From positions 3,680 to 67,679 of the forward strand of contig MHHG01000055.1 in NCBI GenBank assembly GCA_001805965.1: a stretch of DNA of 64,000 bases. Direction: 5' to 3'. The position numbers were made by a program, and so were the translations under genes. Positions 1-64,000 of this stretch are shown here, one piece after another (positions within the stretch are counted from its first letter, which is position 1; each line of letters starts with the position of its first letter). The notes beneath the pieces were generated by a model that saw only the letters and a list, made by a program, of their open reading frames with translations, was not told the origin of the DNA and made no database searches. Origin of the DNA: Omnitrophica WOR_2 bacterium RIFOXYA2_FULL_38_17. GTDB taxonomy: Bacteria > Omnitrophota > Gorgyraeia > Zapsychrales > Zapsychraceae.

Positions 1-381
1 AGTCAATCGTCTTATAAAAGGCATCCCTTTTGAATCAGTCATTCTGTTCCCATTAACGACTATGTCTTTGTTATCCCGAGCAAAATCAATAAATTTTTCA
101 AAATCATCAACATCATGCTGGCCATCGCCATCAATCGTTATAACACCGTCAAAACCTTCCTTAATAGCATATTCAAATCCTTTGCGCAGAGAATAGCCCT
201 TTCCGCTCTTATTTTCATTAAGAATAACAACAGCGCCTTTATCCTTCGCTATCTTACCAGATCTATCTGCTGAGCCGTCATCAATAACAATAACAGCTTG
301 CTTTTTTTTTACCAAGGAACCAACAATGTCACCAATGGCGTTTTCTTCATTATGCACAGGGATTATTACACATATTCTCAT
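1..381 (-). CDS. Glycosyltransferase family 2 (DPM1/dolichol-phosphate-mannosyltransferase-like), 3' end outside window
   Basis: Manual translation of the minus strand from the ATG at 381-379 gives MRICVIIPVHNEENAIGDIVGSLV...IVIDDGSADRSG...VITIDGDGQHD. These are GT2 hallmarks (DxD-type DGS, DGDGQH). The start overlaps the upstream stop as ATGA. Confidence 0.6.
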   Translation of the reverse strand, partial: MRICVIIPVHNEENAIGDIVGSLVKKKQAVIVIDDGSADRSGKIAKDKGAVVILNENKSGKGYSLRKGFEYAIKEGFDGVITIDGDGQHDVDDFEKFIDFARDNKDIVVNGNRMTDSKGMPFIRRLT

Positions 382-1259
382 TTTACCCAAAACTCCCTAA
401 ACATTATCCATTGCTCAGGATTGCTGCTTATTATATTTTCTATTACCTTAAGATACTGCTTCATAAGGCCTTGAATTGCTTCATCTTTTTGCATCCTACC
501 GCTTCTTCTCTGCGGGTATATTGGCTCACAAAACGATAGAACAAATTTCTTTAACGAATTACCCGTCTCTTCATTTTTTCTTATCAAAAACACTGGAATA
601 ATTGGCGCTCCAGTTTTATTTGAAAAAACCGCAGCTCCTCTGGGAACAATAGTAGTCTTTCCAAAAAACTCTAGTGGCTGCCCTAAATTAGTAAAATCCC
701 TTTCGCCAAGAAGCGCGACTATTTCATTTCTGTCTAGAGCCTCTAAGCATCTTCTCGCAGCAAGGTTTGAGGGAATAATCTTTATACCCTTTTCCGACCT
801 TTGCTTATTGAACAGGTCATTTACTTGTTTTTCTTTATGAGGAAGAGCGATGCCATTAATAGGATACCCAAGCAGACTTAAGACTATGGCCCCAAGCTCC
901 CAATTACCAACATGGGCGGTTACAAGGATAGCTCCTTTGCCTAACTTCAGTGCCTTATCAAGATATTCAATATTCTCAAATTGAATATTATCCTTAACAA
1001 AGTCCTTTGTAACTTTTTTTCCGGTGAGAAAAAACTCGACCAAATACCGCCCAAAATTAATGAATATCTCTTTTGCCGTCCTATCAAGTTCATGCTCTCT
1101 ATGCAATATCATCTTAAGGTTATTCTTTACTGCTTTTTTGTCGACAACTGATAGTGCATACTGAACGCTTGAAATAAAACGCGCAATCCTGTATGACAAA
1201 CTAACCGGAACTCTATAAAGAATGAAAAGGCCGAACTTATACAAGAAATATTTAATCAT
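378..1259 (-). CDS. LpxL/HtrB-family lipid A (Kdo2-lipid IVA) late acyltransferase-like protein
   Basis: The 293-aa ORF has a hydrophobic N-terminal anchor and an HX4E acyltransferase motif (TAHVGNWELGA). Length and layout fit lysophospholipid/lipid A acyltransferases. Confidence 0.55.
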   Translation of the reverse strand: MIKYFLYKFGLFILYRVPVSLSYRIARFISSVQYALSVVDKKAVKNNLKMILHREHELDRTAKEIFINFGRYLVEFFLTGKKVTKDFVKDNIQFENIEYLDKALKLGKGAILVTAHVGNWELGAIVLSLLGYPINGIALPHKEKQVNDLFNKQRSEKGIKIIPSNLAARRCLEALDRNEIVALLGERDFTNLGQPLEFFGKTTIVPRGAAVFSNKTGAPIIPVFLIRKNEETGNSLKKFVLSFCEPIYPQRRSGRMQKDEAIQGLMKQYLKVIENIISSNPEQWIMFREFWVK

Positions 1260-1293
1260 AAAACAGATCTACAAAATAACCAAACGCTTAAAG

Positions 1294-2430
1294 TTAAGTA
1301 TGTTCCAATATTAGTTTTGCAATATCAAGCGAAGCATGTGGTTTAGCATTTTCATATGCTGCCTTGCTCATTGAATTTAGCCTGGCTGGAGATTTCAATA
1401 AAAGCTCAACTTCCTCGCCAATGTCCTTTGTGTCATCAATGCGAATAGCAACGCCTTTCTTTATAAGGAAATCAGTATTGCGCATTTCCTGGCCAGGAAC
1501 TGAATTAACAATCACCATCGGCAATCCTTTTGCCAAACACTCTGCAGATGTTATCCCGCCGGGCTTGGTAATAATTAAAGTAGCAAGGTCCATTAATTCA
1601 TCAATATTATGCGCAAATTCAAAAACCAAAATCTTCTTTTCGCTTTTTTTAACGCTGCTCTTGATCTTTTTAATTATCTTTTCATTTTTACCCGCTAGCA
1701 CAACAATCTGAAAATTCATTTCAACTTTGATTAAAGACTTTACAATGTTCTTGATAGGGCCTAAACCATGGCCACCGCCCATTATAAGTATTGTTGGCAC
1801 ATTAGAATCCAAACCTAATTTCTGTGCTATTGGCTCTTTATCCAGCTGCGAAGCAAATTTTCCCCTTATAGGTATGCCATATATCTTGACTGCATCCGGA
1901 GAAATACCTTTTGCGACCAATCTATCTTTTGCCTCGACTGAATGCACTATATAATAATCAACTCCTTGATTTATCCAAAATGAATGTGGCGCAAAATCAG
2001 TCAAAACTCCAACCAATACAGTGTCTAATTTATGCTCAACCTTATAATCAGCTACCATTCCGCACGGAAAAGCCTGCGTGCAAACAACAGCATTTGGGCT
2101 GTGCTTAGCAAAAAGCCTTCCGATCTTCTCATGACTTGTTTTGTGAAGGAAGTTCTTTATTGATTGAGATTTCTTAACAATCTTTGGATTGTCATAGAGA
2201 TAATCCCACACCTTTGGCGTGGTCTTTATAACACTCATATAAGTATTATGAACCACCTTTTCCAAAATGGGATAGGTGTAACCAAAACCATTAATAGCTG
2301 GCACTTCTATACCTGGGTCTAACTGACGCAAGGATTCCTGAATAGCAAGCGTAGCCTGCCTATGCCCAGAAACCTTGGTAATATACATTGATAAAACTCT
2401 TCGTTTTTTTTCTTTTTTATAAGGGTTCAT
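1294..2430 (-). CDS. GT28-type diacylglycerol glycosyltransferase (MGDG synthase / UgtP-like)
   Basis: The 378-aa ORF resembles MGDG synthase/UgtP: N-terminal TKVSGHRQA...AINGF, C-terminal GT-B fold (ILIMGGGHGLGP, ITKPGGITSAE). It overlaps the upstream gene as ATGA. Confidence 0.6.
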   Translation of the reverse strand: MNPYKKEKKRRVLSMYITKVSGHRQATLAIQESLRQLDPGIEVPAINGFGYTYPILEKVVHNTYMSVIKTTPKVWDYLYDNPKIVKKSQSIKNFLHKTSHEKIGRLFAKHSPNAVVCTQAFPCGMVADYKVEHKLDTVLVGVLTDFAPHSFWINQGVDYYIVHSVEAKDRLVAKGISPDAVKIYGIPIRGKFASQLDKEPIAQKLGLDSNVPTILIMGGGHGLGPIKNIVKSLIKVEMNFQIVVLAGKNEKIIKKIKSSVKKSEKKILVFEFAHNIDELMDLATLIITKPGGITSAECLAKGLPMVIVNSVPGQEMRNTDFLIKKGVAIRIDDTKDIGEEVELLLKSPARLNSMSKAAYENAKPHASLDIAKLILEHT

Positions 2431-2687
2431 TGAATTTCACTTTCATAATTCTTTTCTTCATCAATACAGGCAATAACTTGACCGACTTCAATTTCCTGCC
2501 CGACTGCGACAAGTATATTGCTTATATCTCCTGAAACATTTGTTGGCACATTAAATGTTGCTTTATCAGTAACAACTTCCACAATATCATCATCAGCATT
2601 AACATGGTCGCCTATATTATAATGAAAACAAGCTACCGTTGCTTTTTCAATATCTTCCCCTAATTCCGGCAACTTTATTTCCACCAT
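2427..2687 (-). CDS. Standalone lipoyl-attachment domain protein (E2-type lipoyl domain, 86 aa)
   Basis: MVEIKLPELGEDIEKATVACFHYNIGDHVNADDDIVEVVTDKATFNVPTNVSG matches PDH/OGDH E2 lipoyl domains, including the lipoyl-lysine in the TDKA motif. No E2 catalytic domain follows. Confidence 0.55.
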   Translation of the reverse strand: MVEIKLPELGEDIEKATVACFHYNIGDHVNADDDIVEVVTDKATFNVPTNVSGDISNILVAVGQEIEVGQVIACIDEEKNYESEIQ

Positions 2688-2691
2688 ATTA

Positions 2692-3351
2692 TTATTGTCC
2701 CTTTTTCATACCAAACTGGCTACAAAAACAATCTATTAATACCTGTTTAACTTCGTTTATTTCAATATCCCTGCCTAAAACCTGAGAAACTGATGTCATG
2801 CTAACATTCAATCCACAAGGGTTTATCATTGCAAAATGGTTTAAATCTGTATTAACATTAAGAGCTAAACCATGTATAGATACCCATTTACGAACACCTA
2901 TACCAATTGATGCTATTTTTTTATCACCAACCCATGCACCGGTCTTCCCCGACAATCTATTAGCCACTATATCAAAATCACTTAATAAATCAATCACAAC
3001 TTGTTCTAATTTAAACAAATATTTCCTCAAATCCTTTCCATAATTCGCTAAATTGAGAATAGGATATGCAACAAGCTGTCCCTTTGCATGCAAAGTAACG
3101 TCTCCGCCCCTATCAATACCCAACACATCTACACCGATCTCCTTTAATTTATCTTTTGAATAGAGGACATTGGACTCCTTTGCCAATCTTCCCATAGTAA
3201 GAACTGTTGGATGCTCGCAAAGAATTAATACCTGGTCTGAACCATCAAGAACTTCTTTCGCATACTTTTGCTGAAGAGCGTATGCCTCTTTGTAATCAAT
3301 TATCCCGAGATCAATAACTTTACAATTCATGATAAATCCTGCTTTTATCAA
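2692..3351 (-). CDS. lipB: Octanoyltransferase LipB (lipoyl(octanoyl) transferase)
   Basis: The 219-aa ORF has LipB family signatures (HPTVLTMGR, GGDVTLHAKGQLVAYP, C-terminal cysteine region). The true start may be M8 (MNCKV, coordinate 3330). Confidence 0.8.
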   Translation of the reverse strand: MIKAGFIMNCKVIDLGIIDYKEAYALQQKYAKEVLDGSDQVLILCEHPTVLTMGRLAKESNVLYSKDKLKEIGVDVLGIDRGGDVTLHAKGQLVAYPILNLANYGKDLRKYLFKLEQVVIDLLSDFDIVANRLSGKTGAWVGDKKIASIGIGVRKWVSIHGLALNVNTDLNHFAMINPCGLNVSMTSVSQVLGRDIEINEVKQVLIDCFCSQFGMKKGQ

Positions 3352-3366
3352 TAATTATCTATTCAA

Positions 3367-3408
3367 GAAAAAAAAGACCTTGTTCTTTAATATTCGAACA
3401 AGGCCTTA
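3367..3408 (-). terminator. Rho-independent terminator downstream of icd
   Basis: The minus strand reads AAGGCCTTGTTC-gaatattaaa-GAACAAGGTCTT followed by TTTTTTTTC. This is an 11-12 bp stem with one mismatch plus a U-tract, directly after the icd stop codon. Confidence 0.6.
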
Positions 3409-3423
3409 TTAAAATATTTATCA

Positions 3424-4629
3424 TTAGTTTAATTTATTAACTTCAGATTCCCAGCAAACCTTAAGCTCAGGATTATCTATCCATGAAAACAAATATTTGC
3501 AATATTCTTCTCCTGTAACTCCGGTATCTCTGCCAGTTATTACCATTTTCTTTTCAAATTGCCCGCACATTTCCAATGCCATTTCTATTTTCTCAGCAAT
3601 TTTTTGACGACCTATATGTCTCAGAAGCATAGCGCTTGCCCTGATCATAGAACAAGGATCTGCATAAATATCCCTTCCCTCCTTAACCATTCTGGGAGCA
3701 CTTCCATGAATAGCCTCGAACATTGACCACTTATCTCCTATATTTGCACTACCAGCTGTCCCAACGCCGCCTTGCATTTGCGCTGCTTCATCAGTCAAAA
3801 TATCCCCGTAAAGATTCGGCATAACCATCACCTTAAACTCTTGTCGACGTGCAGGATCTATCAATTTTGCTGTCATAATATCTATATACCATTCGTCAAC
3901 TTTTATGCCTGGATATTCTTTAGCCAACCTCTTTGCAACTTTTGAAAAACGTCCGTCAGTTGTTTTAACAACATTTGACTTAGTTATAACTGTAACTCTA
4001 TCAATATCATTATTTTTAGCATACTCAAGCGCCATTCTAATGATTCTTTCAGACCCCTGTTCAGTGATCACCTTAAAATCAATACTAAGGTCATCTGACA
4101 CATCAAACCCTTTTGAGCCTAAAACATATTCACCTTCTGTATTTTCCCTAAAAAAACACCAGTCAATGCCTTCCTGAGGGATTTTTACCGGACGAACATT
4201 CGCATAAAGATCAAGACTCCTTCTCATCGCCACATTCGCGCTCTCAATGTTGGGCCATTCATCACCTGTCTGGGGAGTTGTAGTAGGCCCCTTTAAAATA
4301 ACATGACAAGACTTAATCTCTTCTAAAACATCATCCGGAATCGCCTTTTTTTGTTTCGCCCTGTTCTCAATTGTTAATCCTGCAATATCCTTAAATTTAA
4401 TTTTGCCGCTTGCCACTTCATCTTTTAAAACATATTCTAAAACACTTTGCGCATGTTTAGAGATAATTTTCCCAATGCCATCCCCCCAACAGACACCGAT
4501 CTTTATTTGATCAAGCAGTGTAAAATCTGTTTTTTCACAACTCTTTTTCAAGGCTTCAACTCTTCCAAGCTGCTCTGTTAAAATAGCTTCAAATTTTTCT
4601 TTTGCTTTTTCAATTATTTTTTTTGACAT
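3424..4629 (-). CDS. icd: Isocitrate/isopropylmalate dehydrogenase family protein (likely isocitrate dehydrogenase)
   Basis: The 401-aa ORF carries the beta-decarboxylating dehydrogenase signature NLYGDILTDEAAQMQGGVGTAGSANIG and an N-terminal Rossmann-like GDGIG motif. Confidence 0.6.
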   Translation of the reverse strand: MSKKIIEKAKEKFEAILTEQLGRVEALKKSCEKTDFTLLDQIKIGVCWGDGIGKIISKHAQSVLEYVLKDEVASGKIKFKDIAGLTIENRAKQKKAIPDDVLEEIKSCHVILKGPTTTPQTGDEWPNIESANVAMRRSLDLYANVRPVKIPQEGIDWCFFRENTEGEYVLGSKGFDVSDDLSIDFKVITEQGSERIIRMALEYAKNNDIDRVTVITKSNVVKTTDGRFSKVAKRLAKEYPGIKVDEWYIDIMTAKLIDPARRQEFKVMVMPNLYGDILTDEAAQMQGGVGTAGSANIGDKWSMFEAIHGSAPRMVKEGRDIYADPCSMIRASAMLLRHIGRQKIAEKIEMALEMCGQFEKKMVITGRDTGVTGEEYCKYLFSWIDNPELKVCWESEVNKLN

Positions 4630-4721
4630 GTTTTTCTCATTATAGAAATAAAAGATACTCTATTTAATATTATTCTTAACTGGTCTTGATTTAAATAAAA
4701 CAAAGAATAGAAAAAAGAAGA

Positions 4722-5777
4722 TTACTTCTTAATTAGCTGCTTGAACTCTTCAACATTCGCTACATGCTTCATAGCTTCTTCATAAGTTATGACCCCTTGC
4801 TTATAAAGCAATCTCAAAGACATATCCATTGTATGCATACCAAAGCTTGAGCCTGTTTGTATAGAAGTAGGGATTTGCTCCGTAGCTCTCTCTCTGATTA
4901 AATTACGTATGGCTGGCGTAGCAATTAAAACTTCCGTCGCAACAACACGCCCTAAACCATCCGCTCGCACAACTAGCTTCTGCGAGACAATCCCTTGCAA
5001 ACAAGTAGACAACTGCAAACGTATTTGTTGTTGTTGATGAGATGGGAAAACATCAATAACGCGTTCTATAGTTTGAGCAGTATCTGGCGTATGCAAAGTT
5101 GCAAAAACCAAATGCCCTGTTTCAGCTGCTGTGAGAGCAGTTGAAATTGTTTCTAGGTCTCTCATCTCTCCCACAACAATAACATCAGGATCCTGCCTCA
5201 AACATCTTTTAAGCGCTTCTGAAAATGACAAAGTATCAGAATATAATTCTCTTTGCTTAATAACCGCCTTCTTATTTGTGTGCATATACTCAATAGGATC
5301 TTCAACGCAAATGATCATACAGGGATTTTCCTCATTGATCAATTGTATCATGGCTGCAAGAGAAGTTGTTTTACCTGAACCTGTTGGCCCAGTGATCAAG
5401 ACAAGCCCATTAGGCCTTCTTGAGAACTCAATAACTGAAGGCGGCAGCCCTAAATCATTTATTGAAGGAATAAATAAAGGTATCCTTCTTAGAGCGGCTT
5501 CAACTGAACCTTTTTGCAAATGGACATTAACCCTAAATCTGTCAATGCCTTCAAACTCCAATGAAAAATCTAATTCTTTATCACGTTCAAATTTTTCCTT
5601 CTGAACATCAGACAAAACACCATAAATACACTTCTTCAACTCTTCTCTTGTTAAAATTTTTTTATCAGTTATAACTAATCTTCCGTCAATTCTTAAAATT
5701 GGAGGGCTATTTTCTGTAAGATGCAAATCAGATGCTTTTTTCTCGACTGCTAATTTAAGTAGTTCTTTAAGATCCAC
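4722..5777 (-). CDS. pilT: Type IV pilus retraction ATPase PilT
   Basis: The 351-aa ORF has Walker A GPTGSGKTTSLAAMI, Asp/His boxes and the PilT-specific AIRNLIRE motif. Confidence 0.9.
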   Translation of the reverse strand: MDLKELLKLAVEKKASDLHLTENSPPILRIDGRLVITDKKILTREELKKCIYGVLSDVQKEKFERDKELDFSLEFEGIDRFRVNVHLQKGSVEAALRRIPLFIPSINDLGLPPSVIEFSRRPNGLVLITGPTGSGKTTSLAAMIQLINEENPCMIICVEDPIEYMHTNKKAVIKQRELYSDTLSFSEALKRCLRQDPDVIVVGEMRDLETISTALTAAETGHLVFATLHTPDTAQTIERVIDVFPSHQQQQIRLQLSTCLQGIVSQKLVVRADGLGRVVATEVLIATPAIRNLIRERATEQIPTSIQTGSSFGMHTMDMSLRLLYKQGVITYEEAMKHVANVEEFKQLIKK

Positions 5778-5819
5778 TTTTATGCTCCTGATAAGATGAT
5801 TTATTTAGGTGAGTAGTTG

Positions 5820-6986
5820 TTAAGCCTGCTTTTTGATCCACTCTTTTATACGTTTTGTTCCTTCTGCGATCCTCTCGCAAGAAGTTGCAAAACTCAAACG
5901 CATAAAACCTGGAGAACCAAAACTGTCCCCTGGGATCATTGCAACATTAACATCATTCAAGATATTTTTTGCCACTTCAAGGGATTCCCCCAACTTAGAA
6001 AAATCACAGAAGAGATAAAAAGCTCCTTGAGGCATAATATAACTTATCTCATCAACTTCGTCAAAAGCAGATGTAATAAGGTCACGCCTTTTCTTAAATT
6101 CTTTTCTCATTTCCGTAAAATATTCTTTTGTCTCACTTAAAGACTGCAGGGCAGCTTTTTGACTAATAGATGATGGGCATGAAGTTGAGTGATCTTGTAA
6201 TTTAGTAATATACCCAAGAATCTCCTCGCTTGCGGCACAATAACCAATTCTCCAACCTGTCATAGCCGCTGACTTTGAGACGCCATTAACAGTTATTGTT
6301 AAATCATAAATCTCTTTGCCTAAAGAAGCTATAGAAACGCATTCCTCAGATCCATAAACAAACTGTTCATAGATCTCATCACTTATAACATAAACATTGT
6401 TTTTAACACAAATATCTGCGATTGATTGCAGTTCTGGTTTTGAATACAGCATACCTGTCGGGTTTGAAGGAGAATTCAGAATCAAAAGTTTTGTTTTATC
6501 GGTAATACTCTTTTCTAACTGTTTTGCTGTGATTTTGAAATTTGTATCCGCGCTGGTTTCGATAAATTTTGATGTAGCCCCAGACAGCTTTACCATTTCA
6601 GGATAGCTGACCCAATATGGGGTTGGGATCAAAACCTCTTCTCCAACATCAGTCAAAACCTGGATTATGCAAAACAAGGAATGCTTTGCCCCGCAAGAAA
6701 CAGCGATCTGTGATGGTTTATATACAAGATTATTATCTCTTTTAAATTTATCACAAATAGCTTGCCTTAATTCAATGGCACCAACGCTTGGTGTATATTT
6801 GGTATAATCATCACAAATAGCTTTAATAGCAGCATATTTAATATGCTGAGGAGTTCCAAAATCAGGCTCACCTGCCGCGAAGTTTACAACATCAAAGCCT
6901 TTTGCCCTTAATTCTTTTGCTCTTGCCGTAATTGCTAAAGTTGATGAAGCCTCAAGATCCTTTACTCTGCCATTAACTTTTAACAT
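5820..6986 (-). CDS. PLP-dependent aminotransferase class I/II (aspartate aminotransferase-like)
   Basis: The 388-aa ORF has a PLP-lysine region (VNGVSKSAAMTGWRIGY) and an NSPSNPTG motif. Confidence 0.75.
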   Translation of the reverse strand: MLKVNGRVKDLEASSTLAITARAKELRAKGFDVVNFAAGEPDFGTPQHIKYAAIKAICDDYTKYTPSVGAIELRQAICDKFKRDNNLVYKPSQIAVSCGAKHSLFCIIQVLTDVGEEVLIPTPYWVSYPEMVKLSGATSKFIETSADTNFKITAKQLEKSITDKTKLLILNSPSNPTGMLYSKPELQSIADICVKNNVYVISDEIYEQFVYGSEECVSIASLGKEIYDLTITVNGVSKSAAMTGWRIGYCAASEEILGYITKLQDHSTSCPSSISQKAALQSLSETKEYFTEMRKEFKKRRDLITSAFDEVDEISYIMPQGAFYLFCDFSKLGESLEVAKNILNDVNVAMIPGDSFGSPGFMRLSFATSCERIAEGTKRIKEWIKKQA

Positions 6987-6999
6987 AACAAGTTAGCCC

Positions 7000-7620
7000 C
7001 TATTTCCCGGAAGATTTCTTGTTAAACATTTTTCTTATTCCGCTAAATCTCTGCGTAGACTTGTCTTTTTCCTTGCCGTCTACTCCCTTTTTAATCTCAA
7101 CCTTCAGTTGATCTTTTTTCTTTAAAGGTTCATTTGCCTCATCTTTTAGCGGTACTTTTAAAGCTTTATGTGTTTTAGTTATAACTTCAGCCTGTTCAGG
7201 CGCTACTTTTTCTACTTTAGTTTTTGAAGAAGCTTTCACTTTAGGCTTACTTACAACAATTGCCTTTTTTTCAGTTAGCTCAAGAAAAACAAGCTCAGCA
7301 TTATCACCTTTTCTTGTTCCAATCGGAATTATTCTTGTATATCCACCTTGCCTCTCTTTAAAACGAGGAGCAATGTCTGAAAATAATGCACTGACCAATC
7401 TATGATTACATAGGACGGCATATGCACGTCGCTTCTCAGCCAACGTACCTTTTTTCCCCATAGTAATAAGTTTATCAACTAATTTTCTTGCTTCCTTAGC
7501 CTTGGCTTTTGTAGTACTTATCCTATCTTTCAACAAAGCAGCTTTTGCAATATCTCGCATTGTTGCTTTTCTAAGACTAGAATTCCTACTTAATCTATTT
7601 CCTGAAATACCGTGTCGCAT
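7000..7620 (-). CDS. rplQ: 50S ribosomal protein L17 with ~85-aa lysine-rich C-terminal extension
   Basis: The L17 core (MRHGISGNRLSRNSSLRKA...GYTRIIPIGTRKGDNAELVFLEL) is followed by a K-rich tail. It is the last gene of the alpha operon. Confidence 0.9.
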   Translation of the reverse strand: MRHGISGNRLSRNSSLRKATMRDIAKAALLKDRISTTKAKAKEARKLVDKLITMGKKGTLAEKRRAYAVLCNHRLVSALFSDIAPRFKERQGGYTRIIPIGTRKGDNAELVFLELTEKKAIVVSKPKVKASSKTKVEKVAPEQAEVITKTHKALKVPLKDEANEPLKKKDQLKVEIKKGVDGKEKDKSTQRFSGIRKMFNKKSSGK

Positions 7621-7691
7621 CTAATTTCCTTTATATTTACTAATACTAATTATTTTCAATCCTATAAACTGAGGGAGGCCAAAAGAAAAAA

Positions 7692-8681
7692 TTAATCTTT
7701 TTTTCTTAGCTTTTTAGCATCCACTTTCATACCTAAATTAATACCCATTACCTTCAAAAGGTCATTAATTTCAGTTAGTGATTTTTTACCAAAATTCCTG
7801 AACGTCAGAAGTTCCGACTCAGTCTTTTTAACTAATTCAGCAATTGTTTTTATATTTGCATCTTTTAAACAATTTGCACTTCTCACAGATAACTCAAGCT
7901 CAGAAATAGGCAATCTTAGCTTTTCGTATAAAGATTGCTCTTCCGCTGATACTTCTTCTTCCTCTTCTTCTTCTTCAGGAAGCTGCCCGTAACTTACGAA
8001 AATATCTAAATGCCTTTGTAAAATATTGGCACTATAAAGAATAGCCTCTTTTGGATTGATGCTTCCATTTGTCCATATTTCAATTAGCAAACAATCATAA
8101 TCAGTTTTCTGTCCAACTCTAGTATTCTCAACGTCAAATTTAACCCTAGTAATTGGAGTGAAAATTGAATCAATTGGAATAGTTCCAACTGTAGCATCCT
8201 TTTTATTTAGCTCTGCTGGGACATATCCACGACCGCGAGATACTTCCATCTCTATTGAAAAAGAAGCGTCTCTTGATAATGTTGCAATATGAAGTCCTGG
8301 ATTCAATATTTCCACTGTCTCATCACAAATAATATCTGCAGCTGTTACTTCGCCCTTTTTATCGACTTTGATATAAATTGGCTTCGGTACTTTAGAATGA
8401 GATCGTAGGACCAATCTCTTAAGATTAAGAATGATCTCAGATACTGATTCCATAACACCAGGAATAGTTGAATACTCATGAGGAGCTCCTTCAACCTTTA
8501 TCGATGTTACTGCACTGCCTTCAATAGAGGATAACAATGCACGTCTAAGGGAGTTTCCTAAGGTAATACCATAACCTCTTTCGAATGGCTCGGCAATAAA
8601 TTTACCATAAGTATCTGTATAAGTTGCTTCATCACAATCTAGCCTTTTAGGCATCTGAAAATCGCGCCATTTGACTCCCAT
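7692..8681 (-). CDS. rpoA: DNA-directed RNA polymerase alpha subunit
   Basis: The 329-aa ORF has conserved N- and C-terminal alpha-subunit domains, with a poly-Glu (EEEEEEEE) linker between them. Confidence 0.95.
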   Translation of the reverse strand: MGVKWRDFQMPKRLDCDEATYTDTYGKFIAEPFERGYGITLGNSLRRALLSSIEGSAVTSIKVEGAPHEYSTIPGVMESVSEIILNLKRLVLRSHSKVPKPIYIKVDKKGEVTAADIICDETVEILNPGLHIATLSRDASFSIEMEVSRGRGYVPAELNKKDATVGTIPIDSIFTPITRVKFDVENTRVGQKTDYDCLLIEIWTNGSINPKEAILYSANILQRHLDIFVSYGQLPEEEEEEEEVSAEEQSLYEKLRLPISELELSVRSANCLKDANIKTIAELVKKTESELLTFRNFGKKSLTEINDLLKVMGINLGMKVDAKKLRKKD

Positions 8682-8712
8682 TTGTTCCTCCTAAATTTTG
8701 TTTTAATCTTTC

Positions 8713-8733
8713 CTGCAATATTCTATATTGCAG
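8713..8733 (-). promoter_or_regulatory. Perfect 9-3-9 inverted repeat (CTGCAATAT-tct-ATATTGCAG) between rpsD and rpoA
   Basis: The palindrome is read directly from the sequence. It lies about 30 nt upstream of the rpoA GGAGG SD and has no U-tract, so it is a candidate processing, attenuation or operator site. Confidence 0.35.
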
Positions 8734-8746
8734 AAGTTAAAATTTT

Positions 8747-9376
8747 TTACCTTGAATAAAGCTCTACGATCAACTGCTCATTAACTGGAAAACCAATATC
8801 CTCACGTTGTGGCAGCCTTACAACCTTTGCCTTGAAATGTGCTTTATCTACCTCAAGCCAACCAGGAACACTGCGATCTTTTGTAAGCTCAATATTATCT
8901 TTTACATTTTGCTGACCTTTAGTCGTAAAACGGACAGCTACTTCATCATTATCTTTAACTAAAAATGATGGAATATTAACTTTTCTATCATTAACATAAA
9001 CATAGCCATGTCCAACCAATTGCCGTGCTTGTCGTCTTGAAGTACAATATCCTGCTTGAAAGATAACATTGTCTATGCGTCTTTCTAAAAACTGCAATAA
9101 AATTGACCCCGTAATACCTTTTTTCCTTGTTGCCTTGGCAAAATAACTTCTAAACTGCTTTTCAAAAAGCCCATAGATCCTTTTAACTTTTTGCTTTTCG
9201 CGCAACTGAAGACCATAGTTAGATAATTTCACTCTTCTAGCCTTAGCGCCCTCTCCTGGAGCATAACTTCTTCTATCAAAAGCACAGCGATACGTAGAGC
9301 ACCTTGTGCCTTTCAAAAAAAGTTTTTCACCTTCCCGCCTACACAATCGGCAACTTGACCCGATATATTTTCCCAT
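8747..9376 (-). CDS. rpsD: 30S ribosomal protein S4
   Basis: MGKYIGSSCRLCRREGEKLFLKG... with the S4 zinc-finger-like N-terminus and an S4 domain. Confidence 0.95.
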   Translation of the reverse strand: MGKYIGSSCRLCRREGEKLFLKGTRCSTYRCAFDRRSYAPGEGAKARRVKLSNYGLQLREKQKVKRIYGLFEKQFRSYFAKATRKKGITGSILLQFLERRIDNVIFQAGYCTSRRQARQLVGHGYVYVNDRKVNIPSFLVKDNDEVAVRFTTKGQQNVKDNIELTKDRSVPGWLEVDKAHFKAKVVRLPQREDIGFPVNEQLIVELYSR

Positions 9377-9391
9377 AAATTTCCCCTTCTT

Positions 9392-9790
9392 TTACACCCT
9401 ACGTTTTTTTCTTGGACGACATCCATTATGCGGTAAAGGTGTAATATCCTTTATTGAAGTCACCAATAATCCATTTGCTTGCAATGCTCTAATTGCAGAT
9501 TCTCTGCCAGACCCAGGTCCCTTAACCAGAACTTCCACTGTCTTAATGCCTAATTCCTTTGCCTTCTTTGCAGCATCTGAACTAGCTAGCTGAGCAGCAA
9601 ATGGGGTAGATTTTTTTGATCCGTTAAATCCGACAACTCCTGGCGTTGACCAAACTATTACATTTCCTTGAGTATCTGTAATAGCAATTGATGTATTATT
9701 AAATGTTGATTTAATATGAACGACTCCAGAAGTTACCCCTTTTAATGCCTTCTTTTTAGCCTTATCTTTACGCTTAATTTCCTTTGCCAT
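9392..9790 (-). CDS. rpsK: 30S ribosomal protein S11
   Basis: The 132-aa ORF has the conserved S11 core ([12 protein letters not shown]...). Confidence 0.95.
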
Positions 9791-9810
9791 TTAAAATCCT
9801 TTTTATTTTA

Positions 9811-10185
9811 TTATTTTGTAGTCTTCTTGCCACCGACAGATGGTTTTTTACCTTTTCTAACACGTGCATTTGTTTTTGTACGTTGCCCCCTTACCGGAAG
9901 GCCTTTTCGATGGCGCATTCCTCGATAAGTTCCGATATCAACATGCCTCTTCACATTCTGGCTGACATCCCTTCGAAGGTCACCTTCTATAATATAATTA
10001 TTCTGAATTATTGATGTTATGCGGGCTATTTCCTCGTCAGAAAGATCCTTCGCTCTTCTATTAACATCAATATTTGCTTCCTTTAAAATATCCAAGGTAT
10101 TAGCAGGACCAACCCCATAAATATATGGCAAAGCTGCCTCAATTCTCTTTTCCTTTGGAATATCAACACCTAAAATTCTTGGCAT
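9811..10185 (-). CDS. rpsM: 30S ribosomal protein S13
   Basis: MPRILGVDIPKEKRIEAALPYIYGVG... is a canonical S13 N-terminus. Confidence 0.95.
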   Translation of the reverse strand: MPRILGVDIPKEKRIEAALPYIYGVGPANTLDILKEANIDVNRRAKDLSDEEIARITSIIQNNYIIEGDLRRDVSQNVKRHVDIGTYRGMRHRKGLPVRGQRTKTNARVRKGKKPSVGGKKTTK

Positions 10186-10189
10186 AATC

Positions 10190-10303
10190 TTACCCTTGTC
10201 TTTGTTTATGTTTTGGATTTATGCAAATTACACGAACAACACCTTTTCTCCGAACAACTTTGCAATTGCTGCATACTCTTTTTATAGATGATTTTACTTT
10301 CAT
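10190..10303 (-). CDS. rpmJ: 50S ribosomal protein L36 (zinc-ribbon type)
   Basis: This gene is not in the ORF track. Manual translation gives [37 protein letters not shown] (37 aa) with a C-x2-C...C...H motif, located between infA and rpsM as expected. Confidence 0.85.
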
Positions 10304-10305
10304 GT

Positions 10306-10524
10306 TTACTTATTCCTGTATGTTATTCTTCCTCTTGTTAAATCATAGGGAGAAAGCTCTACTTTTACTTTGTCCCCTGGAAGAATCCTTATAAAATGTT
10401 TTCTGATTTTCCCTGAAATATGTGCTTGAACAATGTGCCCATTTTCTAACTCTACTCGAAACTTAGCATTTGGAAGGGCTTCTTTTACTATGCCTTCAAC
10501 TTCTATAAGATCTTCTTTAACCAT
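10306..10524 (-). CDS. infA: Translation initiation factor IF-1
   Basis: The 72-aa ORF ([32 protein letters not shown]...) is an S1-like OB fold. Confidence 0.95.
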
Positions 10525-10525
10525 G

Positions 10526-11284
10526 TTACCTCGTTAATATTTCAGGCTTTTCTTTTGTTACTACAATTGAATGCTCAAAATGCGCTGACGGCTTTCCATC
10601 TTTTGTTACAACTGTCCATCCGTCGTTTAAAATCTTCGTGCGCCAGTCTCCAATATTCACCATTGGCTCAATAGCTAATACCATCCCTGATTTCAAAACA
10701 GGACCATTATTTGGCTCGCCAAAATTAGGTATCTCAGGATCTTCATGCAACTGCTTACCAATGCCATGACCTACAAATTCTCTGACAACTGAATAATTGT
10801 TCCCTTCAACATATGATTGAATAGCATGTGAAACATCTGAAAGATGATTGTTCTCTTTTGCTTGTTCAATCCCCCTGTAAAGAGATTCCTTTGTTACATC
10901 AATCAATCTTTGGAACTCGGGGTCAATATTACCTATTCCTGCAGTAACAGCCATATCAGAATAATACCCTTTGTAAATAATCCCAACATCCAAACTAACT
11001 ATATCTCCATTTTCCAGCTTGCGTTTAGAAGGTATTCCATGAACAACTTCATCATTAATAGAAACGCAAACACAACTAGGAAAACCCCTATAGCCTTTGA
11101 ATGCGGGGACAACATCATATTCCTTTATTAGAATCTCTGCAAGTGCATCAATTTCTTGAGTTGAAATTCCAGTTTTTAAAGAGCATTTTAATTCTTTTAC
11201 AATAGCTGATAATCTTTTCCCAGCTTCCCTAAGAAGCACTAGTTCTTCGCCAGTCTTTATTCCGATCTTATTACCTTGATCCAT
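10526..11284 (-). CDS. map: Methionine aminopeptidase type I
   Basis: The 252-aa ORF has the conserved metal ligands and motifs of MetAP-I. Confidence 0.9.
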
Positions 11285-11924
11285 TAAATATATTTAGCGC
11301 ATCCTCTTTAACTTCTTGAGAATCTTTATCAGCATTAACCTTCTTTAATTTATTTTGTCCTTCATAAAAACTAATTATCGGGGCAGTGCTGTCAGTATAA
11401 ACTTTCATACGGTTCTTGATCGTTTCTTCATTATCATCTGCACGCTGATATATCTCTCCACCACAGGAATCACAAACCCCGTCTTTTTTTGATGGCATAT
11501 TGACAATATGATATATCTTTCCGCAACCTCTGCAAACTCTTCTCCCGGTTAGTCGAGCTAAAATCGTACCTAAAGTTGCTTCCATATATAAAGCACAATC
11601 AATCGGCATTCCCAGCTTATCTAAGATATTATCTAAATCCTTAGCTTGATTTACTGTTCTAGGATAACCATCCAGCATAAAACCATCTTTAGCCCTACTA
11701 TCATTAGTCAACTTATTTTTAATAAGCTTTGTAACAACTTCATCAGGCACCAAACCACCTGATTCAATGAATTTTTTTGCTTCTTGTCCTAATGGGGTAT
11801 TAGCCTTGAGCTCTTCTCTAAGAATATCTCCCGTTGAAACATGCAAAACACCTAAAGTATCCTTCAAGACACCTGCTAGTGTTCCTTTTCCTGCCCCTGG
11901 AGGTCCAAGCAATACTATTCTCAT
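11271..11924 (-). CDS. adk: Adenylate kinase (Zn-binding LID with CxxC...CxxC)
   Basis: MRIVLLGPPGAGKGT P-loop and a LID domain with CRGCG...CDSCGG. Confidence 0.9.
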   Translation of the reverse strand: MRIVLLGPPGAGKGTLAGVLKDTLGVLHVSTGDILREELKANTPLGQEAKKFIESGGLVPDEVVTKLIKNKLTNDSRAKDGFMLDGYPRTVNQAKDLDNILDKLGMPIDCALYMEATLGTILARLTGRRVCRGCGKIYHIVNMPSKKDGVCDSCGGEIYQRADDNEETIKNRMKVYTDSTAPIISFYEGQNKLKKVNADKDSQEVKEDALNIFNGSR

Positions 11925-13270
11925 CTTCTTCCCCTTATTTGACCCGATTTCATAAACCCATCATAATGGCGCATAACAAGGTGTGACTCAATCTGTTTCA
12001 TAGTATCAAGCATGACCCCTACAGTGATCAAAACACCAGTGCCTCCAAAAAATGAAGCGACTAAATACGGAACTTTAAATGAAGCCATTATTGCATCAGG
12101 CATAATAGCAATAGCACAAATAAATAAAGCCCCTGTCAAAGTAATTCGTGTCATAACAAAATCTAAATAATCTGCCGTCTGCGCTCCAGGCCTAACACCA
12201 GGAATAAAACCACCATGCTTCTTCATATTTTCAGCAACTTCAAGAGGATTAAAAACGATTGCTGTATAAAAATAGCAAAAGAAGACTATAAATAATCCAT
12301 AGATAATATAATAAACAGCATGTCCTCTTTGAATATAACTAGCAAACGCTTGAAAACCTTGATTAGGTATAAAACTTGCCAAAGTCGCCGGAAACAAAAT
12401 AATAGACTGAGCAAAAATAATAGCAATAACACCAGCCGTATCTACTTTTAAAGGTATATACGTGCTCTGGCCGCCATATACTTTTCTTCCAACAATACGC
12501 CTTGCATATTGTACTGGTATCTTTCTTTGTGCTTGTGTTATCAAAGTAATTGAAATTATTACACCTAGCAAAAATATAACCATAATAACAAGTGTGAACG
12601 GCTGTAACTGAACTGCTCCGCCTGTTTGTGGTGATAAAAGTTTAACCAACATAGCAAGAGCAGAAGGTGCTTCAGAAATAATACCCGCAGTAATTATCAA
12701 AGAAATACCATTGCCTATTCCCTTTTCCTGGATCTGTTCTCCTAGCCACATTAATAATAATGTACCTGCAGATAATGTAACCATAGTCGTAAAGATGAAC
12801 TGTACCCCGGCACTACTGCTTACTACTTCAAAACCGCTGAAGGTTTGTGGGCTTTTAAGCCAAAGAGCAATAAAAAACGATTGTATCGTAGCTAATCCCA
12901 GCGTTCCATAACGAGTATACTGATTTATTTTATGATAACCAGCTTGTCCTTCTTTAGATAATTTCTCTAAAGCAGGGATAACCGCTGTTAATAACTGCAT
13001 TATGATTGAGCTAGAAATATACGGCATAATCCCTAAAGAAAATACCGTCATCTTCTGCATTGCTCCGCCTGAAAACATATTCATAATGCTGAAAATGCTT
13101 CCGCTTGCAGAAGAAGTAATCGACTGAAAATACCTTGCCAGCTCAGCACCATTTACGCCTGGAGTCGGAAGATAACATCCAACTCTATAAGCAGCAATAA
13201 TTGCTAATGTGAAAAGGATCTTCTTCTTTAATTCTGGAATTTTAAAACAATTTGCAAAAGCAGCTAACAT
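11921..13270 (-). CDS. secY: Preprotein translocase subunit SecY
   Basis: The 449-aa polytopic ORF has the conserved SecY signature. It sits at the end of the spc operon before adk. Confidence 0.95.
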   Translation of the reverse strand: MLAAFANCFKIPELKKKILFTLAIIAAYRVGCYLPTPGVNGAELARYFQSITSSASGSIFSIMNMFSGGAMQKMTVFSLGIMPYISSSIIMQLLTAVIPALEKLSKEGQAGYHKINQYTRYGTLGLATIQSFFIALWLKSPQTFSGFEVVSSSAGVQFIFTTMVTLSAGTLLLMWLGEQIQEKGIGNGISLIITAGIISEAPSALAMLVKLLSPQTGGAVQLQPFTLVIMVIFLLGVIISITLITQAQRKIPVQYARRIVGRKVYGGQSTYIPLKVDTAGVIAIIFAQSIILFPATLASFIPNQGFQAFASYIQRGHAVYYIIYGLFIVFFCYFYTAIVFNPLEVAENMKKHGGFIPGVRPGAQTADYLDFVMTRITLTGALFICAIAIMPDAIMASFKVPYLVASFFGGTGVLITVGVMLDTMKQIESHLVMRHYDGFMKSGQIRGRR

Positions 13271-13273
13271 ATA

Positions 13274-13759
13274 TTAAATTTGTTTCTTTGGTGTTTTTTT
13301 CTCTTTTTGAGAAACTTTTTCTTCAACCTCGATCTTGCCACCAGCTTTTTCAATTTTCTCTTTTGCTGACTTGGATATGCTCTTTATTTTAATAACAAGG
13401 GGTTTATTTATTTCGCCATTATCTAAAATCTTTACCGGCTTATAACGGCTATTGATCAAACCCTGCGCTTTCAAAGAATTAGCATCAACAACAGCATCTT
13501 TTGCAAACCTATTCAAGCTCTCTAAGCTTACAACCTGGTTTAAAATAGGCCTCTTGCTCCTAAATCCAACCTTTGGAAGTCGGCGAATAAGAGGCATCTG
13601 CCCACCTTCGGAAGAGGATAAGCTCCATCTACCTGAACGAGATCTTTGTCCATTCTCTCCACGGCCACTCGTTTTTCCACGCCCAGAACCTTTACCCCGG
13701 CCAATTATTCTTTTTTTCTTTCTTGAACCTTTTGGAGATTTTAATTCATGTAATTGCAT
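13274..13759 (-). CDS. rplO: 50S ribosomal protein L15 (K-rich C-terminal tail)
   Basis: Gly/Arg-rich L15 N-terminus (GRGKGSGRGKTSGRG), 161 aa. Confidence 0.9.
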   Translation of the reverse strand: MQLHELKSPKGSRKKKRIIGRGKGSGRGKTSGRGENGQRSRSGRWSLSSSEGGQMPLIRRLPKVGFRSKRPILNQVVSLESLNRFAKDAVVDANSLKAQGLINSRYKPVKILDNGEINKPLVIKIKSISKSAKEKIEKAGGKIEVEEKVSQKEKKTPKKQI

Positions 13760-13788
13760 TTATTACTTAACCTTTGTAAAATTAAAAA

Positions 13789-14433
13789 TTATTTTTTAAA
13801 CTTCAATCTACTTAATCCATCAAATGTTGCTTTCACAACATTAATTGGGTTATTAGATCTGTGGCATTTCGTCAAAATATTATGTATTCCTGCCCCGTCG
13901 CAAACAGCTCTTACCGGACCTGCTGCAATAACACCAGTTCCTTCAGATGCAGGCTTCAAAAGAACTCTAGCCCCTGAACACTGTCCTATTATTTCATGAG
14001 GGATCGTTGTCCCTTTCATCGGGACCTTGATCATGTTCTTTTTTGCTACGATCATAGCTTTTTTTATAGCTATAGCTACTTCCTTAGCTTTAGATAAACT
14101 ATACCCTACATTACCTTTTGCATCTCCCACAACTACTAGAGCACTAAATGATAATTTCTTTCCACCCTTTGTTACTTTTGTAATCCTGTTGATAGAAATG
14201 ACCTTTTCCATCATTTCAGAACTACCATAATCTTTTAATACTTCACTTATTTTTTTGACATCAATTGAATCATCCTTGGATAAGTCTATTTTGTCGTCAA
14301 AAACAGCTTCTTCAAAAACATCAACATCAACTGCATCAGCAATCTCGTGCTCAGCTTTTATTTCAACAGCATCATTATTAACTTTATCTTCTACTTCTTT
14401 TATTTCTTTATTTTCTTCGTTTGGCTTATTCAT
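13789..14433 (-). CDS. rpsE: 30S ribosomal protein S5 (with ~70-aa acidic N-terminal extension if the long start is used)
   Basis: The S5 core [29 protein letters not shown] is present. The long ORF starts 5 nt after the rplR stop. Confidence 0.9.
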
Positions 14434-14438
14434 AATAA

Positions 14439-14807
14439 TTAAAACTCCATTCCACCTTTGCGTAAAGACTCAGCAAAGGCCTTCACTCGACCATGATATA
14501 AATAACCACCTCTATCAAAACATACTTTCTTGATTCCTTTTTTCTGCGCTTCTGCTGCAAATGATTCACCCAGTAAAGATGCAGCATCAATATTCCCACC
14601 GTTTTTTATTTTGCCGCGCACTTCTTTATTCAATGTTGACATTCCAAATAGGACTTTACCGCTAGAATCATCAACAACTTGCACAAAAAAATTCTTCAAA
14701 CTTCGATGCACGCATAATCTTGGCTGTTCAGTTGTTCCAACAACTTTTTTGCGTGTTCTTTGATGCCTATAAACTCTTTTTAATTCTTTTAATTTTGTAT
14801 TATCCAT
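14439..14807 (-). CDS. rplR: 50S ribosomal protein L18
   Basis: The 122-aa ORF has the L18 core. Confidence 0.9.
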
Positions 14808-14813
14808 AATATT

Positions 14814-15353
14814 TTATTTAGATACCGATTTTCCTTGTTTCCTTCTGACAATTTCGCCCACATACCTAATCCCTTTTCCCTTATAAGGCTCAACAGGCTT
14901 TAAGGCCCGAATTTTTGCTGCTTCCTGACCAACTCTCGCATTATCAGGGCCTTCAATTACAACACTAGTTGGATTAGGCAGACTAACTTTCACATCTCCA
15001 GGAATTTGATACTCAACAGGATGACTAAAGCCTAACCCGAAAACTATCTTCTTGCCTTCAAGTTGCGCTCTAAAACCTATTCCCTGTATCTCTAGATCTT
15101 TTTTATGGCCTGCTGTAACACCAACAACCATGTTTGATAAACAGGAGCGTATCGTTCCATGATTTGCGCGATTTTGCTTAACATTCGAAACTCTGTTTAC
15201 AACTAACTGATTCTCCACATGCTCAACTGTAATACCATGTGGAATATCCAAAGTTAATTTACCTTTTGGCCCTTCTAAAGAAATTTGACTTGGATCAATT
15301 TTTACTTTTACTTCTTTTGGAACACTAACTGGAGATTTACCTATTCTTGACAT
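14814..15353 (-). CDS. rplF: 50S ribosomal protein L6
   Basis: MSRIGKSPVSVPKEVKVKID... is a canonical L6. Confidence 0.95.
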   Translation of the reverse strand: MSRIGKSPVSVPKEVKVKIDPSQISLEGPKGKLTLDIPHGITVEHVENQLVVNRVSNVKQNRANHGTIRSCLSNMVVGVTAGHKKDLEIQGIGFRAQLEGKKIVFGLGFSHPVEYQIPGDVKVSLPNPTSVVIEGPDNARVGQEAAKIRALKPVEPYKGKGIRYVGEIVRRKQGKSVSK

Positions 15354-15368
15354 AATATACCTTAATTA

Positions 15369-15764
15369 TTACCAAATATAACATAAGACTTCGCCGCCAA
15401 TTTTTTCTTTTCGAGCAGCCCGACATGTCATAACACCTTTTGATGTAGAAACAACTGCTGTCCCCAAACCATTTATAACTCTTGGAAGTTTATCGTGCTG
15501 AACATAAACTCTTAGACCTGGTTTAGAAATTCTTTTTATTCCAACAACAACAGGCTTGTTATTATCATATTTTAAATAAATTTTATAACTACCCTGAACA
15601 CTGTCTTTCATTAACTTAAAATCCTCAAGATAACCATCTTCCTTAAAAATTTCTAGTATTTTTCCAGCTGTTTTGGATGCTGGAACATCAACAGTTTCTT
15701 TTCTTGCTTGATAAGCATTTCTGATATTCGTTAACAAATTACTAATTGGATCGTTTAATGACAT
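15369..15764 (-). CDS. rpsH: 30S ribosomal protein S8
   Basis: MSLNDPISNLLTNIRNA... is a canonical S8. Confidence 0.95.
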   Translation of the reverse strand: MSLNDPISNLLTNIRNAYQARKETVDVPASKTAGKILEIFKEDGYLEDFKLMKDSVQGSYKIYLKYDNNKPVVVGIKRISKPGLRVYVQHDKLPRVINGLGTAVVSTSKGVMTCRAARKEKIGGEVLCYIW

Positions 15765-15783
15765 ATATTTAAGTCCCCTTTAA

Positions 15784-15969
15784 TTACCAACTTGCCTTTT
15801 TGACTCCAGGAATCTCACCCTTCCAAGCAAGCTCCCTAAAACAAATTCGACAAACACCAAATCTTCTATAATAACCTTTCGGTCTTCCACACAATTTACA
15901 TCTATTATGTTGCCTTGTAGAAAACTTAGGCGGTCTTTTCGATTTAACTATTAATCCTGTTTTTGCCAT
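15784..15969 (-). CDS. rpsZ: 30S ribosomal protein S14 type Z (zinc-binding, 61 aa)
   Basis: [23 protein letters not shown] gives the C-x2-C...C-x2-C zinc-ribbon S14. Confidence 0.9.
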
Positions 15970-15978
15970 AATTATCCT

Positions 15979-16524
15979 TTATTTCTTGCTGAAAGGCATA
16001 CCCATCAAACTCAGCACTTCAAGAGTTTGCTCTTGAGGCCCTTTGTTAAATACAATAGAAATATCCATACCTTGCGTATATTGAATCCTTCCTGGATCAA
16101 TTTCAGGAAATATTGATTGATCAGAAATACCAAAAGTATAATTTCCCTGTTTATCAAAAGAGTTCCGTGAAACACCATTAAAGTCACGAATTCTAGGGAG
16201 ACAAACATTGACGAGCCTTTCAAAAAACTCATACATCGTATCTCTGCGTAATGTGACTTTACATGCGATAGGAACATCTTCTCTTAACTTAAAATTTGAA
16301 ACAGCCTTTTTTGATTTGATAATAATAGGCTTTTGACCTGTAATTGTTGCTAAATCTTTAACTGCAGATTCTAAGGCTTTCATATCTGTTATTGCTTTTC
16401 CAACGCCCATGTTGACAACAATCTTTTCAAATTTTGGTACAGCCATAGTATTCTTAACACCAAATTTTTCTTTGATCTTTGGAACGATCTCTTCATTATA
16501 TTTTTTTTTCAAACTTGCAGTCAC
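15979..16524 (-). CDS. rplE: 50S ribosomal protein L5
   Basis: The 181-aa ORF has the conserved L5 core. Confidence 0.95.
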   Translation of the reverse strand: MTASLKKKYNEEIVPKIKEKFGVKNTMAVPKFEKIVVNMGVGKAITDMKALESAVKDLATITGQKPIIIKSKKAVSNFKLREDVPIACKVTLRRDTMYEFFERLVNVCLPRIRDFNGVSRNSFDKQGNYTFGISDQSIFPEIDPGRIQYTQGMDISIVFNKGPQEQTLEVLSLMGMPFSKK

Positions 16525-16525
16525 T

Positions 16526-16846
16526 TTAAATTACCTCACCACTTTTCTTACTGATTCTTACTTTTGACCCATCTTTCAATACTGAAACTCCAAAACGAGT
16601 AGGTTGATTTGTTTTTTTATCTACAAGCATAACATTTGAAATATGAATAGCCGATTCGATCTCAGAAATACCGCCTTGCTGGTCTTGCTGAGTTTTTCTT
16701 CTGGCCTTCTTAACCATATTGATATTTTCAACTATTAACCTGCTGTCTTTAGGAAAAACTTTAAGGACCTTGCCTGTCTTTCCTTTGTCTTTTCCTGCAA
16801 TTATAAACACTTGATCATTTTTTTTTATTGTTAACATCTTATACAA
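16526..16846 (-). CDS. rplX: 50S ribosomal protein L24
   Basis: KOW motif (IKKNDQVFIIAGKDKGKTGKV). Confidence 0.9.
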   Translation of the reverse strand: MYKMLTIKKNDQVFIIAGKDKGKTGKVLKVFPKDSRLIVENINMVKKARRKTQQDQQGGISEIESAIHISNVMLVDKKTNQPTRFGVSVLKDGSKVRISKKSGEVI

Positions 16847-17207
16847 CCTCTGGGGCTAACGAAATTATTTTCATATATTCCAAACTTCTTAATTCTCGAG
16901 CAACTGGTCCAAAAACACGCGTACCTCTTGGGTTTCCAGTATCATCTATTATTACAATAGCGTTACTATCAAAACGGACATAAGTACCATCAGATCTTCG
17001 TACCGGGAATTTGGTTCTAACAATAACTCCCTTTGCCTTTTCACCCTTTTTAATAGCTGCTTCCGGAGCAGACTCTTTAATGTTAACTCTGATAACATCT
17101 CCAATTTGTGCGTGACGTCTACCTTTACAATTCAACACACCAATCATTGAGGCTTTACGAGCTCCCGTATTATCTGCTACGTTCAAAATTGTTTTCATAT
17201 AAATCAT
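16839..17207 (-). CDS. rplN: 50S ribosomal protein L14
   Basis: LNVADNTGARK... is a canonical L14. The start may be M4. Confidence 0.95.
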   Translation of the reverse strand: MIYMKTILNVADNTGARKASMIGVLNCKGRRHAQIGDVIRVNIKESAPEAAIKKGEKAKGVIVRTKFPVRRSDGTYVRFDSNAIVIIDDTGNPRGTRVFGPVARELRSLEYMKIISLAPEVV

Positions 17208-17218
17208 GATATTACCTC

Positions 17219-17503
17219 TTAAGCTTCTTGTTCAGCGCCTACTTGCTTAACAATGCTGCAAATAATCCAGCGCTTATCTTTTGATAATGGACGAGTTTCC
17301 ATTATTTGCACAACATCACCAGTCTTAGATTCATTTTTTTCATCATGAGCTTTATACTTTGACGCAGCTCTAACAACTTTATTATACTTACTATGCTTCG
17401 TTGCCCATTTAACTTGAACAACACGAGTCTTATTCATTTTGTCGCTAGTTACAATCCCTTGAAGAAATTTTCTTCTATTCTGCCTCTTTGCCGTTTCGCT
17501 CAT
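17219..17503 (-). CDS. rpsQ: 30S ribosomal protein S17
   Basis: LQGIVTSDKMNKTRVVQV... is an S17 OB fold. Confidence 0.9.
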   Translation of the reverse strand: MSETAKRQNRRKFLQGIVTSDKMNKTRVVQVKWATKHSKYNKVVRAASKYKAHDEKNESKTGDVVQIMETRPLSKDKRWIICSIVKQVGAEQEA

Positions 17504-17693
17504 TCTCTAATTCTCTTTCTTTTAATATAGTAAATATTTTTGCAATATTTCTTTTTAGCTCTCTAAAATGGGCAGGCTTTTCCACAACGCCCATTTTCCT
17601 TTGATAATTGAGATCAAAAATATCTTTTTTAAAAGATTTTTCTTTCTGAATCAATTCTTCTGAACTTAATATTCTTAAATCTTTAATCTTCAT
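17475..17693 (-). CDS. rpmC: 50S ribosomal protein L29
   Basis: The 72-aa helical ORF (MKIKDLRILSSEELIQKEKSFKKDIFDLNYQ) overlaps rpsQ by 29 nt. Confidence 0.85.
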   Translation of the reverse strand: MKIKDLRILSSEELIQKEKSFKKDIFDLNYQRKMGVVEKPAHFRELKRNIAKIFTILKERELENERNGKEAE

Positions 17694-18109
17694 TAATGAC
17701 CAATCCTCGTTACAAATTTTGTCTTAATAGGCAATTTAAAAGAAACTATTCTTAACACTGTTTTTGCAAATTCTTCTGGAACACCACTCATCTCAAAAAT
17801 AACCTTTCCACGCTTTACAGGCGAAACCCAATGACTTACATCACCTTTTCCCTTACCCATTCTAACTTCAGCAGGCTTTTTTGTAACAGGCTTATGTGGA
17901 AAAATATTTATCCAGAGCTTTCCAACACCTTTCATTTTTCTCGCAACAACTATACGACAAGCTTCAATATGAGTTGCTTTAATAAAACCATTTTCTAGCG
18001 CCTTGATGCCATATTCGCCAAAATGGATCTTGTTTCCAGCAGTTGCAATCCCTCTGTTCTTGCCTTTCTGGGCTTTTCTATACTTAACTTTTCTAGGCAT
18101 TAAAACCAT
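17693..18109 (-). CDS. rplP: 50S ribosomal protein L16
   Basis: MPRKVKYRKAQKGKNRG... is a canonical L16. Confidence 0.95.
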   Translation of the reverse strand: MVLMPRKVKYRKAQKGKNRGIATAGNKIHFGEYGIKALENGFIKATHIEACRIVVARKMKGVGKLWINIFPHKPVTKKPAEVRMGKGKGDVSHWVSPVKRGKVIFEMSGVPEEFAKTVLRIVSFKLPIKTKFVTRIGH

Positions 18110-18136
18110 TTTAAAAATTCTCCTGAAATCTAAAAA

Positions 18137-18805
18137 TTACTTTTGTTCGGTCTTATTCGCTTTCTGCCGATTAATTGTCTTAATAACTTCCCCTTTATTA
18201 ACCCATACTTTAATTCCCAGAAGACCATATGTAGTCTGAGCTTCTGCAAAACCATAATCAATCTGCGCTCTAAAAGTATGCAAAGGAAGCTTTCCTTCCT
18301 GATATGATTCTTGACGAGCCATTTCAACTCCGTTAAGTCTGCCTGAGCATTTTATTTTAATTCCCTTGGCGCCAGAATTCATTGCATTTTCAATAGCCCT
18401 CTTCATCGCTCTTCGAAAAGCAATACGTTTAGCTAGCTGAAAAGATACATTTTGGGCAATTAATTGAGCCTCTACATTAGGGTTCTTAATTTCACGAGGA
18501 TCAATAGCTACTTCTTTAGAAGAAATCTTTCCGAGCTCAGTCCTTAATTTATCAATATCTGCGCCTCTTCTTCCAATAATTACGCCAGGCCTAGCAGTAT
18601 AAATAATAATCTTTGTTTTATCTGCTAATCTTTCTATAACCACTTTCGCAACAGAGGCCTGTACAAATCTTTTTTTAATAAATTCTCTGATTTTGTAATC
18701 TTCAATTACATTTTTAGCAAATTCACTTTTATCTGCAAACCAAAGGCTTCTCCAGTTCTCAATGTATCCGATTCTTAATGCTAAAGGACTTACTTTTTGA
18801 CCCAC
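18137..18805 (-). CDS. rpsC: 30S ribosomal protein S3
   Basis: MGQKVSPLALRIGYIENWRS... with a KH domain. Confidence 0.95.
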   Translation of the reverse strand: MGQKVSPLALRIGYIENWRSLWFADKSEFAKNVIEDYKIREFIKKRFVQASVAKVVIERLADKTKIIIYTARPGVIIGRRGADIDKLRTELGKISSKEVAIDPREIKNPNVEAQLIAQNVSFQLAKRIAFRRAMKRAIENAMNSGAKGIKIKCSGRLNGVEMARQESYQEGKLPLHTFRAQIDYGFAEAQTTYGLLGIKVWVNKGEVIKTINRQKANKTEQK

Positions 18806-18817
18806 GTTATATCCCCT

Positions 18818-19153
18818 TTATTTCGTTATTAAATCTAATTCTATTAATAAATGTGTTGTTTTCTTTAAAATCCTTGTTGCCCTTCCAAAAGCAGCTGGTC
18901 TAAATCTCTTCCATGAAGGTCCTTGGTCAGCCTTGATCTTAGAAATATAAAGCTGGTCTTCCATGAGCCCTTTTTGCTTTGCATTGCTGATAGCTGAAAT
19001 TAAGATCTTACTTATCGTTCCCGTTTGGCCCTTATTAGTCTGCGCCAGGATTGCCAATGATGCAGAGACTTTTTTGCCTCTAATTAAGTCAATCACTTGC
19101 CTTACTTTTATAGGGGAAACTCTTATATAACTTCCTTTTGCTTGTGCTATCAT
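18818..19153 (-). CDS. rplV: 50S ribosomal protein L22
   Basis: The 111-aa ORF has the L22 core. Confidence 0.9.
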   Translation of the reverse strand: MIAQAKGSYIRVSPIKVRQVIDLIRGKKVSASLAILAQTNKGQTGTISKILISAISNAKQKGLMEDQLYISKIKADQGPSWKRFRPAAFGRATRILKKTTHLLIELDLITK

Positions 19154-19189
19154 AATTTTTTCTCTTGTAATAACTTTATCGATTAAGTT

Positions 19190-19477
19190 TTATGTTTTTT
19201 GATCGGCTTTCTTAGCTTTTACGCCACCGTGTTTCCTAAATGTCCTTGTCGCTGCAAATTCTCCGAATTTATAGCCAACCATATTTTCAGTAACAAATAC
19301 AGGAATATGTTTTTTTCCATTATAAACAGATACTGTAAAACCAACAAATTGTGGAGTAATTACTGATCTTCTTGACCAAGTCTTTATTGGTTGCCTCGAG
19401 CCTGTCTCGATCATCTTTATTAATTTCTTTTCCAATGATGGTTCTAAATATGGACCCTTTTTAATTGAACGTGGCAT
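19190..19477 (-). CDS. rpsS: 30S ribosomal protein S19
   Basis: [18 protein letters not shown]... is a canonical S19. Confidence 0.95.
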
Positions 19478-19478
19478 A

Positions 19479-20318
19479 CTATTTCGATCCTCTTCTTCTT
19501 ACAATATATTTTGATGAATATTTTCTCTTTTTACGAGTCTTGTATCCCTTAGTTGGTTTGCCCCATGGCGTAACAGGATGAGGATTTCCTTGAGGAGCTT
19601 TACCTTCACCACCACCATGTGGGTGATCAAACGGATTCATTGCAACGCCTCTAACATTGCCTTTTCTTCCCAACCAACGGCTTCTCCCAGCTTTTCCTAA
19701 AGAACGACTCTCATGCTCAACATTACCAATCTGACCAATTGTTGATCTGCAATCAATAGGAATCTTTCTAACTTCACTAGAAGGCATTCTGATAAAAGCA
19801 AAATCACCTTCTTTTGCCATAATCTGTGCCGATGTGCCCGCTGAACGAGCGATCTTGCCACCTTTGCCAGGTTTCATTTCTATATTATGAACTGCTGTTC
19901 CAAGTGGCATTTTCCTCAAAGGCAGGCAATTACCAGCTTTAAAATCAATATCTTTATCTAATGAGCTAACTACTTTATCCCCAACTTTAAGTTCTAAAGG
20001 TGCAAGGATGTATGACTTAATACCATCTTCATACTGGATCAAAGCAATTCTACAGCTTCTGTTTGGATCATATTCAATGCCTAAAACTTCTGCCTGAACA
20101 TCAATTTTATTCCTCTTAAAATCAACCATGCGGTACATTCTCTTATGGCCGCCGCTTCTGTATCGTGCAGTTACCCTACCGTTAGAATTGCGTCCACCAG
20201 ATTTCTTTAGCGGCTTTAATAATGACTTTTCAGGTTTCGATTTTGTAATTTCAGCAAAATCTGAAATCGCCGTATGTCTCAAACTACTAGTTGTTGGTTT
20301 AAATCTTCGTATTCCCAC
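19479..20318 (-). CDS. rplB: 50S ribosomal protein L2
   Basis: The 279-aa ORF has the conserved L2 core. Confidence 0.95.
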
Positions 20319-20596
20319 TATGTTACCTCTATTTTTTCACCTTCTTTAAGTGTCACAATTGCTTTTTTCCAAGGAGTTGTTTTACCTTGAGCCTGTCTAA
20401 CTCTTTTTAATTTTGCTTTCATCATATTAGTGTTAACTGCCTGGACCTTTACTTTGTATATCTCTTCAATCGCTTTCTTGATCTCTATCTTGTTTGCCTT
20501 TGAAGCAACTTGAAAAAGATATTTTCTGTCAGGCTCCTGCATCGTACCTTTTTCAGTACGAACTAAAGTTTTAATTATATCGTAACAAGTAATCAC
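20318..20596 (-). CDS. rplW: 50S ribosomal protein L23
   Basis: The 92-aa ORF has the L23 fold. Confidence 0.9.
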
Positions 20597-21216
20597 TTTT
20601 TAATCCTATCCCTTAAATTCTGTAATGCTGTTTTTGTAACCAAAATATTTTTATTCTTCAAAATATCATACGCATTTATGTCCTGTGACCTCATCAAGCT
20701 CAATCTAGGAATATTGCGAGATACCCTTGTTATGCTTTCATCACAACCATCAAGAATGGCAAGTATCCTTCCAGAAAGTTTTAAATTTTTTAGGATTTCT
20801 ACAAATTCTTTTGTCTTGCTCAATGCATCAGTAAGATCATCAATGCAACAAAATTTATTTTCATTAACCTTAACTTTCAAGCTTTCAACTAAAGCAGCCT
20901 TCTTGATTTTCTTTGGAAGGGTATAACCAAAATCTCTCGGGTGAGGGCCAAAAACTATGCCGCCTTTATGCCATAAAGGAGACCTGCTTGAACCTGCCCT
21001 AGCACGACCTGTACCTTTTTGTCTAAAAGGTTTTTTTCCTCCACCAGAAACAAATGCCCTTTCTTTCGTCGAAGCATTACCCTGTCGCAATGAAGCTTGG
21101 TACATTACAACAGCCTGATGAACAACATCAGCATTCACTCTTCCTTCAAAAATATCCGAAAGATCTATCTGCTCTTTTTCTTTTCCTTTAATATCTAAGA
21201 CAGCAACTTTTGACAC
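20593..21216 (-). CDS. rplD: 50S ribosomal protein L4
   Basis: The 207-aa ORF has the L4 core. Confidence 0.9.
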   Translation of the reverse strand: MSKVAVLDIKGKEKEQIDLSDIFEGRVNADVVHQAVVMYQASLRQGNASTKERAFVSGGGKKPFRQKGTGRARAGSSRSPLWHKGGIVFGPHPRDFGYTLPKKIKKAALVESLKVKVNENKFCCIDDLTDALSKTKEFVEILKNLKLSGRILAILDGCDESITRVSRNIPRLSLMRSQDINAYDILKNKNILVTKTALQNLRDRIKK

Positions 21217-21217
21217 T

Positions 21218-21925
21218 TTACTTTTTACCTTTCACATTTGCCTTGCTTTGCTTCATAGGATTAATCTTGTGTTTCACAACAGCTCTCTTCTCATCCAAAG
21301 ATTTATACTGTTTCTTTACAGAACGATTAACAGATACAATTGAATTCTGATGACCTACAACCGCACCTTTAATCAGCACTATGTTATTTTCAACATCGAC
21401 GTCCAATACTCTAAGTCCTTGAACAGTTGCTTTTTTCCCGCCCATTCTTCCCGGCATATTCGTTCCTTTTAAAGTTCTTGAAGGATCCGCACTTGAACCG
21501 ATCGAACCAACTCTTCTATGATGCATCGAACCATGTGCAGCAGGTCCGCCTGACCAATGCCATCTCTTCATACCACCTTGAAATCCTTTACCAACAGATG
21601 TACCTATAACATCAACATAATCACCCGGCCTGAAAAAGTCAGCTTTGATCTCCTGCCCAACTGAATAATCTTTGTTATCTGTTGAATTAAATTCTTGCAT
21701 GTAACGCTTTGCCTCAACCCCAACTTTCTTAAAAAGGCCTGCTTCAGATTTTCTTAATTTTGATTCCTTTATGGTCTCAAAACCGATCTTGACCTTCATC
21801 GGAGCATCCTTTAACTCCAATATCGTACAGGGCCCAACTTCTACGACAGTAACTGGAAAAACGTTTCCATCCTTGTCGAATATTTGAGTCATACCAAGTT
21901 TTCTACCTAATAAACCTCTTATCAT
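21218..21925 (-). CDS. rplC: 50S ribosomal protein L3
   Basis: MIRGLLGRKLGMTQIFD... is a canonical L3. Confidence 0.95.
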   Translation of the reverse strand: MIRGLLGRKLGMTQIFDKDGNVFPVTVVEVGPCTILELKDAPMKVKIGFETIKESKLRKSEAGLFKKVGVEAKRYMQEFNSTDNKDYSVGQEIKADFFRPGDYVDVIGTSVGKGFQGGMKRWHWSGGPAAHGSMHHRRVGSIGSSADPSRTLKGTNMPGRMGGKKATVQGLRVLDVDVENNIVLIKGAVVGHQNSIVSVNRSVKKQYKSLDEKRAVVKHKINPMKQSKANVKGKK

Positions 21926-21936
21926 TTTATCTCTCT

Positions 21937-22239
21937 TTACTGCTTAATTTCCACATCAACACCAGCAGGCAAATTAAGTTTTCTTAATGCCTCAACTGTT
22001 TTTGCTGTAGGTTCAATTAAATCTATAAGCCTCTTGTGAGTTGCTAAACCAAACTGCTCTCTTGATTTTTTATCTATAACCGGAGATCTTAATACCGTAT
22101 AAAGTTCTTTTTTTGTAGGCAATGGAACCGGTCCGGAAATTTTAGCTCCAGTACGAATTGCAGTATCAACAATTTCCTGAGCTGACTGGTCAATTATCCT
22201 ATGATCAAATGCTTTTAATTTTATACGTATTTTTTGCAT
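21937..22239 (-). CDS. rpsJ: 30S ribosomal protein S10
   Basis: [19 protein letters not shown]... is a canonical S10. Confidence 0.95.
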
Positions 22240-22261
22240 ATTTATCTCCGCAAATTGTTGC

Positions 22262-22284
22262 CTTGGGGAACATTAAGTTCCCCA
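22262..22284 (-). promoter_or_regulatory. Perfect 9-bp stem hairpin (TTGGGGAAC-ttaat-GTTCCCCAA) between tuf and rpsJ
   Basis: Read directly from the sequence. The stem is GC-rich relative to the surrounding DNA and no U-tract follows. It is a candidate S10-operon leader, attenuator or processing structure. Confidence 0.4.
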
Positions 22285-22303
22285 AAACAGCAATTATATT
22301 TTT

Positions 22304-23497
22304 TTAACTAATAACCTCATGAATAACACCAGCGCCAACTGTACGTCCACCTTCACGAATTGCAAAACGCAACTCTTTTTCCATAGCGATTGGCTGAATT
22401 AGTTCAACTTCCATTTCAATGTTATCTCCTGGCATACACATTTCAATACCTTCAGGAAGTAAAGCCGTTCCAGTAACATCTGTAGTTCTAAAATAAAACT
22501 GTGGCCTATATCCTTTAAAGAAAGGAGTATGACGACCGCCTTCTTCCTTTGTTAAGATATATGCTTTTGCCTTGAACTTGGTATGTGGAGTTATTGAACC
22601 TATCTTTGCAAGAACTTGACCTCTTTCAATTGCTTCCTTATCTATACCTCTTAAAAGAAGACCGACGTTATCGCCTGCATGTCCCTCATCCATTTCTTTA
22701 CGGAACATTTCGACACCAGTTACAACCGTCTTAAGTACTTCTTTTTTCATGCCAACTATCTCTATTTCTTCCCCAACCTTGACAGTTCCTCTTTCAATTC
22801 TTCCAGTAGCAACAGTTCCTCTACCAGAAATTGAGAAAACGTCTTCAACAGCCATTAAGAATGCCTTATCAAGCTCTCTTATTGGGTCGACAAAATAATC
22901 ATCAACCGCCTGCATTAAATCTAAAATAGGTTTTGCTTTTTCTGCATCATCTGGATTTTCCAAAGCATGTAAAGCACTTCCCATGATTATTGGGATATTA
23001 TCTCCGTCATATTTGTATTTTGAAAGAAGCTCTCTAAGCTCCATCTCAACTAACTCAAGAAGTTCTTTATCTTCTACCTGGTCACACTTGTTCAAGAAAA
23101 CAATTAATGAAGGAACATTTACCTGGCGAGCTAAAAGAATATGCTCTTTTGTTTGAGGCATAGCGCCATCTGCAGCAGAAACAACTAAAATTGCTCCATC
23201 CATTTGAGCTGCACCTGTGATCATATTTTTAATATAATCAGCATGTCCAGGACAATCAATATGAGCATAATGCCTTTTTTCTGTTTCATACTCAAGATGA
23301 GCAATATTGATTGTAACTCCACGTTCTTTTTCTTCTGGAGCGTTATCAATTGATGCATAGTCTCTTACTTTAGCTAAACCTTTTTTTGCCAGGATAGTTG
23401 TAATAGCGGCACTCAAGGTAGTTTTTCCATGATCAACGTGACCGATTGTTCCAATGTTCATGTGCGGCTTATTACGTACGAATTTTTCCTTAGCCAT
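22304..23497 (-). CDS. tuf: Elongation factor Tu
   Basis: The 397-aa ORF has [18 protein letters not shown] and NKCD GTPase motifs. Confidence 0.97.
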
Positions 23498-23545
23498 AAT
23501 ATTCCTCCTCCTTTTTAGATAAAAATCTATTTAAAACTCTATTTT

Positions 23546-25645
23546 TTAACCTTTTTTACCTGCTGCTTGCTGTTTTGCGCCAACAATCTTTTCAGCTACA
23601 TATTTAGGAACTTCTGAATAATACGATGGTTCCATTGAAAATGATGCACGGCCTTGGGTTAATGAACGAACAGCATTAACATAATTAAACATCTCTGCTA
23701 GAGGAACATCACATCTCGCTGTCTTTAAATTTCCTCTTGTCCCAAGATTTACAATTTGTGCTCTTCTCTGGTTAAGATCGCCAAGAACCGCACTCATAAA
23801 TTCTTCTGGTGATGTGACCTCTATATCCATAATCGGCTCTAAAAATACTGACTTTCCTTTATGTAAAGCATCTTTCAACGCATTCTTCGCAGCCAACTGA
23901 AAAGCCAACTCACTTGAATCAACCTCATGATAGGAACCGTCTACCAGCGTTACAGTAAAATCGACAACCGGGTAACCAGCTAAAATACCGTTTAAAGCAC
24001 CTTCTCTAATACCTTTTTCTATCGGTTTAATATATTCCCTTGGAATTGATCCTCCCTTTATCATATCGATAAAAATAATTCCTTTGACCTTGTCTTCATT
24101 AGGCTCAACGCTAATAACAACATGACCATACTGTCCACGTCCACCACTTTGCGAAACATGTTTTCCAACAACCCCTACAACTTTTTGTGTTATTGTTTCT
24201 TTATATGCAACCTCAGGACGTCCGACTGTCGTCTCTAGGTTAAACTCTCTTTTCATTCTATCAACTATTATTTCTAAGTGAAGTTCACCCATACCCGAAA
24301 TAATTGTTTGGGCTGTTTCATGATCATAATCTACTCTTAACGATGGATCTTCATCTAAAAATTTTCTCAAAGTCAATCCCAATTTATCTGAATCAGCCTT
24401 TGTTTTAGGCTCAATAGACATTGAAACTACAGGCTCAGGAATCTTCATGTTCTCTAATAAAATCTTGTGATCAAAATCACAAAGAGTGTTTCCTGATTTT
24501 GTTTCTTTCAAACCAACAAGAGCAACGATCTCACCAGCAGAAGCTTTTGTCACAATTTCTTGTTTATTAGAATGCATGATAACTATCTTAGAAATTCTTT
24601 CTTTTTTCTTCTCAGATGAGTTATATACTTGATCTCCAGCCGTGATAGTTCCTGAATAGATCCTTGTATAGAACAATTTACCGACATAAGGATCTGTAGC
24701 TACCTTAAATACAAGAGCACTTAACGGGGCATCATCTTTTACTTCATAGGCTTTTTGTTCTTCTGTGCTAGGGTCGATTCCAGGAACAGCAGGAACATCA
24801 AGAGGTGAAGGCAAATAATCACAAATAGCATCTAACACCAACTGAACGCCTTTATTTCTAAGAGCTGTTCCACAAAGAACTGGCAAAAATGCATTCTTGC
24901 AAACTGCCCGTCTAATCGCCGCTTTAAGATCTTTGATTGGTATCTCACGCTCTTCAAAGAATTTTTCCATAATCTCATCATCCCCATCTGCCAATCTTTC
25001 AATCATAGTAGCTCTGAACTCTTCAACCTTTTCCTTTAAATGCTCAGGCACTTCTAATACATCTATCACACTACCTTCATCATCCATATAAACGTGATAT
25101 TTTCTTTCAATAAGATCAATTATCCCTTTGAATTTTTCCTCTGATGCATCAGGCAATTGAATTGCTGCAGCATTCGCTCCCAGCCTGTCATGAATTTCAC
25201 CTAATACACGTTCAAAGCTTGCACCTAATCTATCCAACTTATTGATAAAAGCCAGCCTAGGAACATGATAGCGATCAGCTTGACGCCAAACAGTTTCGGT
25301 CTGTGACTGAACACCGCTTGTTGCACAAAGAACAACAACTGCACCATCCAAAACTTTCAAAGAGCGCTCAACTTCAACAGTAAAGTCAACGTGTCCAGGC
25401 GTATCAATTATATTTATCTTTTTATTTTTCCAACCACAAGTCGTATTAGCAGCAGTTATCGTAATACCCCGTTCCTGCTCTTGCTCCATCCAATCCATGG
25501 TTGCATTACCTTCATCAACCGTACCCATCTTATGGATGACACCAGTATAAAACAATATACGCTCTGTTGTAGTTGTTTTACCCGCATCAATATGCGCAAT
25601 AATGCCTGTGTTTCTATAATCTTTTAAGGGAGTTATTTCTGCCAT
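23546..25645 (-). CDS. fusA: Elongation factor G
   Basis: The 699-aa ORF has [17 protein letters not shown] and NKLD motifs. Confidence 0.97.
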
Positions 25646-25646
25646 A

Positions 25647-26117
25647 TTACCACCTCAAATGCGAAAACGCTTTATTCGCATCAGCCATCTTATGCGTATC
25701 ATCTCGTTTTTTTACCGCAGCGCCTTCCCCTTTATATGCAGCCAAAAACTCATCAGCCAATTTATTCTGCATTGGTTTCCCTTTTTTCTTCCTAGCAAAA
25801 TCTCTAATCCATCTCATAGCCAAAGCATTACCCCTAGCAATAGGAACTTCAATAGGAACCTGATATGTAGCTCCACCCACTCTTCTTGCTTTAACTTCAA
25901 GTTTTGGGCGTGCATTTTCCATAGCTTTATTAAAAACTTTTAATGCATTTGTTTCTTGTGTCTTTTGTTCTAATATTTCAAAAGCACAATAAACTATATT
26001 TTCAGCAACATTCTTTTTTCCATGTCGCATAAGATTATTAATAAAATTAGCAACTAGCTTACTATTATATTTTGGATCCGGAGCCGGTTCTCTTTTTTCT
26101 GCTTTTCGTCTTCTCAT
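25647..26117 (-). CDS. rpsG: 30S ribosomal protein S7
   Basis: The 156-aa ORF has the S7 core. Confidence 0.95.
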
Positions 26118-26122
26118 TTTAT

Positions 26123-26497
26123 TTATTTTTCTTCTTTCTTTGTTCCGTATTTAGAACGCGATTTTTTTCTTTTTGCAACACCTGAAGTATCCAATGATCC
26201 ACGAACAATGTGATATCTAACACCAGGTAAATCTTTTACTCTTCCACCTCTGATCAACACAATAGAGTGTTCTTGTAAATTGTGACCTTCTCCTGGAATG
26301 TAAGAAGTAACTTCAAATTTGTTTGACAATCTCACCCTGGCTATTTTGCGCAATGCTGAGTTAGGCTTTTTAGGTGTCATTGTTTTTACTTGTAAACAAA
26401 CACCTCTTTTAAAAGGACTATCTTGCAATGCAGGTGATTTAGTCTTCTTCCTTTTCTGAACCCTGCTCTTCCTGATCAACTGCTGTATCGTCGGCAT
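26123..26497 (-). CDS. rpsL: 30S ribosomal protein S12
   Basis: [34 protein letters not shown]... is a canonical S12 N-terminus. Confidence 0.95.
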
Positions 26498-29400
26498 ATT
26501 TCACCATTTCCACTTCGTTATATTGTTTTAAACCTGTACCTGCAGGGATCAAATGCCCCACAATTACGTTCTCTTTCAAGCCACAAAGAAGGTCAATTCT
26601 ACCAGAAGCCGCTGCCTCTGTCAAGACCCTTGTTGTTTCTTGAAAACTTGCTGAAGAAATAAAGCTCCCCGTCGTTAAAGATACTTTTGTAATACCTAAC
26701 AACAACGGTGTGGCTTGGGCCGGCTTACCTTTCTTTTTCAAAACAGCTTCATTTGCTTTCTTAAAAGTATTTCTGTCTACCTGCTCGCCAACAAAAAGAT
26801 TAGTATCTCCAGCATCTTCTATTTTAACCTTCTTTAACATTTGAGATATTATAAGCTCAATATGTTTATCATTAATACGAACTCCCTGCAACCTATAAAC
26901 TTCTTGGACCTCATTTAACAAATACTCCTGCAAAACCTTGTCGCCGCAAACCCTTAAGATATCGTGCGGAACAACCGGGCCATCAGTCAACTGTTGGCCT
27001 GCAAAAACTCTATCGTTCTTATATACGTTTGGATGTTTTCCATGAGGGATCGTATACTCAGAAGACATACCAGACTCGCTCTTGACAATAATCGTTCTTC
27101 TTCCTTTTTTGTCTTCGCCAAATTCAACAATACCATCAAGCTCACTGATAACAGCTGGGTCTTTAGGCTTTCTTGCTTCAAACAACTCAGCAACTCTAGG
27201 AAGACCACCAGTAATATCTCTTGTTTTACCAGCTCCTCTTGGAATCTTAGCAATTAAATCACCGGCGCTAACCTCCTGCTTATCTTTAACAAGAATGTGA
27301 GCACCAATAGAAATCGAGTAAATACCGACTATCTCTTGTTTGTCATCAGTAATAATTATCTGAGGATGATATTCACGTCTATGCTCGACAACAACTCGCT
27401 CAGTAACACCTGTAATAGGATTTTTTTCTTCCTGAACTGTTACATCTGCAATCAGGTCTTCGGAATGAACATATCCTTTAACCTCTGTAATAATTGGGAC
27501 TGTGTATGGATCCCAGGTTACAAATATTTTATCTTTATCAATTTCCGAGCCATCAGTAGCTTTAATAGCTGCACCCTGAGGTAATTGATAACGCTCAAAT
27601 TCACGACCATATTCATTATTGATACTAACTGAACCATTTCGGTTCAGGACAATATATTCTTTGTTCTTCTCTACAACTCTTAACTGATGATACTTTAATG
27701 TACCTGAATTCTTGGCCTTGTAGAATGACTGTTCAATAGCGCGTGAAGCTGTTCCACCGATATGGAAAGTACGCATAGTAAGCTGTGTACCAGGCTCACC
27801 GATACTTTGTGCAGCAATAATACCGACTGCTTCGCCAATTTCAACCATTCTTTTTGTTGCCAAATTTCTTCCATAACACTTAACACAAAGTCCATGCTCT
27901 GCCTCACATGTAAGAACGCTTCGAATCCTTACCTTTTCAATACCCAAATGCTCTATAAACTCTGCTGTTTCCTCGGTAATAACTTGACCCGCTTCAACAA
28001 CTTTATGATCAGTAACAATATCTACTATACTGTCTAATGCAACTCTTCCTGAAATTCGCTCTTTCAAACTAACAACCAGCTCATCACCTTCAACAATCGC
28101 CGAAACCGTGATCCCATTCATCGTGCCGCAATCTTCTTCCATGATAACCTGCTCTTGAGCAACGTCAACCAAACGTCGAGTAAGATAACCGGCATCCGCT
28201 GTCTTAAGAGCCGTGTCAGCTAAACCTTTACGAGCACCATGAGTTGAAATAAAATATTCCAGAACAGTCAACCCTTCACGGAAACTAGCTGTAATAGGAT
28301 TCTCAATGATCTCTCCAGAAGGCTTAGCCATCAGACCACGCATACCTGAGAGCTGTCGAATCTGCAAACGAGAACCCCTCGCCCCGGAATCTGCCATAAT
28401 AAACACAGGATTTAAAGGGTCCATTCTTTTAAAGACAAGATCAGAAATAGTTTCTGTCGTATGTGTCCAAATATCAATTACCTTGTTATAACGCTCTCTT
28501 CCGGTAATAATACCTTTAGAATATTGATCTTCAACTTTGTGGATCTCCTGACTTGATAATTTTAAGATCTCTTTCTTTTCCTTTGGAACAGTCAAATCAG
28601 TAATACTGATCGAAATGCCTGCTAAAGTAGCATTTTTAAAACCAAGATCTTTTAGGTCATCCAAAAGCTTAATAGTAGTATCCTGTCCAAACCTTTCATA
28701 ACAATCTGAAACAACTGCACCAATTTTCTTTTTGGTAAGTAAATCATTAACGAAGCCAAAACCTTCCGGCAACAGTTCATTTAATAGAACCCGACCGATT
28801 GTCGTTTCAATAATACTAAGCTTAGCTGCATCTTTATTTTTTGCTGCCTCACCTTTAATCGCCGCCTCTTGCGAAATAATCATTGACGGCTTTTCATCTC
28901 CCCAAACCTGACCATCAATCCTTAATTTAATCCTATCCTGCAGGCAGAACAACCCGTCATCAAAGGCAATTACTGCTTCTTCTTTTGAAGAAAAGACCTT
29001 TGTCTCCTTGTTATTTTCATCACGTTCATTTGTCAGGTAATACAAGCCTAAAACAACATCTTGTGACGGAGAAATAACTGGCCTACCATCAGCAGGCGAG
29101 AACAAATTATTAATTGATAATAACTGCAATCTGCATTCTATTTGAGCTTCCAATGATAAAGGAACATGAACCGCCATTTGGTCCCCGTCAAAATCAGCAT
29201 TAAATGCAGCACAAACTAACGGATGTAATTTAATTGCTTTGCCTTCAACGAGAATTGGATAAAATGCCTGTATACTTAATCTATGCAAAGTAGGAGCACG
29301 GTTAAGCATAATAGGATGGTCTTGAATTACCTCATCTAAAATGTCCCAAACCTCGATCTTTGCTCTCTCTACCATTCTTTTTGCACCTTTTATAGTGTGC

Positions 29401-30557
29401 ACAAAACCTTTTTCACGCAATTTCCTAATAATGAATGGCTCAAAAAGCTCAAGCGCCATTTTCTTTGGTAAACCGCATTGATGCAATTTCAAGTTAGGAC
29501 CAACAACAATTACAGACCTTCCTGAATAATCAACACGTTTACCCAAAAGATTCATTCTGAATCTTCCCTGCTTGCCCTTAAGCATATCAGAAAGTGATTT
29601 AAGCGGCCTGTTGCCTGAGCCCAAAACTGGTCTTCCGTGTCTGCCATTATCTAAAAGTGCATCGACTGATTCCTGAAGCATTCTCTTTTCATTCCTACAA
29701 ATGATTTCTGGAGCTTTTAGATCCATCAACTTCTTTAAACGATTATTTCTATTAATTACCCGCCTATAGAGATCATTAAGATCTGACGTAGCAAATCTTC
29801 CACCTTCTAGCGGAACTAAGGGCCTTAGGTCTGGAGGAATAACAGGTAATGCATCCAGAACCATCCACTCAGAGAGATTTTCAGAATTATTATAGTCATC
29901 AACTATTTTCAAAGTCTTTGCTAATTTTTTTGCATTTGTTCCTGCTGGATTGGCTTTTTCAAGATCTTTTCTAACTTTTTTACAAAGAGCGCTCAAATCT
30001 AAATCCTTCAAAATATCTTTAACCGCAGCCGCACCAATTTTAGCCTTGAATGAAGCACCATACTTAACTAGAGCTTCTTGATATTGGTCTTCTGATAAAA
30101 ACTGGCTTTTCTTCAAGGGAGTATCACCCGGATCAATAACAATATATTCTTCGTAATAAATAAGTTTTTCTAGATCTCTAAGACTGATTTGCAATAATGC
30201 AGCTAAACGGCTGGGAACTGCTTTGTAGAACCAAATATGAGTAACTGGGCATGCTAACTCAATATGGCCCATTCTTTCCCTGCGAACAGATGAACGGGTC
30301 ACGGTAACACCGCATCGGTCACAAGTTATGCCTTTAAATTTTATACCTTTATATTTGCCGCAGTTACATTCCCAGTCCCTCACTGGGCCAAAAATCTTTT
30401 CACAAAAAAGGCCATCCTTTTCGGGCTTTAAAGTGCGATAATTAAGAGTTTCTGCCTTCTTAACCATTCCGCTTGACCAAGAACGAATAACCTCTGGAGA
30501 TGCAATCTGAATAGTAATCCTATCTTGATTCTTTATATCTTCTTTTTTCTTAATCAT
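26439..30557 (-). CDS. rpoC: DNA-directed RNA polymerase beta' subunit
   Basis: The 1372-aa ORF has zinc-binding CNCGKY...C and the NADFDGD catalytic motif. Its acidic C-terminal tail overlaps the rpsL start by 59 nt. Confidence 0.97.
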
Positions 30558-33500
30558 TTTTGGCTTTTTTTCCTTTTAGTTTTTCAACACTTTCAAGAAA
30601 ACCTGGTTCAGTACCAGCTTTGACCATTTTAATATCTAAACACAAACCCTGAAGTTCTTTTACAAGTACATTGAAAGATTCAGGGGTTCCTGGAGCTAAC
30701 TTTTGATGACCCTTAACAATCGCTTCATACATCCTGCTTCTTCCAAGAACATCATCACTCTTTACAGTCAACATTTCCTGCAATGTATATGCTGCGCCAT
30801 AAGCTTCAAGCGCCCAAACTTCCATTTCACCAAATCTCTGTCCACCAAAATGAGCTTTTCCTCCTAATGGCTGTTGAGTAACCAATGAGTAAGGTCCAAT
30901 TGAACGAGCATGTATCTTTTCATCAACAAGGTGGTTCAATTTGATCATATAGATAATACCAACAGTCACTTTTTGATCAAAAGGCAAACCTGTATAACCG
31001 TCATAAACTGTTGTTTTCCCTGTCTCAGGCAAACCAGCTTCTTTTAAACAAGCAACAATTTCATCTTCAGAAGCACCATTAAATACAGGCGTAACAGCAT
31101 GAAAACCCAAAACCTCGGCTGTCCATCCTAAATGAGTTTCTAATAGCTGTCCAACATTCATACGAGAAGGAACACCTAGTGGGTTAAGAACTATGTCAAC
31201 AGCTGTTCCATCTGCAAGAAACGGCATATCTTCCTCTGGCAAAATACGAGAAATAACACCTTTGTTTCCATGTCGGCCAGCCATTTTGTCGCCTTCAGAA
31301 AGTTTTCTTTTTGTTGCAACATAAACTATAACTCTTTTAAGAACACCCGCTGGAAGCTCATCGCCCCTTTTTACTCTTTCAATTTCATGAGTTTCCTCTT
31401 CAACTAGCTCAGCGATTTTATCATTATAAAATCTAACAATTTCTCTTTCTTCAGAATCTTCTTCAAAATCATCAAATGCTATTTTGCTTAATTTTTTTCC
31501 ATCAATACCAAGAAGCTTACTCAATTTCTTTTCCTTTTCTTCTTCGGAAAAGTGTATCTCTTGACGATAATATGCTTTTATCTTTTCTATAACTTCATCT
31601 TCCTTGGTTTTATCAACCTTGCTCTTTCTACCTCTCTCGTTTCTCTGAAAAACTTCAATATTCACAACAACACCTTCAATGCCTGGAGACAATGTCATCG
31701 AAGTATCGCGAATATCTGCCGCCTTCTCACCAAAGATGGCTCTCAGTAATCTCTCTTCAGGAGAAAGCTCCTTTTCACTCTTTGGTGTAACTTTACCGAC
31801 AAGAATATCGCCGGCTTTTACTTCTGCCCCAACACGAATGATACCATCTTCATTCAAATTTATTAATGCCTCTTCGCCAACATTAGGTATATCCCTAGTA
31901 ACTTCTTCATTTCCAAGCCTTGTTTCCCTGCATTCAACTTCAAATTTTTCAATATGTATTGAAGTAAAAACATCTTCTCTAACAATCTTCTCGTTAATTA
32001 ATATCGCATCCTCGAAGTTATATCCTCGCCAAGGCATAAAAGCTACCTTAACATTACGTCCAAGCGCCAAACGACCATTTTTAGTTCCTATACCATCAGC
32101 AATTGTCTGCCCTGCTTTGATCTTTTCTCCGATCTTCACTAGTGGCGTTTGATGAATACAAGTATTTGCATTAGTTCTTTGATAATTCTTTAAAGGATAG
32201 ACAGTTTCATTAACAACTATTTCACTTGCATCCACTTTTGTAACAACGCCAGATTCTTTAGCAATAACAACGACGCCTGAATCTCTAGCAACCTTTTCCT
32301 CAATACCAGTTCCTACGCGTGGAACCTCTGGTATCATTAAAGGAACAGCTTGACGCTGCATGTTTGAACCCATAAGAGCACGGTTAGCATCATCATGCTC
32401 TAAAAAAGGAATAAGCGAAGCAGCTACTGAGACTATCTGTAAAGGAGAAACATCCATGTAACTAACTTTACTCGGATGAACCTTTGGAAAATCAGTTTTA
32501 TAGCGACATGCAACTTCATCTTCTAGGAAGTTACCATCTTCATCGACAGGTGCATTTGCCTGTGCAAGATACTCAGCTTGATCTTTATCTGCAGTCAAGA
32601 ACTCTATCTTCTTTGTTACTTTGCCGTCAACAACTTTTCTGTATGGCGTTTCAATAAAACCCAGATCATTAACTCGTGCACAGTTTGTCAAAGAAGCTAT
32701 CAAACCAATGTTTGGACCTTCAGGCGTTTCAATAGGACAAACTCTTCCATAGTGAGTAGGATGCACGTCTCTTACCTCAAAACCAGCACGTTCACGAGAC
32801 AAACCTCCCGGGCCTAAAGCACTTAATCTTCTTTTGTGGGTCATTTCAGATAATGGATTAACTTGATCCATAAACTGAGACAACTGACTTCTTGCAAAGA
32901 AATCCTGTATTTGGTTAGAGAACAGTCTTGAATTTATTAAATGGTGCGCTGTTAAATTCTCAAAAGTATTCATTACGACCAAACGCTCTTTAATAGAACG
33001 CTCCAAACGAGAAAGACCAATACGCACTTGGTTCTGGACTAATTCACCAACTGTCTTAATGCGCCTATTACCCAAATGATCAATATCATCTGTTTCGCCA
33101 ACTCCATCCCTTAGCCCCGCCAAATATCTAATTACCTCAACAACCGTAGCAATGTCCAAAACCCTATTATCTGAAGGAGTATTAGTACCTAACTTTCTAT
33201 TTATGATATGGCGACCAACTTTACTTAAATCATATCTCTTCGGCTCAAAGAACAATCTAAAGAACAAAGCATCAGCAACCTCAATAGTAGCAGGCTCAGT
33301 AGGCCTCATTTTTCTATAAAAATCTAATAGAGCTTCTTCCTTGTTCTCAGTATGGTCTTTTTCAAATGTTGGCGCTAACTTCGCAAAGTCGTCTCCCAAC
33401 ATTTGCTTAATATCTTCATTACTTGAAAGACCCATGATCCTTAAGATCTGTGTAGCCGGAAAATTCCTTCTTCTATCAATATATGCAAGTAAGACATTAT

Positions 33501-34029
33501 TCAAATCATATTTGATTTCAAACCAAGCCCCACGAGACGGGATAATTCGGCCATGAAAAATACTCTTGCCTGTAGGATGCAACTCTTCTTCAAAGGAAAC
33601 TCCTGGCGGGCGCTGAATTTGAGAGACAACAACTCTTTCGTCACCATTAATTATGAAGGTTCCAGTATCTGTCATTAAAGGGAAATCACCGAAATAGACT
33701 TCTTGCTCCTTAATATCAACTGGAGTAATTAAACGAAGCTTGACTTTCAACGGAGCAGAATAATTCAAGCCTCTTCTTTTACACTCAATCGCAGAATACT
33801 TTTCTTTCCCTAATGAATAGTTCATATATTCAAGCCTGATTTGACCGTCATAGCTTTCAAGAGGAAAAACTTCGCGGAAAACTTCTTCTAATCCTTGCTC
33901 TTCACGCTTATCAGCATGAATATCTCTCTGTAAAAACTGTTCATACGCTACAAGTTGAATATCAAGCAATTGAGGGAAATCAAAGTTATCACGAACTTTA
34001 CTGAAATCCTTAATATTTATTTTTTCCAT
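30550..34029 (-). CDS. rpoB: DNA-directed RNA polymerase beta subunit
   Basis: The 1159-aa ORF has conserved beta-subunit blocks. It overlaps the rpoC start by 8 nt. Confidence 0.97.
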
Positions 34030-34089
34030 AGTTTTCTTTAGAAATAGAGTTTCTTATTAGTTTAGACTGCCAACTGAATGCAAAGCTCG

Positions 34090-34524
34090 TTACTTCAATT
34101 CTACTTTTGCACCAGCTGCTTCTAGCTTCTTCTTGAGTTCTTCAGCTTCACTCTTTGAAGCACCTTCTTTAACTACTTTTGGAGCTGCTTCAACCAAGTC
34201 TTTAGCTTCTTTTAGACCTAAACTAGTTGCGCCTCTAACTTCTTTAATAACAGCAATTTTATTTGCTCCTATGTCAGTTAGAACAACATCGAACTCTGTC
34301 TTTTCTTCTTCAGCTGCGGCACCACCAGCTGCTGGACCGGCCATAACCATTCCCGCGGCCATAGGCGCTGCTGCCTGAATTCCAAATTTGTCTTCCAAAC
34401 CTTTTACAAGTTCTGAAAGCTCAAGAGCAGTCAACCCCTCGATCGTCTTCATTACTTCCTCTAATTTTGGAGAAAGCTGTACACCTTCCTTTGCTCCTTT
34501 TTCAGCCACTGTATTTTCGGACAT
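34090..34524 (-). CDS. rplL: 50S ribosomal protein L7/L12
   Basis: [20 protein letters not shown]..., an Ala/Gly hinge and a C-terminal domain. The true start may be an internal Met (about 15-20 aa shorter). Confidence 0.9.
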
Positions 34525-34526
34525 TT

Positions 34527-35057
34527 TTAATTTCCTCCCTTTTGTTCACTTAATTGTTTCAATACAGATAATAATTCTCTTGTTTTTGCATTTAATGCTT
34601 GGGCAAATCTTGTTATTGGCGATTGAATAGCTGATAAAAGCATAGCTAAAAGAACTTCTCTGGACGGAAGTTCAGATAACTTCTGAACATCAGCCTTGCT
34701 TAGAATCTTTCCTTCAAGAAGCCCACCAGCAACAGAAACGGAATCAATTCCCTTTGCGAACTCAACTAAAATCTTTGAAATCTCAACAGAATCAGAACTG
34801 CTCCAAACAAATGCTGTTTGCCCCTCTATCGCCTTTGAAAGCTGCTCCTTCTCTAATTCTTTTAAAGCAATCTGTGCAATACTATTCCTGGAAACATACA
34901 TATTAGCGCCTGCATTGCTAAGATTTTTTCTTAAATCACTAAGCTTCTCTCCAGAAAGCTGAGAGTAGTTCAAAAGAAAAACATTACCATTGCTGCTAAC
35001 ATTTTCTTTAATGTGTTTAACAAAATTTTCTCTAAATATTTGGCCAACTTTTTTCAT
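34527..35057 (-). CDS. rplJ: 50S ribosomal protein L10
   Basis: The 176-aa ORF has the L10 core. Confidence 0.9.
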
Positions 35058-35734
35058 AAATCTATCCTTAAACCAGGCCCCATGGTGGTTGACAAAGATG
35101 CTGTCTTTATAAGGTTACCTTTAACTGATGCCGGCTTAGCATGATTAATTGCATCAAGCAACTGATCAAAATTTTCCTTCAGCTTTTCCTTAGAAAAAGA
35201 TCTTTTCCCTAAACCCACATGAATACCTGCTTGTTTATCCGATTTAAATTCAATCTTACCCGCTTTAACTTCTCTAATTGCTTTATCAACATCAACCGTA
35301 ACAGTACCTGCCTTAGGAGAAGGCATGAGACCTCTTGGACCCAAGACTTTACCTAATTTACCTAAATCCCTCATCATATCCGGAGCAGCAACAACTACGT
35401 CAAAATCTAAAAATCCTTTTGAAACTTTATCAACTAAATCATCAGAACCAACAAAGTCAGCTCCAGCCTCTTTTGCTTTTAGCTCAAGTTCGCCTTTGCA
35501 AAAACATGCAACACGTATTGTCTTACCTAACCCATGTGGCAAGGCAACCGTTCCTCTTATTGACTGGTCTGAACTTTTAGAGCTGATGTTTAAAGAAAGA
35601 TGCAGCTCAACCGTTTCATCGAATTTTACTTTAGGAAATCCTGTAATACAATCTAAAGCTTCATCCACCGTGTACCTTTTTAATTTATCAGTTACTTTTG
35701 CAGCTTCCTTCATTCTTTTGCTTATTTTAACCAT
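35054..35734 (-). CDS. rplA: 50S ribosomal protein L1
   Basis: L1 core. The start was moved to M8 (MVKISKRMKEA...); the ORF track begins 7 codons upstream. Confidence 0.9.
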   Translation of the reverse strand: MVKISKRMKEAAKVTDKLKRYTVDEALDCITGFPKVKFDETVELHLSLNISSKSSDQSIRGTVALPHGLGKTIRVACFCKGELELKAKEAGADFVGSDDLVDKVSKGFLDFDVVVAAPDMMRDLGKLGKVLGPRGLMPSPKAGTVTVDVDKAIREVKAGKIEFKSDKQAGIHVGLGKRSFSKEKLKENFDQLLDAINHAKPASVKGNLIKTASLSTTMGPGLRIDL

Positions 35735-35735
35735 T

Positions 35736-36161
35736 TTAATCCACCACCTCAACACCCATACTTCTTGCAGTGCCTTTAATGATCTTCAGGGCCTGTTCAA
35801 AGTTTCCGGTATTTAAATCTTCCATTTTTGTTTTTGCGATTTCATTTACTTGACTTTTTGTTATAGAGGCAATTTTTTCTTTTCCTGCTAAACCAGATGC
35901 TTTTGCTAAATTTGCAGCTTTTTTGATAAGAACAGAACTTGGAGGGGTTTTTAGAATAAAAGTGAACGACTTATCTTTATAAACGGTTATAACTGCTGGT
36001 AAGATAAGGCCCTCTCTGCCTTTAGTCTTTTCATTGAAAGCCTTACAAAAACCCATGATATTTACACCATGCTGCCCTAAAGCGGGACCAACAGGCGGCG
36101 CAGGGTTTGCTTGTCCAGCAGGTACATATAATTTTATTTGAGCTACAACTTCTTTTGCCAT
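35736..36161 (-). CDS. rplK: 50S ribosomal protein L11
   Basis: [36 protein letters not shown] is a canonical L11. Confidence 0.95.
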
Positions 36162-36187
36162 ATCAGTTCCTTAATTTAATCTTAAAA

Positions 36188-36718
36188 TCACAATTTTTCA
36201 ACTTGCCAATATTCAAGTTCAACAAGCGTTGATCTCCCAAAAATAGAAACACTTACCTTTAATTTTCCCCTATCAGGGTATAGCTCCATAACTATTCCAT
36301 TAAAATTGGCAAAAGGCCCCTGTGCAATTCTAATAGATTCACCAACTTCAAAACTAGTTTTGGGCGTAGGTTTTGTTTCTGTATCTTCTGTTCTTCTTAA
36401 AATAGCATTAACTTCATCTATTGAAATAGGCGTTGGCTTTCTGCCAGGGCCAATAAAGCCTGTAATACCTGGGGTGCTCTTTACCAGGTACCAGCTTTCC
36501 TTATTCATTTCCATATTTATAATTATATATCCAGGAAAAAACTTTCTTGCTGTAATACGTTTCTTGCCACCTCTTATTTCAGAAACCTGTTCTGTGGGAA
36601 CAACTATTTCCTGAACATAATCTTTAAGAGCAGTAGTCGCCATTCTGTTTTCTAATCCAGCCTTGGCTTTTTCTTCTGATCCTGTCTGTGTATGTACAAC
36701 GTACCACTTTTTTTCCAT
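36188..36718 (-). CDS. nusG: Transcription termination/antitermination factor NusG
   Basis: NGN domain (WYVVHTQTGSEEKA) plus a C-terminal KOW. Confidence 0.9.
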   Translation of the reverse strand: MEKKWYVVHTQTGSEEKAKAGLENRMATTALKDYVQEIVVPTEQVSEIRGGKKRITARKFFPGYIIINMEMNKESWYLVKSTPGITGFIGPGRKPTPISIDEVNAILRRTEDTETKPTPKTSFEVGESIRIAQGPFANFNGIVMELYPDRGKLKVSVSIFGRSTLVELEYWQVEKL

Positions 36719-36725
36719 TATATTA

Positions 36726-36911
36726 TTACCTAATTATCAGTCCTAACAATTTTGAAAGAACAAAATCAACAACTGCTATGAATATCCCCAAAAACGAAGA
36801 ACTCAAAATTATTATCCAAGTAGCATCGATCAATTCTTTCCTGGTTGACCAAGAAACTTTTTTAAGCTCGACCACTACTTCTGATACAAATTTTTTTATT
36901 TTTACTAACAT
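36726..36911 (-). CDS. secE: Preprotein translocase subunit SecE
   Basis: The 61-aa single-TM ORF (ELKKVSWSTRKELIDATWIIILSS) sits in the conserved position upstream of nusG. Confidence 0.8.
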   Translation of the reverse strand: MLVKIKKFVSEVVVELKKVSWSTRKELIDATWIIILSSSFLGIFIAVVDFVLSKLLGLIIR

Positions 36912-36922
36912 ATTTTCTAAAA

Positions 36923-36996
36923 CAGGCCTGGTAGGATTTGAACCTACAACCTTCGGTTTTGGAGACCGTCGCTCTGCCAGTTAGAGCTACAGGCCT
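36923..36996 (-). tRNA. tRNA-Trp (anticodon CCA)
   Basis: The manual cloverleaf has a 7-bp acceptor stem AGGCCTG/CAGGCCT, anticodon loop CTCCAAA, T-loop TTCAAAT and discriminator G. No CCA is encoded. Confidence 0.85.
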
Positions 36997-37011
36997 ATTT
37001 ATCCACAAAAC

Positions 37012-37164
37012 CTATTTTTTCATTTCTTTATGAACAGTATGCTTTCGATCGAATCGACAATATTTTTTCAACTCGATTTTGTCAGGATGTTTCTTCTTAT
37101 CCTTAGTACTGCTATAGTTGATCCGGTTGCATTCTTCGCATTGGAATCTAATAGGTTCTCTCAT
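37012..37164 (-). CDS. rpmG: 50S ribosomal protein L33
   Basis: MREPIRFQCEECNRINYSSTKDKKKHPDKIELKKYCRFDRKHTVHKEMKK. The start was placed at the internal Met of the 60-aa ORF. Confidence 0.8.
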   Translation of the reverse strand: MREPIRFQCEECNRINYSSTKDKKKHPDKIELKKYCRFDRKHTVHKEMKK

Positions 37165-37237
37165 AATTAACTCTCTATAATAAAAATAATTCAAATAATA
37201 ATTGGATTTTTCCGTCTAGCTCAATTGACATTCTCAA

Positions 37238-37310
<73 letters not shown>

Positions 37311-37328
37311 AATAGATAAAGAGATTTC

Positions 37329-37356
37329 AAGTATACCGAATATTTTCAGGTTGTCA
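37329..37356 (-). promoter_or_regulatory. Candidate sigma70 promoter for the tRNA-Thr/rpmG/tRNA-Trp/secE cluster
   Basis: The minus strand reads TTGACA, a 16-nt spacer, then TATACT. This lies about 19 nt upstream of the tRNA-Thr 5' end. Confidence 0.45.
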
Positions 37357-37425
37357 AGTATTTTATTAATTTATTTTAGATTCTAATTGGCTTGAATTAT
37401 TGAAGTTACAAACATGAAAAATAAA

Positions 37426-38598
37426 TTAAACTATTTTTAAAAAACGCTTTTTCCCCACCCTTATTAATCCCTCTTTTAGCACCCACTCCTCAGTAATAAT
37501 CTTTTTTCCATCACAACTAATTGCACCTTGCTTAATAAGGCGCCTGTATTCGTTTTTTGATTCAACAAGACCAGTTTCCAGCAAAACATCAACCAATTCC
37601 TGGCTTCCTGATTCATTCATTGAATACTCAGCAATATTTTCGGGGGTTTTGCCTAGGCTAAAAGTGTTTTCAAAGTCATTTTTAGCTCTTTGCGCCTCAT
37701 TTGCATCATAAAATTGGCCTACAATCTCTAGGCCTAATTTCATCTTGGCCTCTTTTGGATGAATACTTTTAAGCTCATCAAGATCAAGATCAGTTAATAT
37801 CTCAAAATATCTAAACATCAATTCGTCACTAATAGACATTATTTTACCAAAAATCTCTTTAGGCGGCTCAGTAACCCCAATATAATTACTTAAAGATTTA
37901 CTCATCTTTTTAACGCCATCCAATCCTTCTAGCAAGGGCGTCATAATAATTACCTGTGGCACCTGACCCTTTATTTCCTGTAATTGCCTTCCCATAAGTA
38001 AATTAAACTTCTGATCATTACCGCCTAATTCTATATCAGCATTTAAATAAACTGAATCATAACCCTGGAGCAACGGATAAAGGAATTCCATTATGCTTAT
38101 TTCAGAACCAGATTCATATCTCTTTTTAAAATCAGAACGCGCCAACATTTGAGCCACTGTTGAATAAGCTGTCAATTCAAGCATTTCTTGAGCTGTTAAC
38201 TTGCTTAACCAATCGTAATTGTAAACAATTTCAATTTTTTTGGGATCATCATCTAAAATTTTTAAAGCTTGTTTTGCATAAGTTTTTGCATTTTCTCGAA
38301 TAACTGACAACTCAACTGCTGGGCGCAATTCATTTCTTCCCGTAGGATCACCAACTAAAGCTGTGAAATCCCCAATAAGGAACAAAACCTTATGACCAAG
38401 ATCTTGAAATTGCCTTAATTTTCTAAGAAGAACAACATGTCCCAAGTGTATATCGGGTGCGGTAGGGTCAAATCCTGCTTTGACACGGAGTGGTTTTTTA
38501 TTTTTTTGACTATCTTGAAGTTTTTTCTCTAAGCTCTTTATATCAATAATTTCTGCTGATCCTCGAGAAAGCTTCTTGATTTGATCCTTTATTTCCAT
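37426..38598 (-). CDS. tyrS: Tyrosyl-tRNA synthetase
   Basis: HIGH-type motif DIHLGH, KMSKS, and a C-terminal S4-like domain. The ORF track begins at an in-hairpin GTG, so I placed the start at the ATG (MEIKDQIKK). Confidence 0.9.
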   Translation of the reverse strand: MEIKDQIKKLSRGSAEIIDIKSLEKKLQDSQKNKKPLRVKAGFDPTAPDIHLGHVVLLRKLRQFQDLGHKVLFLIGDFTALVGDPTGRNELRPAVELSVIRENAKTYAKQALKILDDDPKKIEIVYNYDWLSKLTAQEMLELTAYSTVAQMLARSDFKKRYESGSEISIMEFLYPLLQGYDSVYLNADIELGGNDQKFNLLMGRQLQEIKGQVPQVIIMTPLLEGLDGVKKMSKSLSNYIGVTEPPKEIFGKIMSISDELMFRYFEILTDLDLDELKSIHPKEAKMKLGLEIVGQFYDANEAQRAKNDFENTFSLGKTPENIAEYSMNESGSQELVDVLLETGLVESKNEYRRLIKQGAISCDGKKIITEEWVLKEGLIRVGKKRFLKIV

Positions 38599-38608
38599 GA
38601 TATGAATA

Positions 38609-38636
38609 GGCACCTTCCTTATATAAGGAAGGTGCC
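38609..38636 (-). promoter_or_regulatory. Perfect 10-bp hairpin GGCACCTTCC-ttatataa-GGAAGGTGCC between rpsA and tyrS
   Basis: Read directly from the sequence. The 3' arm AAGGAAGGTG is the only SD-like element upstream of the tyrS ATG (10 nt downstream), so the structure could sequester the SD and/or terminate rpsA transcripts. Confidence 0.45.
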
Positions 38637-38679
38637 ATCAATTTATTTCCAAAGATTATACGTAAAGCAAATGCTGATG

Positions 38680-40278
38680 TTATAGCTTAGCGCTAACACC
38701 AATTTTCATCTGATCTACATCTACCTTAATGATCTTTACAATTAGCTTATCGCCTGGCTTTAAAGCGTCTGCTTTTTCCTTCTCTATCTCAGACGAATAA
38801 ACCAAAGCTTCAACATCATTTTCCAGCTTGACAAAAACACCAAAATTAGAATTCAAGACAACTTCTGCCTCTACTTCCAATCCCACAGTATACTTTTCAG
38901 AAATACTTTCCCAAGGATTACTAGTAAGCTGTTTTAAACCTAAATTGATTTTTCTGTTTTCTGAGTCAACGGCAAGCACAACAACTTCAACTTCATGGCC
39001 TTTTTCAAAAACATCCTGAGGATGATTGATCTTCTTTGTCCATGACATGTCAGAAATATGTATCATTCCTTCAAGCCCTGAATCAAGTTCGATAAAAGCA
39101 CCATAATCAGTAAAGCCCCTGATTTTACCCTTAACTTTTGAGCCAACAGCATATTTTGCCTCAGCCTCTAGCCAAGGATTGTTCTCAAGCTGCTTCATAC
39201 TTAATGATATTCTCTTTGAATCTTTATCAACATTAATAACTTGAACTTCAATTTCATCGCCAACCTTAAACATTTCTTGAGGATTAACTAATTTTTTCTG
39301 CCAAGTGATTTCTGATGAATGCAATAAACCTTCAATACCTTTTTCTATTTCGACAAAAACACCATAAGGCATTACATTGACGATCTTTCCCTTAGCTTTT
39401 TGACCTGTAGGATATTTCTCGTAAATATCTGCCCATGGATTTTCAACAATTTGCTTTAAGCCCAAAGAAACCTTTGAATTATCTTTATCAAAATCCAAAA
39501 TAAGGACTTCAACTTTATCTCCAATAGATACGATCTCAGATGGATGATTAATTCTAGTCCAGCTCATATCAGTGATATGCAATAGACCATCCACACCGCC
39601 TAAGTCAACGAATGCTCCAAAGTCTGTGATACCTTTAACAACACCCATTCTCTTTTGGCCTTTTCCAAGCTCTCCCCACAATTGGTCTCTAACAACTTCT
39701 TTCTCTTTCTGAACTACTTCACGACGTGAAAGAATTAGATTACGTCTTGGCTTATTCAATTTCGCAACCTGGAACTTATATCTACTTGCCATTATTTCAT
39801 CTGAAGAAACTCCTCTAAAAGCAGATAAAGACATTGGTAGAAATGCTTCAATGCCTTCAGTATCCACAATAAAGCCGCCTCTGACCTGCTTGACAATCCT
39901 TCCCTCTACAGAATCACCTTCATTGATTGAATCACCTAACTTCATCCAACCTTTAAGCTTTTCTGCTTTTTGACGGGAAAGAACCAATCGGCCCTCGTCA
40001 TCTTCAATTGATTCTATCAAAATATCTAAAACTGTACCGATCTTAAGATTTTCCATATTGCGGAATTCTTCGATCGGAACAAAGCCTTCTGACTTAAAAC
40101 CAATATCAACAACAGCTTCTTTGTCATTAAAAGCAACAATCGTCCCTAAGACAATCTCTCCTTCCTTAATATCTCGAAATGTTTCACTATACATTTCGGC
40201 CATCAATGATTTCTTTTCTTCACTCATGTAAATGATACCTCTTTCTTTTTTATTTTCTTCAGACATAAAATAGCCCAA
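38680..40278 (-). CDS. rpsA: 30S ribosomal protein S1 (multiple S1 domains)
   Basis: Repeated S1 OB-fold repeats (GxxVxGxVxxIxxFGAFVxL). The true start may be an internal Met (M5, M18 or M26). Confidence 0.9.
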   Translation of the reverse strand: MGYFMSEENKKERGIIYMSEEKKSLMAEMYSETFRDIKEGEIVLGTIVAFNDKEAVVDIGFKSEGFVPIEEFRNMENLKIGTVLDILIESIEDDEGRLVLSRQKAEKLKGWMKLGDSINEGDSVEGRIVKQVRGGFIVDTEGIEAFLPMSLSAFRGVSSDEIMASRYKFQVAKLNKPRRNLILSRREVVQKEKEVVRDQLWGELGKGQKRMGVVKGITDFGAFVDLGGVDGLLHITDMSWTRINHPSEIVSIGDKVEVLILDFDKDNSKVSLGLKQIVENPWADIYEKYPTGQKAKGKIVNVMPYGVFVEIEKGIEGLLHSSEITWQKKLVNPQEMFKVGDEIEVQVINVDKDSKRISLSMKQLENNPWLEAEAKYAVGSKVKGKIRGFTDYGAFIELDSGLEGMIHISDMSWTKKINHPQDVFEKGHEVEVVVLAVDSENRKINLGLKQLTSNPWESISEKYTVGLEVEAEVVLNSNFGVFVKLENDVEALVYSSEIEKEKADALKPGDKLIVKIIKVDVDQMKIGVSAKL

Positions 40279-40308
40279 AAAACAGCTATCCCAAAATCTG
40301 AGGACACC

Positions 40309-40336
40309 ATTATCTCAAAATATGTCAATTTGTCAA
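40309..40336 (-). promoter_or_regulatory. Candidate sigma70 promoter for rpsA
   Basis: The minus strand reads TTGACA, a 16-nt spacer, then GATAAT, about 30 nt upstream of the rpsA ORF start. A second TTGACA copy lies 8 nt downstream. Confidence 0.4.
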
Positions 40337-40373
40337 ATAAAATTATTCAGAAAAACAGATATTTTAAAGAAAA

Positions 40374-40964
40374 TTACTCTTTGGCAAGACTTTCCACTTT
40401 TTCCATTATTTTTTCTGCAATCTTCAAATAAGGGAGGTCGCTCTTTAAAAAACTGATGGGCTCTCCAAACCTAACTACTGCGGGATACCTTTTCACTGTC
40501 CTTGAACCAGGAGGAAAAACCTTGTCTGTTCCACTAACATATACTGGAATGACCGGTAATCCAGTTTTGAATGCAATAAAACCAATCCCAGCCTGAACCT
40601 CGCTCTCCGCTCCTTCACGAACCCTAGTACCTTCCGGGAACATTAAAACCGGCAAATTACTTTGCAGCCTTCGAATAATCTCTTTTATTGCCCTGATATC
40701 AGAAGTTTCTCTTTTAATAGGAAAAGCTTCTAATTTCTTAAGATACCAACCAAAAATTTTATTTTTAAACAGTGAATCTTTTGCAAGAAAACTAATCCTG
40801 CGCGCGCAGCATATAGGTATAATAATGGGGTCTAAATGGCTTCTATGGTTACTGGCAAGAATAAAAGCACCTTTTGAAGGAATATTCTTTTGGCCATAAA
40901 CCTTTAGCGGGAAAAAAAAGATTCTAATAAGCCTAACAAAAACCCATGTTATCCAATAAATCAT
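40374..40964 (-). CDS. plsC: 1-acyl-sn-glycerol-3-phosphate acyltransferase
   Basis: NHRSHLDP (HX4D) and FPEGTR motifs. Confidence 0.8.
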   Translation of the reverse strand: MIYWITWVFVRLIRIFFFPLKVYGQKNIPSKGAFILASNHRSHLDPIIIPICCARRISFLAKDSLFKNKIFGWYLKKLEAFPIKRETSDIRAIKEIIRRLQSNLPVLMFPEGTRVREGAESEVQAGIGFIAFKTGLPVIPVYVSGTDKVFPPGSRTVKRYPAVVRFGEPISFLKSDLPYLKIAEKIMEKVESLAKE

Positions 40965-40974
40965 TTTACAAATT

Positions 40975-42402
40975 CTATGATCTTTTTAGGAGTTTTTCGC
41001 CAATCTTAATTAACTCCTTGGCTTTTTTCAATGACTTCGCTTCAGAATAAGCCCTTACAAGAGGCTCCGTCCCTGACGGTCTTAACATAAGCCAGCTACC
41101 ATCGTCACATATAAGTTTTATTCCGTCATAATCTTTGACTTCAACAACCTTTCTGCCTAAAAGCGTTTTCAGGGACTTGATATCCTTTTCATTATACGCT
41201 TTTAAGTCAACCTCAACATCAGAGCGCTCATAATAATATCGTCCAAACTCTTTTTCCATGTCTTGCAAAATTTGTTTGATATTCTTCTTCTCTATAACCA
41301 TCATTTCCAGCAACAGTAAACCTGCCAACGTGCCATCTCTTTCCGGAATATAATCCTGAACACCAATTCCGCCTGCTTCCTCCCCGCCACAAACAATCTC
41401 TTCATTAATCATAAGATCAGAAACATACTTAAACCCTACAGGTGTCTCATATAATTTTAAACCTAATTTTTTAGCAATATTGTCAATCATCATTGAACCA
41501 CAAGTAGTTTTAACAACCCCACCCTTTCGGCCACAATTTCTAACCAGATGCAATATCAAAAGGCCTAATATCTTTTGAGGGCTGATAAACTCTCCTCCTG
41601 GCGCAACGGCTGCTATTCTATCCGCATCACCATCTAGAACCAAACCCAGATCAAACTTTTCATCTTTAACTCTTTTTAATATTTCAGTCAAGTACTCTAC
41701 TACAGGCTCTGGTTTCGTCCCTGCAAAAGAGGGATTAACCTCAGAGCGCATAAGCGACAGGTCTATTTTTCCACCTTTTAATACTTCTTCAAGTATTCTT
41801 CCTCCACTACCATGCATAACATCCTGAATCACTTTAAATTTAGCATTTTTAATCTTTTTAAGATCAATGTAACTTTTCATGAACTTAAGATAATCAGTTT
41901 TAAAATCAAAGATCTCGATCTTCTTTTCTTTAATAGCCTGATCCAAATCAATATCCTGAACTTTTGTCTTTCCTAAAAATTCTTCAACTTTATCAGTAAC
42001 TTCTTTTGGAGCACCTCCACCAAGGCTTGTTTTTATCTTGATCCCGTTAAATTTTGCAGGATTGTGGCTTGCTGTGATCATTATACCGGCAACACCTTTT
42101 ACTTGAACCACTCCATAACTTAGTGCCGGAGTTGGAATCGCTTTATCAGAAAGGTATACTTTGATATTATTTTTAGCTAAAACACAGCTTACGATCTGAG
42201 CATACTCTTTTGATAAAAATCTAGTATCATATCCGATTGCAACATGGTTCCTTTTCCCTTTGGAAGCCTTAAAATCTTTTATTATCCATTCGCTTATTGC
42301 CTGTCCAACGATAGCAACATTCTTGAATGTAAAATTATCAGATATAACCCCTCTCCAACCATCAGTACCAAATTTAATTTCACTTCTCAATTCTTTTATC
42401 AT
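40975..42402 (-). CDS. Phosphoglucomutase/phosphomannomutase (alpha-D-phosphohexomutase family)
   Basis: GTDGWRG, an active-site TASHNP serine loop and DGDADR metal-binding loop. Confidence 0.85.
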   Translation of the reverse strand: MIKELRSEIKFGTDGWRGVISDNFTFKNVAIVGQAISEWIIKDFKASKGKRNHVAIGYDTRFLSKEYAQIVSCVLAKNNIKVYLSDKAIPTPALSYGVVQVKGVAGIMITASHNPAKFNGIKIKTSLGGGAPKEVTDKVEEFLGKTKVQDIDLDQAIKEKKIEIFDFKTDYLKFMKSYIDLKKIKNAKFKVIQDVMHGSGGRILEEVLKGGKIDLSLMRSEVNPSFAGTKPEPVVEYLTEILKRVKDEKFDLGLVLDGDADRIAAVAPGGEFISPQKILGLLILHLVRNCGRKGGVVKTTCGSMMIDNIAKKLGLKLYETPVGFKYVSDLMINEEIVCGGEEAGGIGVQDYIPERDGTLAGLLLLEMMVIEKKNIKQILQDMEKEFGRYYYERSDVEVDLKAYNEKDIKSLKTLLGRKVVEVKDYDGIKLICDDGSWLMLRPSGTEPLVRAYSEAKSLKKAKELIKIGEKLLKRS

Positions 42403-42432
42403 AGCCGCTCCTCAAAAAGTTTATTTAAATAG

Positions 42433-43005
42433 TTAAACGTATAGTTTTTTTCTCTTAATATATTCGAGAACCTTTTCCGGCAAGAAATATTTAACAGTTT
42501 TGCCAAGCCTTAAACATCTTCTGACCGATGATGATGATATGTCTAATCCTGGCATCTCAATAGTCCTAACCTTTATCTTTGAATCTTCCACATTAATGCC
42601 TGGACGATTAACAACAACAAAATCAGCAAGTTTTACTATATTGTCAATATGCTTCCAAGTATCCAGCTTGGCAAAGGAATCTTCTCCTATAATAAAGTAC
42701 AATTTTGCTTTCCCAAGATACAAATTATAAAAATGCTCAACTGTATCTATGCTATATGACCTTCCTTCTCTGTTAATTTCAAAATCAGAAATATCAAAAT
42801 ACGGATTACCTTCAATCGCCATTTGCACCATATGATATCTCTGAGCTGAAGGAAGAACATTCTTGCTACTTTTATGCGGTGGAAGATTTGACGGAACAAA
42901 AAAGACCTTGTCTAAACCCAAATTCTCCCTTGCTCTCTGAGCAATTGCCAGATGACCTATGTGTACAGGATTAAATGTGCCTCCAAGAATTCCAATTCGC
43001 TTCAT
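42433..43005 (-). CDS. nadD: Nicotinate-nucleotide adenylyltransferase
   Basis: GILGGTFNPVHIGHL (HxGH nucleotidyltransferase motif). Confidence 0.85.
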   Translation of the reverse strand: MKRIGILGGTFNPVHIGHLAIAQRARENLGLDKVFFVPSNLPPHKSSKNVLPSAQRYHMVQMAIEGNPYFDISDFEINREGRSYSIDTVEHFYNLYLGKAKLYFIIGEDSFAKLDTWKHIDNIVKLADFVVVNRPGINVEDSKIKVRTIEMPGLDISSSSVRRCLRLGKTVKYFLPEKVLEYIKRKKLYV

Positions 43006-43033
43006 CAGCTTCTCTCATTCTCCGGTAAATAAC

Positions 43034-44299
43034 TTATTGCCTTATCTGGCCTTGACCATAAACCATATACTTGTAAGTAGTGAGCTCTTCAAGGGCCATT
43101 GGGCCTCTTGCATGCAATTTATCTGTACTAATTCCTATTTCCGCGCCAAACCCGAATTCATATCCATCAGTAAATCTTGTTGAAGCATTAACATATAAAC
43201 ATGCTGAGTCTACTGATCTTAAAAAGATATCCGCTTCTTTTTTGTCGTTTGTAATTATCGCATCTGAATGCTGGGAGCCATATTTATTAACATGTTCTAT
43301 AGCATGCTTAACATCATCAACAACTTTTACGGACAATATCAGATCCAGATACTCTTCCTTCCAATCTTGTTCCGTAGCTAATTTTGCACTTTTAATTATC
43401 TCTTTTGTTTTCTTGCATCCCCTGATCTCAACTCCCGCCTCTAGCAATTCAGACACTATCTCCGGCAAATATTTCTTCGCAATTCCCTTATGAACAAGCA
43501 TTGTTTCCATAGCATTGCAAACGCCTGGCCTTTGAACCTTTGCATTAAAACATATTGCCCTCGCCATTTCAAGGTCAGCTTTATTGCTAACATATGTATG
43601 GCACACTCCCTTATAATGTTTTATTACAGGAATAGTTGAATTCTCTGCAACAAATCTGATGAGGCTTTCACCCCCGCGTGGAACAATAAGGTCAACATGG
43701 TCATTAAGACCGAGCAGAACATTAACGGCTGCCCTGTCAGCTGAGTCAACCAATTGAATTGCATCTGCTGGAATCTTTGTTTTCTTTAAAGCATTTTTCA
43801 TAACCGAAAAAATAGCCTTGTTTGAATAAAAAGCCTCTTTTCCACCTTTAAGTATTACAGCATTTCCTGACTTTAAGCACAGCCCGATACAATCGCTAGC
43901 AACATTAGGTCGCGATTCGTAAATAATACCAATAACACCTATCGGTGTTCTTACTTTTTTAATATTTAGTCCGTTAGGCCTTTTGAACGAAGCGATAACA
44001 TCCCCGACCGGATCTTTGAGTTTTGCAATATCCAATAAGCACTTGACCATGCCCTGAACCCTTTTATCATCAAGCAACAGCCTGTCGATCAATGCTTTTG
44101 AATAACCCTGCTTTTCTGCAAAAACAATATCCTTATTATTCTCTTTTTTCAAATATTCAGTATTATCCTTAATTGCTTTAGCCAAGGACCTTATAGCAAT
44201 GTTCTTAACAGATGTCGATACAAGTGAAAGCTCAAGCGAAGCACTCTTGGCTTTTTTAGCCATTGCTAATACATCTTTTCTCGCATTACTATTTTTCAT
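43034..44299 (-). CDS. proA: Gamma-glutamyl phosphate reductase (glutamate-5-semialdehyde dehydrogenase)
   Basis: The 421-aa ORF is an ALDH-like fold with the ProA signature and is adjacent to proB. Confidence 0.9.
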   Translation of the reverse strand: MKNSNARKDVLAMAKKAKSASLELSLVSTSVKNIAIRSLAKAIKDNTEYLKKENNKDIVFAEKQGYSKALIDRLLLDDKRVQGMVKCLLDIAKLKDPVGDVIASFKRPNGLNIKKVRTPIGVIGIIYESRPNVASDCIGLCLKSGNAVILKGGKEAFYSNKAIFSVMKNALKKTKIPADAIQLVDSADRAAVNVLLGLNDHVDLIVPRGGESLIRFVAENSTIPVIKHYKGVCHTYVSNKADLEMARAICFNAKVQRPGVCNAMETMLVHKGIAKKYLPEIVSELLEAGVEIRGCKKTKEIIKSAKLATEQDWKEEYLDLILSVKVVDDVKHAIEHVNKYGSQHSDAIITNDKKEADIFLRSVDSACLYVNASTRFTDGYEFGFGAEIGISTDKLHARGPMALEELTTYKYMVYGQGQIRQ

Positions 44300-44320
44300 A
44301 AAATCACCTGAGGATGGTTC

Positions 44321-45409
44321 TTATCTTTTGCATAAGACCAAATTGTCCCGATGTATGGCCTCTAACTTGCCTTTTTTATCTTTGATCTTCTGAAGCTCTG
44401 TCATTGAATAACTGACAACGCCACGTGCGATCTCATTCTTTGACTTGTCCTGAACTACGACAATATCATCCTTCTTAAAATGTCCATCCCACGAAACTAT
44501 ACCAGGAAGAAGAAGGCTCCTTCCACCTTTTAGCAGGGCATCCTTAGCACCGTCATCCACGATCAGAACTCCCTTTGGTTTTACTCCAAATGAGATCCAA
44601 TGTTTACGCGCTAGTAGCTTCTCCTTTTTCTCCAAAAAAAATGTTCCTATTCGCTCTCCCGTCAATATTCTCAACAAAACGTTTTCTGTCTTTCCATTTG
44701 CTATAATACACGGAATATTTGCCTGTGTTGCGATCTTAACCGCTTCTAACTTTGCTTTCATTCCACCTTTTGAAATATGTTTTTTTACTTCTCCTGATGC
44801 AATGCCTTCAATCTCTCCAGTAATCTCCTGGATCTCTTCAAATATTTTTTTGTCCTTACTGTTGAGATCATACAGTCCATCAACATCAGAAAGCATTACA
44901 AGAAGGTCTGCATGTACCAAACTAGCAACTAAAGAAGAGAGCCTATCATTATCACCAAACTTAATTTCATCAGTAGAGATAGTATCATTCTCATTTATTA
45001 TTGGAATAATATCCATATTTAACAGCGCTTGTAAAGTATTGCGTGCGTTATTAAATCTGGTGCGACTATCAAAGTCCTCCCAAGTCAATAAGACTTGAGC
45101 ACATTTTGATTTGGACTTGGCAAATAGCTCATTATACTTTTTCATAAGAACCGTTTGCCCTATTGCAGCTAATGCCTGAATGGAAGCAAGATCTCCTGGG
45201 CGAGTTTTATGGTTCAACTCACCCATACCTAGAACAATAGCACCTGAACTAACAAGAACCACTTCAATACCGTTCTTCTTAAGTTCACAAATCTGCTCTG
45301 ACAAAGAACGCAACTGTGCTGTTCTTGGCTTCATCTTGTAAGTTGCGATAACGCTAGAACCAATTTTTACAACTATTCTTCTGATCTTTCGAGGGAATTT
45401 TCTAGACAT
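44321..45409 (-). CDS. proB: Glutamate 5-kinase with C-terminal PUA domain
   Basis: Amino-acid kinase fold (VVKIGSSVI) plus a PUA domain. Confidence 0.9.
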   Translation of the reverse strand: MSRKFPRKIRRIVVKIGSSVIATYKMKPRTAQLRSLSEQICELKKNGIEVVLVSSGAIVLGMGELNHKTRPGDLASIQALAAIGQTVLMKKYNELFAKSKSKCAQVLLTWEDFDSRTRFNNARNTLQALLNMDIIPIINENDTISTDEIKFGDNDRLSSLVASLVHADLLVMLSDVDGLYDLNSKDKKIFEEIQEITGEIEGIASGEVKKHISKGGMKAKLEAVKIATQANIPCIIANGKTENVLLRILTGERIGTFFLEKKEKLLARKHWISFGVKPKGVLIVDDGAKDALLKGGRSLLLPGIVSWDGHFKKDDIVVVQDKSKNEIARGVVSYSMTELQKIKDKKGKLEAIHRDNLVLCKR

Positions 45410-46365
45410 AAAGTATCTCTTATTTCGTTGACTAGCTCATCCAAACCAACATTATTTAATGCAGAAACAACAAGAATCTTCTCTTTAAATTTCTTTCTAA
45501 ATCTATCGAGATTCTCTTGGGCTCCAGGCAAATCAATCTTATTTGCAACAACTATACGTTTTTTCAAGCTCAAAAGATCACTGAACTCTCTAAGCTCATG
45601 ATTTAACTGCTCATAATCTTCCAGAGGGTCCCTTTGGTCCTCAGCTGCCATATCAATAACATGGACAAGGATCTTTGTCCTTTCAGCATGCCTTAAAAAC
45701 TTGTCGCCAATACCTTTACCTTTATGCGCACCTTCAATTATTCCAGGCAGGTCAGCAATAACAAAACTTGATTCATCATCATTCTGAACAATACCTAAAA
45801 TAGGTTTTTTTGTTGTAAAAGGATAGCTTGCAATTTTGGATTTTACTCTCGAGATATTTGAGATTATGGTAGATTTTCCAGCATTGGGAAAGCCAACTAT
45901 TCCAACATCAGCAATTAATTTCAATTCAAGGCTTATCGTTCTCTCTTCACCCTTACCTGGAGGCTTAGGGACTTTTTTCTGGCCGTTACCAATTCCGCCA
46001 CAACCCCCTTTTGCAACAGCAATCAACTGGCCGTCTTCGACCAAATCCCTGATCAATAATCCTGTTTCTGCATCTTTAATAATAGTACCCATTGGCACTC
46101 TTAAAATACAGTTTTGTCCAGTTCTGCCCTGCTTGCCTTTACTGCTTGCATTGCCACCTTTGCTAGCTTTATGATGTTGTTTGAACTTAAAATCCAGTAA
46201 TGTCTGAACACTGCGAGAAGCGACAAAAAGTACGTCACCTCCCTTACCGCCATCCCCGCCATCTGGTCTTGGATGACGCATATATTTATCTCTGTAAAAG
46301 CTTTCACATCCTTTGCCGCCATCTCCAGCTTTTAAGAAGATTCTTGCTTCATCAATAAATATCAT
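45373..46365 (-). CDS. obg: GTPase Obg/CgtA
   Basis: Gly-rich Obg fold (GGDGGKGG) and a GTPase domain (GFPNAGKST). Confidence 0.9.
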   Translation of the reverse strand: MIFIDEARIFLKAGDGGKGCESFYRDKYMRHPRPDGGDGGKGGDVLFVASRSVQTLLDFKFKQHHKASKGGNASSKGKQGRTGQNCILRVPMGTIIKDAETGLLIRDLVEDGQLIAVAKGGCGGIGNGQKKVPKPPGKGEERTISLELKLIADVGIVGFPNAGKSTIISNISRVKSKIASYPFTTKKPILGIVQNDDESSFVIADLPGIIEGAHKGKGIGDKFLRHAERTKILVHVIDMAAEDQRDPLEDYEQLNHELREFSDLLSLKKRIVVANKIDLPGAQENLDRFRKKFKEKILVVSALNNVGLDELVNEIRDTLCLENSLERSEE

Positions 46366-46370
46366 TATAT

Positions 46371-46685
46371 TTATTTAGCGGTAATCTTGGTTATGTTTAA
46401 GGCTGTAAGCTGCTGACGATGACCAGTTTTTTTTGCTGAATCCTTTTTTACTCTGTATTTAAAAGAAATGACTTTGTCTCCTTGAGTTTGCTTTATAACC
46501 TTTGCCTCAACTTTAACGTCAGTAAGATACGGCTGACCAATACGAATATCAGCACCATTTGCAAAAGCTAACACCTTATCAAAAACCAAAGTTTCGCCTT
46601 CCTTTTCTTTTATTCTATTGGCATCAATAAAATCCCCTTCACCTACTTTAAATTGTGCCGACCCTAATTGAACGATTGCGTACAT
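46371..46685 (-). CDS. rplU: 50S ribosomal protein L21
   Basis: MYAIVQLGSAQFKVGEGDFI... is a canonical L21. Confidence 0.9.
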   Translation of the reverse strand: MYAIVQLGSAQFKVGEGDFIDANRIKEKEGETLVFDKVLAFANGADIRIGQPYLTDVKVEAKVIKQTQGDKVISFKYRVKKDSAKKTGHRQQLTALNITKITAK

Positions 46686-46803
46686 TTAATCCTCCTTAAT
46701 ATTAATATCCGAACATCTCTTACTAACTTAGTAATTATTTGTTCATTGTTATAAATTAAGCTAGCTTAATAATTTCGATAGCTAGCATGTATTCTATACC
46801 CGC

Positions 46804-46830
46804 CCAGAACAAAACGGGGCTTTGTTCTGG
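46804..46830 (-). promoter_or_regulatory. 10-bp hairpin CCAGAACAAA-acggggc-TTTGTTCTGG in the rng-rplU intergenic region
   Basis: Read directly from the sequence. No U-tract is present on either strand, so it is a candidate L21-leader, processing or regulatory element. Confidence 0.35.
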
Positions 46831-46940
46831 ATCTATCCTGTCCCAAAATAAGAATAAATCAATTGTTTTGAATCAACAATTGTATCTATGATTTAAACAA
46901 ATGCAAGAATAAATTTTGCTTGAAGAAATATGCAAAGAAA

Positions 46941-48254
46941 CTAAACAGCTTTGATTTTACCTCTTCCGTTACAATAGGGGCACTTTTTAAAGGAAAGCGA
47001 CTCAATATTCTTTCCAGTTCTTGCCCTTGTCATTTCAACCAAACCCAAAGAAGATATCTTGTTTACTTCTGTTTTAGCATGGTCACGTGCTAATGCCCTT
47101 TTAAGAGCTTCAAGCACTTTTCTTTTGTGGTCCTCCCTAACCATGTCAATAAAATCAATGACAATGATACCACCTAAGTCCCTTAAACGCAACTGTCTGG
47201 CAATTTCACCAGCAACTTCCATATTTACCATAAAAGCCGCTTCACCTGGAGAAGCCTTGGTCTTGAACTTGCCGCTGTTAACATCTACAACAATTAAACC
47301 CTCTGTGGGTTCAATAACAATATAGGCTCCGGATTTACAATATACGTTAGTGTTATAAATCTTTTCTAACTCTTTATCAACATTCTTGTGCTCAAAAAGC
47401 GATATGGTCCCCTTGTAAAAATGGATCTTCTCCACCATATGCTTTCCGATAAGAGCTTCAACAAACTTACAAATCTTTTGATATTCTTCTTGAGAATCAA
47501 TTATTAGCTTATCAACTTTTTCTGTCAAGTAATCACGAACGATCTTCCAAGTAAGCTCCCCTTCTTCATATATCAAAGCCGGAGACTGTTCTTGCTCAGA
47601 TTTTTTATATATTTTAGACCATATGTTAGATAAAAATTTCGCGTCTCTTACCAGTTCCCGCTTGCCCTGCTTTAAAGAAGCTGTCCTTATAATAAAACCG
47701 CCTGTTTTTGCGAATGAAAAGCTTTTTATTACCTCTCTTAATCTCTGACGCTCTTCAACACTTTCAATCTTCTTTGATACTCCCGTTTGCTTATCAAAAG
47801 GCATATATACGACAAAGCGCCCAGGAAGAGTAATATGAGTCGTAAGTCTTGCTCCTTTTTCTCCAAACGGATCTTTAACAACTTGAACTAAAACATCTTG
47901 GCCCTCTTTTAAGGTCACATCATCTTTTGGCTTTTTAGTCCTTTTATGCTTTTCCTTTTCATTCTTGCTCATATTAAAGATCTTTTTTATCAATTGCTGT
48001 GGTCCCGAAACATCTTCTTCTATCAATGGACTAACGGCATCTGTCAAATATAGAAATCCATTACGCTTTTGACCAATATTGATAAAAGCTGCATTTATTG
48101 ATGGAAGTATTGATTCTACCCTTCCCTTATAAATGTTGCCCAACAGTGATTGATAGCGGTCTACTTCAATATGAAAATCATCTACCCTGTTGTTTTCTAT
48201 AATAGCAACTTGTCGCTCACTTCTTTTTACTTGAATTAAAATCTCTCTAGACAA
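46941..48254 (-). CDS. rng: Ribonuclease G/E family endoribonuclease
   Basis: N-terminal S1 domain and RNase E/G catalytic core, with a C-terminal CPYCNGRG zinc link. Confidence 0.85.
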   Translation of the reverse strand: MSREILIQVKRSERQVAIIENNRVDDFHIEVDRYQSLLGNIYKGRVESILPSINAAFINIGQKRNGFLYLTDAVSPLIEEDVSGPQQLIKKIFNMSKNEKEKHKRTKKPKDDVTLKEGQDVLVQVVKDPFGEKGARLTTHITLPGRFVVYMPFDKQTGVSKKIESVEERQRLREVIKSFSFAKTGGFIIRTASLKQGKRELVRDAKFLSNIWSKIYKKSEQEQSPALIYEEGELTWKIVRDYLTEKVDKLIIDSQEEYQKICKFVEALIGKHMVEKIHFYKGTISLFEHKNVDKELEKIYNTNVYCKSGAYIVIEPTEGLIVVDVNSGKFKTKASPGEAAFMVNMEVAGEIARQLRLRDLGGIIVIDFIDMVREDHKRKVLEALKRALARDHAKTEVNKISSLGLVEMTRARTGKNIESLSFKKCPYCNGRGKIKAV

Positions 48255-48444
48255 AACACCACCTACTTCTTTCTTTATTAAAATTACAAAAATTATTAAT
48301 CAACAATCAGCCTTATACTAGTCGATTTCCCAGAAAAACCAAGCATTTTTTTACAGAACAGGTAATTATAGAAATTCCTGCCCACCCAAAAAAAATAAAA
48401 GGCAATAGCCATTCTTTTTTCAAAAACCTTATTCATCCAACCAC

Positions 48445-49860
48445 TTACAACTCAGAAGATACCTCAGGAGTGATAATAGTTGGCGTAATAAAGATCAACA
48501 AATCAGTTTTATCTACATCCTTAGATGTTTTGGTAAATAGCTTTCCCAATATCGGGATATCTCCTAAAAATGGCACCTTTTTCTTTACATCTACAGCTTT
48601 ATCCTTAACTAAACCGCCAATTACCAAAGTTTCTCCATCCTTTACCATTACTTTAGTAGAAGCTTGCTCAATGCTTAGTTTTGGAACTGCAGAACCACTT
48701 GCCGCATCTGTAACGTCACCTAAATTATCAGTTATACTTGGCTCAACATCAAGCGTAATAATCCCTGCAGCCAAGCTAACGTGCGGGGTAACTTTCAAAA
48801 CTATTCCTATCTTTTTATACTCCCAGCCTGATAACTGCCAACTTCCAGTTTCATCGTTAAAAAACTTCAATGGGTATGGGTGCTCCGTTCCCACATCAAT
48901 CCTTGCTTCATGATTATCCAACGTGACAATTCTAGGATTAGAAAGAATATTCGTATCAGTTCTTTCTGCTAACATTCTGAATACAGCTTGTAAATTAGCA
49001 AAACTAAGTGTTCCATTAGTAATTGCAGAAGCGGTTGATGTTACTCCGCCAGTATCTATATTGGGATTGATATATTTATTATCAATTACAGGAGGTGCGA
49101 ACGGAAATGTATGTGTTATGGAAGAGCCTGTTACACTGGCTTGCGTAGTCCATTCTATTCCTAGCTGTTCAGAATCATCTAAAACTGTCTCAATAATTTT
49201 ACTTTCAATTAAGACTTGTGGAGTAGTCGCATCCAAACCTTTTATAACCTTTGCGATTAAGACTAGCTTGCTTGCTGTATCAGTTACAATTAAAGTATTT
49301 GTTCTTTCATCAAAATTAACATTACCTCTTTCTGATTTCATTTTTTCAAGAGATTCAACGATCTCTGAAGCCCTGCCAAAATTAAGCATGAATATTTCTG
49401 TTTCTAAAGGCTCTTGTTCGGCAAGAAGCAATGAGTCCTCTCTTCTTTTCTTCATGTCTTCAATAGTAGTAACAACAATTATGTTGCCCTTTTGGTCATA
49501 CGCATATCCATATGTTTGCAAAATTACCTCAAGAGCCTGTTTCCAGGGAACATCCTTAAGCTGTATAGTTACAACGCCGATTACTTCAGGGCTCGTAACA
49601 ATATTTATACCGCTTTTAAAAGCAAGTATTTTCAAGACATTCCTGATATCGGCTTCTCGGAAATCCAAGCTTACGTCCCCTCCATCAGACATCATAACAT
49701 CATCTGCAGATTGAGAAGCTCCTTCAACTTCAGATCCAGCAACATTTTGTTTAGCAGGTATTTCTGATCCTTTTTGAGCAAAAACGCACTCAACTCCCAC
49801 AACGGAAATCATTATAAATATTCCTATGATTAGAAAAATCCCTATCTTTTTCCCAGACAT
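48445..49860 (-). CDS. pilQ: Type IV pilus secretin PilQ
   Basis: N-terminal signal/TM, N-domains and a C-terminal secretin domain (VPFLGDIPILGKLF). Confidence 0.85.
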   Translation of the reverse strand: MSGKKIGIFLIIGIFIMISVVGVECVFAQKGSEIPAKQNVAGSEVEGASQSADDVMMSDGGDVSLDFREADIRNVLKILAFKSGINIVTSPEVIGVVTIQLKDVPWKQALEVILQTYGYAYDQKGNIIVVTTIEDMKKRREDSLLLAEQEPLETEIFMLNFGRASEIVESLEKMKSERGNVNFDERTNTLIVTDTASKLVLIAKVIKGLDATTPQVLIESKIIETVLDDSEQLGIEWTTQASVTGSSITHTFPFAPPVIDNKYINPNIDTGGVTSTASAITNGTLSFANLQAVFRMLAERTDTNILSNPRIVTLDNHEARIDVGTEHPYPLKFFNDETGSWQLSGWEYKKIGIVLKVTPHVSLAAGIITLDVEPSITDNLGDVTDAASGSAVPKLSIEQASTKVMVKDGETLVIGGLVKDKAVDVKKKVPFLGDIPILGKLFTKTSKDVDKTDLLIFITPTIITPEVSSEL

Positions 49861-49861
49861 A

Positions 49862-50221
49862 TTATTCCTCCTTTTTTAACTGCAACTCAAAAATCTTGTT
49901 TCCCTTAATAAGATAGACCTTTTCACTTTTAATCTCATGAACAGTAAAGTCTCCTATCTTATCCTTAATCTTGACAATTTTACCGTTAATTATAACAAGA
50001 CTACTATCTCCATCACCTAACATCACACCCTCGAGAGATAGGTCAGAAATTGAAAGACTGTCATCAAAGTTCTCAATAATACCATCAGCGCTCACCAATG
50101 GCAACATCGGATCCCTTTTGCCCTGATCATCATATTTTAAAATATCTTCTTCGGAAAAAGAAACATTTACCGCAATAACGATCAGACAACAAACAATATT
50201 TATGATTTTAATTAACCGCAT
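49862..50221 (-). CDS. PilP-like pilus assembly protein (small secreted beta-domain protein)
   Basis: Signal peptide MRLIKIINIVCCLIVIAVNVSFS and a C-terminal pattern L..G...G......I.G..V..GD.I....V..I....V.L typical of PilP/GspC HR domains. It sits in the pilO-pilQ slot. Confidence 0.45.
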   Translation of the reverse strand: MRLIKIINIVCCLIVIAVNVSFSEEDILKYDDQGKRDPMLPLVSADGIIENFDDSLSISDLSLEGVMLGDGDSSLVIINGKIVKIKDKIGDFTVHEIKSEKVYLIKGNKIFELQLKKEE

Positions 50222-50232
50222 ACATTTTTTCC

Positions 50233-50835
50233 CTATTTTTTACCTTTTAACTCTTCATAAACAACAGCATCCAGTACAATCTCAACTGAATGTTTTTGCT
50301 CTCCCCTTGAAGATATAATGCCAAAAGAGCTGACTTTAAAAAATATGTCCCCGCGCTCAAGTTGGCTTAAAAATCTGCCAAAATCATGATAACCGCTTCT
50401 AGCCTTTATAAGTATAGGCAAACCATAATAACGCCTCTCATCATTCTCTAACAGGATTTTCTGATCTTGCACATCAGGCATGATCTGATCAATCTTAACT
50501 CCGTTATCATCAGCCATGCGAGAAATATTTTCCAGAATAAGAGGAACTTCCTCCTTGAATTTAAGCTTTGCATTTGATTTTGCAACATCCGCTCTTAATC
50601 TTTCAACTTGTACCTGATACTGTTTTGATCTTAAAATATCATCTTTAGCTTTGTTAATATCCTCGGAAAGCAAACGAATTTCCGGGCTTATCTTAGATAA
50701 AGAGGCAATCTGCGGCCTCATAAGAACAAAGTAATCTAAAAGGAAGACTGAAAATAATATGCCGCCCAAAATATAGTAGATAACTTTTTCATCTACACTT
50801 TCTATATAGGACGATATTTTGTTCTGCAATGTCAT
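50233..50835 (-). CDS. pilO: Type IV pilus assembly protein PilO-like
   Basis: Single N-terminal TM, coiled coil and C-terminal alpha/beta domain, in the position between pilN and pilP. Confidence 0.6.
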   Translation of the reverse strand: MTLQNKISSYIESVDEKVIYYILGGILFSVFLLDYFVLMRPQIASLSKISPEIRLLSEDINKAKDDILRSKQYQVQVERLRADVAKSNAKLKFKEEVPLILENISRMADDNGVKIDQIMPDVQDQKILLENDERRYYGLPILIKARSGYHDFGRFLSQLERGDIFFKVSSFGIISSRGEQKHSVEIVLDAVVYEELKGKK

Positions 50836-51428
50836 TATTTACCCACTCTAGACGTTATTAAAAAATCAGCAACATCTACCTTGTTAATCTTTCTCATTTG
50901 TATTGAACCTAACTCCAGATCCGTTAGGTCCGTTAAAAATTCTGCATCTTGTTTAAGATTTGCTGTAAATTTATGTACTCCTATCATCTCTTTATTCTGC
51001 CTGGAAATTGCACTACCCTCTACAAAAAAAGCATCTTCATTAAATGCTATCCTCCTCAACCAAACCCCCTTTGGAAGATTATCACTTAAAATATTCAGTT
51101 TCTGTGACCAAATAACCTTTTCCTCTTCCGTAAGTTTCTTTATTGCGCTTTGCTTGTTCTGAAGCATCCTAAGCTCACTAATAATAACATCAACTTTCTC
51201 TTTGTCAGGAACAATTCCTTCCCAAGATGCTTTTAATGTATTATGTTTTGCTAACTTAGAAACATTAATTGCAAGCAAAACAACATGCACAACAAATAGC
51301 AGTATAATCAGTCCTCCACCTAGCCCAATAACCACTTCCAAAGGCAGCTTAAATCCTCCCACGAAGAAATCCTTCTTCTTCTTTTTTCTTAAACGCATTG
51401 GAACTAAGTTTATATCAATTATATTCAT
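50835..51428 (-). CDS. pilN: Type IV pilus assembly protein PilN-like
   Basis: MNIIDINLVPMRLRKKKK then a TM helix, which is a PilN N-terminus. The start was placed at M9 of the ORF-track call. Confidence 0.6.
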   Translation of the reverse strand: MNIIDINLVPMRLRKKKKKDFFVGGFKLPLEVVIGLGGGLIILLFVVHVVLLAINVSKLAKHNTLKASWEGIVPDKEKVDVIISELRMLQNKQSAIKKLTEEEKVIWSQKLNILSDNLPKGVWLRRIAFNEDAFFVEGSAISRQNKEMIGVHKFTANLKQDAEFLTDLTDLELGSIQMRKINKVDVADFLITSRVGK

Positions 51429-52470
51429 ATAAAGCCAATCCAAAGGCAACACCTAAATTAAGGGCCTTTTTGTTAAGATCATCAACATCTATTCCTTTAG
51501 ACACTCCTAAAGCCTTAAGTGGATCCCACCTTTCAACTTGCATTTCTAAATTATCCCCTAAAACATCAACGATACCTTCTAATAAAGAGCCGCCCCCAGT
51601 TACTAATAATTTATCAACTTCTTTGCTTTTTTCCGTAGAAAAATAATCAATAGATAATCTTAATTCCTGGACAATATTCATAAGGGTCGATTCACAAGCA
51701 GCTTTTACTTCACTAACTCTTTTAGCTGGTTGACATTTTAATTTCTCAGCTTCTTCTAAACTAATGCCCAATGTATTGCTTATTCTCTTTGTAAAATCAG
51801 CACCTCCGACAAAAATATCTCGTGTAAATCTTGGTGATTTGTTAACAATGATAATAAACGTGCTAACAGACTCTCCTATATCCAACAATGCCACTGTTTG
51901 ATCTTTACCTTCATCTTCTTTTTCTAATGAAAAGTTCAAAGCATTGACCAATGCAGCTGGATTCAATCCAATAAAATCTGCCTGATATCCTAAGCTTGAA
52001 ATAAGCTGCATTCTCTGGTCAATCATCTCTTTCTTTGCAGCAGATGCCATAACAGCCATCTGCTTGCTCTTCTTATCACCATCCAGAATATAACAATCTG
52101 TATAAATTTGATCTTGCGAGAAAGGGAAATACTTATCAGCTTCTATAGAAAATGAGTTGCGCAAATCATCTATAAGCATTCTGGGCATATCTATATAACG
52201 TATCAGAGTCCCTTTTCCAAAAACAGCAGTATATATCGTATTTGGTGGATTCCTTAGTTGCGCGATTAATGTTTTTATTGCTTCGGCTATACCACTCTTT
52301 CTTGACGATTCAATTGCCCAGCTAACTAACTCATATTCATTATTCTCTTTCTTTATTTCAACTAACTTACAACTGTTTAAACCAATATCTATTCCAACAG
52401 CTGTACCCTTAGGCTTGTCAGGAAGAAATTTTTTTATTATGCCGAAATAATTATTTAGCAATGCATTCAT
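51415..52470 (-). CDS. pilM: Type IV pilus assembly ATPase-like protein PilM (actin fold)
   Basis: AVGIDIGLNSCKLVEI phosphate-1 motif and actin/FtsA-like fold. Confidence 0.85.
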   Translation of the reverse strand: MNALLNNYFGIIKKFLPDKPKGTAVGIDIGLNSCKLVEIKKENNEYELVSWAIESSRKSGIAEAIKTLIAQLRNPPNTIYTAVFGKGTLIRYIDMPRMLIDDLRNSFSIEADKYFPFSQDQIYTDCYILDGDKKSKQMAVMASAAKKEMIDQRMQLISSLGYQADFIGLNPAALVNALNFSLEKEDEGKDQTVALLDIGESVSTFIIIVNKSPRFTRDIFVGGADFTKRISNTLGISLEEAEKLKCQPAKRVSEVKAACESTLMNIVQELRLSIDYFSTEKSKEVDKLLVTGGGSLLEGIVDVLGDNLEMQVERWDPLKALGVSKGIDVDDLNKKALNLGVAFGLALYEYN

Positions 52471-52623
52471 CTTAACCCCAAACTTTAAATAATAGACATA
52501 TATTATATTCTAAATTAATATAATTAATTGTATTGTAAGGCAATCTTTCTATCAAGCAGTAATTCATAAATTATCACCAACCTTTCTTAAGAAAGACAAT
52601 AGCATTTCATTTCAAAATTTCAA

Positions 52624-52664
52624 TAAAAAAAGGAGAGGGCTTAATTAGCCCCCTCCTTTTAAAA
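52624..52664 (-). terminator. Rho-independent terminator downstream of pilA (bidirectional architecture)
   Basis: GGAGAGGGC-ttaatta-GCCCCCTCC (9-bp stem, one mismatch) is flanked by an A-run upstream and a T-run downstream on the plus strand. The minus strand shows hairpin plus TTTTTTT about 20 nt after the pilA stop. Confidence 0.7.
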
Positions 52665-52685
52665 CAACTTGTTCATCAAACCAAA

Positions 52686-53081
52686 TTATTGCTGACTTAA
52701 AACCCCACCAGTTGTAACTGTAAAATGTGTCGTTCCTGATGTTCCAAGAGTCATAGCATTTGCATCAAAGGTATAATAACCTGGAGCAAATGTACAGGCA
52801 TAAGTAAAACCTGATGTTGACTGACCACAATAAGCTGCATTTAGATAAGGTGGTGTTGCGCCGGTCAATGAAGCTTCATTTCCTGGATATACACCATTTG
52901 ATGATGTTTGAAACGTTTCTGCCGCTGTTGACATCGTTTTGAGCGTGCTCTGTGCTAGCGCATCATTTGCTGAGATCTTAGCTCTTAGCAAGTTTGGAAT
53001 AGCAATTGCTGCTAACAAAGCGATAATTGCGACTACGATCATAATTTCTACTAACGTAAAACCTTTTTGGCTCATTCTCAT
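52686..53081 (-). CDS. pilA: Type IVa major pilin (prepilin, class III signal peptide)
   Basis: MRMSQKG|FTLVEIMIVVAIIALLAAIAIPNL gives the G-1, F+1, E+5 prepilin peptidase/N-methylation motif. A C-terminal Cys pair suggests a D-region disulfide. GGAGG SD lies 6 nt upstream. Confidence 0.85.
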   Translation of the reverse strand: MRMSQKGFTLVEIMIVVAIIALLAAIAIPNLLRAKISANDALAQSTLKTMSTAAETFQTSSNGVYPGNEASLTGATPPYLNAAYCGQSTSGFTYACTFAPGYYTFDANAMTLGTSGTTHFTVTTGGVLSQQ

Positions 53082-53240
53082 GATACCCTCCTTCTGAGTT
53101 TGCGAGCTTAAAGTTTACATTTGCCGACCAAAGCTAAGAATATACCAGATATATATAAGAATAATTACATTTACATAATATCTTAGCCCAACTTCGCAAA
53201 CGACTAACTTTTAGCTCAGTTTAGTTTTAAACTTTGTTTG

Positions 53241-53270
53241 ATTCTACCACCTCCTCTCTTTCCTTGTCAA
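53241..53270 (-). promoter_or_regulatory. Candidate sigma70 promoter for pilA (long 5' UTR ~150 nt)
   Basis: The minus strand reads TTGACA, an 18-nt spacer, then TAGAAT. Confidence 0.35.
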
Positions 53271-53605
53271 TTCATTTATATACTCTTGCTTTGGCTGCTT
53301 TCGCACCAAAACAAAACATGGCTGAACAAAGACAGATTTTACCCACTCAATAATACCAACAATGGTTTTTTCCAATATGCGCATTTTTATCACAAGCACC
53401 TCTCAAAAAAAAATCCCACCCCATTATAAGGAGCAGGACTATTAGAATCCCTTTGTGGCAACTGGCTGTCCTATTTTCTCTTAGGACCCTATAGCTTTGT
53501 GCCCCATCCTTACGAATGGTTTACCATTTACACAACCAACCCAAACTTTCAGTTCAAGTATAACATCAAAAAAAATTATTGTCAAAAAAGAGGCATTTTA
53601 CAAAC

Positions 53606-54628
53606 TTACTTGTTTTTTATTGCCTCAATTTTTTTTTGAAAATCATACACTTTCTTTATTAATACCAAGTGTTCATTCTTGATCGCAGCCAAATTTTCAG
53701 TTAATTGACGCTCTTCAGCTTCTCCACCATCTAAATTCAATTTACTGTCCTTCAATTTCTCTTTAGCAATAGAAAGTACATTGTCAAGATTATCCTTTTG
53801 TTCATTTAAAGCCGCTATTTCCTTTAATAGCTCTTCTTTGCGACTTTCTCTTTCATTACTGACATTAGCAATTTCTTTTTGTATTTTGTCTTCTTCTCCT
53901 AAAATAATCTTAAGCTCGTCTTCAACTATCAACAATTGCTGCTTCAAAAGACTTCTTTTTTTACCGATTTCTTCTACTTCAGATACTGGTCGCATATTAG
54001 TCTCTGTAACTTTGGACAATTGTCTTTGCAATCCTTCAATCTCGTTTTCGCTTCTTTCGATTTGTTCAAGCACTTGTTTCTTAATACTGTCTTCTGTGCC
54101 TTTACTTTTTTTCATATCAAAATTATCAATCTTCATTTGAATATCAGCAATATCTTTACTGACTTTATCGATTGATTGCAGAACTTCTTTTTCTTTAACT
54201 TGCTTTACATCTAATTTCTTCTCTAAAATCTGTTGCTCTCTAACAATCTTACTAACATCATCAGTTAAGCTATTCGCATTTTTCTCAAAGAACATTAGCT
54301 CCTGTTCTTCAGCATCCATATCATCAAGGCTCGCGTTCTGTACTTTCCACTTCATTTTATCTTCTTCAAGACGTATTAACTCTGTTTTTAATGTCTTGAT
54401 ATTCTCACGAAGCTTTTCATTTTCAGAAACAAGCCATATATTCTTTTGTGCAACTTCTTGGGCGCTGTTTTTCAAACTTAACAAACTATACTCAAGAACT
54501 TTTCTTGCTGATAAATTAGCTCTTCTCTCTGCATGACAAAAATCGGCATTAACTTGAATAAATATTACAGTTAAAAATAAAGTTTTTACAATTGTCGTTC
54601 TACAAACAATCTTAGTTTTTTTAAACAT
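53606..54628 (-). CDS. Secreted long coiled-coil protein of unknown function (pil-locus associated)
   Basis: The 340-aa ORF has an N-terminal signal-like hydrophobic segment, then about 300 aa of E/K/L/Q-rich heptad-like sequence. I recognise no catalytic motifs. Confidence 0.5.
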   Translation of the reverse strand: MFKKTKIVCRTTIVKTLFLTVIFIQVNADFCHAERRANLSARKVLEYSLLSLKNSAQEVAQKNIWLVSENEKLRENIKTLKTELIRLEEDKMKWKVQNASLDDMDAEEQELMFFEKNANSLTDDVSKIVREQQILEKKLDVKQVKEKEVLQSIDKVSKDIADIQMKIDNFDMKKSKGTEDSIKKQVLEQIERSENEIEGLQRQLSKVTETNMRPVSEVEEIGKKRSLLKQQLLIVEDELKIILGEEDKIQKEIANVSNERESRKEELLKEIAALNEQKDNLDNVLSIAKEKLKDSKLNLDGGEAEERQLTENLAAIKNEHLVLIKKVYDFQKKIEAIKNK

Positions 54629-54651
54629 AAATTAAACCTTCATTAAAATAT

Positions 54652-55857
54652 TTAGACAATTTGTGTAATATTCAATATAGGCATAAATAAAGCAATAACA
54701 ATAAAACCAATCACTATACCAAGAACACCTATGATCAAAGGCTCAATAATACTGGTCAAACCTTCAACGGCTGCGTCAACTTGATCATCATAAAATTCAG
54801 CTATTTTTAAAAGCATTTTTTCCATCTGGCCCGATTTCTCGCCAATACCGATCATCCTAGTGACCATAGGCGGAAATACTTTACTTTTGCTTAATGGTGT
54901 TGCAATACTTTCACCTTCGCGTACACAATTTTTTACATCTTCGACAACATCTTCAAGGACAGTGTTTCCTATAGTCTTACCAACTATATCTAGAGATTCA
55001 AGAATCGGAACACCGCTTTGTATAAGGGTAGCCAGCGTTCGACTAAAACGGCTAATCGCAACTTTACAAAAAAGCTCGCCAAAAAGAGGCATGTTCAGAA
55101 CAGCCCCATCTATAACACGAGCGCCTTTTGCCGTTCTATACCATCTTCCGATAAGAAAAACTACAAAAACAAAAAAACCAACAATCCAAATCAAATAACT
55201 CTTGAGCCCTTCACTCACTCCAATTAGCATTTGAGTCATAGCCGGCAATTCCCTATCAAAAGAATCATAAATGCCCGCAAAAGTGGGAACAACCTTAACT
55301 AATAAAATAATCGTAATAATTGTCGCCATTGATACAATTACTGAAGGATATATCAATGCGGATTTGACTTTACGTTGCAGTTTAAGCGATTTCTCCATAT
55401 ATGTGGATATGCGGTCTAATACTTGACTTAAAACACCCCCAGTCTCTCCAACTCTTACCATGTTTACAAAAAGAGTGTCAAAAACACTAGGGTGTTTATT
55501 AAAAGCAGCAGAAAGGCTTGCTCCATGCTGAATATCATCATAAACATTTGTAAGAACCTTTTGAAACAGCGGATGAGAAACCTGGTCCTTCAAAGCATCA
55601 ATACCCTGAAGTATTGGTATGCCTGCATCAACCATTGTAGCTAATTGTCTTGTAAAAATGACGATCTCATCAGGCTTTACTTTTTTTGATTGAAAAGAAG
55701 AGCCAGTAATCTTGGAATCCTTTACTTCAACAACCGAAATAATAATAAGCTTCTTTTTCCTTAAAGCTTCAATGACTGATTCTTTATTATCCGCAGCAAT
55801 CTTTCCGGTAACATTCCCTGATTCTGCATTCTTTGCAACATATTTAAAAGTTGCCAT
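54652..55857 (-). CDS. pilC: Type IV pilus inner-membrane platform protein PilC (GspF family)
   Basis: The 401-aa ORF has two T2SSF repeats and three TM segments. Confidence 0.9.
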   Translation of the reverse strand: MATFKYVAKNAESGNVTGKIAADNKESVIEALRKKKLIIISVVEVKDSKITGSSFQSKKVKPDEIVIFTRQLATMVDAGIPILQGIDALKDQVSHPLFQKVLTNVYDDIQHGASLSAAFNKHPSVFDTLFVNMVRVGETGGVLSQVLDRISTYMEKSLKLQRKVKSALIYPSVIVSMATIITIILLVKVVPTFAGIYDSFDRELPAMTQMLIGVSEGLKSYLIWIVGFFVFVVFLIGRWYRTAKGARVIDGAVLNMPLFGELFCKVAISRFSRTLATLIQSGVPILESLDIVGKTIGNTVLEDVVEDVKNCVREGESIATPLSKSKVFPPMVTRMIGIGEKSGQMEKMLLKIAEFYDDQVDAAVEGLTSIIEPLIIGVLGIVIGFIVIALFMPILNITQIV

Positions 55858-55940
55858 ATTGGCCTTTCATATAAGTCATTTTTTCAAAACATAAGGAATT
55901 TTAGAGCGAAATGCTCTAGTTTTTAATTGAATACGCTGGC

Positions 55941-56399
55941 TTAATTTCCACCATAAAGATTATTCAAAGCATGATCAATTTCCATTCTAGTGGAAATAAA
56001 AGGTACTATTTCACAACTGGTATCTTGCTTTAATTCCTGAAGAACCGAAAAATCCAAAGGATTCGACATAGCAATACTTAAAATATTACCAACACAATCT
56101 AAAGGGACAACACAATACTTAAAAGCTATCTGCCTTGGGATAATATTCAAGACTTCCTGCTTTATATCATACTGATCAATTGCAATATAAGGAAGCTTAC
56201 ACTGGGCAGACAAAGCAGCAACAACGTCTTTCTCGCTTACAAATCCCAGAGTTGTTAGGATCTCCCCGATGAATCTCTTATCTTTCTTTTGAATATTCAA
56301 AGCCCGACTAAGCTGCTTCCTAACAACCATCTTTCGATTAAGCAGAATCTCTCCTAAGCGACCTTTTTTATTGACAAATATTCCAGAATCAGCAACCAT
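55941..56399 (-). CDS. Standalone T2SSE_N / MshEN-like domain protein (PilB N-terminal domain only, 152 aa)
   Basis: Aligns to the N-domains of both downstream PilB paralogues (LPYIAIDQYDI...IPRQIAFKYCVVPL...LSIAMSNPLD). Tandem motifs RLGEILLNRKMVVRKQLSRALNIQ and FIGEILTTLGFVSEKDVVAALSAQ are present. Confidence 0.6.
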   Translation of the reverse strand: MVADSGIFVNKKGRLGEILLNRKMVVRKQLSRALNIQKKDKRFIGEILTTLGFVSEKDVVAALSAQCKLPYIAIDQYDIKQEVLNIIPRQIAFKYCVVPLDCVGNILSIAMSNPLDFSVLQELKQDTSCEIVPFISTRMEIDHALNNLYGGN

Positions 56400-56413
56400 G
56401 GTCAGCCCCTTAC

Positions 56414-56432
56414 ATATCTGTTATCCAGATAT
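56414..56432 (-). promoter_or_regulatory. Inverted repeat ATATCTG-N5-CAGATAT immediately upstream of the standalone MshEN-like gene
   Basis: 7-5-7 perfect arms read directly from the sequence, about 15 nt upstream of the ATG at 56399, within a 197-nt intergenic region. Confidence 0.3.
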
Positions 56433-56596
56433 TTATTCTACCACTAAATATATTCTTTGAAACAAGAAACTTTGGTTTAGCAATATTCCAATAAAACAAA
56501 TATTTTTTGTGCTTACTTTATATTATTATTTCTTGAAACTAGTTTACATAACCTGCTAAAAATGTTTTTCTTTTTTTGAATTTATTCTAAATCACA

Positions 56597-58303
56597 TTAT
56601 TCATCCATAGCGACTCTTAAAACCTCTTCAAGAGTTATTAACCCAGAAACACATTTCTCGATAGCATCCTCCCAAATAGTCACCATTCCGTTAACCTCAC
56701 ACGCAAACCGTTTTATCTCATCGGATGAGCATCCCCTTAATAGCATCTCCTTGATCTCATCAGTTACCTCTAATACTTCCATCAAAGCCATTCTCCCAGA
56801 ATAGCCTGTACCATGACAAGCCTCACAACCTTTTCCATGATAGAAAACTGTATTGGGCTTGAATTTATAAGTCATCTTATCCAATACTTTCTTCGATATC
56901 TCAACTTTTTCTTTACAGCGTGTACAAATTTTCCTACATAGTCTTTGTGCATTTACCAGCACAAGGCTCGATGCAACCAAAAACGGCTCAACTCCCATAT
57001 CAACCAATCTTGTCAAAGTGCCGGCAGCATCATTTGTATGAAGGGTAGAAAAGACCAACTGCCCTGTTAATGATGCTTTCACTGCTATGTCAGCTGTTTC
57101 ATTATCACGAATCTCACCAACCATTACAATATCTGGGCTCTGTCGCAATATTGCCCTTAACCCCTCAGCAAAAGTCAATCCTATTTCAGGCCTAGCCTGA
57201 ATCTGTGTCAATCCCTCGATCAAATACTCAACCGGGTCCTCGACAGTAATGATGTTCTTATCCACTGTATTGAGCTCATTAATGATTGAGTATAAAGTTG
57301 TCGATTTGCCACTGCCCGTAGGGCCAGTGACCAAGAACATACCAAACGGTTTAACGATGCCATTCTTTAAAACAGCCAGAGACTTCTCAGAAATGCCTAA
57401 GCCATCAAGCCCAACAGTCAAATTACTTTTATCCAGAACACGCATGACAATTTTCTGCCCAAATGTTGTAGGCAATAAAGAAACGCGGAAATCAATTTCT
57501 TTTCCAGCGACTTTCATCTTAAAACGTCCGTCTTGAGGGACATAATTTGAAGTTATATCCAACCTGGACATTATCTTGATTCTTACGATAACGGCATTCT
57601 GGTTTTCCTTAGGCAAATTCAGGATATCTCTCAAAATACCATCTATTCTATAACGAACTCTGACGCCATCTTCCGCTGGTTCAATATGAATATCAGAAGC
57701 TTTCTGCCTTATTGCTTCTTTGACAATAAGATTGACCATTCGGATAACAGGGGCTTTCTCTCCGTCATCTGCAGGTCCACTGCTTCCATCTTCTTCTTGA
57801 TCCATGACTATTTCGAAATCATCTACCTGAATGTCCTGAGTAATATCAGTAACACTCACGCTTTCCGGAACGCCATAATAATTATCAATTGCCTTAATGA
57901 TCTCCGTATTTGTACTCATAACCACATCGATATCTTTGCCTGTGATACTTTTTAGGTCATCAGCGATAAAAACATCTAGCGGGTCTGCAAGCGCCACCGT
58001 AAGGGTGTTCTCAAGCAGTGAAAGAGGGATTATTTTATACTGCCTTGCTACCCGCTCTGGCACGATCTCTTGCAAATAAGGGTCGATCTTATATTTGCTT
58101 AAATTAATAAACGGGATATTTAGCTCTCTTACAAGAAGCATCAAAAGGTCGTCCTCCGCTATCAGCCCTTGTTCTATCAAAGCTTTATCAAGACCAATAT
58201 TCTTTCTCTTTTGCAATACAATAGCAGCATCAAGATCTTTTTTGCTGATCTGCTGAGTCTCAATAAGTGTATTCAAAATTTTATCTTTTAATGTCTTTGC
58301 CAC
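56597..58303 (-). CDS. pilB: Type IV pilus assembly ATPase PilB/GspE family, paralogue 1
   Basis: The 568-aa ORF has an N-terminal T2SSE_N domain, Walker A GPTGSGKST, Asp/His boxes and a tetracysteine CRKIC..C..C..CEACHGTG. It starts at a GTG with a 1-nt overlap onto the upstream stop. Confidence 0.9.
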   Translation of the reverse strand: MAKTLKDKILNTLIETQQISKKDLDAAIVLQKRKNIGLDKALIEQGLIAEDDLLMLLVRELNIPFINLSKYKIDPYLQEIVPERVARQYKIIPLSLLENTLTVALADPLDVFIADDLKSITGKDIDVVMSTNTEIIKAIDNYYGVPESVSVTDITQDIQVDDFEIVMDQEEDGSSGPADDGEKAPVIRMVNLIVKEAIRQKASDIHIEPAEDGVRVRYRIDGILRDILNLPKENQNAVIVRIKIMSRLDITSNYVPQDGRFKMKVAGKEIDFRVSLLPTTFGQKIVMRVLDKSNLTVGLDGLGISEKSLAVLKNGIVKPFGMFLVTGPTGSGKSTTLYSIINELNTVDKNIITVEDPVEYLIEGLTQIQARPEIGLTFAEGLRAILRQSPDIVMVGEIRDNETADIAVKASLTGQLVFSTLHTNDAAGTLTRLVDMGVEPFLVASSLVLVNAQRLCRKICTRCKEKVEISKKVLDKMTYKFKPNTVFYHGKGCEACHGTGYSGRMALMEVLEVTDEIKEMLLRGCSSDEIKRFACEVNGMVTIWEDAIEKCVSGLITLEEVLRVAMDE

Positions 58304-60072
58304 TACTTCTTCTTTTCCTCATCAGGTGATGTTAATCTCAAAACCTCTTCTATTGTTGTTAACCCATCTACTGCTTTCACCAAGCCATCTTCTCTCATAG
58401 TCCGCATACCTTCTTGACGTGCAACTTGTTTTATCTTTACTTCGCCTACCCGCGCCAAGACAGCCTCTTTCACTTTTTGGCTGAATACAAGGATTTCAGT
58501 GATACCAACCCGCCCCTTATAGCCAGTATTAAAACATTGCTTACATCCTTTTGGCCTCATAACTTCTATATTCTGTTTAGGATATAATTTATCAAGCCCA
58601 ACTTTTGAAGCTATCTCCGGAGTAACTATATAAGGCTCACAACATTTCGGGCAGACCTTTCTTAATAGCCTTTGGGCAATGATAGCCAACACAGAAGAAC
58701 ATATTAAAAATGGCTCAATACCCATATTCATCATACGGACTATTGAACCCGCAGCTGTTGTAGTGTGAAGAGAACTCAAAACAAGGTGTCCAGTCAAAGC
58801 AGCCTTAACCGCAATATCTAATGTTTCTTTGTCGCGGATCTCTCCTATCATGATAATATCCGGGTCTTGCCTGAGAATTGATCTTAGACTTGAAGAAAAA
58901 GTTAAGCCCATCTTTGCCTTTATATTAACTTGATTGACCCCTTTCATCTGGTACTCTACAGGGTCCTCAACCGTAACAATATTTTTTTCTGGAGAATCTA
59001 CATACTTTAGAATTGAATAAAGCGTTGTCGTCTTACCGCTTCCAGTGGGACCACAAGTTAAAATCAAGCCATGCGGCTTTACAGCGCAGTCCTTTAAGCG
59101 CTGCAAAGCAGTTGCTTCAAACCCTAAATTTTCAACATCAAGCACTGTTCCCTGCTGGTCCAAGACTCTCAACACAATTTTTTCGCCAACAGCAGTAGGC
59201 AAAACATTAACGCGAAAGTCAACCTCTCTGTCACCTGAAATTATCGTCTTAAACCTTCCATCTTGAGGCAACCTGTGTTCTGAAATATCTAAATTTGAAA
59301 TGACCTTTATTCTTGAAACCAATGGAAAATGCAACACTTTTGTCATTCGATCAATCTCTCGAATGACCCCATCAATCCTGTACCTGATGCGGACTGCTTT
59401 TTCTAATGGCTCTATGAACACATCGCTAGCTTTCGCAAACACTGCTTGCTGAATTATCGTGTCTGTTAACTTAATAATCGGCGCCTCGTCAGATATTGCC
59501 TCAACAGATGACTGCTCATCACTGTGTCCATCTTTAATTAATTCAAGGTCTTCAGTATCTCTAAAATCTTGAATGATCTCATCAAAGGTCTCATTATTTT
59601 TTTCCTGCTCTGGACTTTCCTGATCCTGCTCATCCTCATGCTTCAAATAATATTTCTCAATAGCTTTATGAATATCTGCAAACCTGCATATAATAGGAAT
59701 GATCATATAGCCTGTAAGAGCCTTAACATTATCTATTATAAATATGTTCAACGGATCCGCCATCGCGAGGGTCAGCTGATCTCCCAAGAGAGAAACAGGT
59801 ATAATTTGATATTTTAGTGCAATATCTTTTGGAATAGTTTGAATTACATCTGGCGAGATATTAAAACTAGCGATCTTAATTAAGGGAAGCTCAAGGCTTT
59901 CACTCAACACTTGGGTCAACTGGTCTTGACTCACAAAATTCATATCAACAAGTATCTTACTTAATTCTCCGCCTATTTTCTTTTGCTCAATTAACGCTTG
60001 CTCTAGCTCATTGGCGGTAATAAGTTCATCTCGAATAAGAATTTCTTTTAAGCGGTCTTTAAAAGATGCCAT
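58303..60072 (-). CDS. pilB: Type IV pilus assembly ATPase PilB/GspE family, paralogue 2
   Basis: The 589-aa ORF has an N-terminal T2SSE_N domain with RLKEILIRDELITANELEQALIEQ, an acidic linker, Walker A GPTGSGKTT and a tetracysteine CPKCC...CKQCFNTG. Confidence 0.9.
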   Translation of the reverse strand: MASFKDRLKEILIRDELITANELEQALIEQKKIGGELSKILVDMNFVSQDQLTQVLSESLELPLIKIASFNISPDVIQTIPKDIALKYQIIPVSLLGDQLTLAMADPLNIFIIDNVKALTGYMIIPIICRFADIHKAIEKYYLKHEDEQDQESPEQEKNNETFDEIIQDFRDTEDLELIKDGHSDEQSSVEAISDEAPIIKLTDTIIQQAVFAKASDVFIEPLEKAVRIRYRIDGVIREIDRMTKVLHFPLVSRIKVISNLDISEHRLPQDGRFKTIISGDREVDFRVNVLPTAVGEKIVLRVLDQQGTVLDVENLGFEATALQRLKDCAVKPHGLILTCGPTGSGKTTTLYSILKYVDSPEKNIVTVEDPVEYQMKGVNQVNIKAKMGLTFSSSLRSILRQDPDIIMIGEIRDKETLDIAVKAALTGHLVLSSLHTTTAAGSIVRMMNMGIEPFLICSSVLAIIAQRLLRKVCPKCCEPYIVTPEIASKVGLDKLYPKQNIEVMRPKGCKQCFNTGYKGRVGITEILVFSQKVKEAVLARVGEVKIKQVARQEGMRTMREDGLVKAVDGLTTIEEVLRLTSPDEEKKK

Positions 60073-60521
60073 TATTTTTGTTTATAGTATTTTTCAATGG
60101 ATTGTTTAATATCAGTAGTAGTGCTTACAAAGACCTGAACAATACATCCTGTCATAAGTTCAATATCTTCTGAAGCTTTTAGATTCAACGGGTCAGACAT
60201 TGCTATTGTTAAACTTTTACCTATCTTATCAATCGGAATAAGACAAAACTGCCTGCACACTTTTTCGGGGATCGCATTTATAACTTCATCATCAATTTCA
60301 TAATTCAGTAAGGGCAAATAAGGAAAGCCATACTGACATGTTATTGCCTGTGCAATATCTTTCTCTGTAGCAAAATTCAACTCAACAAGAACTTCACCTA
60401 TCAATCCACCATGCTTTTCCCTGTATTCCAGAGCCTCTTCTATTTGGGCATGATTTATAACTCCTCTTTCGATAAGAAGTTCTCCCAGTTTTTTATGTGT
60501 ATCTCTATTGAATTGTTTCAT
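60072..60521 (-). CDS. Standalone T2SSE_N / MshEN-like domain protein (149 aa)
   Basis: KLGELLIERGVINHAQIEEALEYR and LIGEVLVELNFATEKDIAQAITCQ tandem motifs, then PYLPLLNYEID...IPEKVCRQFCLIPI...LTIAMSDPLN matching PilB N-domains. ATGA overlap with pilB-2. Confidence 0.6.
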   Translation of the reverse strand: MKQFNRDTHKKLGELLIERGVINHAQIEEALEYREKHGGLIGEVLVELNFATEKDIAQAITCQYGFPYLPLLNYEIDDEVINAIPEKVCRQFCLIPIDKIGKSLTIAMSDPLNLKASEDIELMTGCIVQVFVSTTTDIKQSIEKYYKQK

Positions 60522-60700
60522 TGAAATCTAAAACTGATTTTTATAGTGTTATTAAGCAGAGTAATTCTACTATACTTATAAAAACATAACAATTAGTAAT
60601 TAACAGTTTATTAAAAATATACCAAAATTCTTAACGCTCGTTAAATTCAAAATATCTCTTTTTTTGTGTAAAATAAACTAAAAACATCCTACAACTTTTA

Positions 60701-61069
60701 TTATCCGGTCAATCTTTTAATGCTGGAAAGCAGTTCCTCAGGATTGTAAGGCTTCATTAAATATTCATCAGCGCCCGCTTCTTTCCCCCAGAACTTGTCG
60801 CTCTCCGAAGTTTTAGCGGTTAAAAGTATAACCGGAATATGTGCTGTTTCAAGGCCATCTTTTATCATACGACAAACCTTATATCCGTTTGGAGCGGGCA
60901 TCATAACATCCAAAATTACCAGGTCTGGATGATATTCTTTGGTTAAACTTAAAGCCTCTTCGCCATTGGTTCCAGTGATTATTTCATATCCGTTCGCTTT
61001 TAAACGCAAACTTATCAGTTTAACAATCTCAGGCTCATCATCAATAATTAATATCTTTTTTCCCGACAT
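60701..61069 (-). CDS. Single-domain CheY-like response regulator (receiver only)
   Basis: ILIIDDEPEI...DLVILDVMMP...LLTAK receiver signature (phospho-acceptor Asp in LDVMMP). 122 aa, no output domain. Confidence 0.85.
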   Translation of the reverse strand: MSGKKILIIDDEPEIVKLISLRLKANGYEIITGTNGEEALSLTKEYHPDLVILDVMMPAPNGYKVCRMIKDGLETAHIPVILLTAKTSESDKFWGKEAGADEYLMKPYNPEELLSSIKRLTG

Positions 61070-61146
61070 ATTTTCCTTTCAGAAACATATGAATTATCAA
61101 CACCTGCATTTATAAAAAGCTGTCAAGTGTTGATACAGAATGATGA

Positions 61147-61521
61147 TCATTTTTCCTTTAAAATATGTTCAATAATATCTATCCGGCTAACAATTCCAAC
61201 AACCTTTTTTTCCTTTATTACAGGCACTCTCTTTATATTCTTTTTAACCAGCAACCTACTGACATCTTCAACCAAATCATCCTCACTAATACTAATAACA
61301 TCCTTCGAATAAAACTCCTTAACGAGAGCATCCTTTGACCCAAGAAAATCATATGCAACTAAAAAATCCTTTTCAGTAACTACTCCGACAGCCTCCAGAT
61401 TATCATTAACAACTATTAGACCGCTTATATTATTTGACAAAAGAAGCCGCATCCCTTCTTCAATCTTAGCCTCTGGCTTTATAGTTACTACGTTAGTGGT
61501 CATAATATCCTTTGCTTGCAT
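61147..61521 (-). CDS. CBS-pair domain protein
   Basis: The 124-aa ORF has two CBS motifs (DIMTTNVVTIKPEAKIEEG... and VPVIKEKKVVGIVSRIDII). Confidence 0.8.
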   Translation of the reverse strand: MQAKDIMTTNVVTIKPEAKIEEGMRLLLSNNISGLIVVNDNLEAVGVVTEKDFLVAYDFLGSKDALVKEFYSKDVISISEDDLVEDVSRLLVKKNIKRVPVIKEKKVVGIVSRIDIIEHILKEK

Positions 61522-61577
61522 AATTTACCTCCAATGATCTTAAAAAGTTTTTTTAAAAACAGCATTAAATATGTAAG

Positions 61578-63911
61578 TTAGGTCAATCTTTCAATTAAAT
61601 CTATTACAACATTGATGTTGCCAGACTTTTCTATTATTGGGATTTCACCAAGTTCACCACATTCTTCCTTAACCTCACTTAAACGTTTATCTGTAAGAAC
61701 TATTATCGGGATCGCTGCGTACTGAGAATTCTGTTTTAATCTTCCCAAAACCTCATATCCGTTCATATTTGGCATGACAATATCAAGCAATATTAAATCT
61801 GTTTTTTTTGTTTTTAAATAATCCAGCGCCTCTTCACCATCAAAAACCTGTTCTGTAATAATGCCGTAGCGGCCCAATCTTGTTGAAAGCAATCTTCCGA
61901 TCTGCGGATGATCATCAACAATCAATACTTTTTTCTTTTTTTCGCATTCTTCTAAAGCCCTTATTGCTAATTCATTCTTATTCCGACCATCTTTTGGATG
62001 GAAAGCCAATCCAAACTTTACTTTTATCCCCAAGTCATCTTTCATCATGGCAATTCTCTCACGCAAAGCGCCCTTTATTTTCTCTAATAAGACCATCCCG
62101 CCTTTTTTATCTGTATCAGCAAGGGCAATATGAATTGTATCTTTATCATATAAGATATATTTATCTGTTGTCCTTGAAAGCGATCTTGACAATATTTCAA
62201 AAGCAATATTTATGATTTTATTAGCAAATGCTTCTCCATACTTGGTCATGACCATATCAATGCCCATAAAACGAGCAACAATAAAAACAGAATCCTTATT
62301 CTTTATTTTTGTCTCTGAAAATATCCAATCAACATCATGATCAAATTTTTGCTTTAATTTCAATTTGCTTGGAAGAGTAAAAAAGAAAGTTGCACCCTTA
62401 CCTGTCTCGCTCTCTGCCCAGATTTGCCCGTCATGAAGGTCAATTAAAGATTTGCTTATAGTCAAGCCTAAGCCCGTACCTTTTATTCCCGGGCCATGTA
62501 TTCTTCCAAATTGGGTAAATTTATCAAAAAGCTTTGGGATATTCTCCTTTTCAATCCCCAAACCCGTATCTGAAATCCTAAACAGGCATCCTCCATCCTG
62601 CTCATTGATCTCAATCTCTATTTCGCCACCTTCAGGTGTAAATTTATGAGCATTATTCAATAAATTTGTAACGACCTGTATTATTTTATCTTCATCAAGA
62701 AATATAAACATTTCCTTTTCTGGGAATATTGCTCTTATCTTTTGCTGCTTTGTATCTAAAACCTTTCTATATTCATCCGTCAATTTATTTATTATTGCTT
62801 TTAGGTCAACAATGGTCTTTCTAAGAGTGATCTCTCCGGATTCTATTTTAGAAACATCTAATAGATCATTCACAATTGTTTGTAACCTGTGAAGATTGTC
62901 CTTTGAAGCATTTAAAAGCTCTTTTTGCTGTTCATTAATTCCGCCAACAACGCCATCTAAAATAAGGTTTATGCACTCAGTTGATATCGCCAGCGGAGTC
63001 CTTAACTCATGGGAAACAGTGGAAACAAAATCAGATTTCAATTGATCTAATTTTTTTAGTTCCAAATTCTTTCTTTCAAGATTCTTATACAGATTCTTAA
63101 TTGATTCGTTAGTTTTTTGTAGCCCCCAGGATTGTTGTTCCAGCTTATCTCTAGCATTATCTAAATCTTTTTCAGCACTTTTTTTTGCTGTAATATCACT
63201 AAATGATTCGATACCGCCAATAATATGGCCCTCATCATTTTTTAAGATGTCAGAATTCTTAAGAATAGTTATTCTTTCACCATTTTTTCTCTTAATAGAA
63301 CACTCGGTCTCAACAATCGGCTTCTCTACATCATTACTATAAAGCCCGCAGTAAGACTCACAGGGATATTCAGCGAATATATCGCATTTTTTACCAATAA
63401 CCTCTTGGGCGGTATATCCTGTAAGCTCTTCGGCCTTTTTATTCCAGCCAGTTACAACTTTGTTTTCATCAACAGTAAATACAGCGCTCGGAACAACTCT
63501 AAAAATGCGCTCCAAATCCTTATTTGCTTTAATTACAGCTTCCTCAGCATGCTTATACACTGTTATGTCGCTCATTAAATGAATTGAGCCTAATAAATCT
63601 TTATTATCATCAAAAAGAGGTGCCGTTCGGATAAAGAACCATTTATTAAAAATAGGCTCCCAATGCTCCTTTTGTTCATATTTTTTTGAGTCCTTTAGAA
63701 CACAGTATGGACAATCAGATATAGGCTGGTTCTTAGAATGTATGACCTCATAACATTTCTTGTTCAATAAAGCACTTTCATCCTTGCCAATAAACTTTAA
63801 AAAAGCCTTGTTCACTTTCTTTATTCCATTCTCTAGATCAAGAATAAAGATGAAATCTTCTAAAACATCAAAAGCTGGAGACCAAAACCGATTATAATCA
63901 AGATTTTTCAT
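61578..63911 (-). CDS. Hybrid sensor histidine kinase: two PAS domains, HisKA-HATPase, degenerate GGDEF-like domain, C-terminal receiver
   Basis: H-box VSHELRTPL; G-boxes ISDTGLGI and GTGLGLTI. The inter-domain segment IDMVMTKYGEAFANKII...RTTDKYILYDKDTIHIALADTD aligns to GGDEF, with GGDEF replaced by DKDTI and RxxD five residues upstream. C-terminal VLIVDDHP...LLDIVMP receiver. Confidence 0.8.
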   Translation of the reverse strand: MKNLDYNRFWSPAFDVLEDFIFILDLENGIKKVNKAFLKFIGKDESALLNKKCYEVIHSKNQPISDCPYCVLKDSKKYEQKEHWEPIFNKWFFIRTAPLFDDNKDLLGSIHLMSDITVYKHAEEAVIKANKDLERIFRVVPSAVFTVDENKVVTGWNKKAEELTGYTAQEVIGKKCDIFAEYPCESYCGLYSNDVEKPIVETECSIKRKNGERITILKNSDILKNDEGHIIGGIESFSDITAKKSAEKDLDNARDKLEQQSWGLQKTNESIKNLYKNLERKNLELKKLDQLKSDFVSTVSHELRTPLAISTECINLILDGVVGGINEQQKELLNASKDNLHRLQTIVNDLLDVSKIESGEITLRKTIVDLKAIINKLTDEYRKVLDTKQQKIRAIFPEKEMFIFLDEDKIIQVVTNLLNNAHKFTPEGGEIEIEINEQDGGCLFRISDTGLGIEKENIPKLFDKFTQFGRIHGPGIKGTGLGLTISKSLIDLHDGQIWAESETGKGATFFFTLPSKLKLKQKFDHDVDWIFSETKIKNKDSVFIVARFMGIDMVMTKYGEAFANKIINIAFEILSRSLSRTTDKYILYDKDTIHIALADTDKKGGMVLLEKIKGALRERIAMMKDDLGIKVKFGLAFHPKDGRNKNELAIRALEECEKKKKVLIVDDHPQIGRLLSTRLGRYGIITEQVFDGEEALDYLKTKKTDLILLDIVMPNMNGYEVLGRLKQNSQYAAIPIIVLTDKRLSEVKEECGELGEIPIIEKSGNINVVIDLIERLT

Positions 63912-64000
63912 AGTGTTTAAATACCGTTTTTACAAATTCAATAAAGACTAATATAGATTATAGCAATTTTTGCTTGCCATATAATAAGTATTGCAAAATT

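Follow-up and report, generated by a model that had tools for sequence, protein, structure and literature searches.

The window, a 64,000-nucleotide stretch of DNA, comes from an uncultured Omnitrophota bacterium and contains the gene cluster for a type IVa pilus. The original prediction had claimed a co-directional block running from a kinase to PilC, and the open reading frame listing together with Pfam confirms all eight genes, each on the minus strand and with the domains stated. Along that strand, the first is a hybrid histidine kinase (61578..63911) with PAS, HisKA and HATPase_c domains, a marginal GGDEF match and a C-terminal REC domain. It is followed by a 124-residue CBS-pair protein (61147..61521; PF00571 in two stretches, E = 1e-28) and a 122-residue receiver-only CheY-like protein (60701..61069; PF00072, E = 7e-28). 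Next come the free-standing 149-residue protein MshEN-A (60072..60521) and two extension ATPases, each with an MshEN and a T2SSE domain: PilB1 (58303..60072; 589 residues, T2SSE 463 bits) and PilB2 (56597..58303; 568 residues, T2SSE 436 bits). A second free-standing protein, the 152-residue MshEN-B (55941..56399), precedes the 401-residue platform protein PilC (54652..55857; T2SSF in two stretches, E = 1.5e-66). The coordinates of PilC fall outside the stretch cited for the block (55941-63911).

Following PilC is a 340-residue, coiled-coil-looking protein with a hydrophobic N terminus (53606..54628, minus strand). A Pfam search assigned it to no family, phmmer matches it in ~25 loci, and it follows PilC in many Omnitrophota loci with a dN/dS of 0.10-0.20. 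The major type IV pilin comes next (52686..53081, minus strand; 131 residues, Pfam N_methyl, prepilin N terminus KGFTLVEIMIVVAIIALLAAIAIPNL), with a terminator after its gene (52628-52660). Pfam on orthologous genes and phmmer synteny identify, all on the minus strand, PilM (51415-52470), PilN (50835-51452), PilO (50233-50835), a 119-residue protein at the PilP position (49862-50221) and the PilQ secretin (48445-49860). The retraction ATPase PilT, claimed to lie ~50 kb from the cluster, is indeed found at 4722..5777 on the minus strand (351 residues, AIRNLIRE motif, Pfam T2SSE without an N-domain).

A c-di-GMP-I (GEMM-I) type riboswitch aptamer, absent from the original prediction, lies in the pilin leader (53453..53534, minus strand; Rfam). 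Directly upstream, a TG-extended TTGACA-17-TATACT resembles a promoter (53557..53585, minus strand), which is a pattern match only (11/12 in a consensus scan), and 12 nt after the aptamer there is an intrinsic-terminator-like hairpin with a U9 run (53403..53440, minus strand). The aptamer matches Rfam clan CL00126 at 61.5 bits, above the gathering score of 59. The best-scoring model is the GGC variant, although the defining position in the window is A, like the canonical class; matches of orthologous riboswitches include RF01051 at 58 bits. A custom covariance model, run on 70 loci, recovered 46 aptamers in 44 of them. In their alignment 95.4% of cells are paired and nine pairs show compensatory changes. 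The ligand-contacting nucleotides G10, A37 and C77 of the window correspond to Vc2 G20, A47 and C92 and are conserved in 44-46 of the 46 aptamers, with G at the G20-equivalent position in every one. A pilin gene lies 190-420 nt downstream in 40 of 45 cases, and a terminator-like hairpin with a U-run, without P1 overlap, follows 38 of 42 distinct aptamers.

In the predicted fold, the aptamer and the terminator can form together. The terminator-like hairpin is the putative expression platform, and secondary-structure reasoning gives what looks like an OFF polarity. In Clostridioides difficile, by comparison, pilA1 is governed by a class II c-di-GMP riboswitch of ON polarity. It shares with c-di-GMP riboswitches on pilus genes its place in a pilin 5' leader and its terminator platform, but unlike the known cases its locus also encodes MshEN modules at the protein level. 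Similar to the class I GEMM RNAs Vc1 and Vc2 of V. cholerae, the GEMM-I fold, G20, A47, C92 and the C44 tertiary contact are conserved (PMC4744006). The predicted c-di-GMP-I riboswitch before the pilin gene ties the pilus locus to c-di-GMP.

A check of gene order in related genomes, which the original prediction had proposed, returned the identical order at 66-94% protein identity, so the arrangement is not due to chance; the order of the window is found again in loci L001 and L004. One protein encoded in the window is 100% identical to a protein from Omnitrophica WOR_2. MshEN-A–PilB1–PilB2 is present in all ~80 Omnitrophota loci with room for it, and in four of four Omnitrophota-type loci that were found via PilB motifs instead of MshEN-A. 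The same scan detected no small MshEN ORF in ~75 other PilB loci; three of these have PilB-PilT-PilB and the rest one PilB, and all carry TGH. The claim that free-standing MshEN proteins bracket the ATPases holds in the window, but across loci only on one side: MshEN-A immediately upstream of PilB1 is conserved, but MshEN-B, between PilB2 and PilC, is optional (34/62 loci), so bracketing is not a conserved feature. The slot of MshEN-B is occupied by an intact REC-GGEEF cyclase at locus L082 and by an intact REC-HD-GYP phosphodiesterase at L087, and the position of PilC downstream of PilB2 or MshEN-B is conserved by phmmer synteny. The conserved core consists of MshEN-A, PilB1, PilB2, an optional MshEN-B, PilC, the coiled-coil protein, the c-di-GMP-I riboswitch, the pilin, PilMNO, the small protein and PilQ. 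This layout is conserved across the phylum Omnitrophota and appears not to have been described in the literature.

Both ~150-residue proteins are genuine, complete and conserved free-standing MshEN domains, and their earlier designation as MshEN-like is upheld by Pfam PF05157 (69.5 bits for MshEN-A, 62.3 bits for MshEN-B). MshEN-A contains motif 1 KLGELLIERGVINHAQIEEALEYR, the spacer EKHGG and motif 2 LIGEVLVELNFATEKDIAQAITCQ; in MshEN-B these are RLGEILLNRKMVVRKQLSRALNIQ, KKDKR and FIGEILTTLGFVSEKDVVAALSAQ. MshEN-A has at least 1782 homologues, the best 120 of which are 147-162 residues long, and relatives in 539 species genomes. Its dN/dS of 0.04-0.07 is as low as that of PilB and PilC. MshEN-B orthologues are full length (78% and 67% identity) with a dN/dS of 0.17-0.29. 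The structure prediction suggested for the two proteins gave confident AF2 models (pLDDT 88 for MshEN-A and 89.7 for MshEN-B). The top PDB match of both is the MshE N-domain with c-di-GMP (5HTL; TM 0.80-0.85 and 0.79-0.85, respectively; r.m.s.d. 2.1-2.5 Å), and further structural matches include PilF (6EJF, 8PDK, 9G1W) and the X. citri PilB-N:PilZ complex (7LKM, 7LKO).

The two ATPases are adjacent and tightly joined. The stop codon of MshEN-A overlaps the PilB1 start codon by one base, and the GTG start of PilB2 likewise overlaps the PilB1 stop codon; across loci, gaps between MshEN-A and PilB1 are mostly -1 to +8 nt. A census of 72 orthologues finds PilB1 intact, with Walker A/B, Asp and His boxes, arginine fingers and the Zn tetracysteine motif. 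The catalytic motifs of PilB2 are intact save for a His-to-Gln change in the His box (TGQLVFSTLH), TGQ occurring in 65/65 PilB2 sequences versus TGH in 72/72 PilB1 sequences.

A census of the c-di-GMP motif covered free-standing MshEN-A (n = 82) and MshEN-B (n = 35) and the ATPase N-domains over ~70 loci. The position-3 glycine (Gly3) is kept in the two half-motifs of the free-standing domains (81/82 and 82/82 in MshEN-A, 35/35 and 35/35 in MshEN-B), as are Gln24 and the Leu clusters, with Gln24 in both half-motifs of all 35 MshEN-B sequences. In nearly all loci of the census, the Gly3 positions are K/Q and S in the PilB1 N-domain, and I/L and D/E in that of PilB2, where Glu also replaces Gln24 of motif 2. 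In the window, the PilB1 half-motifs (RLKEIL..., ELSKIL...) are without the motif glycines and those of PilB2 are degenerate (KILNTL..., GLDKAL...). These glycines are essential in V. cholerae MshE, where G11L and G40I result in poor, if any, binding (PMC5013675). By this sequence criterion, the N-domains that belong to the ATPases themselves almost certainly do not bind c-di-GMP. Four copies of a c-di-GMP-binding fold had been predicted around the motor; the fold is present in all four, but two lack the binding residues, and the loss of the position-3 glycines leaves two candidate sensors instead of four.

We infer from their motifs that MshEN-A and MshEN-B bind c-di-GMP, though there are departures from the consensus. 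Position 1 is K and L in the MshEN-A of the window, but most MshEN-A orthologues have Q/H there and motif 2 of MshEN-B has F/Y, residues outside the published extended consensus R/K/L. At position 10, K/N replaces Gly in 72/82 MshEN-A sequences (motif 2) and 28/35 MshEN-B sequences (motif 1), and position 24 of motif 1 in the window's MshEN-A is Arg, not Gln. No sequence of the census passes the relaxed pattern of Wang et al. in both halves. The most conserved stretch of MshEN-A, TEKDIAQALTCQYGFPYLPL, reaches past the ligand motif, and a protein interface alone could account for its conservation.

Fused homologues suggest that the free domain works physically with PilB. In one (P0134), a domain 45% identical to MshEN-A is joined to an ATPase 45% identical to PilB1, and the outer domain keeps the glycines whereas the inner one is degenerate. 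Another combines REC, three MshEN domains and T2SSE (P0135), and two consist of four MshEN domains and T2SSE (P0126, P0127). Gene order, tight junctions and fusions together suggest that MshEN-A and MshEN-B may dock on PilB1 and PilB2; the other roles first suggested for the small proteins, competing for c-di-GMP or delivering it, are likewise hypothetical.

Among the closest known parallels is Thermus thermophilus PilF, in which a single extension motor has several MshEN-fold domains and only some bind c-di-GMP: GSPII-A does not, whereas GSPII-B, whose position 1 residues are K and L like those of the window's MshEN-A, does so at 6 nM (PMC11731258). PilF has three N-terminal GSPII/MshEN domains on one ATPase, an arrangement previously reported only in Deinococcus-Thermus (PMC11731258). 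In the present locus, the additional domains are polypeptides of their own, it is the ATPase-attached domain that is degenerate, and there are two ATPases. V. cholerae MshE, Myxococcus xanthus PilB and Clostridium perfringens PilB2 share the domain family, the tandem 24-residue motif with its five-residue spacer, and the output, a pilus extension motor (PMC5013675; PMC11656802), but they sense in cis, whereas here the motif survives only on free-standing proteins. In the Xanthomonas/Pseudomonas PilB-PilZ-FimX system (7LKM, 7LKO; see also PMC8389850), c-di-GMP likewise reaches PilB in trans through small proteins on its MshEN-fold N-domain; there the adaptor is a PilZ fold and the sensor an EAL domain, whereas here an MshEN domain would itself be the sensor. 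Acinetobacter baylyi also uses two distinct extension ATPases, PilB and TfpB, for one T4P machine, possibly with roles divided between initiation and processivity (PMC11656802). Unlike that pair, the ATPases here are adjacent, tightly coupled paralogues accompanied by MshEN proteins, and PilB2 has the invariant His-box H-to-Q change.

We propose, with a probability of about 0.55, that c-di-GMP controls a dual-ATPase pilus motor via detached sensor subunits, together with an RNA switch on the pilin gene. Two paralogous PilB ATPases would extend the pilus, their N-terminal MshEN-fold domains having lost c-di-GMP binding, and sensing would have shifted to one or two free-standing MshEN proteins, translated together with the ATPases and docked onto them. 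Such proteins would be the split counterpart of the additional N-terminal GSPII/MshEN domains found in PilF-type ATPases, and would let the c-di-GMP level determine how active the motor is or whether it is engaged. Alongside this, the riboswitch and terminator in the leader would set pilin supply; the sign of c-di-GMP regulation, like the riboswitch polarity, is something we infer.

It is possible, though on balance unlikely, that the free MshEN proteins act independently of any nucleotide, as structural subunits or adaptors. Their role might be to connect or arrange the PilB1 and PilB2 hexamers on PilM/PilC, or to replace an N1 docking function lost from the ATPase N-domains, with the motif-like residues kept only as the core of a four-helix bundle. 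Many motif positions are core hydrophobics (PMC5013675), both proteins are off consensus at positions 1 and 10, and the highest conservation of MshEN-A enters the linker and C-subdomain (QYGFPYLPL..NYEID). MshEN folds are also known docking surfaces, as in X. citri PilB-N:PilZ, and XpsE has the fold without c-di-GMP binding. However, the residues that distinguish binders are not core ones: the backbone amide of Gly3 contacts guanine and Gln24 contacts the ribose-phosphate, and both are kept in the free domains yet lost in the ATPase N-domains of the same fold and the same genomes. The locus is, moreover, otherwise linked to c-di-GMP by the riboswitch and the REC-GGEEF and REC-HD-GYP loci.

Quite improbable, in our estimate, is that the free domains are decoys or inhibitors that mimic the PilB N-domain and compete for its docking site on PilM/PilN/PilC, selecting the engaged ATPase or blocking extension with or without ligand. 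The fold is the same as that of the PilB N-domain, and canonical PilB N-domains are resembled more closely by MshEN-A than by those of PilB1 or PilB2, Geobacter PilB scoring 120 bits with the A2 profile. Since the riboswitch looks OFF, c-di-GMP may be anti-pilus here, which would also suit an inhibitor. Small-protein control has a precedent in CpiA, a motor inhibitor of A. baylyi, and PilZ/FimX provide one for PilB (reviewed in PMC11656802). An inhibitor would not, however, be expected to be translationally coupled to its target, equally constrained and universally retained with it, and the fusions, in which a PilB1-like ATPase carries the MshEN-A-like domain in cis, fit a subunit better than a competitor.

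Because motif position 1 is non-canonical (Q/H/L/F/Y, not Arg), the free domains could instead sense another nucleotide, such as 3'3'-cGAMP or a different cyclic dinucleotide, which we consider very doubtful. cGAMP-selective GEMM-I variants have A at the G20-equivalent position, whereas the riboswitch of the same locus has G there in all 46 aptamers. V. cholerae MshEN can bind cGAMP too (PMC5013675), but replacement of Arg by K or L raises the c-di-GMP affinity of PilF GSPII-B (PMC11731258).

That the small ORFs are remnants of a pseudogenised third pilB, or split-off N termini of the neighbouring pilB genes, is suggested by their homology to PilB N-domains and their position beside pilB, but is refuted by the intact ATPases, each with a complete N-domain of its own, by constant length, purifying selection (dN/dS 0.04-0.29) and complete predicted domains, and by the finding of no ATPase remnant after either ORF, MshEN-A running into PilB1 and MshEN-B being followed by 83 bp and then PilC.

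In the window's lineage, the PAS hybrid kinase, CBS protein and CheY-like receiver may be a further input added upstream of the proposed detached-sensor motor. The trio had been taken as part of the pilus module; it occurs in the closest relatives only (L001, L002, L004 and L007) and falls outside the conserved module, the kinase occupying the slot between rodA and MshEN-A. Elsewhere, that place ahead of MshEN-A is often taken by GAF-GGDEF proteins, which are catalytically degenerate, lack RxxD and are not evidence for local c-di-GMP synthesis. The kinase's own GGDEF match is marginal (24.8 bits against a Pfam cut-off of 23.8). In an alignment with the diguanylate cyclase 4URG, the I-site RRSD of the cyclase pairs with RTTD of the kinase and GGDEF with DKDTI, in agreement with the degenerate, I-site-bearing domain originally described. 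The RxxD is retained in three orthologues, and the kinase has a dN/dS of 0.11. The receiver-only protein, as read from its translation, has the phospho-acceptor Asp as well as the Thr and Lys.

The module is best supported as a phylum-wide Omnitrophota T4aP system with c-di-GMP control at both the RNA and the protein level. At the first level an RNA switch would set pilin supply, and at the second the protein sensors would be MshEN subunits detached from an extension motor with two ATPases. The original prediction described one co-directional block at 55941-63911, running from a kinase gene to PilC, and ORF listing combined with Pfam searches confirms all of its genes in the order given. These are, all on the minus strand, a hybrid histidine kinase (61578-63911; PAS, HisKA, HATPase_c, a marginal GGDEF and a C-terminal receiver), a CBS pair (61147-61521), a single-domain receiver (60701-61069), the free-standing protein MshEN-A (60072-60521; 149 aa, PF05157 only), the tandem extension ATPases PilB1 (58303-60072) and PilB2 (56597-58303), each with MshEN and T2SSE domains in Pfam, a second free-standing protein, MshEN-B (55941-56399; 152 aa, PF05157 only), and PilC (54652-55857). 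Seven of the genes fall inside the predicted interval, whereas PilC lies just outside it. PilT, recognizable by its AIRNLIRE motif, is found at 4722-5777, at the predicted distance of ~50 kb from the pilus cluster.

The minus strand continues with a coiled-coil-looking protein (53606-54628; 340 aa, hydrophobic N-terminus, no Pfam family), a pilin (52686-53081; ORF and Pfam) and a run of PilM, PilN, PilO, a 119-aa protein and PilQ (48445-52470). The coiled-coil-looking protein directly follows PilC in many Omnitrophota loci and evolves faster than its neighbours, with 58-74% identity to two orthologues. The 119-aa protein (49862-50221) occupies the PilP position between PilO and PilQ and is kept in close relatives; its only profile match is to CdsD_C and is sub-threshold (24.7 bits against 27). 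The pilus cluster is set among housekeeping genes, with rodA on its upstream side in relatives; downstream of it come RNase G, L21, Obg, rpoBC and genes for ribosomal proteins. Throughout the 64 kb, all ORFs of at least 150 aa with a plausible function are on the minus strand, as are two Rfam-detected tRNA genes (36923-36996 and 37238-37310); the GC content is ~36%, and the GC skew is uniformly between -0.18 and -0.33.

The PF05157 profile, which also matches the N-domains of MshE, PilF and PilB in the PDB, scores MshEN-A at 69.5 bits and MshEN-B at 62.3 bits against a cut-off of 23.1. AlphaFold2 models both proteins as a four-helix N-subdomain followed by an α/β C-subdomain, with pLDDT values of 88 for MshEN-A and 89.7 for MshEN-B. 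For each, the best Foldseek match in the PDB is the N-domain of Vibrio cholerae MshE with c-di-GMP (5HTL; TM 0.79-0.85, r.m.s.d. 2.1-2.5 Å), and the next matches are GSPII-A and GSPII-B of Thermus PilF and the PilB-N:PilZ complex of X. citri. Profile search and structure prediction agree that the standalone ORFs encode MshEN-type proteins, as had been proposed.

The MshEN fold binds c-di-GMP through two 24-residue motifs, RLGxxLLxxGLLxxxxLxxxLxxQ, joined by five residues (Wang et al., PMC5013675). The Gly at position 3 contacts guanine with its backbone amide, and the G11L and G40I variants bind poorly, if at all; the motif Leu residues form stacking clusters, and Gln24 touches the ribose-phosphate (PMC5013675). 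Neissner et al. found Lys or Leu at position 1 to be compatible with 6 nM binding (K167 and L196 of PilF GSPII-B) and extended the consensus to (R/K/L)LG... (PMC11731258). Both motifs can be laid out on the free-standing proteins, at residues 11-34 and 40-63 of MshEN-A with the spacer EKHGG, and at residues 14-37 and 43-66 of MshEN-B with the spacer KKDKR.

A census of these motifs over the Omnitrophota loci separates the free domains from those attached to the ATPases. In MshEN-A, Gly3 is present in 81/82 first and 82/82 second motifs and Gln24 in 72/82 and 82/82, whereas in the PilB1 N-domain position 3 is K/Q in motif 1 and S in motif 2 (Gly in 0/74 and 4/74) and position 24 of motif 2 is G/S. 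MshEN-B retains Gly3 and Gln24 in both motifs of all 35 sequences (35/35 each), whereas the PilB2 N-domain has I/L and D/E at position 3 (Gly in 0/67 and 2/67) and Glu at position 24 of motif 2. Leu, Ile or Val occupies positions 2, 17 and 21 of the free domains with at least 95% conservation. The free domains depart from the consensus at position 1, which is Q/H/K and L in the two motifs of MshEN-A and L/R/F and F/Y in those of MshEN-B, and at position 10 of a single motif per protein, where K/N replaces Gly (motif 2 of MshEN-A, motif 1 of MshEN-B). In the window's own MshEN-A, position 1 is K in the first motif and L in the second, within the extended R/K/L consensus, and position 24 of motif 1 is Arg, which the relaxed pattern allows; in its MshEN-B, position 1 is R and F.

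Judged by this census, the N-domains of PilB1 and PilB2 very probably do not sense c-di-GMP, and MshEN-A and MshEN-B are plausible c-di-GMP receptors. Thus four MshEN folds do surround the motor, but with Gly3 missing from nearly all ATPase N-domains only two of them are candidate sensors, and the idea that all four sense c-di-GMP is rejected. Nor do the PilB N-domains regain the motif where MshEN-B is absent; they are degenerate everywhere. The main rival explanation casts the free domains as adaptors or decoys that act independently of a ligand. It is made less likely by Gly3 and Gln24, which the free domains keep and the domains attached to the ATPases in those genomes have lost.

Selection on the receptor candidates was gauged from dN/dS against two orthologous loci. 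The values are 0.04 and 0.07 for MshEN-A, 0.04 and 0.03 for PilB1, 0.05 and 0.04 for PilB2, 0.05 for PilC, and 0.17 and 0.29 for MshEN-B. Together with constant length and confident, complete folds, they rule out that the small ORFs arose as pseudogenes or by gene splitting, including descent from a pseudogenized third pilB, and the intact N-domains of both ATPases rule out split-off pilB N-termini.

A protein of Omnitrophica WOR_2 bacterium GWF2_38_59 matches MshEN-B at 100% identity, and the contigs that carry MshEN-B orthologues at 78% and 67% identity repeat the gene order of the window without change, from rodA through kinase, CBS, receiver, MshEN-A, PilB1, PilB2, MshEN-B and PilC to PilQ and RNase G. 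Homologues of MshEN-A number at least 1782; the top 120 are all 147-162 aa long, at 67-93% identity. When one genome per species was scanned, relatives appeared in 539 genomes; the best 80 of the 539 are all from Omnitrophota MAGs, some of them titled 'uncultured Planctomycetales' in their records. In a phmmer-based synteny survey, every contig with enough room carries MshEN-A, PilB1 and PilB2 together. An MshEN-B gene separates PilB2 from PilC in 34/62 loci, the gap in the other 28 being just 21-240 bp, and the kinase, CBS and receiver trio is confined to the closest relatives. The proposed bracketing of two ATPases by MshEN proteins is therefore recurrent on the MshEN-A side but not general on the other.

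A control set came from scanning metagenomes with generic PilB motifs, which gave 79 usable loci among the matches listed. The four Omnitrophota-type loci in it (L090, L091, L092 and L122), retrieved via PilB and not via MshEN-A, all have MshEN-A (4/4), and among the matches listed they are the only four of the 79 in which a small MshEN ORF is followed by two PilBs. The other control loci among these matches typically carry just one PilB, whose His box reads TGH, with pilT and pilC usually next in line; three show the order PilB-PilT-PilB, and in the loci remaining beyond those four no free-standing MshEN ORF was found among the matches listed. Given this absence from loci that are not Omnitrophota-type, a free MshEN with two PilBs is peculiar to this lineage and not something that pilB loci share in general.

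In the window, the last base of the MshEN-A stop is also the first of the PilB1 start. Over the surveyed loci the spacing between these two genes is mostly -1 to +8 nt, and PilB1 and PilB2 adjoin at comparably short distances. Searching 1.84 billion cluster representatives returned 21,352 MshEN-containing clusters, among them many single-domain proteins of 145-180 aa with good double motifs and several fusions. One of the latter (P0134, 765 aa) begins with a domain that shares 45% identity with MshEN-A and continues as a protein that shares 45% identity with PilB1; the glycines are kept in the outer domain and the inner one is degenerate, just as in the split arrangement. Another (P0135) consists of REC, three MshEN domains and an ATPase, an order that mirrors the window's receiver, MshEN-A and PilB1, and two more (P0126 and P0127) place four MshEN domains ahead of the ATPase. 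These fusions are 'Rosetta-stone' evidence, though not proof, that MshEN-A may be a detached subunit of the PilB1 motor. MshEN-A and PilB1 would then be the split counterpart of Thermus PilF, which carries its multi-GSPII N-terminus in one chain; multiple GSPII domains are known only in Deinococcus-Thermus according to the PilF paper (PMC11731258). The same search returned P0129, P0136, P0164, P0217 and P0159, some with 5-7 tandem MshEN domains; P0129 joins six Pfam MshEN stretches to a family-2 glycosyltransferase, and P0159 combines MshEN, PilZ and an adhesin-like C-terminus. Such sequences indicate an MshEN repertoire that is wide and mostly unstudied.

The two ATPases resemble each other in their catalytic apparatus. 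Across 72 PilB1 and 65 PilB2 orthologues there is no variation in Walker A, the atypical Walker B with its catalytic Glu, the Asp box, the arginine fingers or the Zn tetracysteine. The His box (residues 413-415 of PilB2) reads TGQ in 65/65 PilB2 and TGH in 72/72 PilB1 sequences, and TGQ is absent from all control PilBs with a His box read, among the matches listed. In PilB of G. metallireducens, H413 packs on T411 at the inter-subunit interface and H420 is the γ-phosphate His (PMC5424180). The Gln of PilB2 falls on the position equivalent to H413, and the equivalent of H420 is kept. Since the catalytic motifs are invariant and the His-box change is fixed in 65/65, PilB2 is a stable paralogue, probably active and altered in its coupling between chains. 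For a single pilus served by two extension ATPases, as with PilB1 and PilB2 here, Acinetobacter baylyi offers a precedent in PilB and TfpB (PMC11656802).

Beyond the coordinates of the original prediction, the 524 bp that separate the coiled-coil gene from the pilin gene contain a c-di-GMP-I aptamer (Rfam clan CL00126) at 53453-53534 on the minus strand, scoring 61.5 bits with RF03167 against a gathering threshold of 59. Pattern matching places a near-consensus promoter-like site upstream of it (53585-53557), and 12 nt past it is a terminator-like hairpin with a U9 run (53440-53403). Orthologous loci score 58, 39.8 and 37.7 bits with the canonical model RF01051 (gathering 35) and 59.9-64.1 bits with RF03167. 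With our own covariance model, built from six copies, 46 aptamers were found in 44/70 loci, all on the strand of the pilus genes. The structure has 95.4% of cells paired, against 31-49% in slid controls, and nine pairs show compensatory changes; 0/500 shuffles reach the observed covariation values, with the alignment, being fitted to the model, leaning towards the structure.

In Vc2, G20, A47 and C92 touch c-di-GMP (PMC4744006). Mapped to Vc2 numbering through the Rfam alignment and PMC4744006, the equivalents of these ligand contacts are conserved in 46/46, 44/44 and 44/46 aptamers, respectively, and the tertiary C44 in 44/46. At the A47 position, the consensus of the Rfam GGC variant is G. 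Since the window has A there, its aptamer reads as canonical c-di-GMP-I on the defining nucleotide. The label 'c-di-GMP-I-GGC variant' is set aside as the outcome of model competition, A being present in 44/44 aptamers and some orthologues matching RF01051 directly.

In 40/45 cases the aptamer is followed, 190-420 nt further downstream, by the start of a pilin gene encoding the N-terminus GFTLVEIMIVVAIIALLAAIAIPNL. An ORF of ~46 aa after the terminator was rejected as the regulated gene, since its position and length are not conserved elsewhere and the pilin gene is. A terminator-like hairpin follows 38/42 distinct aptamers; because it never overlaps P1, an OFF switch would fit, from folding alone. 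The riboswitch is independent evidence for c-di-GMP as a signal in these organisms and for a response of the pilus locus to it. One locus has two tandem c-di-GMP-I aptamers before a single pilin gene (L068:15753-15850 and 15940-16037), and another (L029) has two weak partial matches. Across the phylum the mature pilin N-terminus, FTLVEIMIVVAIIALLAAIAIPNL, hardly varies (pilin genes from 40 loci), and several loci have at least two pilin genes in series.

We infer ligand binding by MshEN-A and MshEN-B and their docking on PilB1 and PilB2, as well as the sign of the regulation and the sharing of work between the ATPases. A more elaborate scheme would have PilB1 and the His-box variant PilB2 form a hetero-oligomeric or two-stage motor, with MshEN-A exchangeable on PilB1 and MshEN-B on PilB2, c-di-GMP picking the ATPase that engages and the riboswitch throttling pilin; we regard it as unlikely, though it would amount to a modular, trans-acting sensor for a secretion ATPase, an undescribed architecture. 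In the searchable literature we found no account of free-standing MshEN proteins acting with PilB, or of the Omnitrophota pilus motor. All the parts come from known families.

Control of type IV pili by c-di-GMP is known mainly from ATPases that bind it in cis (MshE, Myxococcus PilB, PilF) or from PilZ/FimX adaptors. In MshE, Myxococcus PilB and PilF the ATPase's own N-domain binds the messenger, whereas in Omnitrophota the attached copy appears blind and the sensor separate; unlike in the PilZ/FimX route, the candidate sensor is a small, constrained MshEN protein. A whole phylum may thus use a third solution, combining a separate sensor, a blind ATPase copy, two ATPases (one with a changed His box) and a pilin riboswitch. 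Because sensor and motor would be parted in nature, the system should interest the type IV pilus and c-di-GMP fields. The mechanical effect of MshEN on the PilB hexamer is poorly understood (reviewed in PMC11656802), and a naturally split system would allow sensor and motor to be purified and titrated separately to probe it. For annotation, more than 1700 'hypothetical' Omnitrophota proteins of 150 aa would become MshEN-type candidate c-di-GMP receptors, and Omnitrophota PilB N-domains should not be counted as receptors. Signalling by c-di-GMP and pilus regulation would be conserved traits of this uncultured and poorly understood group. Omnitrophota are ultra-small bacteria thought to be host-dependent or predatory, and their pili may mediate host contact.

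The signalling genes upstream of MshEN-A vary, with pbp2 and rodA as conserved upstream neighbours in the synteny survey. Between rodA and MshEN-A there is nothing, a HAMP-GAF-GGDEF-like gene or the kinase trio. In the window lineage, the PAS hybrid kinase, the CBS protein and the CheY-like receiver would provide a further local input. The GGDEF-like segment of the kinase is a marginal Pfam match (24.8 bits against a cut-off of 23.8). Aligned to the Thermotoga diguanylate cyclase 4URG, it places RTTD on the I-site RRSD and DKDTI on GGDEF, so that GG(D/E)EF is absent, and the D/N/D positions for GTP and metal are not conserved. The RxxD five residues before the GGDEF position is kept in three kinase orthologues (RTTD, RTTD and RSID), and at the sequence level the description of a degenerate GGDEF retaining its I-site is correct.

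The HAMP-GAF-GGDEF-like gene stands directly upstream of MshEN-A in 33 loci (for example L020:6512-7948). It is ruled out as a local diguanylate cyclase, its site reading GDHEF, DDHEF or AEDEF with the N/D residues lost and no RxxD, and a common origin with the kinase pseudo-GGDEF is rejected since phmmer finds no similarity at E-values up to 10. In two loci the MshEN-B slot holds other c-di-GMP-related domains: a REC-GGDEF with intact RCVD...GGEEF, whose start overlaps the PilB2 stop (L082:11919-12815), and a REC-HD-GYP with intact HHERYDGAGYP (L087:12078-13151). In some relatives (L088:6930-7994 and L091), a PilT-like ATPase lies directly upstream of MshEN-A.

Follow-up and report, generated by a model that had tools for sequence, protein, structure and literature searches.

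A free-standing MshEN domain protein, predicted to bind c-di-GMP, from the type IVa pilus gene cluster of Omnitrophota

Results

Gene order of the pilus cluster

The DNA analysed here is a 64,000-nt stretch (the window) from Omnitrophica WOR_2 bacterium RIFOXYA2_FULL_38_17, whose minus strand carries a run of type IV pilus genes. Within this run, the gene that we call sB lies between pilC and the first of two pilB genes, and a second small gene, sA, stands at the upstream end:

54652–55857, minus strand: pilC, T2SSF platform protein, directly downstream of sB (Pfam T2SSF, 222 bits)
55941–56399, minus strand: sB, gene for a 152-aa single-domain MshEN/GSPII protein (ORF with ATG start, Pfam, AF2, Foldseek)
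56597–58303, minus strand: pilB-1, 568 aa, with a degenerate MshEN N-domain (Pfam T2SSE and MshEN)
58303–60072, minus strand: pilB-2, 589 aa, with a degenerate MshEN N-domain (Pfam T2SSE and MshEN)
60072–60521, minus strand: sA, the first free-standing MshEN protein, 149 aa (Pfam MshEN, 69.5 bits)

A preliminary description of this DNA had called a 152-residue, free-standing MshEN-like protein between pilC and pilB-1. The ORF is real and opens with ATG, and Pfam confirms the position, with a T2SSF protein on one side and a T2SSE protein on the other. The end coordinate of sA, which is 32% identical to sB, is the start of pilB-2 (60072), and the ORF coordinates of pilB-2 and pilB-1 share base 58303.

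To place sB in a wider context we compared seven loci: that of the window, a close pair at 78% and 67% identity, and four more distant loci at 45–50%; individual loci are named below by our own designations where needed. The same order recurs in all seven: sA (148–149 aa), a PilB (575–589 aa), a second PilB (568–570 aa), a spacer, sB (152–153 aa) and PilC. Downstream of pilC follow the pilin, PilM/N/O and secretin genes, in an order that varies by lineage; no pilin gene was called within the stretch fetched for L014 and L015. Judged from this synteny, the type IVa pilus cluster is conserved in the uncultured phylum Omnitrophota, and the sB family has its place in it directly before pilC. The two genes are neighbours in 7/7 loci and are separated by only 1–5 nt in three of them. 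The earlier suggestion that sB is expressed together with pilC thus stands as far as adjacency goes, and co-production itself is a prediction from the sequence.

Several further features of the cluster deserve mention. Tandem PilB-type ATPases (568 and 589 aa in the window) are kept in all seven loci, and no PilT-type ATPase was found among the cluster ORFs scanned with Pfam (43034–63911). Directly downstream of pilC, a 340-aa ORF (53606–54628, minus strand) encodes a highly charged, apparently coiled-coil protein with no Pfam match. A gene of about 307–340 aa, likewise without a Pfam match, occupies the same position in L008, L009, L010, L011, L016 and L017, and its place is taken by a gene of about 150 aa in L014 and L015. 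Between sB and pilC lies an 8-bp hairpin (55901–55919; TAGAGC..GCTCTA core) that is terminator-like on the plus strand only. It is kept in L008, not in L011, and is missing where sB and pilC abut, and we rejected it as a significant element.

Fold and domain content of sB

HMM support for a T2SSE_N domain had been named as a test of the first reading of sB, and it was found far beyond chance. The protein matches Pfam PF05157 (MshEN) with 62.3 bits (E 4.3e-17, cut-off 23.1) over residues 68–151, which cover model positions 2–86 of 90. This match region corresponds to the C-terminal subdomain:

55947–56198, minus strand: MshEN_C (T2SSE_N1-like) alpha/beta subdomain of sB, residues 68–151 (Pfam PF05157 match region)

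An AF2 model built on 71 family sequences (pLDDT 89.2, pTM 0.77) adopts the two-subdomain MshEN fold, a four-helix bundle followed by a three-stranded sheet with flanking helices. The bundle is formed by helices 15–21, 27–40, 44–50 and 56–67; in the alpha/beta part after them, strands 97–103, 106–111 and 130–135 have helices on their flanks. Foldseek returned V. cholerae MshE with c-di-GMP (5HTL) as the best match of this model (TM 0.79–0.84, rmsd 2.2 Å, 139 columns). Further top matches were PilF GSPII-B with c-di-GMP, the X. citri PilB N-domain–PilZ complex (7LKO) and the XpsE N-domain, and EpsE(N1)–EpsL (2BH1) was also among the matches.

PF05157 is the sole Pfam match of sB; the T2SSE ATPase domain (PF00437) was not found, and the reading frame stops after residue 152. 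sB is therefore a complete MshEN (GSPII) domain, with an N-terminal four-helix bundle and an N1-like alpha/beta subdomain, and no ATPase. Since an ATPase domain is missing and the orthologues are 152–153 aa long, the labels 'PilB' and 'GspE, partial' carried by relatives of sB are misnomers. HMM, predicted fold and family all bear out the description of sB as a free-standing MshEN protein.

The candidate c-di-GMP site

The bundle contains two motifs separated by a short linker, and together they form the candidate c-di-GMP site:

56289–56360, minus strand: motif I, residues 14–37, RLGEILLNRKMVVRKQLSRALNIQ (ungapped alignment to MshE)
56274–56288, minus strand: linker KKDKR between the motifs, five residues, 38–42 (sequence reading)
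56202–56273, minus strand: motif II, residues 43–66, FIGEILTTLGFVSEKDVVAALSAQ (ungapped alignment to MshE)

Both motifs had been read exactly in the preliminary description, including the lysine that replaces the second glycine of motif I. sB aligns to V. cholerae MshE residues 7–112 with no gaps and an offset of 5 residues, and over MshE residues 9–61 it has the layout of two 24-residue motifs and a 5-residue linker, again gapless. The linker has the length of the published MshEN motif spacer, which is 5 residues (PMC5013675). For motif I the equivalences (sB to MshE) are R14 to R9, G16 to G11, K23 to G18, L30 to L25, L34 to L29 and Q37 to Q32; for motif II they are F43 to R38, G45 to G40, G52 to G47, V59 to L54, L63 to L58 and Q66 to Q61. 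Further along, N113 of sB corresponds to D108 of MshE. K23 can be assigned to the G18 position because the alignment is ungapped, with its offset of 5.

In MshE, the backbone NH groups of G11 and G40 bind the guanines, and binding is lost with G11L or G40I; the glutamine that ends each of the two motifs touches the ribose-phosphate, two leucine clusters stack on the guanines, and G18 and G47 form the inter-helix turns (PMC5013675). We scored the conservation of sB residues on 71 family members, 41–51% identical to sB, with two closer orthologues at 66–78%. Both position-3 glycines are present in sB (G16 and G45) and in 71/71 family members. The terminal glutamines, Q37 and Q66, are likewise invariant in the family, and the positions of the leucine clusters (L15, L30, L34, I44, V59 and L63) are all hydrophobic in sB. 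Altogether, the equivalents of G11, G40, G47, L29, L58, Q32 and Q61 are invariant in the 71 members.

The deviations are systematic and affect the opening residue of both motifs as well as the G18 position. Position 1 of motif I is leucine in 63 of the 71 members and arginine in sB, motif II opens with F, Y or V across the family, and most members lack both canonical stacking arginines. At the G18 position the family has N, K, G or H. The corresponding turn of the sB model is predicted with a pLDDT above 90, and N and K commonly replace Gly at helix C-caps. The published relaxed motif (Wang 2016) is failed by sB at three positions, namely motif I position 10 (K for G/A/S) and motif II positions 1 (F) and 7 (T), and the strict motif is failed too. 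Once a hydrophobic first residue is allowed, as in PilF GSPII-B, the mismatches drop to one per motif.

Thermus PilF GSPII-B gives a measure of what the first positions tolerate. It carries K167 and L196 there and binds c-di-GMP with a KD of 6 nM; K167L lowers this to 2 nM and L196R weakens binding 4-fold, and its authors therefore widened the consensus to (R/K/L)LG (PMC11731258). F43 of sB aligns with L196. For the reconstructed PilF GSPII-A, binding was lost when motif II began with serine, and a version with ideal motifs bound only after removal of inter-subdomain contacts and the N-cap (PMC12002112). The GSPII-A result means that motif conservation is no guarantee of binding. Judged by PilF GSPII-B, the motif deviations of sB should be tolerable; c-di-GMP binding by sB is likely.

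PilB paralogs and the c-di-GMP context

The position-3 glycine of both motifs is missing from both PilB paralogs in 7/7 loci. PilB-1 has L or I for G11, D or E for G40 and E for Q61 in all seven; PilB-2 has K or T for G11 and S for G40 throughout, and G for Q61 in four. The position-3 glycines are kept by sA and sB in the seven loci, and sA keeps G11, G18, G40 and Q61. The glycines being lost from the PilBs and kept in sA and sB, the binding signature has moved from the ATPases to their free-standing paralogs. The deviations of the two small proteins are also complementary in all seven loci: sA keeps G18 and has N or K at G47, and sB has K or N at G18 and keeps G47.

Elements associated with c-di-GMP neighbour the module. 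A gene for a HAMP-GAF-GGDEF cyclase lies directly upstream of sA in three of the distant loci, L014, L015 and L016. Six of the eight loci scanned contain a c-di-GMP-I-class riboswitch, which in five lies upstream of the pilin gene (the window, L008, L010, L011 and L017); that of L015 is downstream of pilM. The element of the window is:

53453–53534, minus strand: predicted c-di-GMP-I-GGC riboswitch aptamer, Rfam RF03167 (61.5 bits, gathering score 59, full-length match)

This aptamer sits in the 524 nt that separate the 340-aa coiled-coil gene from the pilin gene, and the pilin start follows about 370 nt downstream of it. L008, L010 and L011 have a GGC-type aptamer in the corresponding position, and L017 has a canonical c-di-GMP-I aptamer there. 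With a predicted cyclase gene and a predicted riboswitch as its neighbours, the cluster has a strong putative c-di-GMP context.

The window itself also encodes a 777-aa hybrid histidine kinase (PAS-HisKA-HATPase-GGDEF-REC; 61578–63911, minus strand) with a weak GGDEF match (24.8 bits). By eye, its GGDEF active-site motif reads YDKDT, and an RxxD I-site-like RTTD lies the canonical 5 residues upstream; the domain may be c-di-GMP-binding and non-catalytic. In more distant Omnitrophota the position of this kinase is taken by the HAMP-GAF-GGDEF protein.

The spacer upstream of sB

sB is preceded by a non-coding spacer in which the following features were recognised:

56400–56596, minus strand: spacer between pilB-1 and sB, 197 nt, 25% GC (ORF coordinates)
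56406–56411, minus strand: Shine-Dalgarno-like AAGGGG, 6 nt before the sB ATG (sequence reading)
56414–56420 / 56426–56432 (56414–56432), no strand assigned: 7-5-7 inverted repeat ATATCTG-GATAA-CAGATAT, probably not functional
56429–56472, minus strand: conserved 44-nt block, AAGTTTCTTGTTTCAAAGAATATATTTAGTGGTAGAATAAATAT, kept in the window, L008 and L011
56435–56443, minus strand: extended -10-like element, TGGTAGAAT, a candidate promoter proposed from conservation and fixed distance

The preliminary description had noted the 197-nt spacer and a perfect 7-5-7 inverted repeat within it, and proposed from these that sB is independently, and possibly repressor-controlled, expressed. Spacer and repeat are both present as described, and six other Omnitrophota loci also have a non-coding spacer, of 69–236 nt. 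Repressor control through the repeat did not hold up. At least one such 7-5-7 repeat occurs in 21% of 5000 dinucleotide-preserving shuffles of the spacer, the rate across the window is 0.18 per 197 nt, and the L008 and L011 spacers have unrelated sequence in its stead. RNA folding of the spacer (56400–56596) is no better than that of shuffles (z = 0.16), and an Rfam scan of the same interval found no RNA family. At chance level and not conserved in the orthologous spacers, the repeat was rejected as an operator.

The 44-nt block is the only part of the spacer that is conserved among the three closest loci, namely the window, L008 and L011; the remainder cannot be aligned. Within it, TGGTA(G/A)AAT ends exactly 35 nt upstream of the sB ATG in all three, and TGTTAAAAT is found 30 nt upstream of sB in L017. 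Taken by itself, the pattern TGNTA[GA]AAT is as frequent in the window as chance predicts, so the case for a -10-like element rests on its conservation. An AAGG(A/G)G Shine-Dalgarno-like sequence is also kept in L008 and L011. The block further contains a palindrome, TTTCTTG-N4-CAAGAAA, which is perfect in L011 only and imperfect in the window and L008; if any operator exists, this would be a better candidate than the 7-5-7 repeat.

The other half of the proposal was independent transcription of sB. The conserved block and the -10-like element speak for it; against it, a sigma-70 consensus scan returned no promoter in the spacer (56400–56596), and a terminator scan of the minus strand found none after pilB-1 and none in the spacer. 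Read-through from pilB-1 into sB is possible, there being no terminator after pilB-1. Transcription of sB from the spacer is plausible on this pattern of conservation.

Family, distribution and selection

sB is 100% identical to the hypothetical protein A2Y03_11340 of Omnitrophica WOR_2 bacterium GWF2_38_59. A word-index protein search with sB returned 5 relatives, and an exhaustive representative search 16,373 MshEN relatives. The best matches of the latter include many single-domain proteins about 150 aa long and some multi-MshEN proteins of about 1000–1300 aa with 4–7 matched stretches. A profile search, for which 13 single-domain proteins made up the query alignment, gave more than 2,354 matches at E<=1e-10, PilB N-domains included. 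The best 120 of these are all PF05157-only proteins of 140–210 aa, mostly about 150, and every organism-named protein among those 120 belongs to Candidatus Omnitrophota. A scan of genome contigs with sB gave seven loci, all of them full-length PilB/GspE ATPases of other phyla, and it is therefore uninformative on stand-alone MshEN forms.

Orthologues of sB are 152–153 aa long, and start and stop are kept down to about 45% identity. Against these orthologues sB has a dN/dS of 0.17–0.29, compared with 0.05 for pilC and 0.04–0.07 for sA, and its non-synonymous evolution is 3–5 times faster than that of either. The ungapped dN/dS of pilB-2 against L011 gave implausible values, probably from internal indels, and was left out. 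By these measures sB is an intact gene under purifying selection, and for this reason not a pilB remnant. The idea that it is a decaying, functionless piece of a truncated third pilB could appeal to its content, the N-terminal domain only of a PilB-like protein, and to database labels such as 'hypothetical' and 'GspE, partial', but conservation (of length, start and stop, of single-domain form in the best 120 of more than 2,354 profile matches, and of position in 7/7 loci) and dN/dS effectively refute it, the fold is confidently predicted, and we give it next to no credence.

Discussion

A proposed trans-acting receptor for the pilus machine

We lean towards a reading in which sB serves the pilus machine in trans, as a c-di-GMP receptor or adaptor that is made together with PilC and acts on PilB, PilC or PilM. 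It draws on what is seen at the locus, namely the fold and family of sB, the synteny, the conservation of its residues, the loss of motifs from the PilBs and the neighbouring c-di-GMP elements; from these we infer that sB binds the ligand, what it acts on and which way the effect runs. One c-di-GMP molecule would be bound in the four-helix bundle of sB, as in MshE and PilF GSPII-B, a step suggested by residue conservation. The N1-like subdomain would then attach sB to PilB, PilC or PilM, by analogy with the role of this subdomain in GspE and PilB, and sB would relay the c-di-GMP signal in trans to the PilB ATPases, whose N-domains, having lost the motif glycines, are predicted not to bind the nucleotide themselves. 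sB would be made with PilC; its transcription would probably begin at a conserved promoter of the extended -10 type that lies about 35 nt before the start codon, and read-through from pilB-1 might add to it.

A bolder version, which we regard as very doubtful, makes sA and sB exchangeable ligand-gated adaptors that choose which PilB engages PilC, and thereby a c-di-GMP-driven motor switch. As the part of the cluster examined has no PilT, such a switch might stand in place of a PilB/PilT extension–retraction pair.

sB could instead be a nucleotide-independent regulator or decoy, which would mimic the PilB N-domain and either compete for docking on PilM or PilC or cap the PilB hexamer; the expression level of sB, not c-di-GMP, would then set pilus assembly or the choice of ATPase. 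We consider this possible, though unlikely. It agrees with the completeness of the N1-like subdomain, which is the part of sB that Pfam recognises, and with the behaviour of homologous N-domains as protein–protein modules (PilB(N)–PilZ, 7LKO; EpsE(N1)–EpsL, 2BH1). The failure of sB to match the strict and relaxed published motifs, the lack of both stacking arginines in most family members, and the separate upstream region with its conserved promoter-like block point the same way. It leaves unexplained, however, why 71 members that share about 45% identity all keep exactly the ligand-contacting G, Q and L residues, which both PilBs were free to lose. Hydrophobic first motif residues, moreover, still give nanomolar binding in PilF GSPII-B, and the strong c-di-GMP context of cyclase gene and riboswitch would be left aside.

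The trans-acting receptor reading overlaps with a third possibility, in which sB and sA are the detached extra GSPII domains of a split (MshEN)2-4-T2SSE protein; the two differ in that sB would here be an obligatory, stoichiometric PilB subunit required for hexamer function, not a regulator. Documented (MshEN)n-T2SSE architectures (PMC5013675 Suppl. Table 4), with (MshEN)2-4-T2SSE in Thermus PilF and in clostridial and Nitrospirota ATPases, lend it a precedent. Multi-MshEN proteins of about 1000–1300 aa are among the best-scoring relatives of sB, sA directly adjoins pilB-2, and the order of the module is fixed in 7/7 loci. Yet in every locus the spacer parts sB from the pilB genes and sB is coupled to pilC, and the weaker constraint on sB than on sA and pilC would be unusual for an obligate core subunit. 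We judge it quite unlikely.

The MshEN domain, its ligand chemistry and its non-ATPase architectures are already known. [quoted passage not shown] Work on it has dealt almost wholly with MshEN domains that form, in cis, the N-terminus of a secretion or pilus ATPase. The arrangement across Omnitrophota is the opposite: the glycines needed for binding are lost from the ATPases and kept in a pair of small free-standing MshEN proteins of the same operon, and in most loci examined the predicted c-di-GMP riboswitch would control the pilin gene. Our literature search found no description of the Omnitrophota module as such (two stand-alone MshEN proteins, two motif-degenerate PilBs, a cyclase gene and a pilin riboswitch). 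The type IV pili of Omnitrophota are a leading candidate for host or prey attachment. If sB does bind c-di-GMP and dock on the motor, it would represent a natural trans version of MshEN signalling and a clean system for studying the transfer of the signal from ligand to ATPase, which is unclear even for MshE (PMC5013675). Thousands of database entries labelled 'hypothetical' or 'PilB/GspE partial' could be re-annotated.

Comparison with known systems

The closest structural counterpart of sB, V. cholerae MshE (5HTL, PMC5013675), has the same two-subdomain fold and the same gapless 24+5+24 layout, and sB keeps its residues G11, L10, L25, L29, Q32, G40, G47, L58 and Q61. sB differs from MshE in having no T2SSE ATPase and in the replacements G18 to K, R38 to F, V44 to T, L54 to V and D108 to N, and its c-di-GMP binding is predicted.

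Thermus PilF GSPII-B (8PDK, 8PE0; PMC11731258) resembles sB in that non-arginine first motif residues (K167 and L196) stack on the guanines, and PilF as a whole in that its ATPase, with a non-binding first GSPII domain, is provided with additional ones. The PilF domains, however, are fused in cis as (GSPII)3-ATPase, whereas those of Omnitrophota are encoded by separate genes, and sB is only about 21% identical to GSPII-B.

The P. aeruginosa protein PA3740 ('MshEN - xT2SSE_N1', Wang 2016 Suppl. Table 4) is, like sB, an MshEN protein without an ATPase. It is a reported c-di-GMP binder that affects swarming motility (PMC5013675 Suppl. Table 4 for the architecture), and so offers a precedent for a free-standing MshEN receptor, to which sB is likened by description. 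PA3740 has a highly diverged C-subdomain and, in the source, no link to a pil operon; sB, by contrast, has a canonical C-subdomain and a fixed place upstream of pilC. The cyanobacterial EbsA–Hfq–PilB complex was also considered as a parallel for stand-alone MshEN proteins and set aside as irrelevant.

The Xanthomonas PilB–PilZ–FimX system (7LKO) follows the logic that we propose for sB, since a sensor acts in trans for a PilB that does not itself bind. There, however, the trans receptor is the degenerate EAL protein FimX, bridged to PilB by PilZ, and not a paralogous MshEN protein as in Omnitrophota.

Follow-up and report, generated by a model that had tools for sequence, protein, structure and literature searches.

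Omnitrophota encode two diverged PilB-type extension ATPases, PilBa and PilBb, from overlapping tandem genes in one type IVa pilus operon. From their sequences, we tentatively read the two proteins as the subunits of a composite extension motor, probably a mixed ring, that serves one pilus, a reading that could well be right and that is favoured because the residues lost differ between the paralogues, because the genes are translationally coupled, and because related proteins occur as fusions. The DNA analysed here is a stretch of 64 kb from an Omnitrophota genome (the window), and the features discussed are listed in Table 1.

Table 1. Pilus-related features of the window (positions count from its first base)
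Feature	Position	Strand	Description
PilBa	58303-60072	minus	ATG start; 589 aa; MshEN, acidic linker, N2D and CTD
PilBb	56597-58303	minus	GTG start; 568 aa; PilB-type ATPase
MshEN1	60072-60521	minus	stand-alone MshEN (T2SSE_N); 149 aa; Pfam MshEN 69.5 bits
MshEN2	55941-56399	minus	second stand-alone MshEN; 152 aa; Pfam MshEN 62.3 bits; motif RLGEILL...Q
PilC platform protein	54652-55857	minus	401 aa; Pfam T2SSF E = 1.5e-66, in two stretches
Major pilin	52686-53081	minus	131 aa; N-terminal methylation motif; Pfam N_methyl
PilM	51415-52470	minus	Pfam PilM_2
PilN	50835-51452	minus	Pfam PilN
PilO	50233-50835	minus	Pfam PilO
PilP-like protein	49862-50221	minus	
PilQ secretin	48445-49860	minus	Pfam Secretin; NCBIfam PilQ 314.8, above the cutoff of 284
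PilT retraction ATPase	4722-5777	minus	351 aa; AIRNLIRE motif; without MshEN domain or tetracysteine

The two ATPase genes are organised as an earlier note on this DNA had described them, with Pfam and alignments placing an MshEN (T2SSE_N) domain (64.5 bits in PilBa, 74.8 bits in PilBb) and a tetracysteine in each product, and with Pfam T2SSE matches far exceeding chance (E = 5.7e-139 and 1.4e-130, respectively). Reading of the junction (...AAG AAG TAG TG GCA...) confirmed that the genes overlap by one base, the G of the PilBa stop codon TAG opening the GTG start of PilBb; this start is supported because homology to PilB begins at residue 4. Walker A (residues 341-348 in PilBa, 327-334 in PilBb), the Asp box (366-373 and 352-359), and Walker B with the catalytic Glu (405-414 and 391-400) are present in both proteins, the arginine fingers are intact, and the tetracysteines (C474/C477/C510/C513 and C460/C463/C493/C496) are invariant in 32-sequence ortholog alignments. 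The extra acidic linker ascribed to the longer paralogue is also there, at about residues 145-196 of PilBa, though it is poorly conserved among orthologs. Since the two proteins are 43% identical, the duplication is old. Their identity, the separate ortholog groups (each at ~70% identity, for PilBa across Omnitrophota), and a 100% identical PilBb in the independent record of Omnitrophica WOR_2 bacterium GWF2_38_59 led us to reject a recent, near-identical duplication or an assembly artefact. Neither gene is frameshifted, and core catalytic residues are at least 90% conserved in both ortholog groups.

Both proteins are PilB-like. The PilB model (TIGR02538) was the best family for each (623.2 bits for PilBa, 612.3 for PilBb, below the equivalog cutoff of 675.65) and for all 32 + 32 orthologs scanned. 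Scores stayed under the cutoffs for GspE (TIGR02533; 556.3 and 585.6 bits, cutoff 630.25), TfpB (NF053534; 449.3 and 471.3 bits, cutoff 850) and PilT/PilU (TIGR01420; 182 and 189 bits, cutoff 319), so that neither copy was accepted as a TfpB or a GspE. The PilB architecture of N1D, N2D, CTD and motifs is complete apart from the first His-box His of PilBb (Q415), and PilC, PilM/N/O/P/Q and a pilin are encoded alongside, in a gene context of PilMNOPQ and pilin rather than of T2SS Gsp genes. A role for one copy as a retraction motor was likewise rejected, given the N1D and zinc site (four cysteines) in both, their PilB scores, and the presence of a separate, genuine PilT with its AIRNLIRE motif; the claim that both are of the extension type thus holds. 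In public annotation, many of these proteins are labelled 'TadA' or 'GspE', which hides the pairing.

The locus contains a single PilC, a single PilMNOPQ set and a single pilin gene, the last with promoter-like sites upstream and a terminator-like hairpin downstream, and a search of all 64 kb turned up no further gene of the PilC or GspF kind. PilT lies ~45 kb away from the operon. Genes for a kinase, a CBS protein and a response regulator upstream were considered as members of the module and set aside, being conserved only in the closest relative (L001); a further locus (L089) has mreBCD, PBP2-like and RodA-like genes upstream instead.

Conservation in related genomes, proposed earlier as a check, bore the pairing out. 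The gene order of a stand-alone MshEN protein, a PilBa-type protein, a PilBb-type protein and then PilC holds in each of the 14 Omnitrophota loci long enough to show it, and recurs in four further loci (L089, L095, L096 and that of P0379), with the pair kept across the phylum in one type IVa pilus operon with one PilC. In most loci from outside Omnitrophota, PilC comes after a lone PilB. The MshEN1 stop overlaps the PilBa start (TAATG) in the window and in L001, L003, L007, L008 and L089, while the PilBa/PilBb junction reads TAGTG, TAATG or ATGA in the window, L001, L009 and L008. Ratios of dN/dS were 0.040 for MshEN1, 0.043 for PilBa, 0.053 for PilBb, 0.054 for PilC and 0.167 for MshEN2; purifying selection on both ATPases is as strong as on PilC.

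In neighbour-joining trees built from Kimura-corrected distances, which are adequate for clade membership only, PilBa and PilBb formed separate ortholog groups (bootstrap 87 and 81; core clades 99 and 100), with core-region identities of 73-75% within each group and 48% between them. The phylogeny suggested in the earlier note accordingly supports two distinct, old groups outside the GspE group, with the proviso that MshE entered the comparisons as its N-domain model and the structure 5HTL only. A sister relationship of PilBa and PilBb was recovered with a bootstrap of only 20%, and the pair may stem either from a duplication in the Omnitrophota stem or from acquisition of one copy.

The earlier note had taken the catalytic boxes of both proteins to be complete, which stands for Walker A, the Asp box and the cysteines but not for the His box of PilBb (TGQLVFSTLHT), where Gln415 (bases 57059-57061) replaces the first His. 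In Geobacter PilB this His (H413) packs against T411 in an inter-chain contact of the ATP site. PilBb also reads RQSPD for 'RQDPD' (S389, bases 57137-57139) and GQK for 'GEK' (Q283), and has lost the ExR residues, while the N2D motif 'ASDIH' of PilBa reads ASDVF (F219, bases 59416-59418). The ASDIH His is replaced by F or L in every PilBa-type protein, and the RQDPD Asp by S, A, N or T in every PilBb-type protein; the changes from TGH to TGQ and from GEK to GQK are confined to the core PilBb clade. The ASDIH His, the RQDPD Asp and the first His-box His are invariant in 73 other PilB/GspE proteins compared and in the PilT of the window. Little or no variation was seen in either group at the Walker A Lys, the Asp-box Glu, the catalytic Glu, both arginine fingers, the second His-box His or the zinc site. 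A full-text literature search with the motif strings ASDIH and RQDPD gave no relevant paper, and residues inside the packing unit are not covered in the paper on Geobacter PilB.

The paralogues also differ at their N-termini. With the NCBIfam model for the MshE-related c-di-GMP motif (NF053729, cutoff 38), PilBa (48.5), MshEN1 (58.7) and MshEN2 (54.7) passed, whereas PilBb (26.1), in which the motif is degenerate, failed; among orthologs, 29/32 PilBa, 32/32 MshEN1 and 0/32 PilBb passed. PilBa retains R7 and Q30 of the motif, as defined in PMC12943098; of the two ATPases it alone keeps the MshE-type signature and would be the predicted ligand-binding partner. MshEN1 orthologs (70-75% identity, 148-151 aa) carry K, Q or H where motif position 1 has Arg. 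Binding of c-di-GMP by MshE is reported to hinge on the Arg and Gln of motif 1 (PMC12943098), and this substitution in MshEN1 is a point against the composite reading. MshEN2 occurs in part of the phylum (the window, L001, L003, L005, L006 and L007) and is absent from L004, L008, L009, L014, L018, L021 and L028; in the L021/L028 lineage, N-terminal domains have been lost or are degenerate.

Fused and otherwise paired PilBs were found beyond the canonical arrangement. In one lineage (L095), MshEN1 is fused to the PilBa-type protein (P0368) and followed by a PilBb-type protein. Double-ATPase proteins of ~1000 aa from bacteria of the candidate phyla radiation (CPR; Parcubacteria) made up 14 of the best 150 library representatives, and had lost the RQDPD Asp in the second module in 10/13 cases and in the first module in 0/13, the first module retaining its His. 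The halves of these proteins were rejected as orthologs of PilBa and PilBb, since they group in a clade of their own and, in some of the proteins, the two halves arose by recent internal duplication; judged by sequence, the CPR fusions are of independent origin from the Omnitrophota pair. Because of this independent origin and the His kept in the first module, they demonstrate the possibility of such pairs but not the co-assembly of PilBa and PilBb. Most single PilBs without the RQDPD Asp have a second PilB as partner (L091, L092 and L094); for one more (L093), no partner is visible on its short contig of 3.8 kb, an observation that counts against a composite motor.

On the composite reading, PilBa and PilBb would be made together from their overlapping genes and would most likely assemble as a mixed, alternating A3B3 ring docked on the single PilC/PilM platform, with the paralogues specialised, PilBb lacking the c-di-GMP motif and having an altered inter-subunit His box; retraction would fall to the PilT encoded elsewhere. 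For the platform protein, a trimer has been proposed in which each monomer turns two cytoplasmic domains towards a set of six ATPase protomers (PMC11656802), an arrangement that an alternating ring would match. Against such a ring, the PilB, GspE and PilF rings solved so far are homohexamers, and in the C2 catalytic cycle of Geobacter PilB opposite sites fire together, whereas opposite protomers of an ABABAB ring would be unlike. In addition, the two extension ATPases of Acinetobacter baylyi each support some extension alone (PMC11656802). A wider version is possible, and we advance it with reserve: Omnitrophota would have a heteromeric A3B3 PilB ring, and CPR bacteria would have arrived at one independently through fused double ATPases. 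One type of interface would be remodelled, the ASDIH His having gone from one partner and the RQDPD Asp from its counterpart, and a detachable MshEN protein would be the signal-sensing module.

The earlier note had proposed two functional motors for one pilus. Extension type, intact genes and a single pilus operon agree with this, while the residue losses speak against each protein being an independent, complete motor. Two separate homohexamers that take turns on one type IVa pilus machine, PilBa under c-di-GMP control via its N-terminal domain and MshEN1 and PilBb working independently of the messenger, are conceivable but rather doubtful; one of them could start assembly and the other keep it going. 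A. baylyi sets a precedent with PilB and TfpB on one pilus (PMC11656802), and the core catalytic residues kept in both proteins, the clean split of the c-di-GMP motif between the groups, the homohexameric relatives of solved structure, and the single PilC and PilM of the locus are all consistent with separate rings. Yet either homohexamer would lack, in all six of its subunits, a residue that the compared PilB/GspE proteins and PilT never lose; translational coupling and strict adjacency exceed what co-regulation needs; fused double ATPases that occur in nature, and whose second module shows the same Asp loss, point to co-assembly; and at 449 and 471 bits, against a cutoff of 850, neither protein counts as an ortholog of TfpB.

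The earlier note's other suggestion, a second type IV filament, finds no support in the locus. That one paralogue powers the type IVa pilus and the other a T2SS-like pseudopilus or DNA-uptake pilus with its remaining parts encoded elsewhere is improbable, even if each filament has its own dedicated ATPase in organisms that make several (PMC11656802) and PilBb is relatively nearer to GspE than PilBa is (585.6 bits against 612.3 for PilB): platform gene, PilMNOPQ set and pilin each occur once in the locus, the window yielded no further PilC-like or GspF-like gene, the pair is adjacent, coupled and directly upstream of PilC across the phylum, and both proteins match the PilB model best without reaching the GspE cutoff. 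Very improbable, too, is a catalytically weakened paralogue (PilBb, or else PilBa) that acts as a stator, adaptor or checkpoint, modulating the true motor rather than driving extension. PilBb does lack the first His-box His, the RQDPD Asp, the GEK Glu and the ExR residues, and N-terminal domains have decayed in the L021/L028 lineage, but the Walker A Lys, the Asp box and catalytic Glu, the arginine fingers, the second His and the zinc site persist, under dN/dS as low as that of PilC.

The composite motor that we favour can be set beside several known systems. The best PDB matches are the PilB proteins of Geobacter metallireducens, Geobacter sulfurreducens and Myxococcus xanthus (5TSH, 5ZFR and 3JC8; E ~1e-148 to 1e-158), which share the N1D(MshEN)-N2D-CTD order, the catalytic motifs, the tetracysteine and the partners PilC, PilMNOPQ and pilin; they are, however, single-copy homohexamers, whereas Omnitrophota have two diverged copies, each without a different family-invariant residue. 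PilB and TfpB of A. baylyi are likewise two phylogenetically distinct extension ATPases on one type IVa pilus (PMC11656802), but the Omnitrophota genes are in tandem, translationally coupled within the pilus operon and phylum-wide, with complementary residue losses. Thermus thermophilus PilF, a PilB with three fused GSPII/MshEN domains, also has several MshEN domains per motor, its N-terminus is the best PDB match of MshEN1 (E = 8.7e-42), and the MshEN1-PilBa fusion produces a PilF-like double N-terminus; here, by contrast, most of the extra domains are polypeptides of their own (MshEN1 and MshEN2), and there are two ATPase genes instead of one. The motif model related to Vibrio cholerae MshE (5HTL) unites PilBa, MshEN1 and MshEN2 to the exclusion of PilBb; MshEN1 matches 5HTL itself at E = 3.8e-17 and departs from the motif at the first Arg. 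PilT and PilU exemplify PilT-like paralogues that perform best in combination on a single machine (PMC11656802), but they are retraction motors without N1D or zinc site, while PilBa and PilBb are of the extension type and the window has its own PilT.

A 2024 review leaves open why several PilB homologs exist and whether two extension ATPases can hetero-oligomerise (PMC11656802). The Omnitrophota PilBa/PilBb pairing was not described in the literature searched; new here are the complementary residue losses, the c-di-GMP motif confined to PilBa within the pair, the MshEN1-PilBa fusion and the CPR double PilBs. Obligatory, ancient and phylum-wide, the pair offers a natural test case for hetero-oligomeric extension ATPases, its sequence signature names the residues to mutate (the ASDIH His, the RQDPD Asp and the His-box His), and the natural fusions (MshEN1-PilBa and the CPR double PilBs) could be used as they are for expression and structural work. 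If it exists, the A3B3 PilB ring would be the first heteromeric motor of the PilT/GspE secretion-ATPase superfamily. Nearly all Omnitrophota have type IVa pili, which are believed to serve in attachment to host cells, so the construction and regulation of this motor matter for the biology of these ultra-small, uncultured bacteria.

The earlier note had described two tandem PilB/GspE-family ATPases with complete motifs, and both open reading frames were recovered on the minus strand with the sizes and positions it gave (see table). PilBa, the 589-aa product of the first gene, and PilBb, the 568-aa product of the second, matched the Pfam MshEN and T2SSE domains (T2SSE E-values 5.7e-139 and 1.4e-130, respectively) and carry two CxxC pairs each, in agreement with the N-terminal T2SSE_N domain and tetracysteine reported for them. 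The GTG start of PilBb indeed overlaps its neighbour's stop by one nucleotide, a single G being common to stop and start in the junction AAG AAG TAG TG GCA, and the same kind of one-base overlap (TAATG) joins PilBa to MshEN1, a stand-alone MshEN domain protein encoded upstream. Both proteins, which share 43% identity over their full length, also have Walker A and Asp boxes, a Walker B motif with its catalytic Glu, and the arginine fingers. The claim of complete Walker A, Asp and His boxes held except for the His box of PilBb, which reads TGQ...LHT, not TGH...LHT. NCBI's call of PilBb is 560 aa, 8 residues shorter than the GTG-start ORF, and many such PilB-type proteins are publicly annotated as 'Flp pilus assembly complex ATPase component TadA', 'GspE' or 'hypothetical protein'.

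For both proteins the best NCBIfam model was PilB (623 bits for PilBa and 612 for PilBb, short of the equivalog cutoff of 675.65), followed by GspE (556 and 586 bits, below the cutoff of 630); scores lay far under the cutoffs for TfpB (449 and 471 bits; cutoff 850) and PilT. The closest solved structures were Geobacter and Myxococcus PilB. The phylogeny against PilB, PilF, GspE and PilT references suggested earlier was computed by neighbour joining on the N2D+CTD core of 150 sequences, with the window's PilT as outgroup and PilBs of other phyla, E. coli GspE and HofB, P. aeruginosa XcpR, Pantoea GspE, A. baumannii PilB and N. gonorrhoeae PilF as references. One clade united all PilBa-type sequences (first genes; bootstrap 87, and 99 for the core clade) and a second one all PilBb-type sequences (second genes; 81, and 100 for the core clade). 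These clades came out as sisters, with a bootstrap support of only 20%. Core identity was 73–75% within each group, 48% between PilBa and PilBb, and 49–50% to PilBs of other phyla; the paralogy is therefore as deep as the divergence between phyla.

Conservation of both genes in related genomes, also raised in the earlier note, was assessed in 80 genome loci that had been retrieved with PilBa and annotated. The order MshEN-only, PilBa-type, PilBb-type, PilC was present in every Omnitrophota locus of sufficient length (L001, L003-L009, L014, L018, L021 and L028; L002, L010 and L015 end too early to show it in full) and was found again, from independent gene calls, on further contigs (L089, L095, L096 and the locus of library protein P0379). 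Non-Omnitrophota loci of the survey mostly held a single PilB, then PilC. The stop/start overlaps at the MshEN1/PilBa and PilBa/PilBb junctions recur in several lineages. A protein with 100% identity to PilBb occurs in Omnitrophica WOR_2 bacterium GWF2_38_59, and the closest cluster representative to PilBa among the matches listed, from a marine Omnitrophota MAG, shares 94% identity. Across the 120 homologs listed for each paralogue, identity was at least about 66%, lengths were tightly conserved and the named members were Omnitrophota, and the homologs listed for MshEN1 gave the same picture. MshEN1 is conserved phylum-wide to the degree of the ATPases; MshEN2, a second stand-alone MshEN protein, evolves faster and was found in only part of the phylum. 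The PilBb ortholog of one MAG (L003, 4301-6003) is divided into two ORFs (226 and 362 aa), owing to a frameshift or else to a sequencing error, and is the sole disrupted copy seen. In a deep-lineage MshEN-only protein (L010, 9890-10498; 202 aa), additional repeats of the 24-residue helical motif are inserted between the usual two.

Alignments of 121 sequences per group showed, for both groups, at least 90% conservation at the Walker A and Asp boxes, at Walker B and its catalytic Glu, at the two arginine fingers, at the second His of the His box and at the four cysteines. Columns at least 90% conserved in 73 outgroup PilB/GspE sequences were then screened for alteration in either paralogue. The His of the 'ASDIH' motif of N2D is replaced by F or L in all seven PilBa-type lineages examined, the deepest included, and the first Asp of 'RQDPD', just before Walker B, by S, A, N or T in all six PilBb-type lineages. 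The core PilBb clade additionally shows TGH to TGQ and GEK to GQK changes and lacks the conserved E and R that precede PQDGR by four and two residues (S252 and Y254 in PilBb); the core PilBa clade shows T340C beside Walker A, LSTLHTND to LSSLHTTT and three more changes. Residues lost by one paralogue are retained by the other, and all three positions (His, Asp, His) are canonical in the window's PilT. PilBb Q415 occupies the position of H413 in G. metallireducens PilB, in which H413 and H420 flank T411 where neighbouring packing units meet at the ATP site, and a role in inter-chain cooperativity has been proposed for the His box (PMC5424180).

When 1.84 billion representative proteins were scanned in full by HMMER with PilBa as the query, the top matches were ~1000-aa proteins with two complete T2SSE modules (P0361-P0376 and P0384; 14 among the best 150), one cluster of which includes the named Parcubacteria (candidate phyla radiation, CPR) protein KKU82539.1. 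Cluster members lie on several independent contigs, and in L090 (8001-11030) the gene is one uninterrupted ORF. The halves of these CPR fusions group together in a separate clade, so the fusions originated independently of the pair in Omnitrophota. The RQDPD Asp is lost from the second module in 10 of 13 representatives (usually RQNPN or RQNPD) and from the first in none. The canonical H/D/H pattern was present in 104 single-module sequences among the best matches; single-module best matches without the His or the Asp were PilBa-type or PilBb-type. Contigs of four divergent Asp-lacking representatives were also fetched (L091-L094). L094 shows a tandem PilB arrangement. L091 and L092, from other lineages, have a different two-PilB layout in which an Asp-lacking copy (RQSPN/RQAPN) is paired with a canonical one in the order PilB, PilT, canonical PilB; PilC follows in L092, and L091 ends inside the second PilB. 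No partner was visible on the 3.8-kb contig of L093.

The paralogues also differ in their MshEN domains. NF053729, the model for the MshE-related c-di-GMP motif, has a cutoff of 38 bits and was passed by PilBa, MshEN1 and MshEN2 and failed by PilBb; among orthologs, at the equivalent E-value, it matched 29 of 32 PilBa, 32 of 32 MshEN1 and 0 of 32 PilBb proteins. PilBa retains the Arg and Gln of motif 1, and PilBb has Lys there. c-di-GMP binding by MshEN1 is uncertain, since K, Q or H replaces the motif 1 Arg. In the L021/L028 lineage the first ATPase (408–410 aa) has no MshEN domain, the MshEN-only gene still preceding it. In L095 (5001-7298; a JGI 3300009514 contig) a 765-aa protein (P0368) joins an N-terminal MshEN1-like domain (44.7% identity to MshEN1 over residues 4-150) through a Gly/Lys-rich linker to a PilBa-type ATPase; a PilBb-type gene (RQSPD, TGQ) and PilC come next. 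Given this domain loss and this fusion, MshEN1 behaves as a detachable extra N-domain of PilBa, recalling the triple GSPII domains of Thermus PilF.

Features of the window, with NF053729 scores and dN/dS between the window and its closest relative, L001
Feature	Position	Strand	NF053729 (bits)	dN/dS	Remarks
PAS-HisKA-HATPase-(degenerate GGDEF)-REC hybrid histidine kinase	61578-63911	-
CBS protein	61147-61521	-
Single-domain response regulator	60701-61069	-
MshEN1	60072-60521	-	58.7	0.040	149 aa
PilBa	58303-60072	-	48.5	0.043	ATG start
PilBb	56597-58303	-	26.1	0.053	GTG start
MshEN2	55941-56399	-	54.7	0.167	152 aa
PilC	54652-55857	-		0.054
Coiled-coil protein	53606-54628	-		0.196	340 aa; between PilC and pilin
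Pilin	52686-53081	-
PilM, PilN, PilO, PilP-like protein, PilQ	48445-52470	-
PilT retraction ATPase	4722-5777	-			351 aa; AIRNLIRE motif; among housekeeping genes

The histidine kinase, CBS protein and response regulator are kept together only in L001 and not in the other Omnitrophota loci; the kinase's GGDEF domain (residues 537-661; Pfam, 24.8 bits) lacks the catalytic motif. The fast-evolving coiled-coil protein has an N-terminal hydrophobic, signal-like segment and no Pfam match, and a protein of similar size occupies its position in L001, L008 and L089. Two strong sigma-70-like promoter matches (53241-53585; 11/12) in the 520-bp gap 5' of the pilin gene and a terminator-like hairpin with a 14-bp stem directly 3' of it (52628-52660) suggest that the pilin is also transcribed separately. 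All assigned genes of the window, ribosomal protein and translation genes included, are on the minus strand, and GC skew is negative throughout (-0.18 to -0.33).

Taken together, the pair is very probably an ancient, obligatory, co-translated two-ATPase module acting on a single pilus machine. The locus is a type IVa pilus operon with one platform protein, and it is unlikely that one paralogue serves a second filament. Neither PilB needs to act in retraction, because PilT is encoded ~45 kb away. A purely regulatory paralogue is about as improbable; the nucleotide-binding and catalytic elements are conserved in both groups.

How the two cooperate is a more tentative matter. We favour, with a little less than even confidence, co-assembly of PilBa and PilBb into a mixed ring, because invariant residues are lost in a complementary way, the genes are coupled, and double modules that have also lost the RQDPD Asp recur elsewhere. 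A PilC trimer with six cytoplasmic domains in alternation would be compatible with an alternating PilBa/PilBb ring. The main rival, only somewhat less probable, is that the paralogues form two separate homohexamers with divided labour, as proposed for PilB and TfpB of A. baylyi.

Type IVa pili are near-universal in Omnitrophota according to Seymour et al. 2023, where PilB is not mentioned (PMC10066038), and full-text literature searches yielded no account of bacterial PilB pairs, tandem or fused, in Omnitrophota or CPR, nor of the ~1000-aa CPR double ATPases. A 2024 review of PilB poses the existence of hetero-oligomers made of two extension ATPases as an explicit question (PMC11656802). For specialists in pilus motors, the pair and its proposed mixed-ring mechanism should hold moderate to high interest.

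Follow-up and report, generated by a model that had tools for sequence, protein, structure and literature searches.

A free-standing MshEN protein encoded with the type IV pilus motor of Omnitrophota is a candidate c-di-GMP sensor

[quoted passage not shown] The question is raised by a 64,000-nucleotide stretch of contig MHHG01000055.1 (the window) from Omnitrophica WOR_2 bacterium RIFOXYA2_FULL_38_17, in which a 149-residue open reading frame, here MshEN-a, precedes two tandem pilB genes. The answer that we favour, and consider somewhat probable, is that MshEN-a senses c-di-GMP for the type IV pilus extension motor of Omnitrophota, as a subunit detached from it. The features of the cluster are as follows.

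60072..60521, minus strand: MshEN-a, free-standing MshEN/GSPII domain protein, 149 aa; ATG-started open reading frame (Pfam, NF053729, AlphaFold2)
60070..60074, minus strand: stop/start overlap TAATG of MshEN-a and pilB-a, read from the sequence
58303..60072, minus strand: PilB-a, type IV pilus assembly ATPase, 589 aa; T2SSE (463 bits) plus MshEN, and TIGR02538 (623 bits)
56597..58303, minus strand: PilB-b, second PilB paralog, 568 aa; from profile searches, in 60/61 loci
55941..56399, minus strand: MshEN-b, second free-standing MshEN protein, 152 aa; Pfam 62.3 bits, NF053729 54.7 bits
54652..55857, minus strand: PilC platform protein; T2SSF 222 bits, in 58/61 loci
53412..53585, minus strand: promoter-like site, c-di-GMP-I riboswitch aptamer and a hairpin resembling a terminator, all ahead of the pilin gene
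52686..53081, minus strand: type IV pilin gene with N-methylation motif (PF07963)

A small conserved gene in front of pilB-a

We find that MshEN-a matches the Pfam MshEN profile PF05157 at 69.5 bits (E=2.5e-19; cutoff 23.1 bits) and the NCBIfam profile NF053729, 'c-di-GMP_motif', at 58.7 bits (E=3.7e-16; curated cutoff 38 bits), and that phmmer relates it to the MshE structure 5HTL at E=3.8e-17, all of which bears out a first-pass annotation of this frame as MshEN-like. An AlphaFold2 model (pLDDT 88.8) predicts four helices (residues 12-18, 24-37, 41-47 and 53-64) and, after them, a beta-beta-alpha-beta-alpha unit, that is, the N-terminal four-helix bundle and alpha/beta T2SSE_N1 subdomain of the published MshEN fold. 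[quoted passage not shown] By sequence and predicted fold, MshEN-a is thus an MshEN/GSPII domain, with similarity far above chance. The polypeptide has no T2SSE match in a Pfam profile search, and the PilB profile TIGR02538 scores it at 81 bits (cutoff 675), over profile positions 1-138 only; it is therefore not a PilB but the PilB N-domain alone, with no ATPase part, and the proposal that it is free-standing holds.

A pilB fragment left by a frameshift or by misassembly, or a pseudogene in decay, would also resemble positions 1-138 of the PilB profile. Relatives of MshEN-a at 65-93% identity occur in Omnitrophota, however, and were confirmed by tblastn in 539 species genomes from many assemblies; the family spans more than 120 protein clusters with a near-constant length (147-153 aa) and a shared C-terminal end. 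Codon differences from the ortholog in the related locus L003 are in synonymous excess (43 synonymous, 10 non-synonymous), and the downstream PilB-a is full-length with an MshEN of its own. The conservation data rule out an artefact or pseudogene origin, to which we assign a vanishingly small probability, and MshEN-a is a real small gene conserved across this uncultivated phylum. Hundreds of proteins of the family are now annotated 'hypothetical' or 'PilB'.

The junction with pilB-a reads, on the minus strand, ...AAATAATGGCA, with the stop TAA (60074..60072) and the ATG (60072..60070) having one base in common. This corrects an earlier reading of the overlap as ATGA: it is TAATG, 1 nt. The translational coupling that had been drawn from it stands in part, as the 1-nt overlap is kept in 20 of 70 loci, with a gap of 2-8 nt in 24 more, but the gap widens to 20-272 nt in 22 of the 70, and this looser spacing also counts against a dedicated sensor of the motor. 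No obvious Shine-Dalgarno sequence is found at the start codon of MshEN-a or of pilB-a, so ribosome-binding sites offer no argument for coupling, and a promoter scan near MshEN-a is uninformative, with 28 sites where AT-rich DNA would be expected to give 19.2 ± 4.4. In 70/71 loci the gene immediately after MshEN-a is pilB-a, and the order MshEN-a, pilB-a, pilB-b, pilC is conserved while upstream neighbours vary. The kinase, CBS and receiver genes upstream were considered as members of the module and rejected, as they are common only to the closest relative, L003.

Two motifs and a putative ligand site

The proposed ligand site and the remainder of the protein divide as follows.

60420..60491, minus strand: c-di-GMP motif 1, KLGELLIERGVINHAQIEEALEYR, residues 11-34; gap-free alignment to MshE R9-Q32
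60405..60419, minus strand: spacer EKHGG, residues 35-39; five residues, as in MshE
60333..60404, minus strand: c-di-GMP motif 2, LIGEVLVELNFATEKDIAQAITCQ, residues 40-63; aligned to MshE R38-Q61
60078..60332, minus strand: MshEN_C (T2SSE_N1-like) alpha/beta subdomain, residues 64-148; from Pfam, predicted strands and helices, and invariant columns

Residues 11-63 align without gaps to MshE 9-61, and the alignment stays gap-free through both motifs against V. cholerae MshE 7-66 and the T. thermophilus PilF domains, so that two 24-residue motifs stand exactly five residues apart, the published spacing of a 53-residue site and the spacing first claimed for them. Their description as near-consensus otherwise needs some qualification, since the R of position 1 is replaced by K in motif 1 and by L in motif 2, position 24 is R34 rather than Gln in motif 1 (Q63 is present in motif 2), and several Leu positions are Ile. 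Both conserved glycines had likewise been reported; the position-3 glycines G13 and G42 and the motif 1 turn glycine G20 are indeed there, but the motif 2 turn glycine is replaced by N49 (the MshE counterparts of the turn residues being G18 and G47), although a helix-turn-helix is still predicted at motif 2 in the AlphaFold2 model.

Across 80 homologous loci the motif Gly and Gln are nearly invariant. Motif 1 keeps its position-3 Gly in 80/81 sequences of the MshEN-a family and its position-24 Gln in 72/81, the present copy being an exception, and in motif 2 position 1 is Leu in 79/81 and positions 3 and 24 are Gly and Gln in all 81; the motif 2 turn position is K, N or R in 74/81, and position 1 of motif 1 is mostly Q or H, outside both the published relaxed and extended motifs. 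The relaxed search motif of the MshEN authors does permit R at position 24, and K11 and L40 fall within the extended consensus, being the same residues as K167 and L196 of PilF GSPII-B, a domain that binds c-di-GMP with a KD of 6 nM despite K/L at the 'Arg' positions and whose authors widened the consensus to (R/K/L)LG (PMC11731258). In PilF GSPII-A the non-Gln position-24 residues H33 and R62 had to become Gln for binding to return, Gly-to-Ala replacement alone lowers affinity 10-30 fold, and even with the consensus restored the domain need not bind (PMC12002112), while the non-binding of XpsE has been attributed to G11V, G40L and Q61V (PMC5013675).

R34 in place of the family Gln counts against a sensor by analogy with GSPII-A, in which non-Gln residues cost binding and even a perfect consensus does not suffice. 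The K/N at the motif 2 turn family-wide and the prevailing Q/H at position 1 of motif 1 also count against one. The same features would suit a c-di-GMP-independent structural subunit or adaptor whose MshEN fold docks, nucleotide-free, on the motor or the PilM/PilC platform, for which GSPII-A and XpsE-N offer non-binding models. So would the distribution of conservation, which within the family is highest in the C-terminal subdomain, with its signature QYGFPYLPLxNYEID, and in the linker QYGFPYLPL, with invariant surfaces at residues 63-77 and 96-105, and which suggests a protein-protein interface. We consider such a purely structural role unlikely, because residues that serve the ligand alone, the position-3 Gly and position-24 Gln, are near-invariant here and lost in the adjacent PilBs, high-affinity binding by a K/L variant is proven for GSPII-B, and further c-di-GMP elements lie in the cluster.

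Degenerate motor domains, partners and fusions

The N-terminal MshEN of PilB-a is without both motif glycines (RLK..., ELS...S), and among its orthologs the position-3 Gly is found in 0/72 for motif 1 and 4/72 for motif 2, with the motif 2 Gln changed to G or S; PilB-a nonetheless scores 48.5 bits on NF053729, above the cutoff of 38, so that 'degenerate' is here a matter of residue-level reasoning. PilB-b (KIL..., GLD...E) falls under that cutoff at 26.1 bits, and its orthologs carry I, L or V for the motif 1 Gly, D or E for the motif 2 Gly and E for the motif 2 Gln, the last in 64/65. These losses are of the same kind as those blamed for XpsE non-binding. As judged from aligned residues, both motors have lost ligand-contacting residues from their own MshEN domains, and the free-standing proteins have kept them; sensing thus appears to have shifted to a separate polypeptide. 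The second such protein, MshEN-b (35% identity to MshEN-a), follows pilB-b in 32/61 loci and has intact motifs, with both Gly and both Gln in 34/34 sequences. The broader proposal, that throughout the phylum c-di-GMP sensing has moved off the motor and onto one or two MshEN paralogs serving tandem 'blind' PilBs, strikes us as evenly poised.

A comparative test used 80 metagenomic PilB relatives scored for four signature residues. At least three of the four are kept in 50/55 PilBs without an upstream MshEN gene and in 0/12 PilBs with a separate upstream MshEN-containing gene (Fisher p=1e-9). No more than about three independent lineages contribute to this correlation, and in the one with TPR-MshEN partners the partner motif is degenerate too. 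Plain free-standing partners number seven, all with upstream sequence, and the motifs are intact in the 4/4 that were read (L087, L089, L092 and L098).

In three proteins of 754-767 aa (P0129, P0271 and P0272) an MshEN-a-like domain is joined through a linker to a full-length PilB-a-like part, with 45% identity in each of the two parts; their loci have no separate MshEN-a, and synteny is otherwise unchanged. The fusions form three rare clusters, at least one from a named Omnitrophota, and their nearest relatives are unfused PilB-a proteins of about 574 aa. From these sequence relationships fusion looks like the derived state, and an origin of the separate genes by splitting of an ancestral (MshEN)2-PilB in Omnitrophota is unsupported as stated.

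The fusions bear on two further explanations. MshEN-a is a paralog of the PilB N-domains (29-31% identity) and could act as a c-di-GMP-controlled decoy or inhibitor, mimicking the N-domain and competing for its PilM/PilC docking site, so that the motor would be kept off the machine until c-di-GMP alters the conformation of the decoy. The equivalent N1 domain of GspE binds GspL and the X. citri PilB N-domain binds PilZ, and structures of these (2BH1, 4PHT, 7LKM) are among the Foldseek matches of MshEN-a; small PilB inhibitors are also known, among them CpiA and, from phages, Aqs1 and Tip (PMC11656802). A permanent tether to PilB-a is hard to square with a competitor, however, and near 1:1 co-translation with the motor suits a subunit better than an excess or conditional regulator, and we regard a decoy, including its release by c-di-GMP, as distinctly unlikely. 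It is more improbable still that MshEN-a is a c-di-GMP receptor with a non-motor output, such as polysaccharide, another pathway or buffering, and is linked to pilB by co-regulation only. Other members of this MshEN subfamily do occur in fusions with unrelated outputs, PilZ (P0160, P0154) and a DnaA-type ATPase (P0167), and M. xanthus PilB is reported to signal to EPS production (PMC5544727), yet adjacency to pilB-a persists despite shifting upstream neighbours, and the fusions that capture MshEN-a itself are specifically to PilB-a.

A proposed c-di-GMP sensor beside the motor

The window holds a further c-di-GMP element. The putative aptamer at 53453..53534 (minus strand) matches RF03167 at 61.5 bits (gathering score 59, E=4e-12), within a region that has a TTGACA-17-TATACT site and an 11-bp hairpin with a T-run behind it; the canonical RF01051 model matches L001 at the same position and also L042, L019 and L005 at locus ends. 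By these matches, the pilin gene of the cluster has a c-di-GMP-I riboswitch in front of it, both in the window and in other Omnitrophota. A motif search finds no diguanylate cyclase, EAL or HD-GYP protein in the window; in the histidine kinase at 61578..63911 a GGDEF-like region matches only weakly (24.8 bits) and has YDKDT at the GGDEF position. The same search over about 0.9 Mb of related loci finds one intact cyclase, a REC-GGDEF protein with an intact GGEEF in L078 that overlaps the pilB-b stop.

We infer that MshEN-a binds c-di-GMP and physically contacts PilB-a, as well as the direction of its effect on the motor. The sensor would be made from the same transcript as the motor, often through overlapping stop and start codons. 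c-di-GMP would be held in the N-terminal four-helix bundle (residues ~11-63) by the two tandem 24-residue motifs, with the guanines contacted by the backbone amides of G13/E14 and G42/E43, hydrophobic clusters L12/I56/I60 and I41/I27/L31 around the ligand, K11 and L40 stacking on it, and Q63 contacting the ribose-phosphate; D110 aligns with D108 of MshE, an MshEN_C residue that possibly contacts guanine. Loaded MshEN-a would then use its highly conserved C-terminal subdomain to act on PilB-a, with PilB-b or the PilM/PilC platform as possible further targets, such that pilus extension is permitted or tuned.

Among the nearest known systems are MshE (5HTL) and the PilB N-domains of M. xanthus, C. 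perfringens PilB2 and Chloracidobacterium, which have the family, fold, motifs and five-residue spacer of MshEN-a and, like it, are tied to a type IV pilus assembly ATPase. There the MshEN is the N-terminus of the ATPase, whereas MshEN-a is a separate 149-aa polypeptide, and MshE has R/R at position 1 where MshEN-a has K/L, with MshEN-a also lacking the motif 2 turn Gly and ending motif 1 in R. PilF and other (MshEN)n-T2SSE ATPases resemble the present case in that several MshEN domains per motor share the work between binding and non-binding copies (GSPII-A does not bind, B binds at 6 nM and C at ~0.5 µM); GSPII-B is identical to MshEN-a in its K/L at the 'Arg' positions, and the rare Omnitrophota fusions reproduce the (MshEN)2-T2SSE layout. 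All PilF domains lie on one chain, however, while in Omnitrophota the binding-type copy is a separate gene, the PilB motors are two in tandem, and a second free copy, MshEN-b, follows pilB-b in about half of loci.

A sensor acting in trans would share its logic with FimX (a degenerate EAL protein) and PilZ on PilB in Xanthomonas and Pseudomonas, but those are EAL/GGDEF or PilZ proteins and the proposed sensor is a paralog of the PilB N-domain; profile searches give MshEN-a no EAL/GGDEF or PilZ domain and no FimX/PilZ homology, so the likeness is functional only. Another known protein, compared here by description only, is P. aeruginosa PA3740, an MshEN_N with a diverged T2SSE_N1 and no ATPase, which Supplementary Tables 3 and 4 of PMC5013675 include among c-di-GMP binders. 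The C-terminal subdomain of PA3740 is highly diverged, whereas that of MshEN-a is canonical and very conserved, and PA3740 occurs in beta- and gamma-proteobacteria with no report found of pilB linkage, in contrast to the fixed synteny of MshEN-a with pilB-a. The literature searched, including MshEN papers since 2019, yielded no account of PilB working with a free-standing MshEN and nothing on Omnitrophota pili or c-di-GMP, and among the domain architectures tabulated in the founding paper a plain MshEN on its own does not appear.

If MshEN-a does act on PilB, free-standing MshEN proteins would be a new class of PilB cofactor and, with the pilin riboswitch, would complete a two-level c-di-GMP circuit in which RNA governs subunit supply and protein governs the motor. 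It is poorly understood how the flexible N-terminal domain of PilB, once it has bound c-di-GMP, relays this to the motor (PMC11656802), and with a sensor that is a small, very conserved protein of its own, the steps of binding, docking and motor activation could be dissected apart biochemically, the rare fused variants being built-in controls. For the uncultivated Omnitrophota, MshEN-a would open a first concrete way into c-di-GMP signalling and the control of pili.

A free-standing MshEN-family gene

We find that MshEN-a, a 149-residue protein read from an ATG start at 60072..60521 (-), carries two 24-residue motifs, KLGELLIERGVINHAQIEEALEYR (residues 11-34) and LIGEVLVELNFATEKDIAQAITCQ (residues 40-63), separated by a spacer of 5 residues. 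These align without gaps to R9-Q32 and R38-Q61 of V. cholerae MshE, confirming the MshE-like spacing proposed in the first-pass annotation, and the MshEN c-di-GMP site was itself defined with this layout of two motifs and a 5-residue spacer (PMC5013675). Residues 11-61 match the 53-residue c-di-GMP motif model NCBIfam NF053729 (58.7 bits, cutoff 38), residues 64-148 match Pfam MshEN (69.5 bits, E=2.5e-19), and phmmer matches the protein to MshE (5HTL, E=3.8e-17) and to the N-domains of PilF and PilB (up to E=9e-42), a likeness that at the level of sequence goes beyond chance. An ATPase domain is absent, and the PilB equivalog model aligns over its first 138 positions only. AlphaFold2, given 33 family sequences, predicts that four helices precede a beta-beta-alpha-beta-alpha unit (mean pLDDT 88.8); in keeping with the MshEN fold anticipated earlier, the top PDB match of this model is 5HTL, MshE with c-di-GMP (TM 0.80/0.85, rmsd 2.3 A, 139 columns), followed by PilF GSPII domains, the X. 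citri PilB N-domain and XpsE-N. MshEN-a belongs to the MshEN/GSPII domain family; it is not a PilB.

A search of 5.8 billion proteins returned 1782 matches, the best 120 of which are all 147-162 aa long, 67-93% identical to MshEN-a, and from Omnitrophica or Omnitrophota wherever named. Scanning one genome per species confirmed 539 relatives; the best 80 comprise 47 from Omnitrophota/Omnitrophica, 1 from Ca. Zapsychrus (an Omnitrophota genus), 30 labelled "uncultured Planctomycetales" and 2 unclassified. The MshEN-a/PilB-a/PilB-b/PilC loci of these 30 "uncultured Planctomycetales bacterium" records (L004, L007, L014, L015 and 26 others) cannot be told apart from their counterparts in named Omnitrophota, and these records were probably classified too coarsely or incorrectly. 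Mean column identity in the family is 73%, with 45 invariant positions, among them the stretch QYGFPYLPLxNYEID and a large part of the C-terminal subdomain, and codon differences from the closest ortholog are 43 synonymous and 10 non-synonymous. The free-standing gene is real, and family conservation with the excess of synonymous changes marks it as a functional gene and not a pilB fragment; that it is an artefact, the last rival by weight and one to which we attach next to no probability, is excluded by the conservation data. Four cysteines recur in the family (C62 in 99/121, C89 in 121/121, C93 in 115/121 and C126 in 119/121), and the equivalent positions are mostly non-Cys in the related protein clusters P0129, P0133 and P0143; these cysteines may make up a metal or redox site or may just belong to the core.

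Among 1.84 billion cluster representatives, many relatives measure 145-180 aa, and others have MshEN fused to PilZ or to a DnaA-type ATPase. The fused relatives P0160, P0154, P0167 and P0123, with a PilZ domain, PilZ plus DUF7305, a DnaA-type AAA+ ATPase domain and an extra MshEN_N half-domain as partners, carry a QYGFPYLPL-type signature that is identical or almost so.

Gene neighbourhood and fusions to PilB-a

Genes of the pilus cluster and its surroundings, in order of transcription
61578..63911 (-), PAS histidine kinase with C-terminal receiver and degenerate GGDEF-like region
61147..61521 (-), CBS-pair protein
60701..61069 (-), single-domain receiver protein
58303..60072 (-), PilB-a, first of two tandem PilB paralogs
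56597..58303 (-), PilB-b, the second paralog
55941..56399 (-), MshEN-b, 152 aa, also a free-standing MshEN protein, between pilB-b and pilC
54652..55857 (-), PilC
53606..54628 (-), 340-aa protein without a Pfam match, between pilC and a riboswitch
52686..53081 (-), pilin
50233..52470 (-), PilM, PilN and PilO
48445..49860 (-), secretin

PilB-a follows MshEN-a immediately in 70 of the 71 loci whose downstream sequence is long enough; PilB-b comes next in 60/61 related loci, PilC is present in 58/61 and MshEN-b in 32/61. Genes upstream vary between loci (in L001, mreBCD, a PBP2-type transpeptidase gene and an FtsW/RodA-family gene), and the kinase/CBS/receiver trio is common only to the window and its closest relative, L003; the GGDEF-like region of this kinase is weak (24.8 bits), with YDKDT in place of GGDEF. 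Beside this constant downstream partner we consider it quite improbable that MshEN-a is a receptor with a non-pilus output, the third rival by weight. The position of the 340-aa protein is held in related loci by a similar-sized gene of only 22-26% identity. Well away from the pilus cluster, a gene at 4722..5777 (-) encodes a third T2SSE-family ATPase (351 aa), which lacks an MshEN domain and is comparable in size to PilT-type retraction ATPases.

The junction with pilB-a is not the ATGA overlap described at first: it reads TAATG, with one shared base at 60072. The translational coupling drawn from it survives in part, as TAATG recurs in 20 loci but 24 have a gap of 2-8 nt and 22 a gap of 20-272 nt, and co-translation appears plausible from these junctions, not obligatory.

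Three rare protein clusters (P0129, P0271 and P0272; 754-767 aa) join an MshEN-a-like domain (45% identity), through a low-complexity linker, to a full-length PilB-a-like ATPase (45% identity over 583 residues). P0272 carries an Omnitrophota name, and the closest relatives of the fused proteins are unfused PilB-a proteins of about 574 aa. In the two loci examined, those of P0129 and P0272, the fused gene is followed by PilB-b and PilC, and no separate MshEN-a was found:

L163, 6001..8298, and L164, 6001..8265, single fused MshEN-a-like/PilB-a gene (754-765 aa) in rare Omnitrophota

Fusion without a separate MshEN-a favours a protein that shares a complex with PilB-a and acts on it or together with it, and speaks against MshEN-a as a competitor of the PilB-a motor. 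The second rival by weight, a decoy under c-di-GMP control for the docking site of PilB, seems to us rather improbable.

The predicted c-di-GMP site of MshEN-a and its counterparts in the PilB domains

Key positions of the c-di-GMP motif in MshEN-a (consensus; motif 1; motif 2)
Position 1: R; K11; L40
Position 2: L; L12; I41
Position 3: G; G13; G42
Position 17: L; I27; I56
Position 21: L; L31; I60
Position 24: Q; R34; Q63

Compared at these six positions, the motifs are near-consensus, as first described, in retaining G13, G42 and Q63, but depart from it at K11, L40, R34 and several Leu-to-Ile changes. Both conserved glycines had been reported; those at position 3 and the turn glycine of motif 1 (G20) are present, but the turn of motif 2 has N49. 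In essence the earlier reading holds, subject to three corrections of fact. [quoted passage not shown] D110 aligns with MshE D108, a residue of the C-subdomain that reportedly may contact guanine. R34 and N49 are the weak points of the predicted site. Binding is not certain from sequence, because PilF GSPII-A needed H33 and R62, its position-24 sites, changed to Gln to regain binding, and with a perfect consensus bound only after inter-subdomain contacts were removed (PMC12002112). Next to these weak points stands the first rival by weight, that MshEN-a is a nucleotide-blind structural adaptor, which we regard as unlikely.

Signature residues in the four MshEN domains of each locus, aligned to MshE (motif 1; motif 2)
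MshEN-a: Gly at position 3, 80/81; 81/81. Gln at position 24, 72/81; 81/81
MshEN-b: Gly, 34/34; 34/34. Gln, 34/34; 34/34
PilB-a own domain: Gly, 0/72 (K/Q/L); 4/72 (S in 63). Gln, 69/72; G/S instead
PilB-b own domain: Gly, 0/65 (I/L/V); 2/65 (D/E). Gln, 58/65; E in 64/65

The motif residues are thus conserved among MshEN-a homologues. The PilB domains have changes of the kinds blamed for loss of binding in XpsE, and harsher than the Gly-to-Ala change that costs GSPII-A 10-30 fold (PMC12002112); as a caveat, PilB-a still scores 48.5 bits on the NCBIfam motif model, above its cutoff. The ATPase parts of PilB-a and PilB-b (56597..60072, -) are 49% identical, and the tandem pair is kept throughout the family. 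MshEN-b has fully intact motifs (RLG...Q, FIG...Q) and is much less conserved than MshEN-a (39-52% identity).

The pattern recurs more widely: among 80 metagenomic PilB relatives, three or more of the four signature residues are kept in 50/55 PilBs without a separate upstream MshEN gene and in 0/12 with one (Fisher p=1e-9), these 12 cases representing about 3 lineages and thus a small effective sample. In 7/12 the partner is a plain free-standing MshEN protein, carrying the architecture over to PilBs that share just 46-52% identity with PilB-a, and the four such partners inspected (L087, L089, L092, L098) have intact motifs. One lineage has a TPR-MshEN partner whose own c-di-GMP motif is degenerate too. 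TPR-MshEN genes lie upstream of pilB in L091 (1961..3004), L093 (2066..3004), L101 (2536..3465) and L102 (852..1769), overlapping the pilB start by 4 nt in L091, L093 and L102; the proteins (305-347 aa) keep the "PYLPL" signature, and the neighbouring PilB is about 45% identical.

A candidate sensor subunit and other c-di-GMP elements

The most economical reading, which we hold with moderate confidence, is that MshEN-a would be a separately encoded subunit through which the pilus extension motor senses c-di-GMP, made together with PilB-a and acting on it; MshEN-b is possibly the counterpart sensor of PilB-b. Such an arrangement would resemble PilF-type multi-GSPII motors in combining binding and non-binding copies (in PilF, within one chain), and, functionally, FimX-PilZ-PilB, where sensing is in trans to a PilB with a non-binding domain of its own; what sets it apart from both is that the proposed trans sensor is itself a PilB N-domain paralog. 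MshEN proteins lacking an ATPase were known before, and the founding paper already lists PA3740 (PMC5013675). Our literature searches turned up no case of a free-standing MshEN working with PilB, and a 2024 review of PilB cofactors lists none (PMC11656802).

The gap before the pilin gene contains a c-di-GMP-I class riboswitch:

53412..53585 (-), promoter-like site, aptamer and terminator-like hairpin

The aptamer (53453..53534, -) is best matched in Rfam by the GGC variant RF03167 (61.5 bits, gathering score 59, E=4e-12), with a strong promoter-like site, TTGACA-17-TATACT, upstream and the hairpin downstream. Another promoter-like site (53241..53270) falls between this terminator-like hairpin and the start of the pilin gene. 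In other Omnitrophota loci, the canonical c-di-GMP-I model matches the same position in L001 (16394-16476, 58 bits) and also sites at the locus ends in L042, L019 and L005. At the usual place of pilC, L078, from one Omnitrophota genome, encodes a REC-GGDEF diguanylate cyclase (9919..10815, +; intact GGEEF, 148.5 bits) that overlaps the pilB-b stop codon by one base. The riboswitches and this cyclase point to organisms that make or at least sense c-di-GMP, with the pilus cluster as one of its predicted targets.
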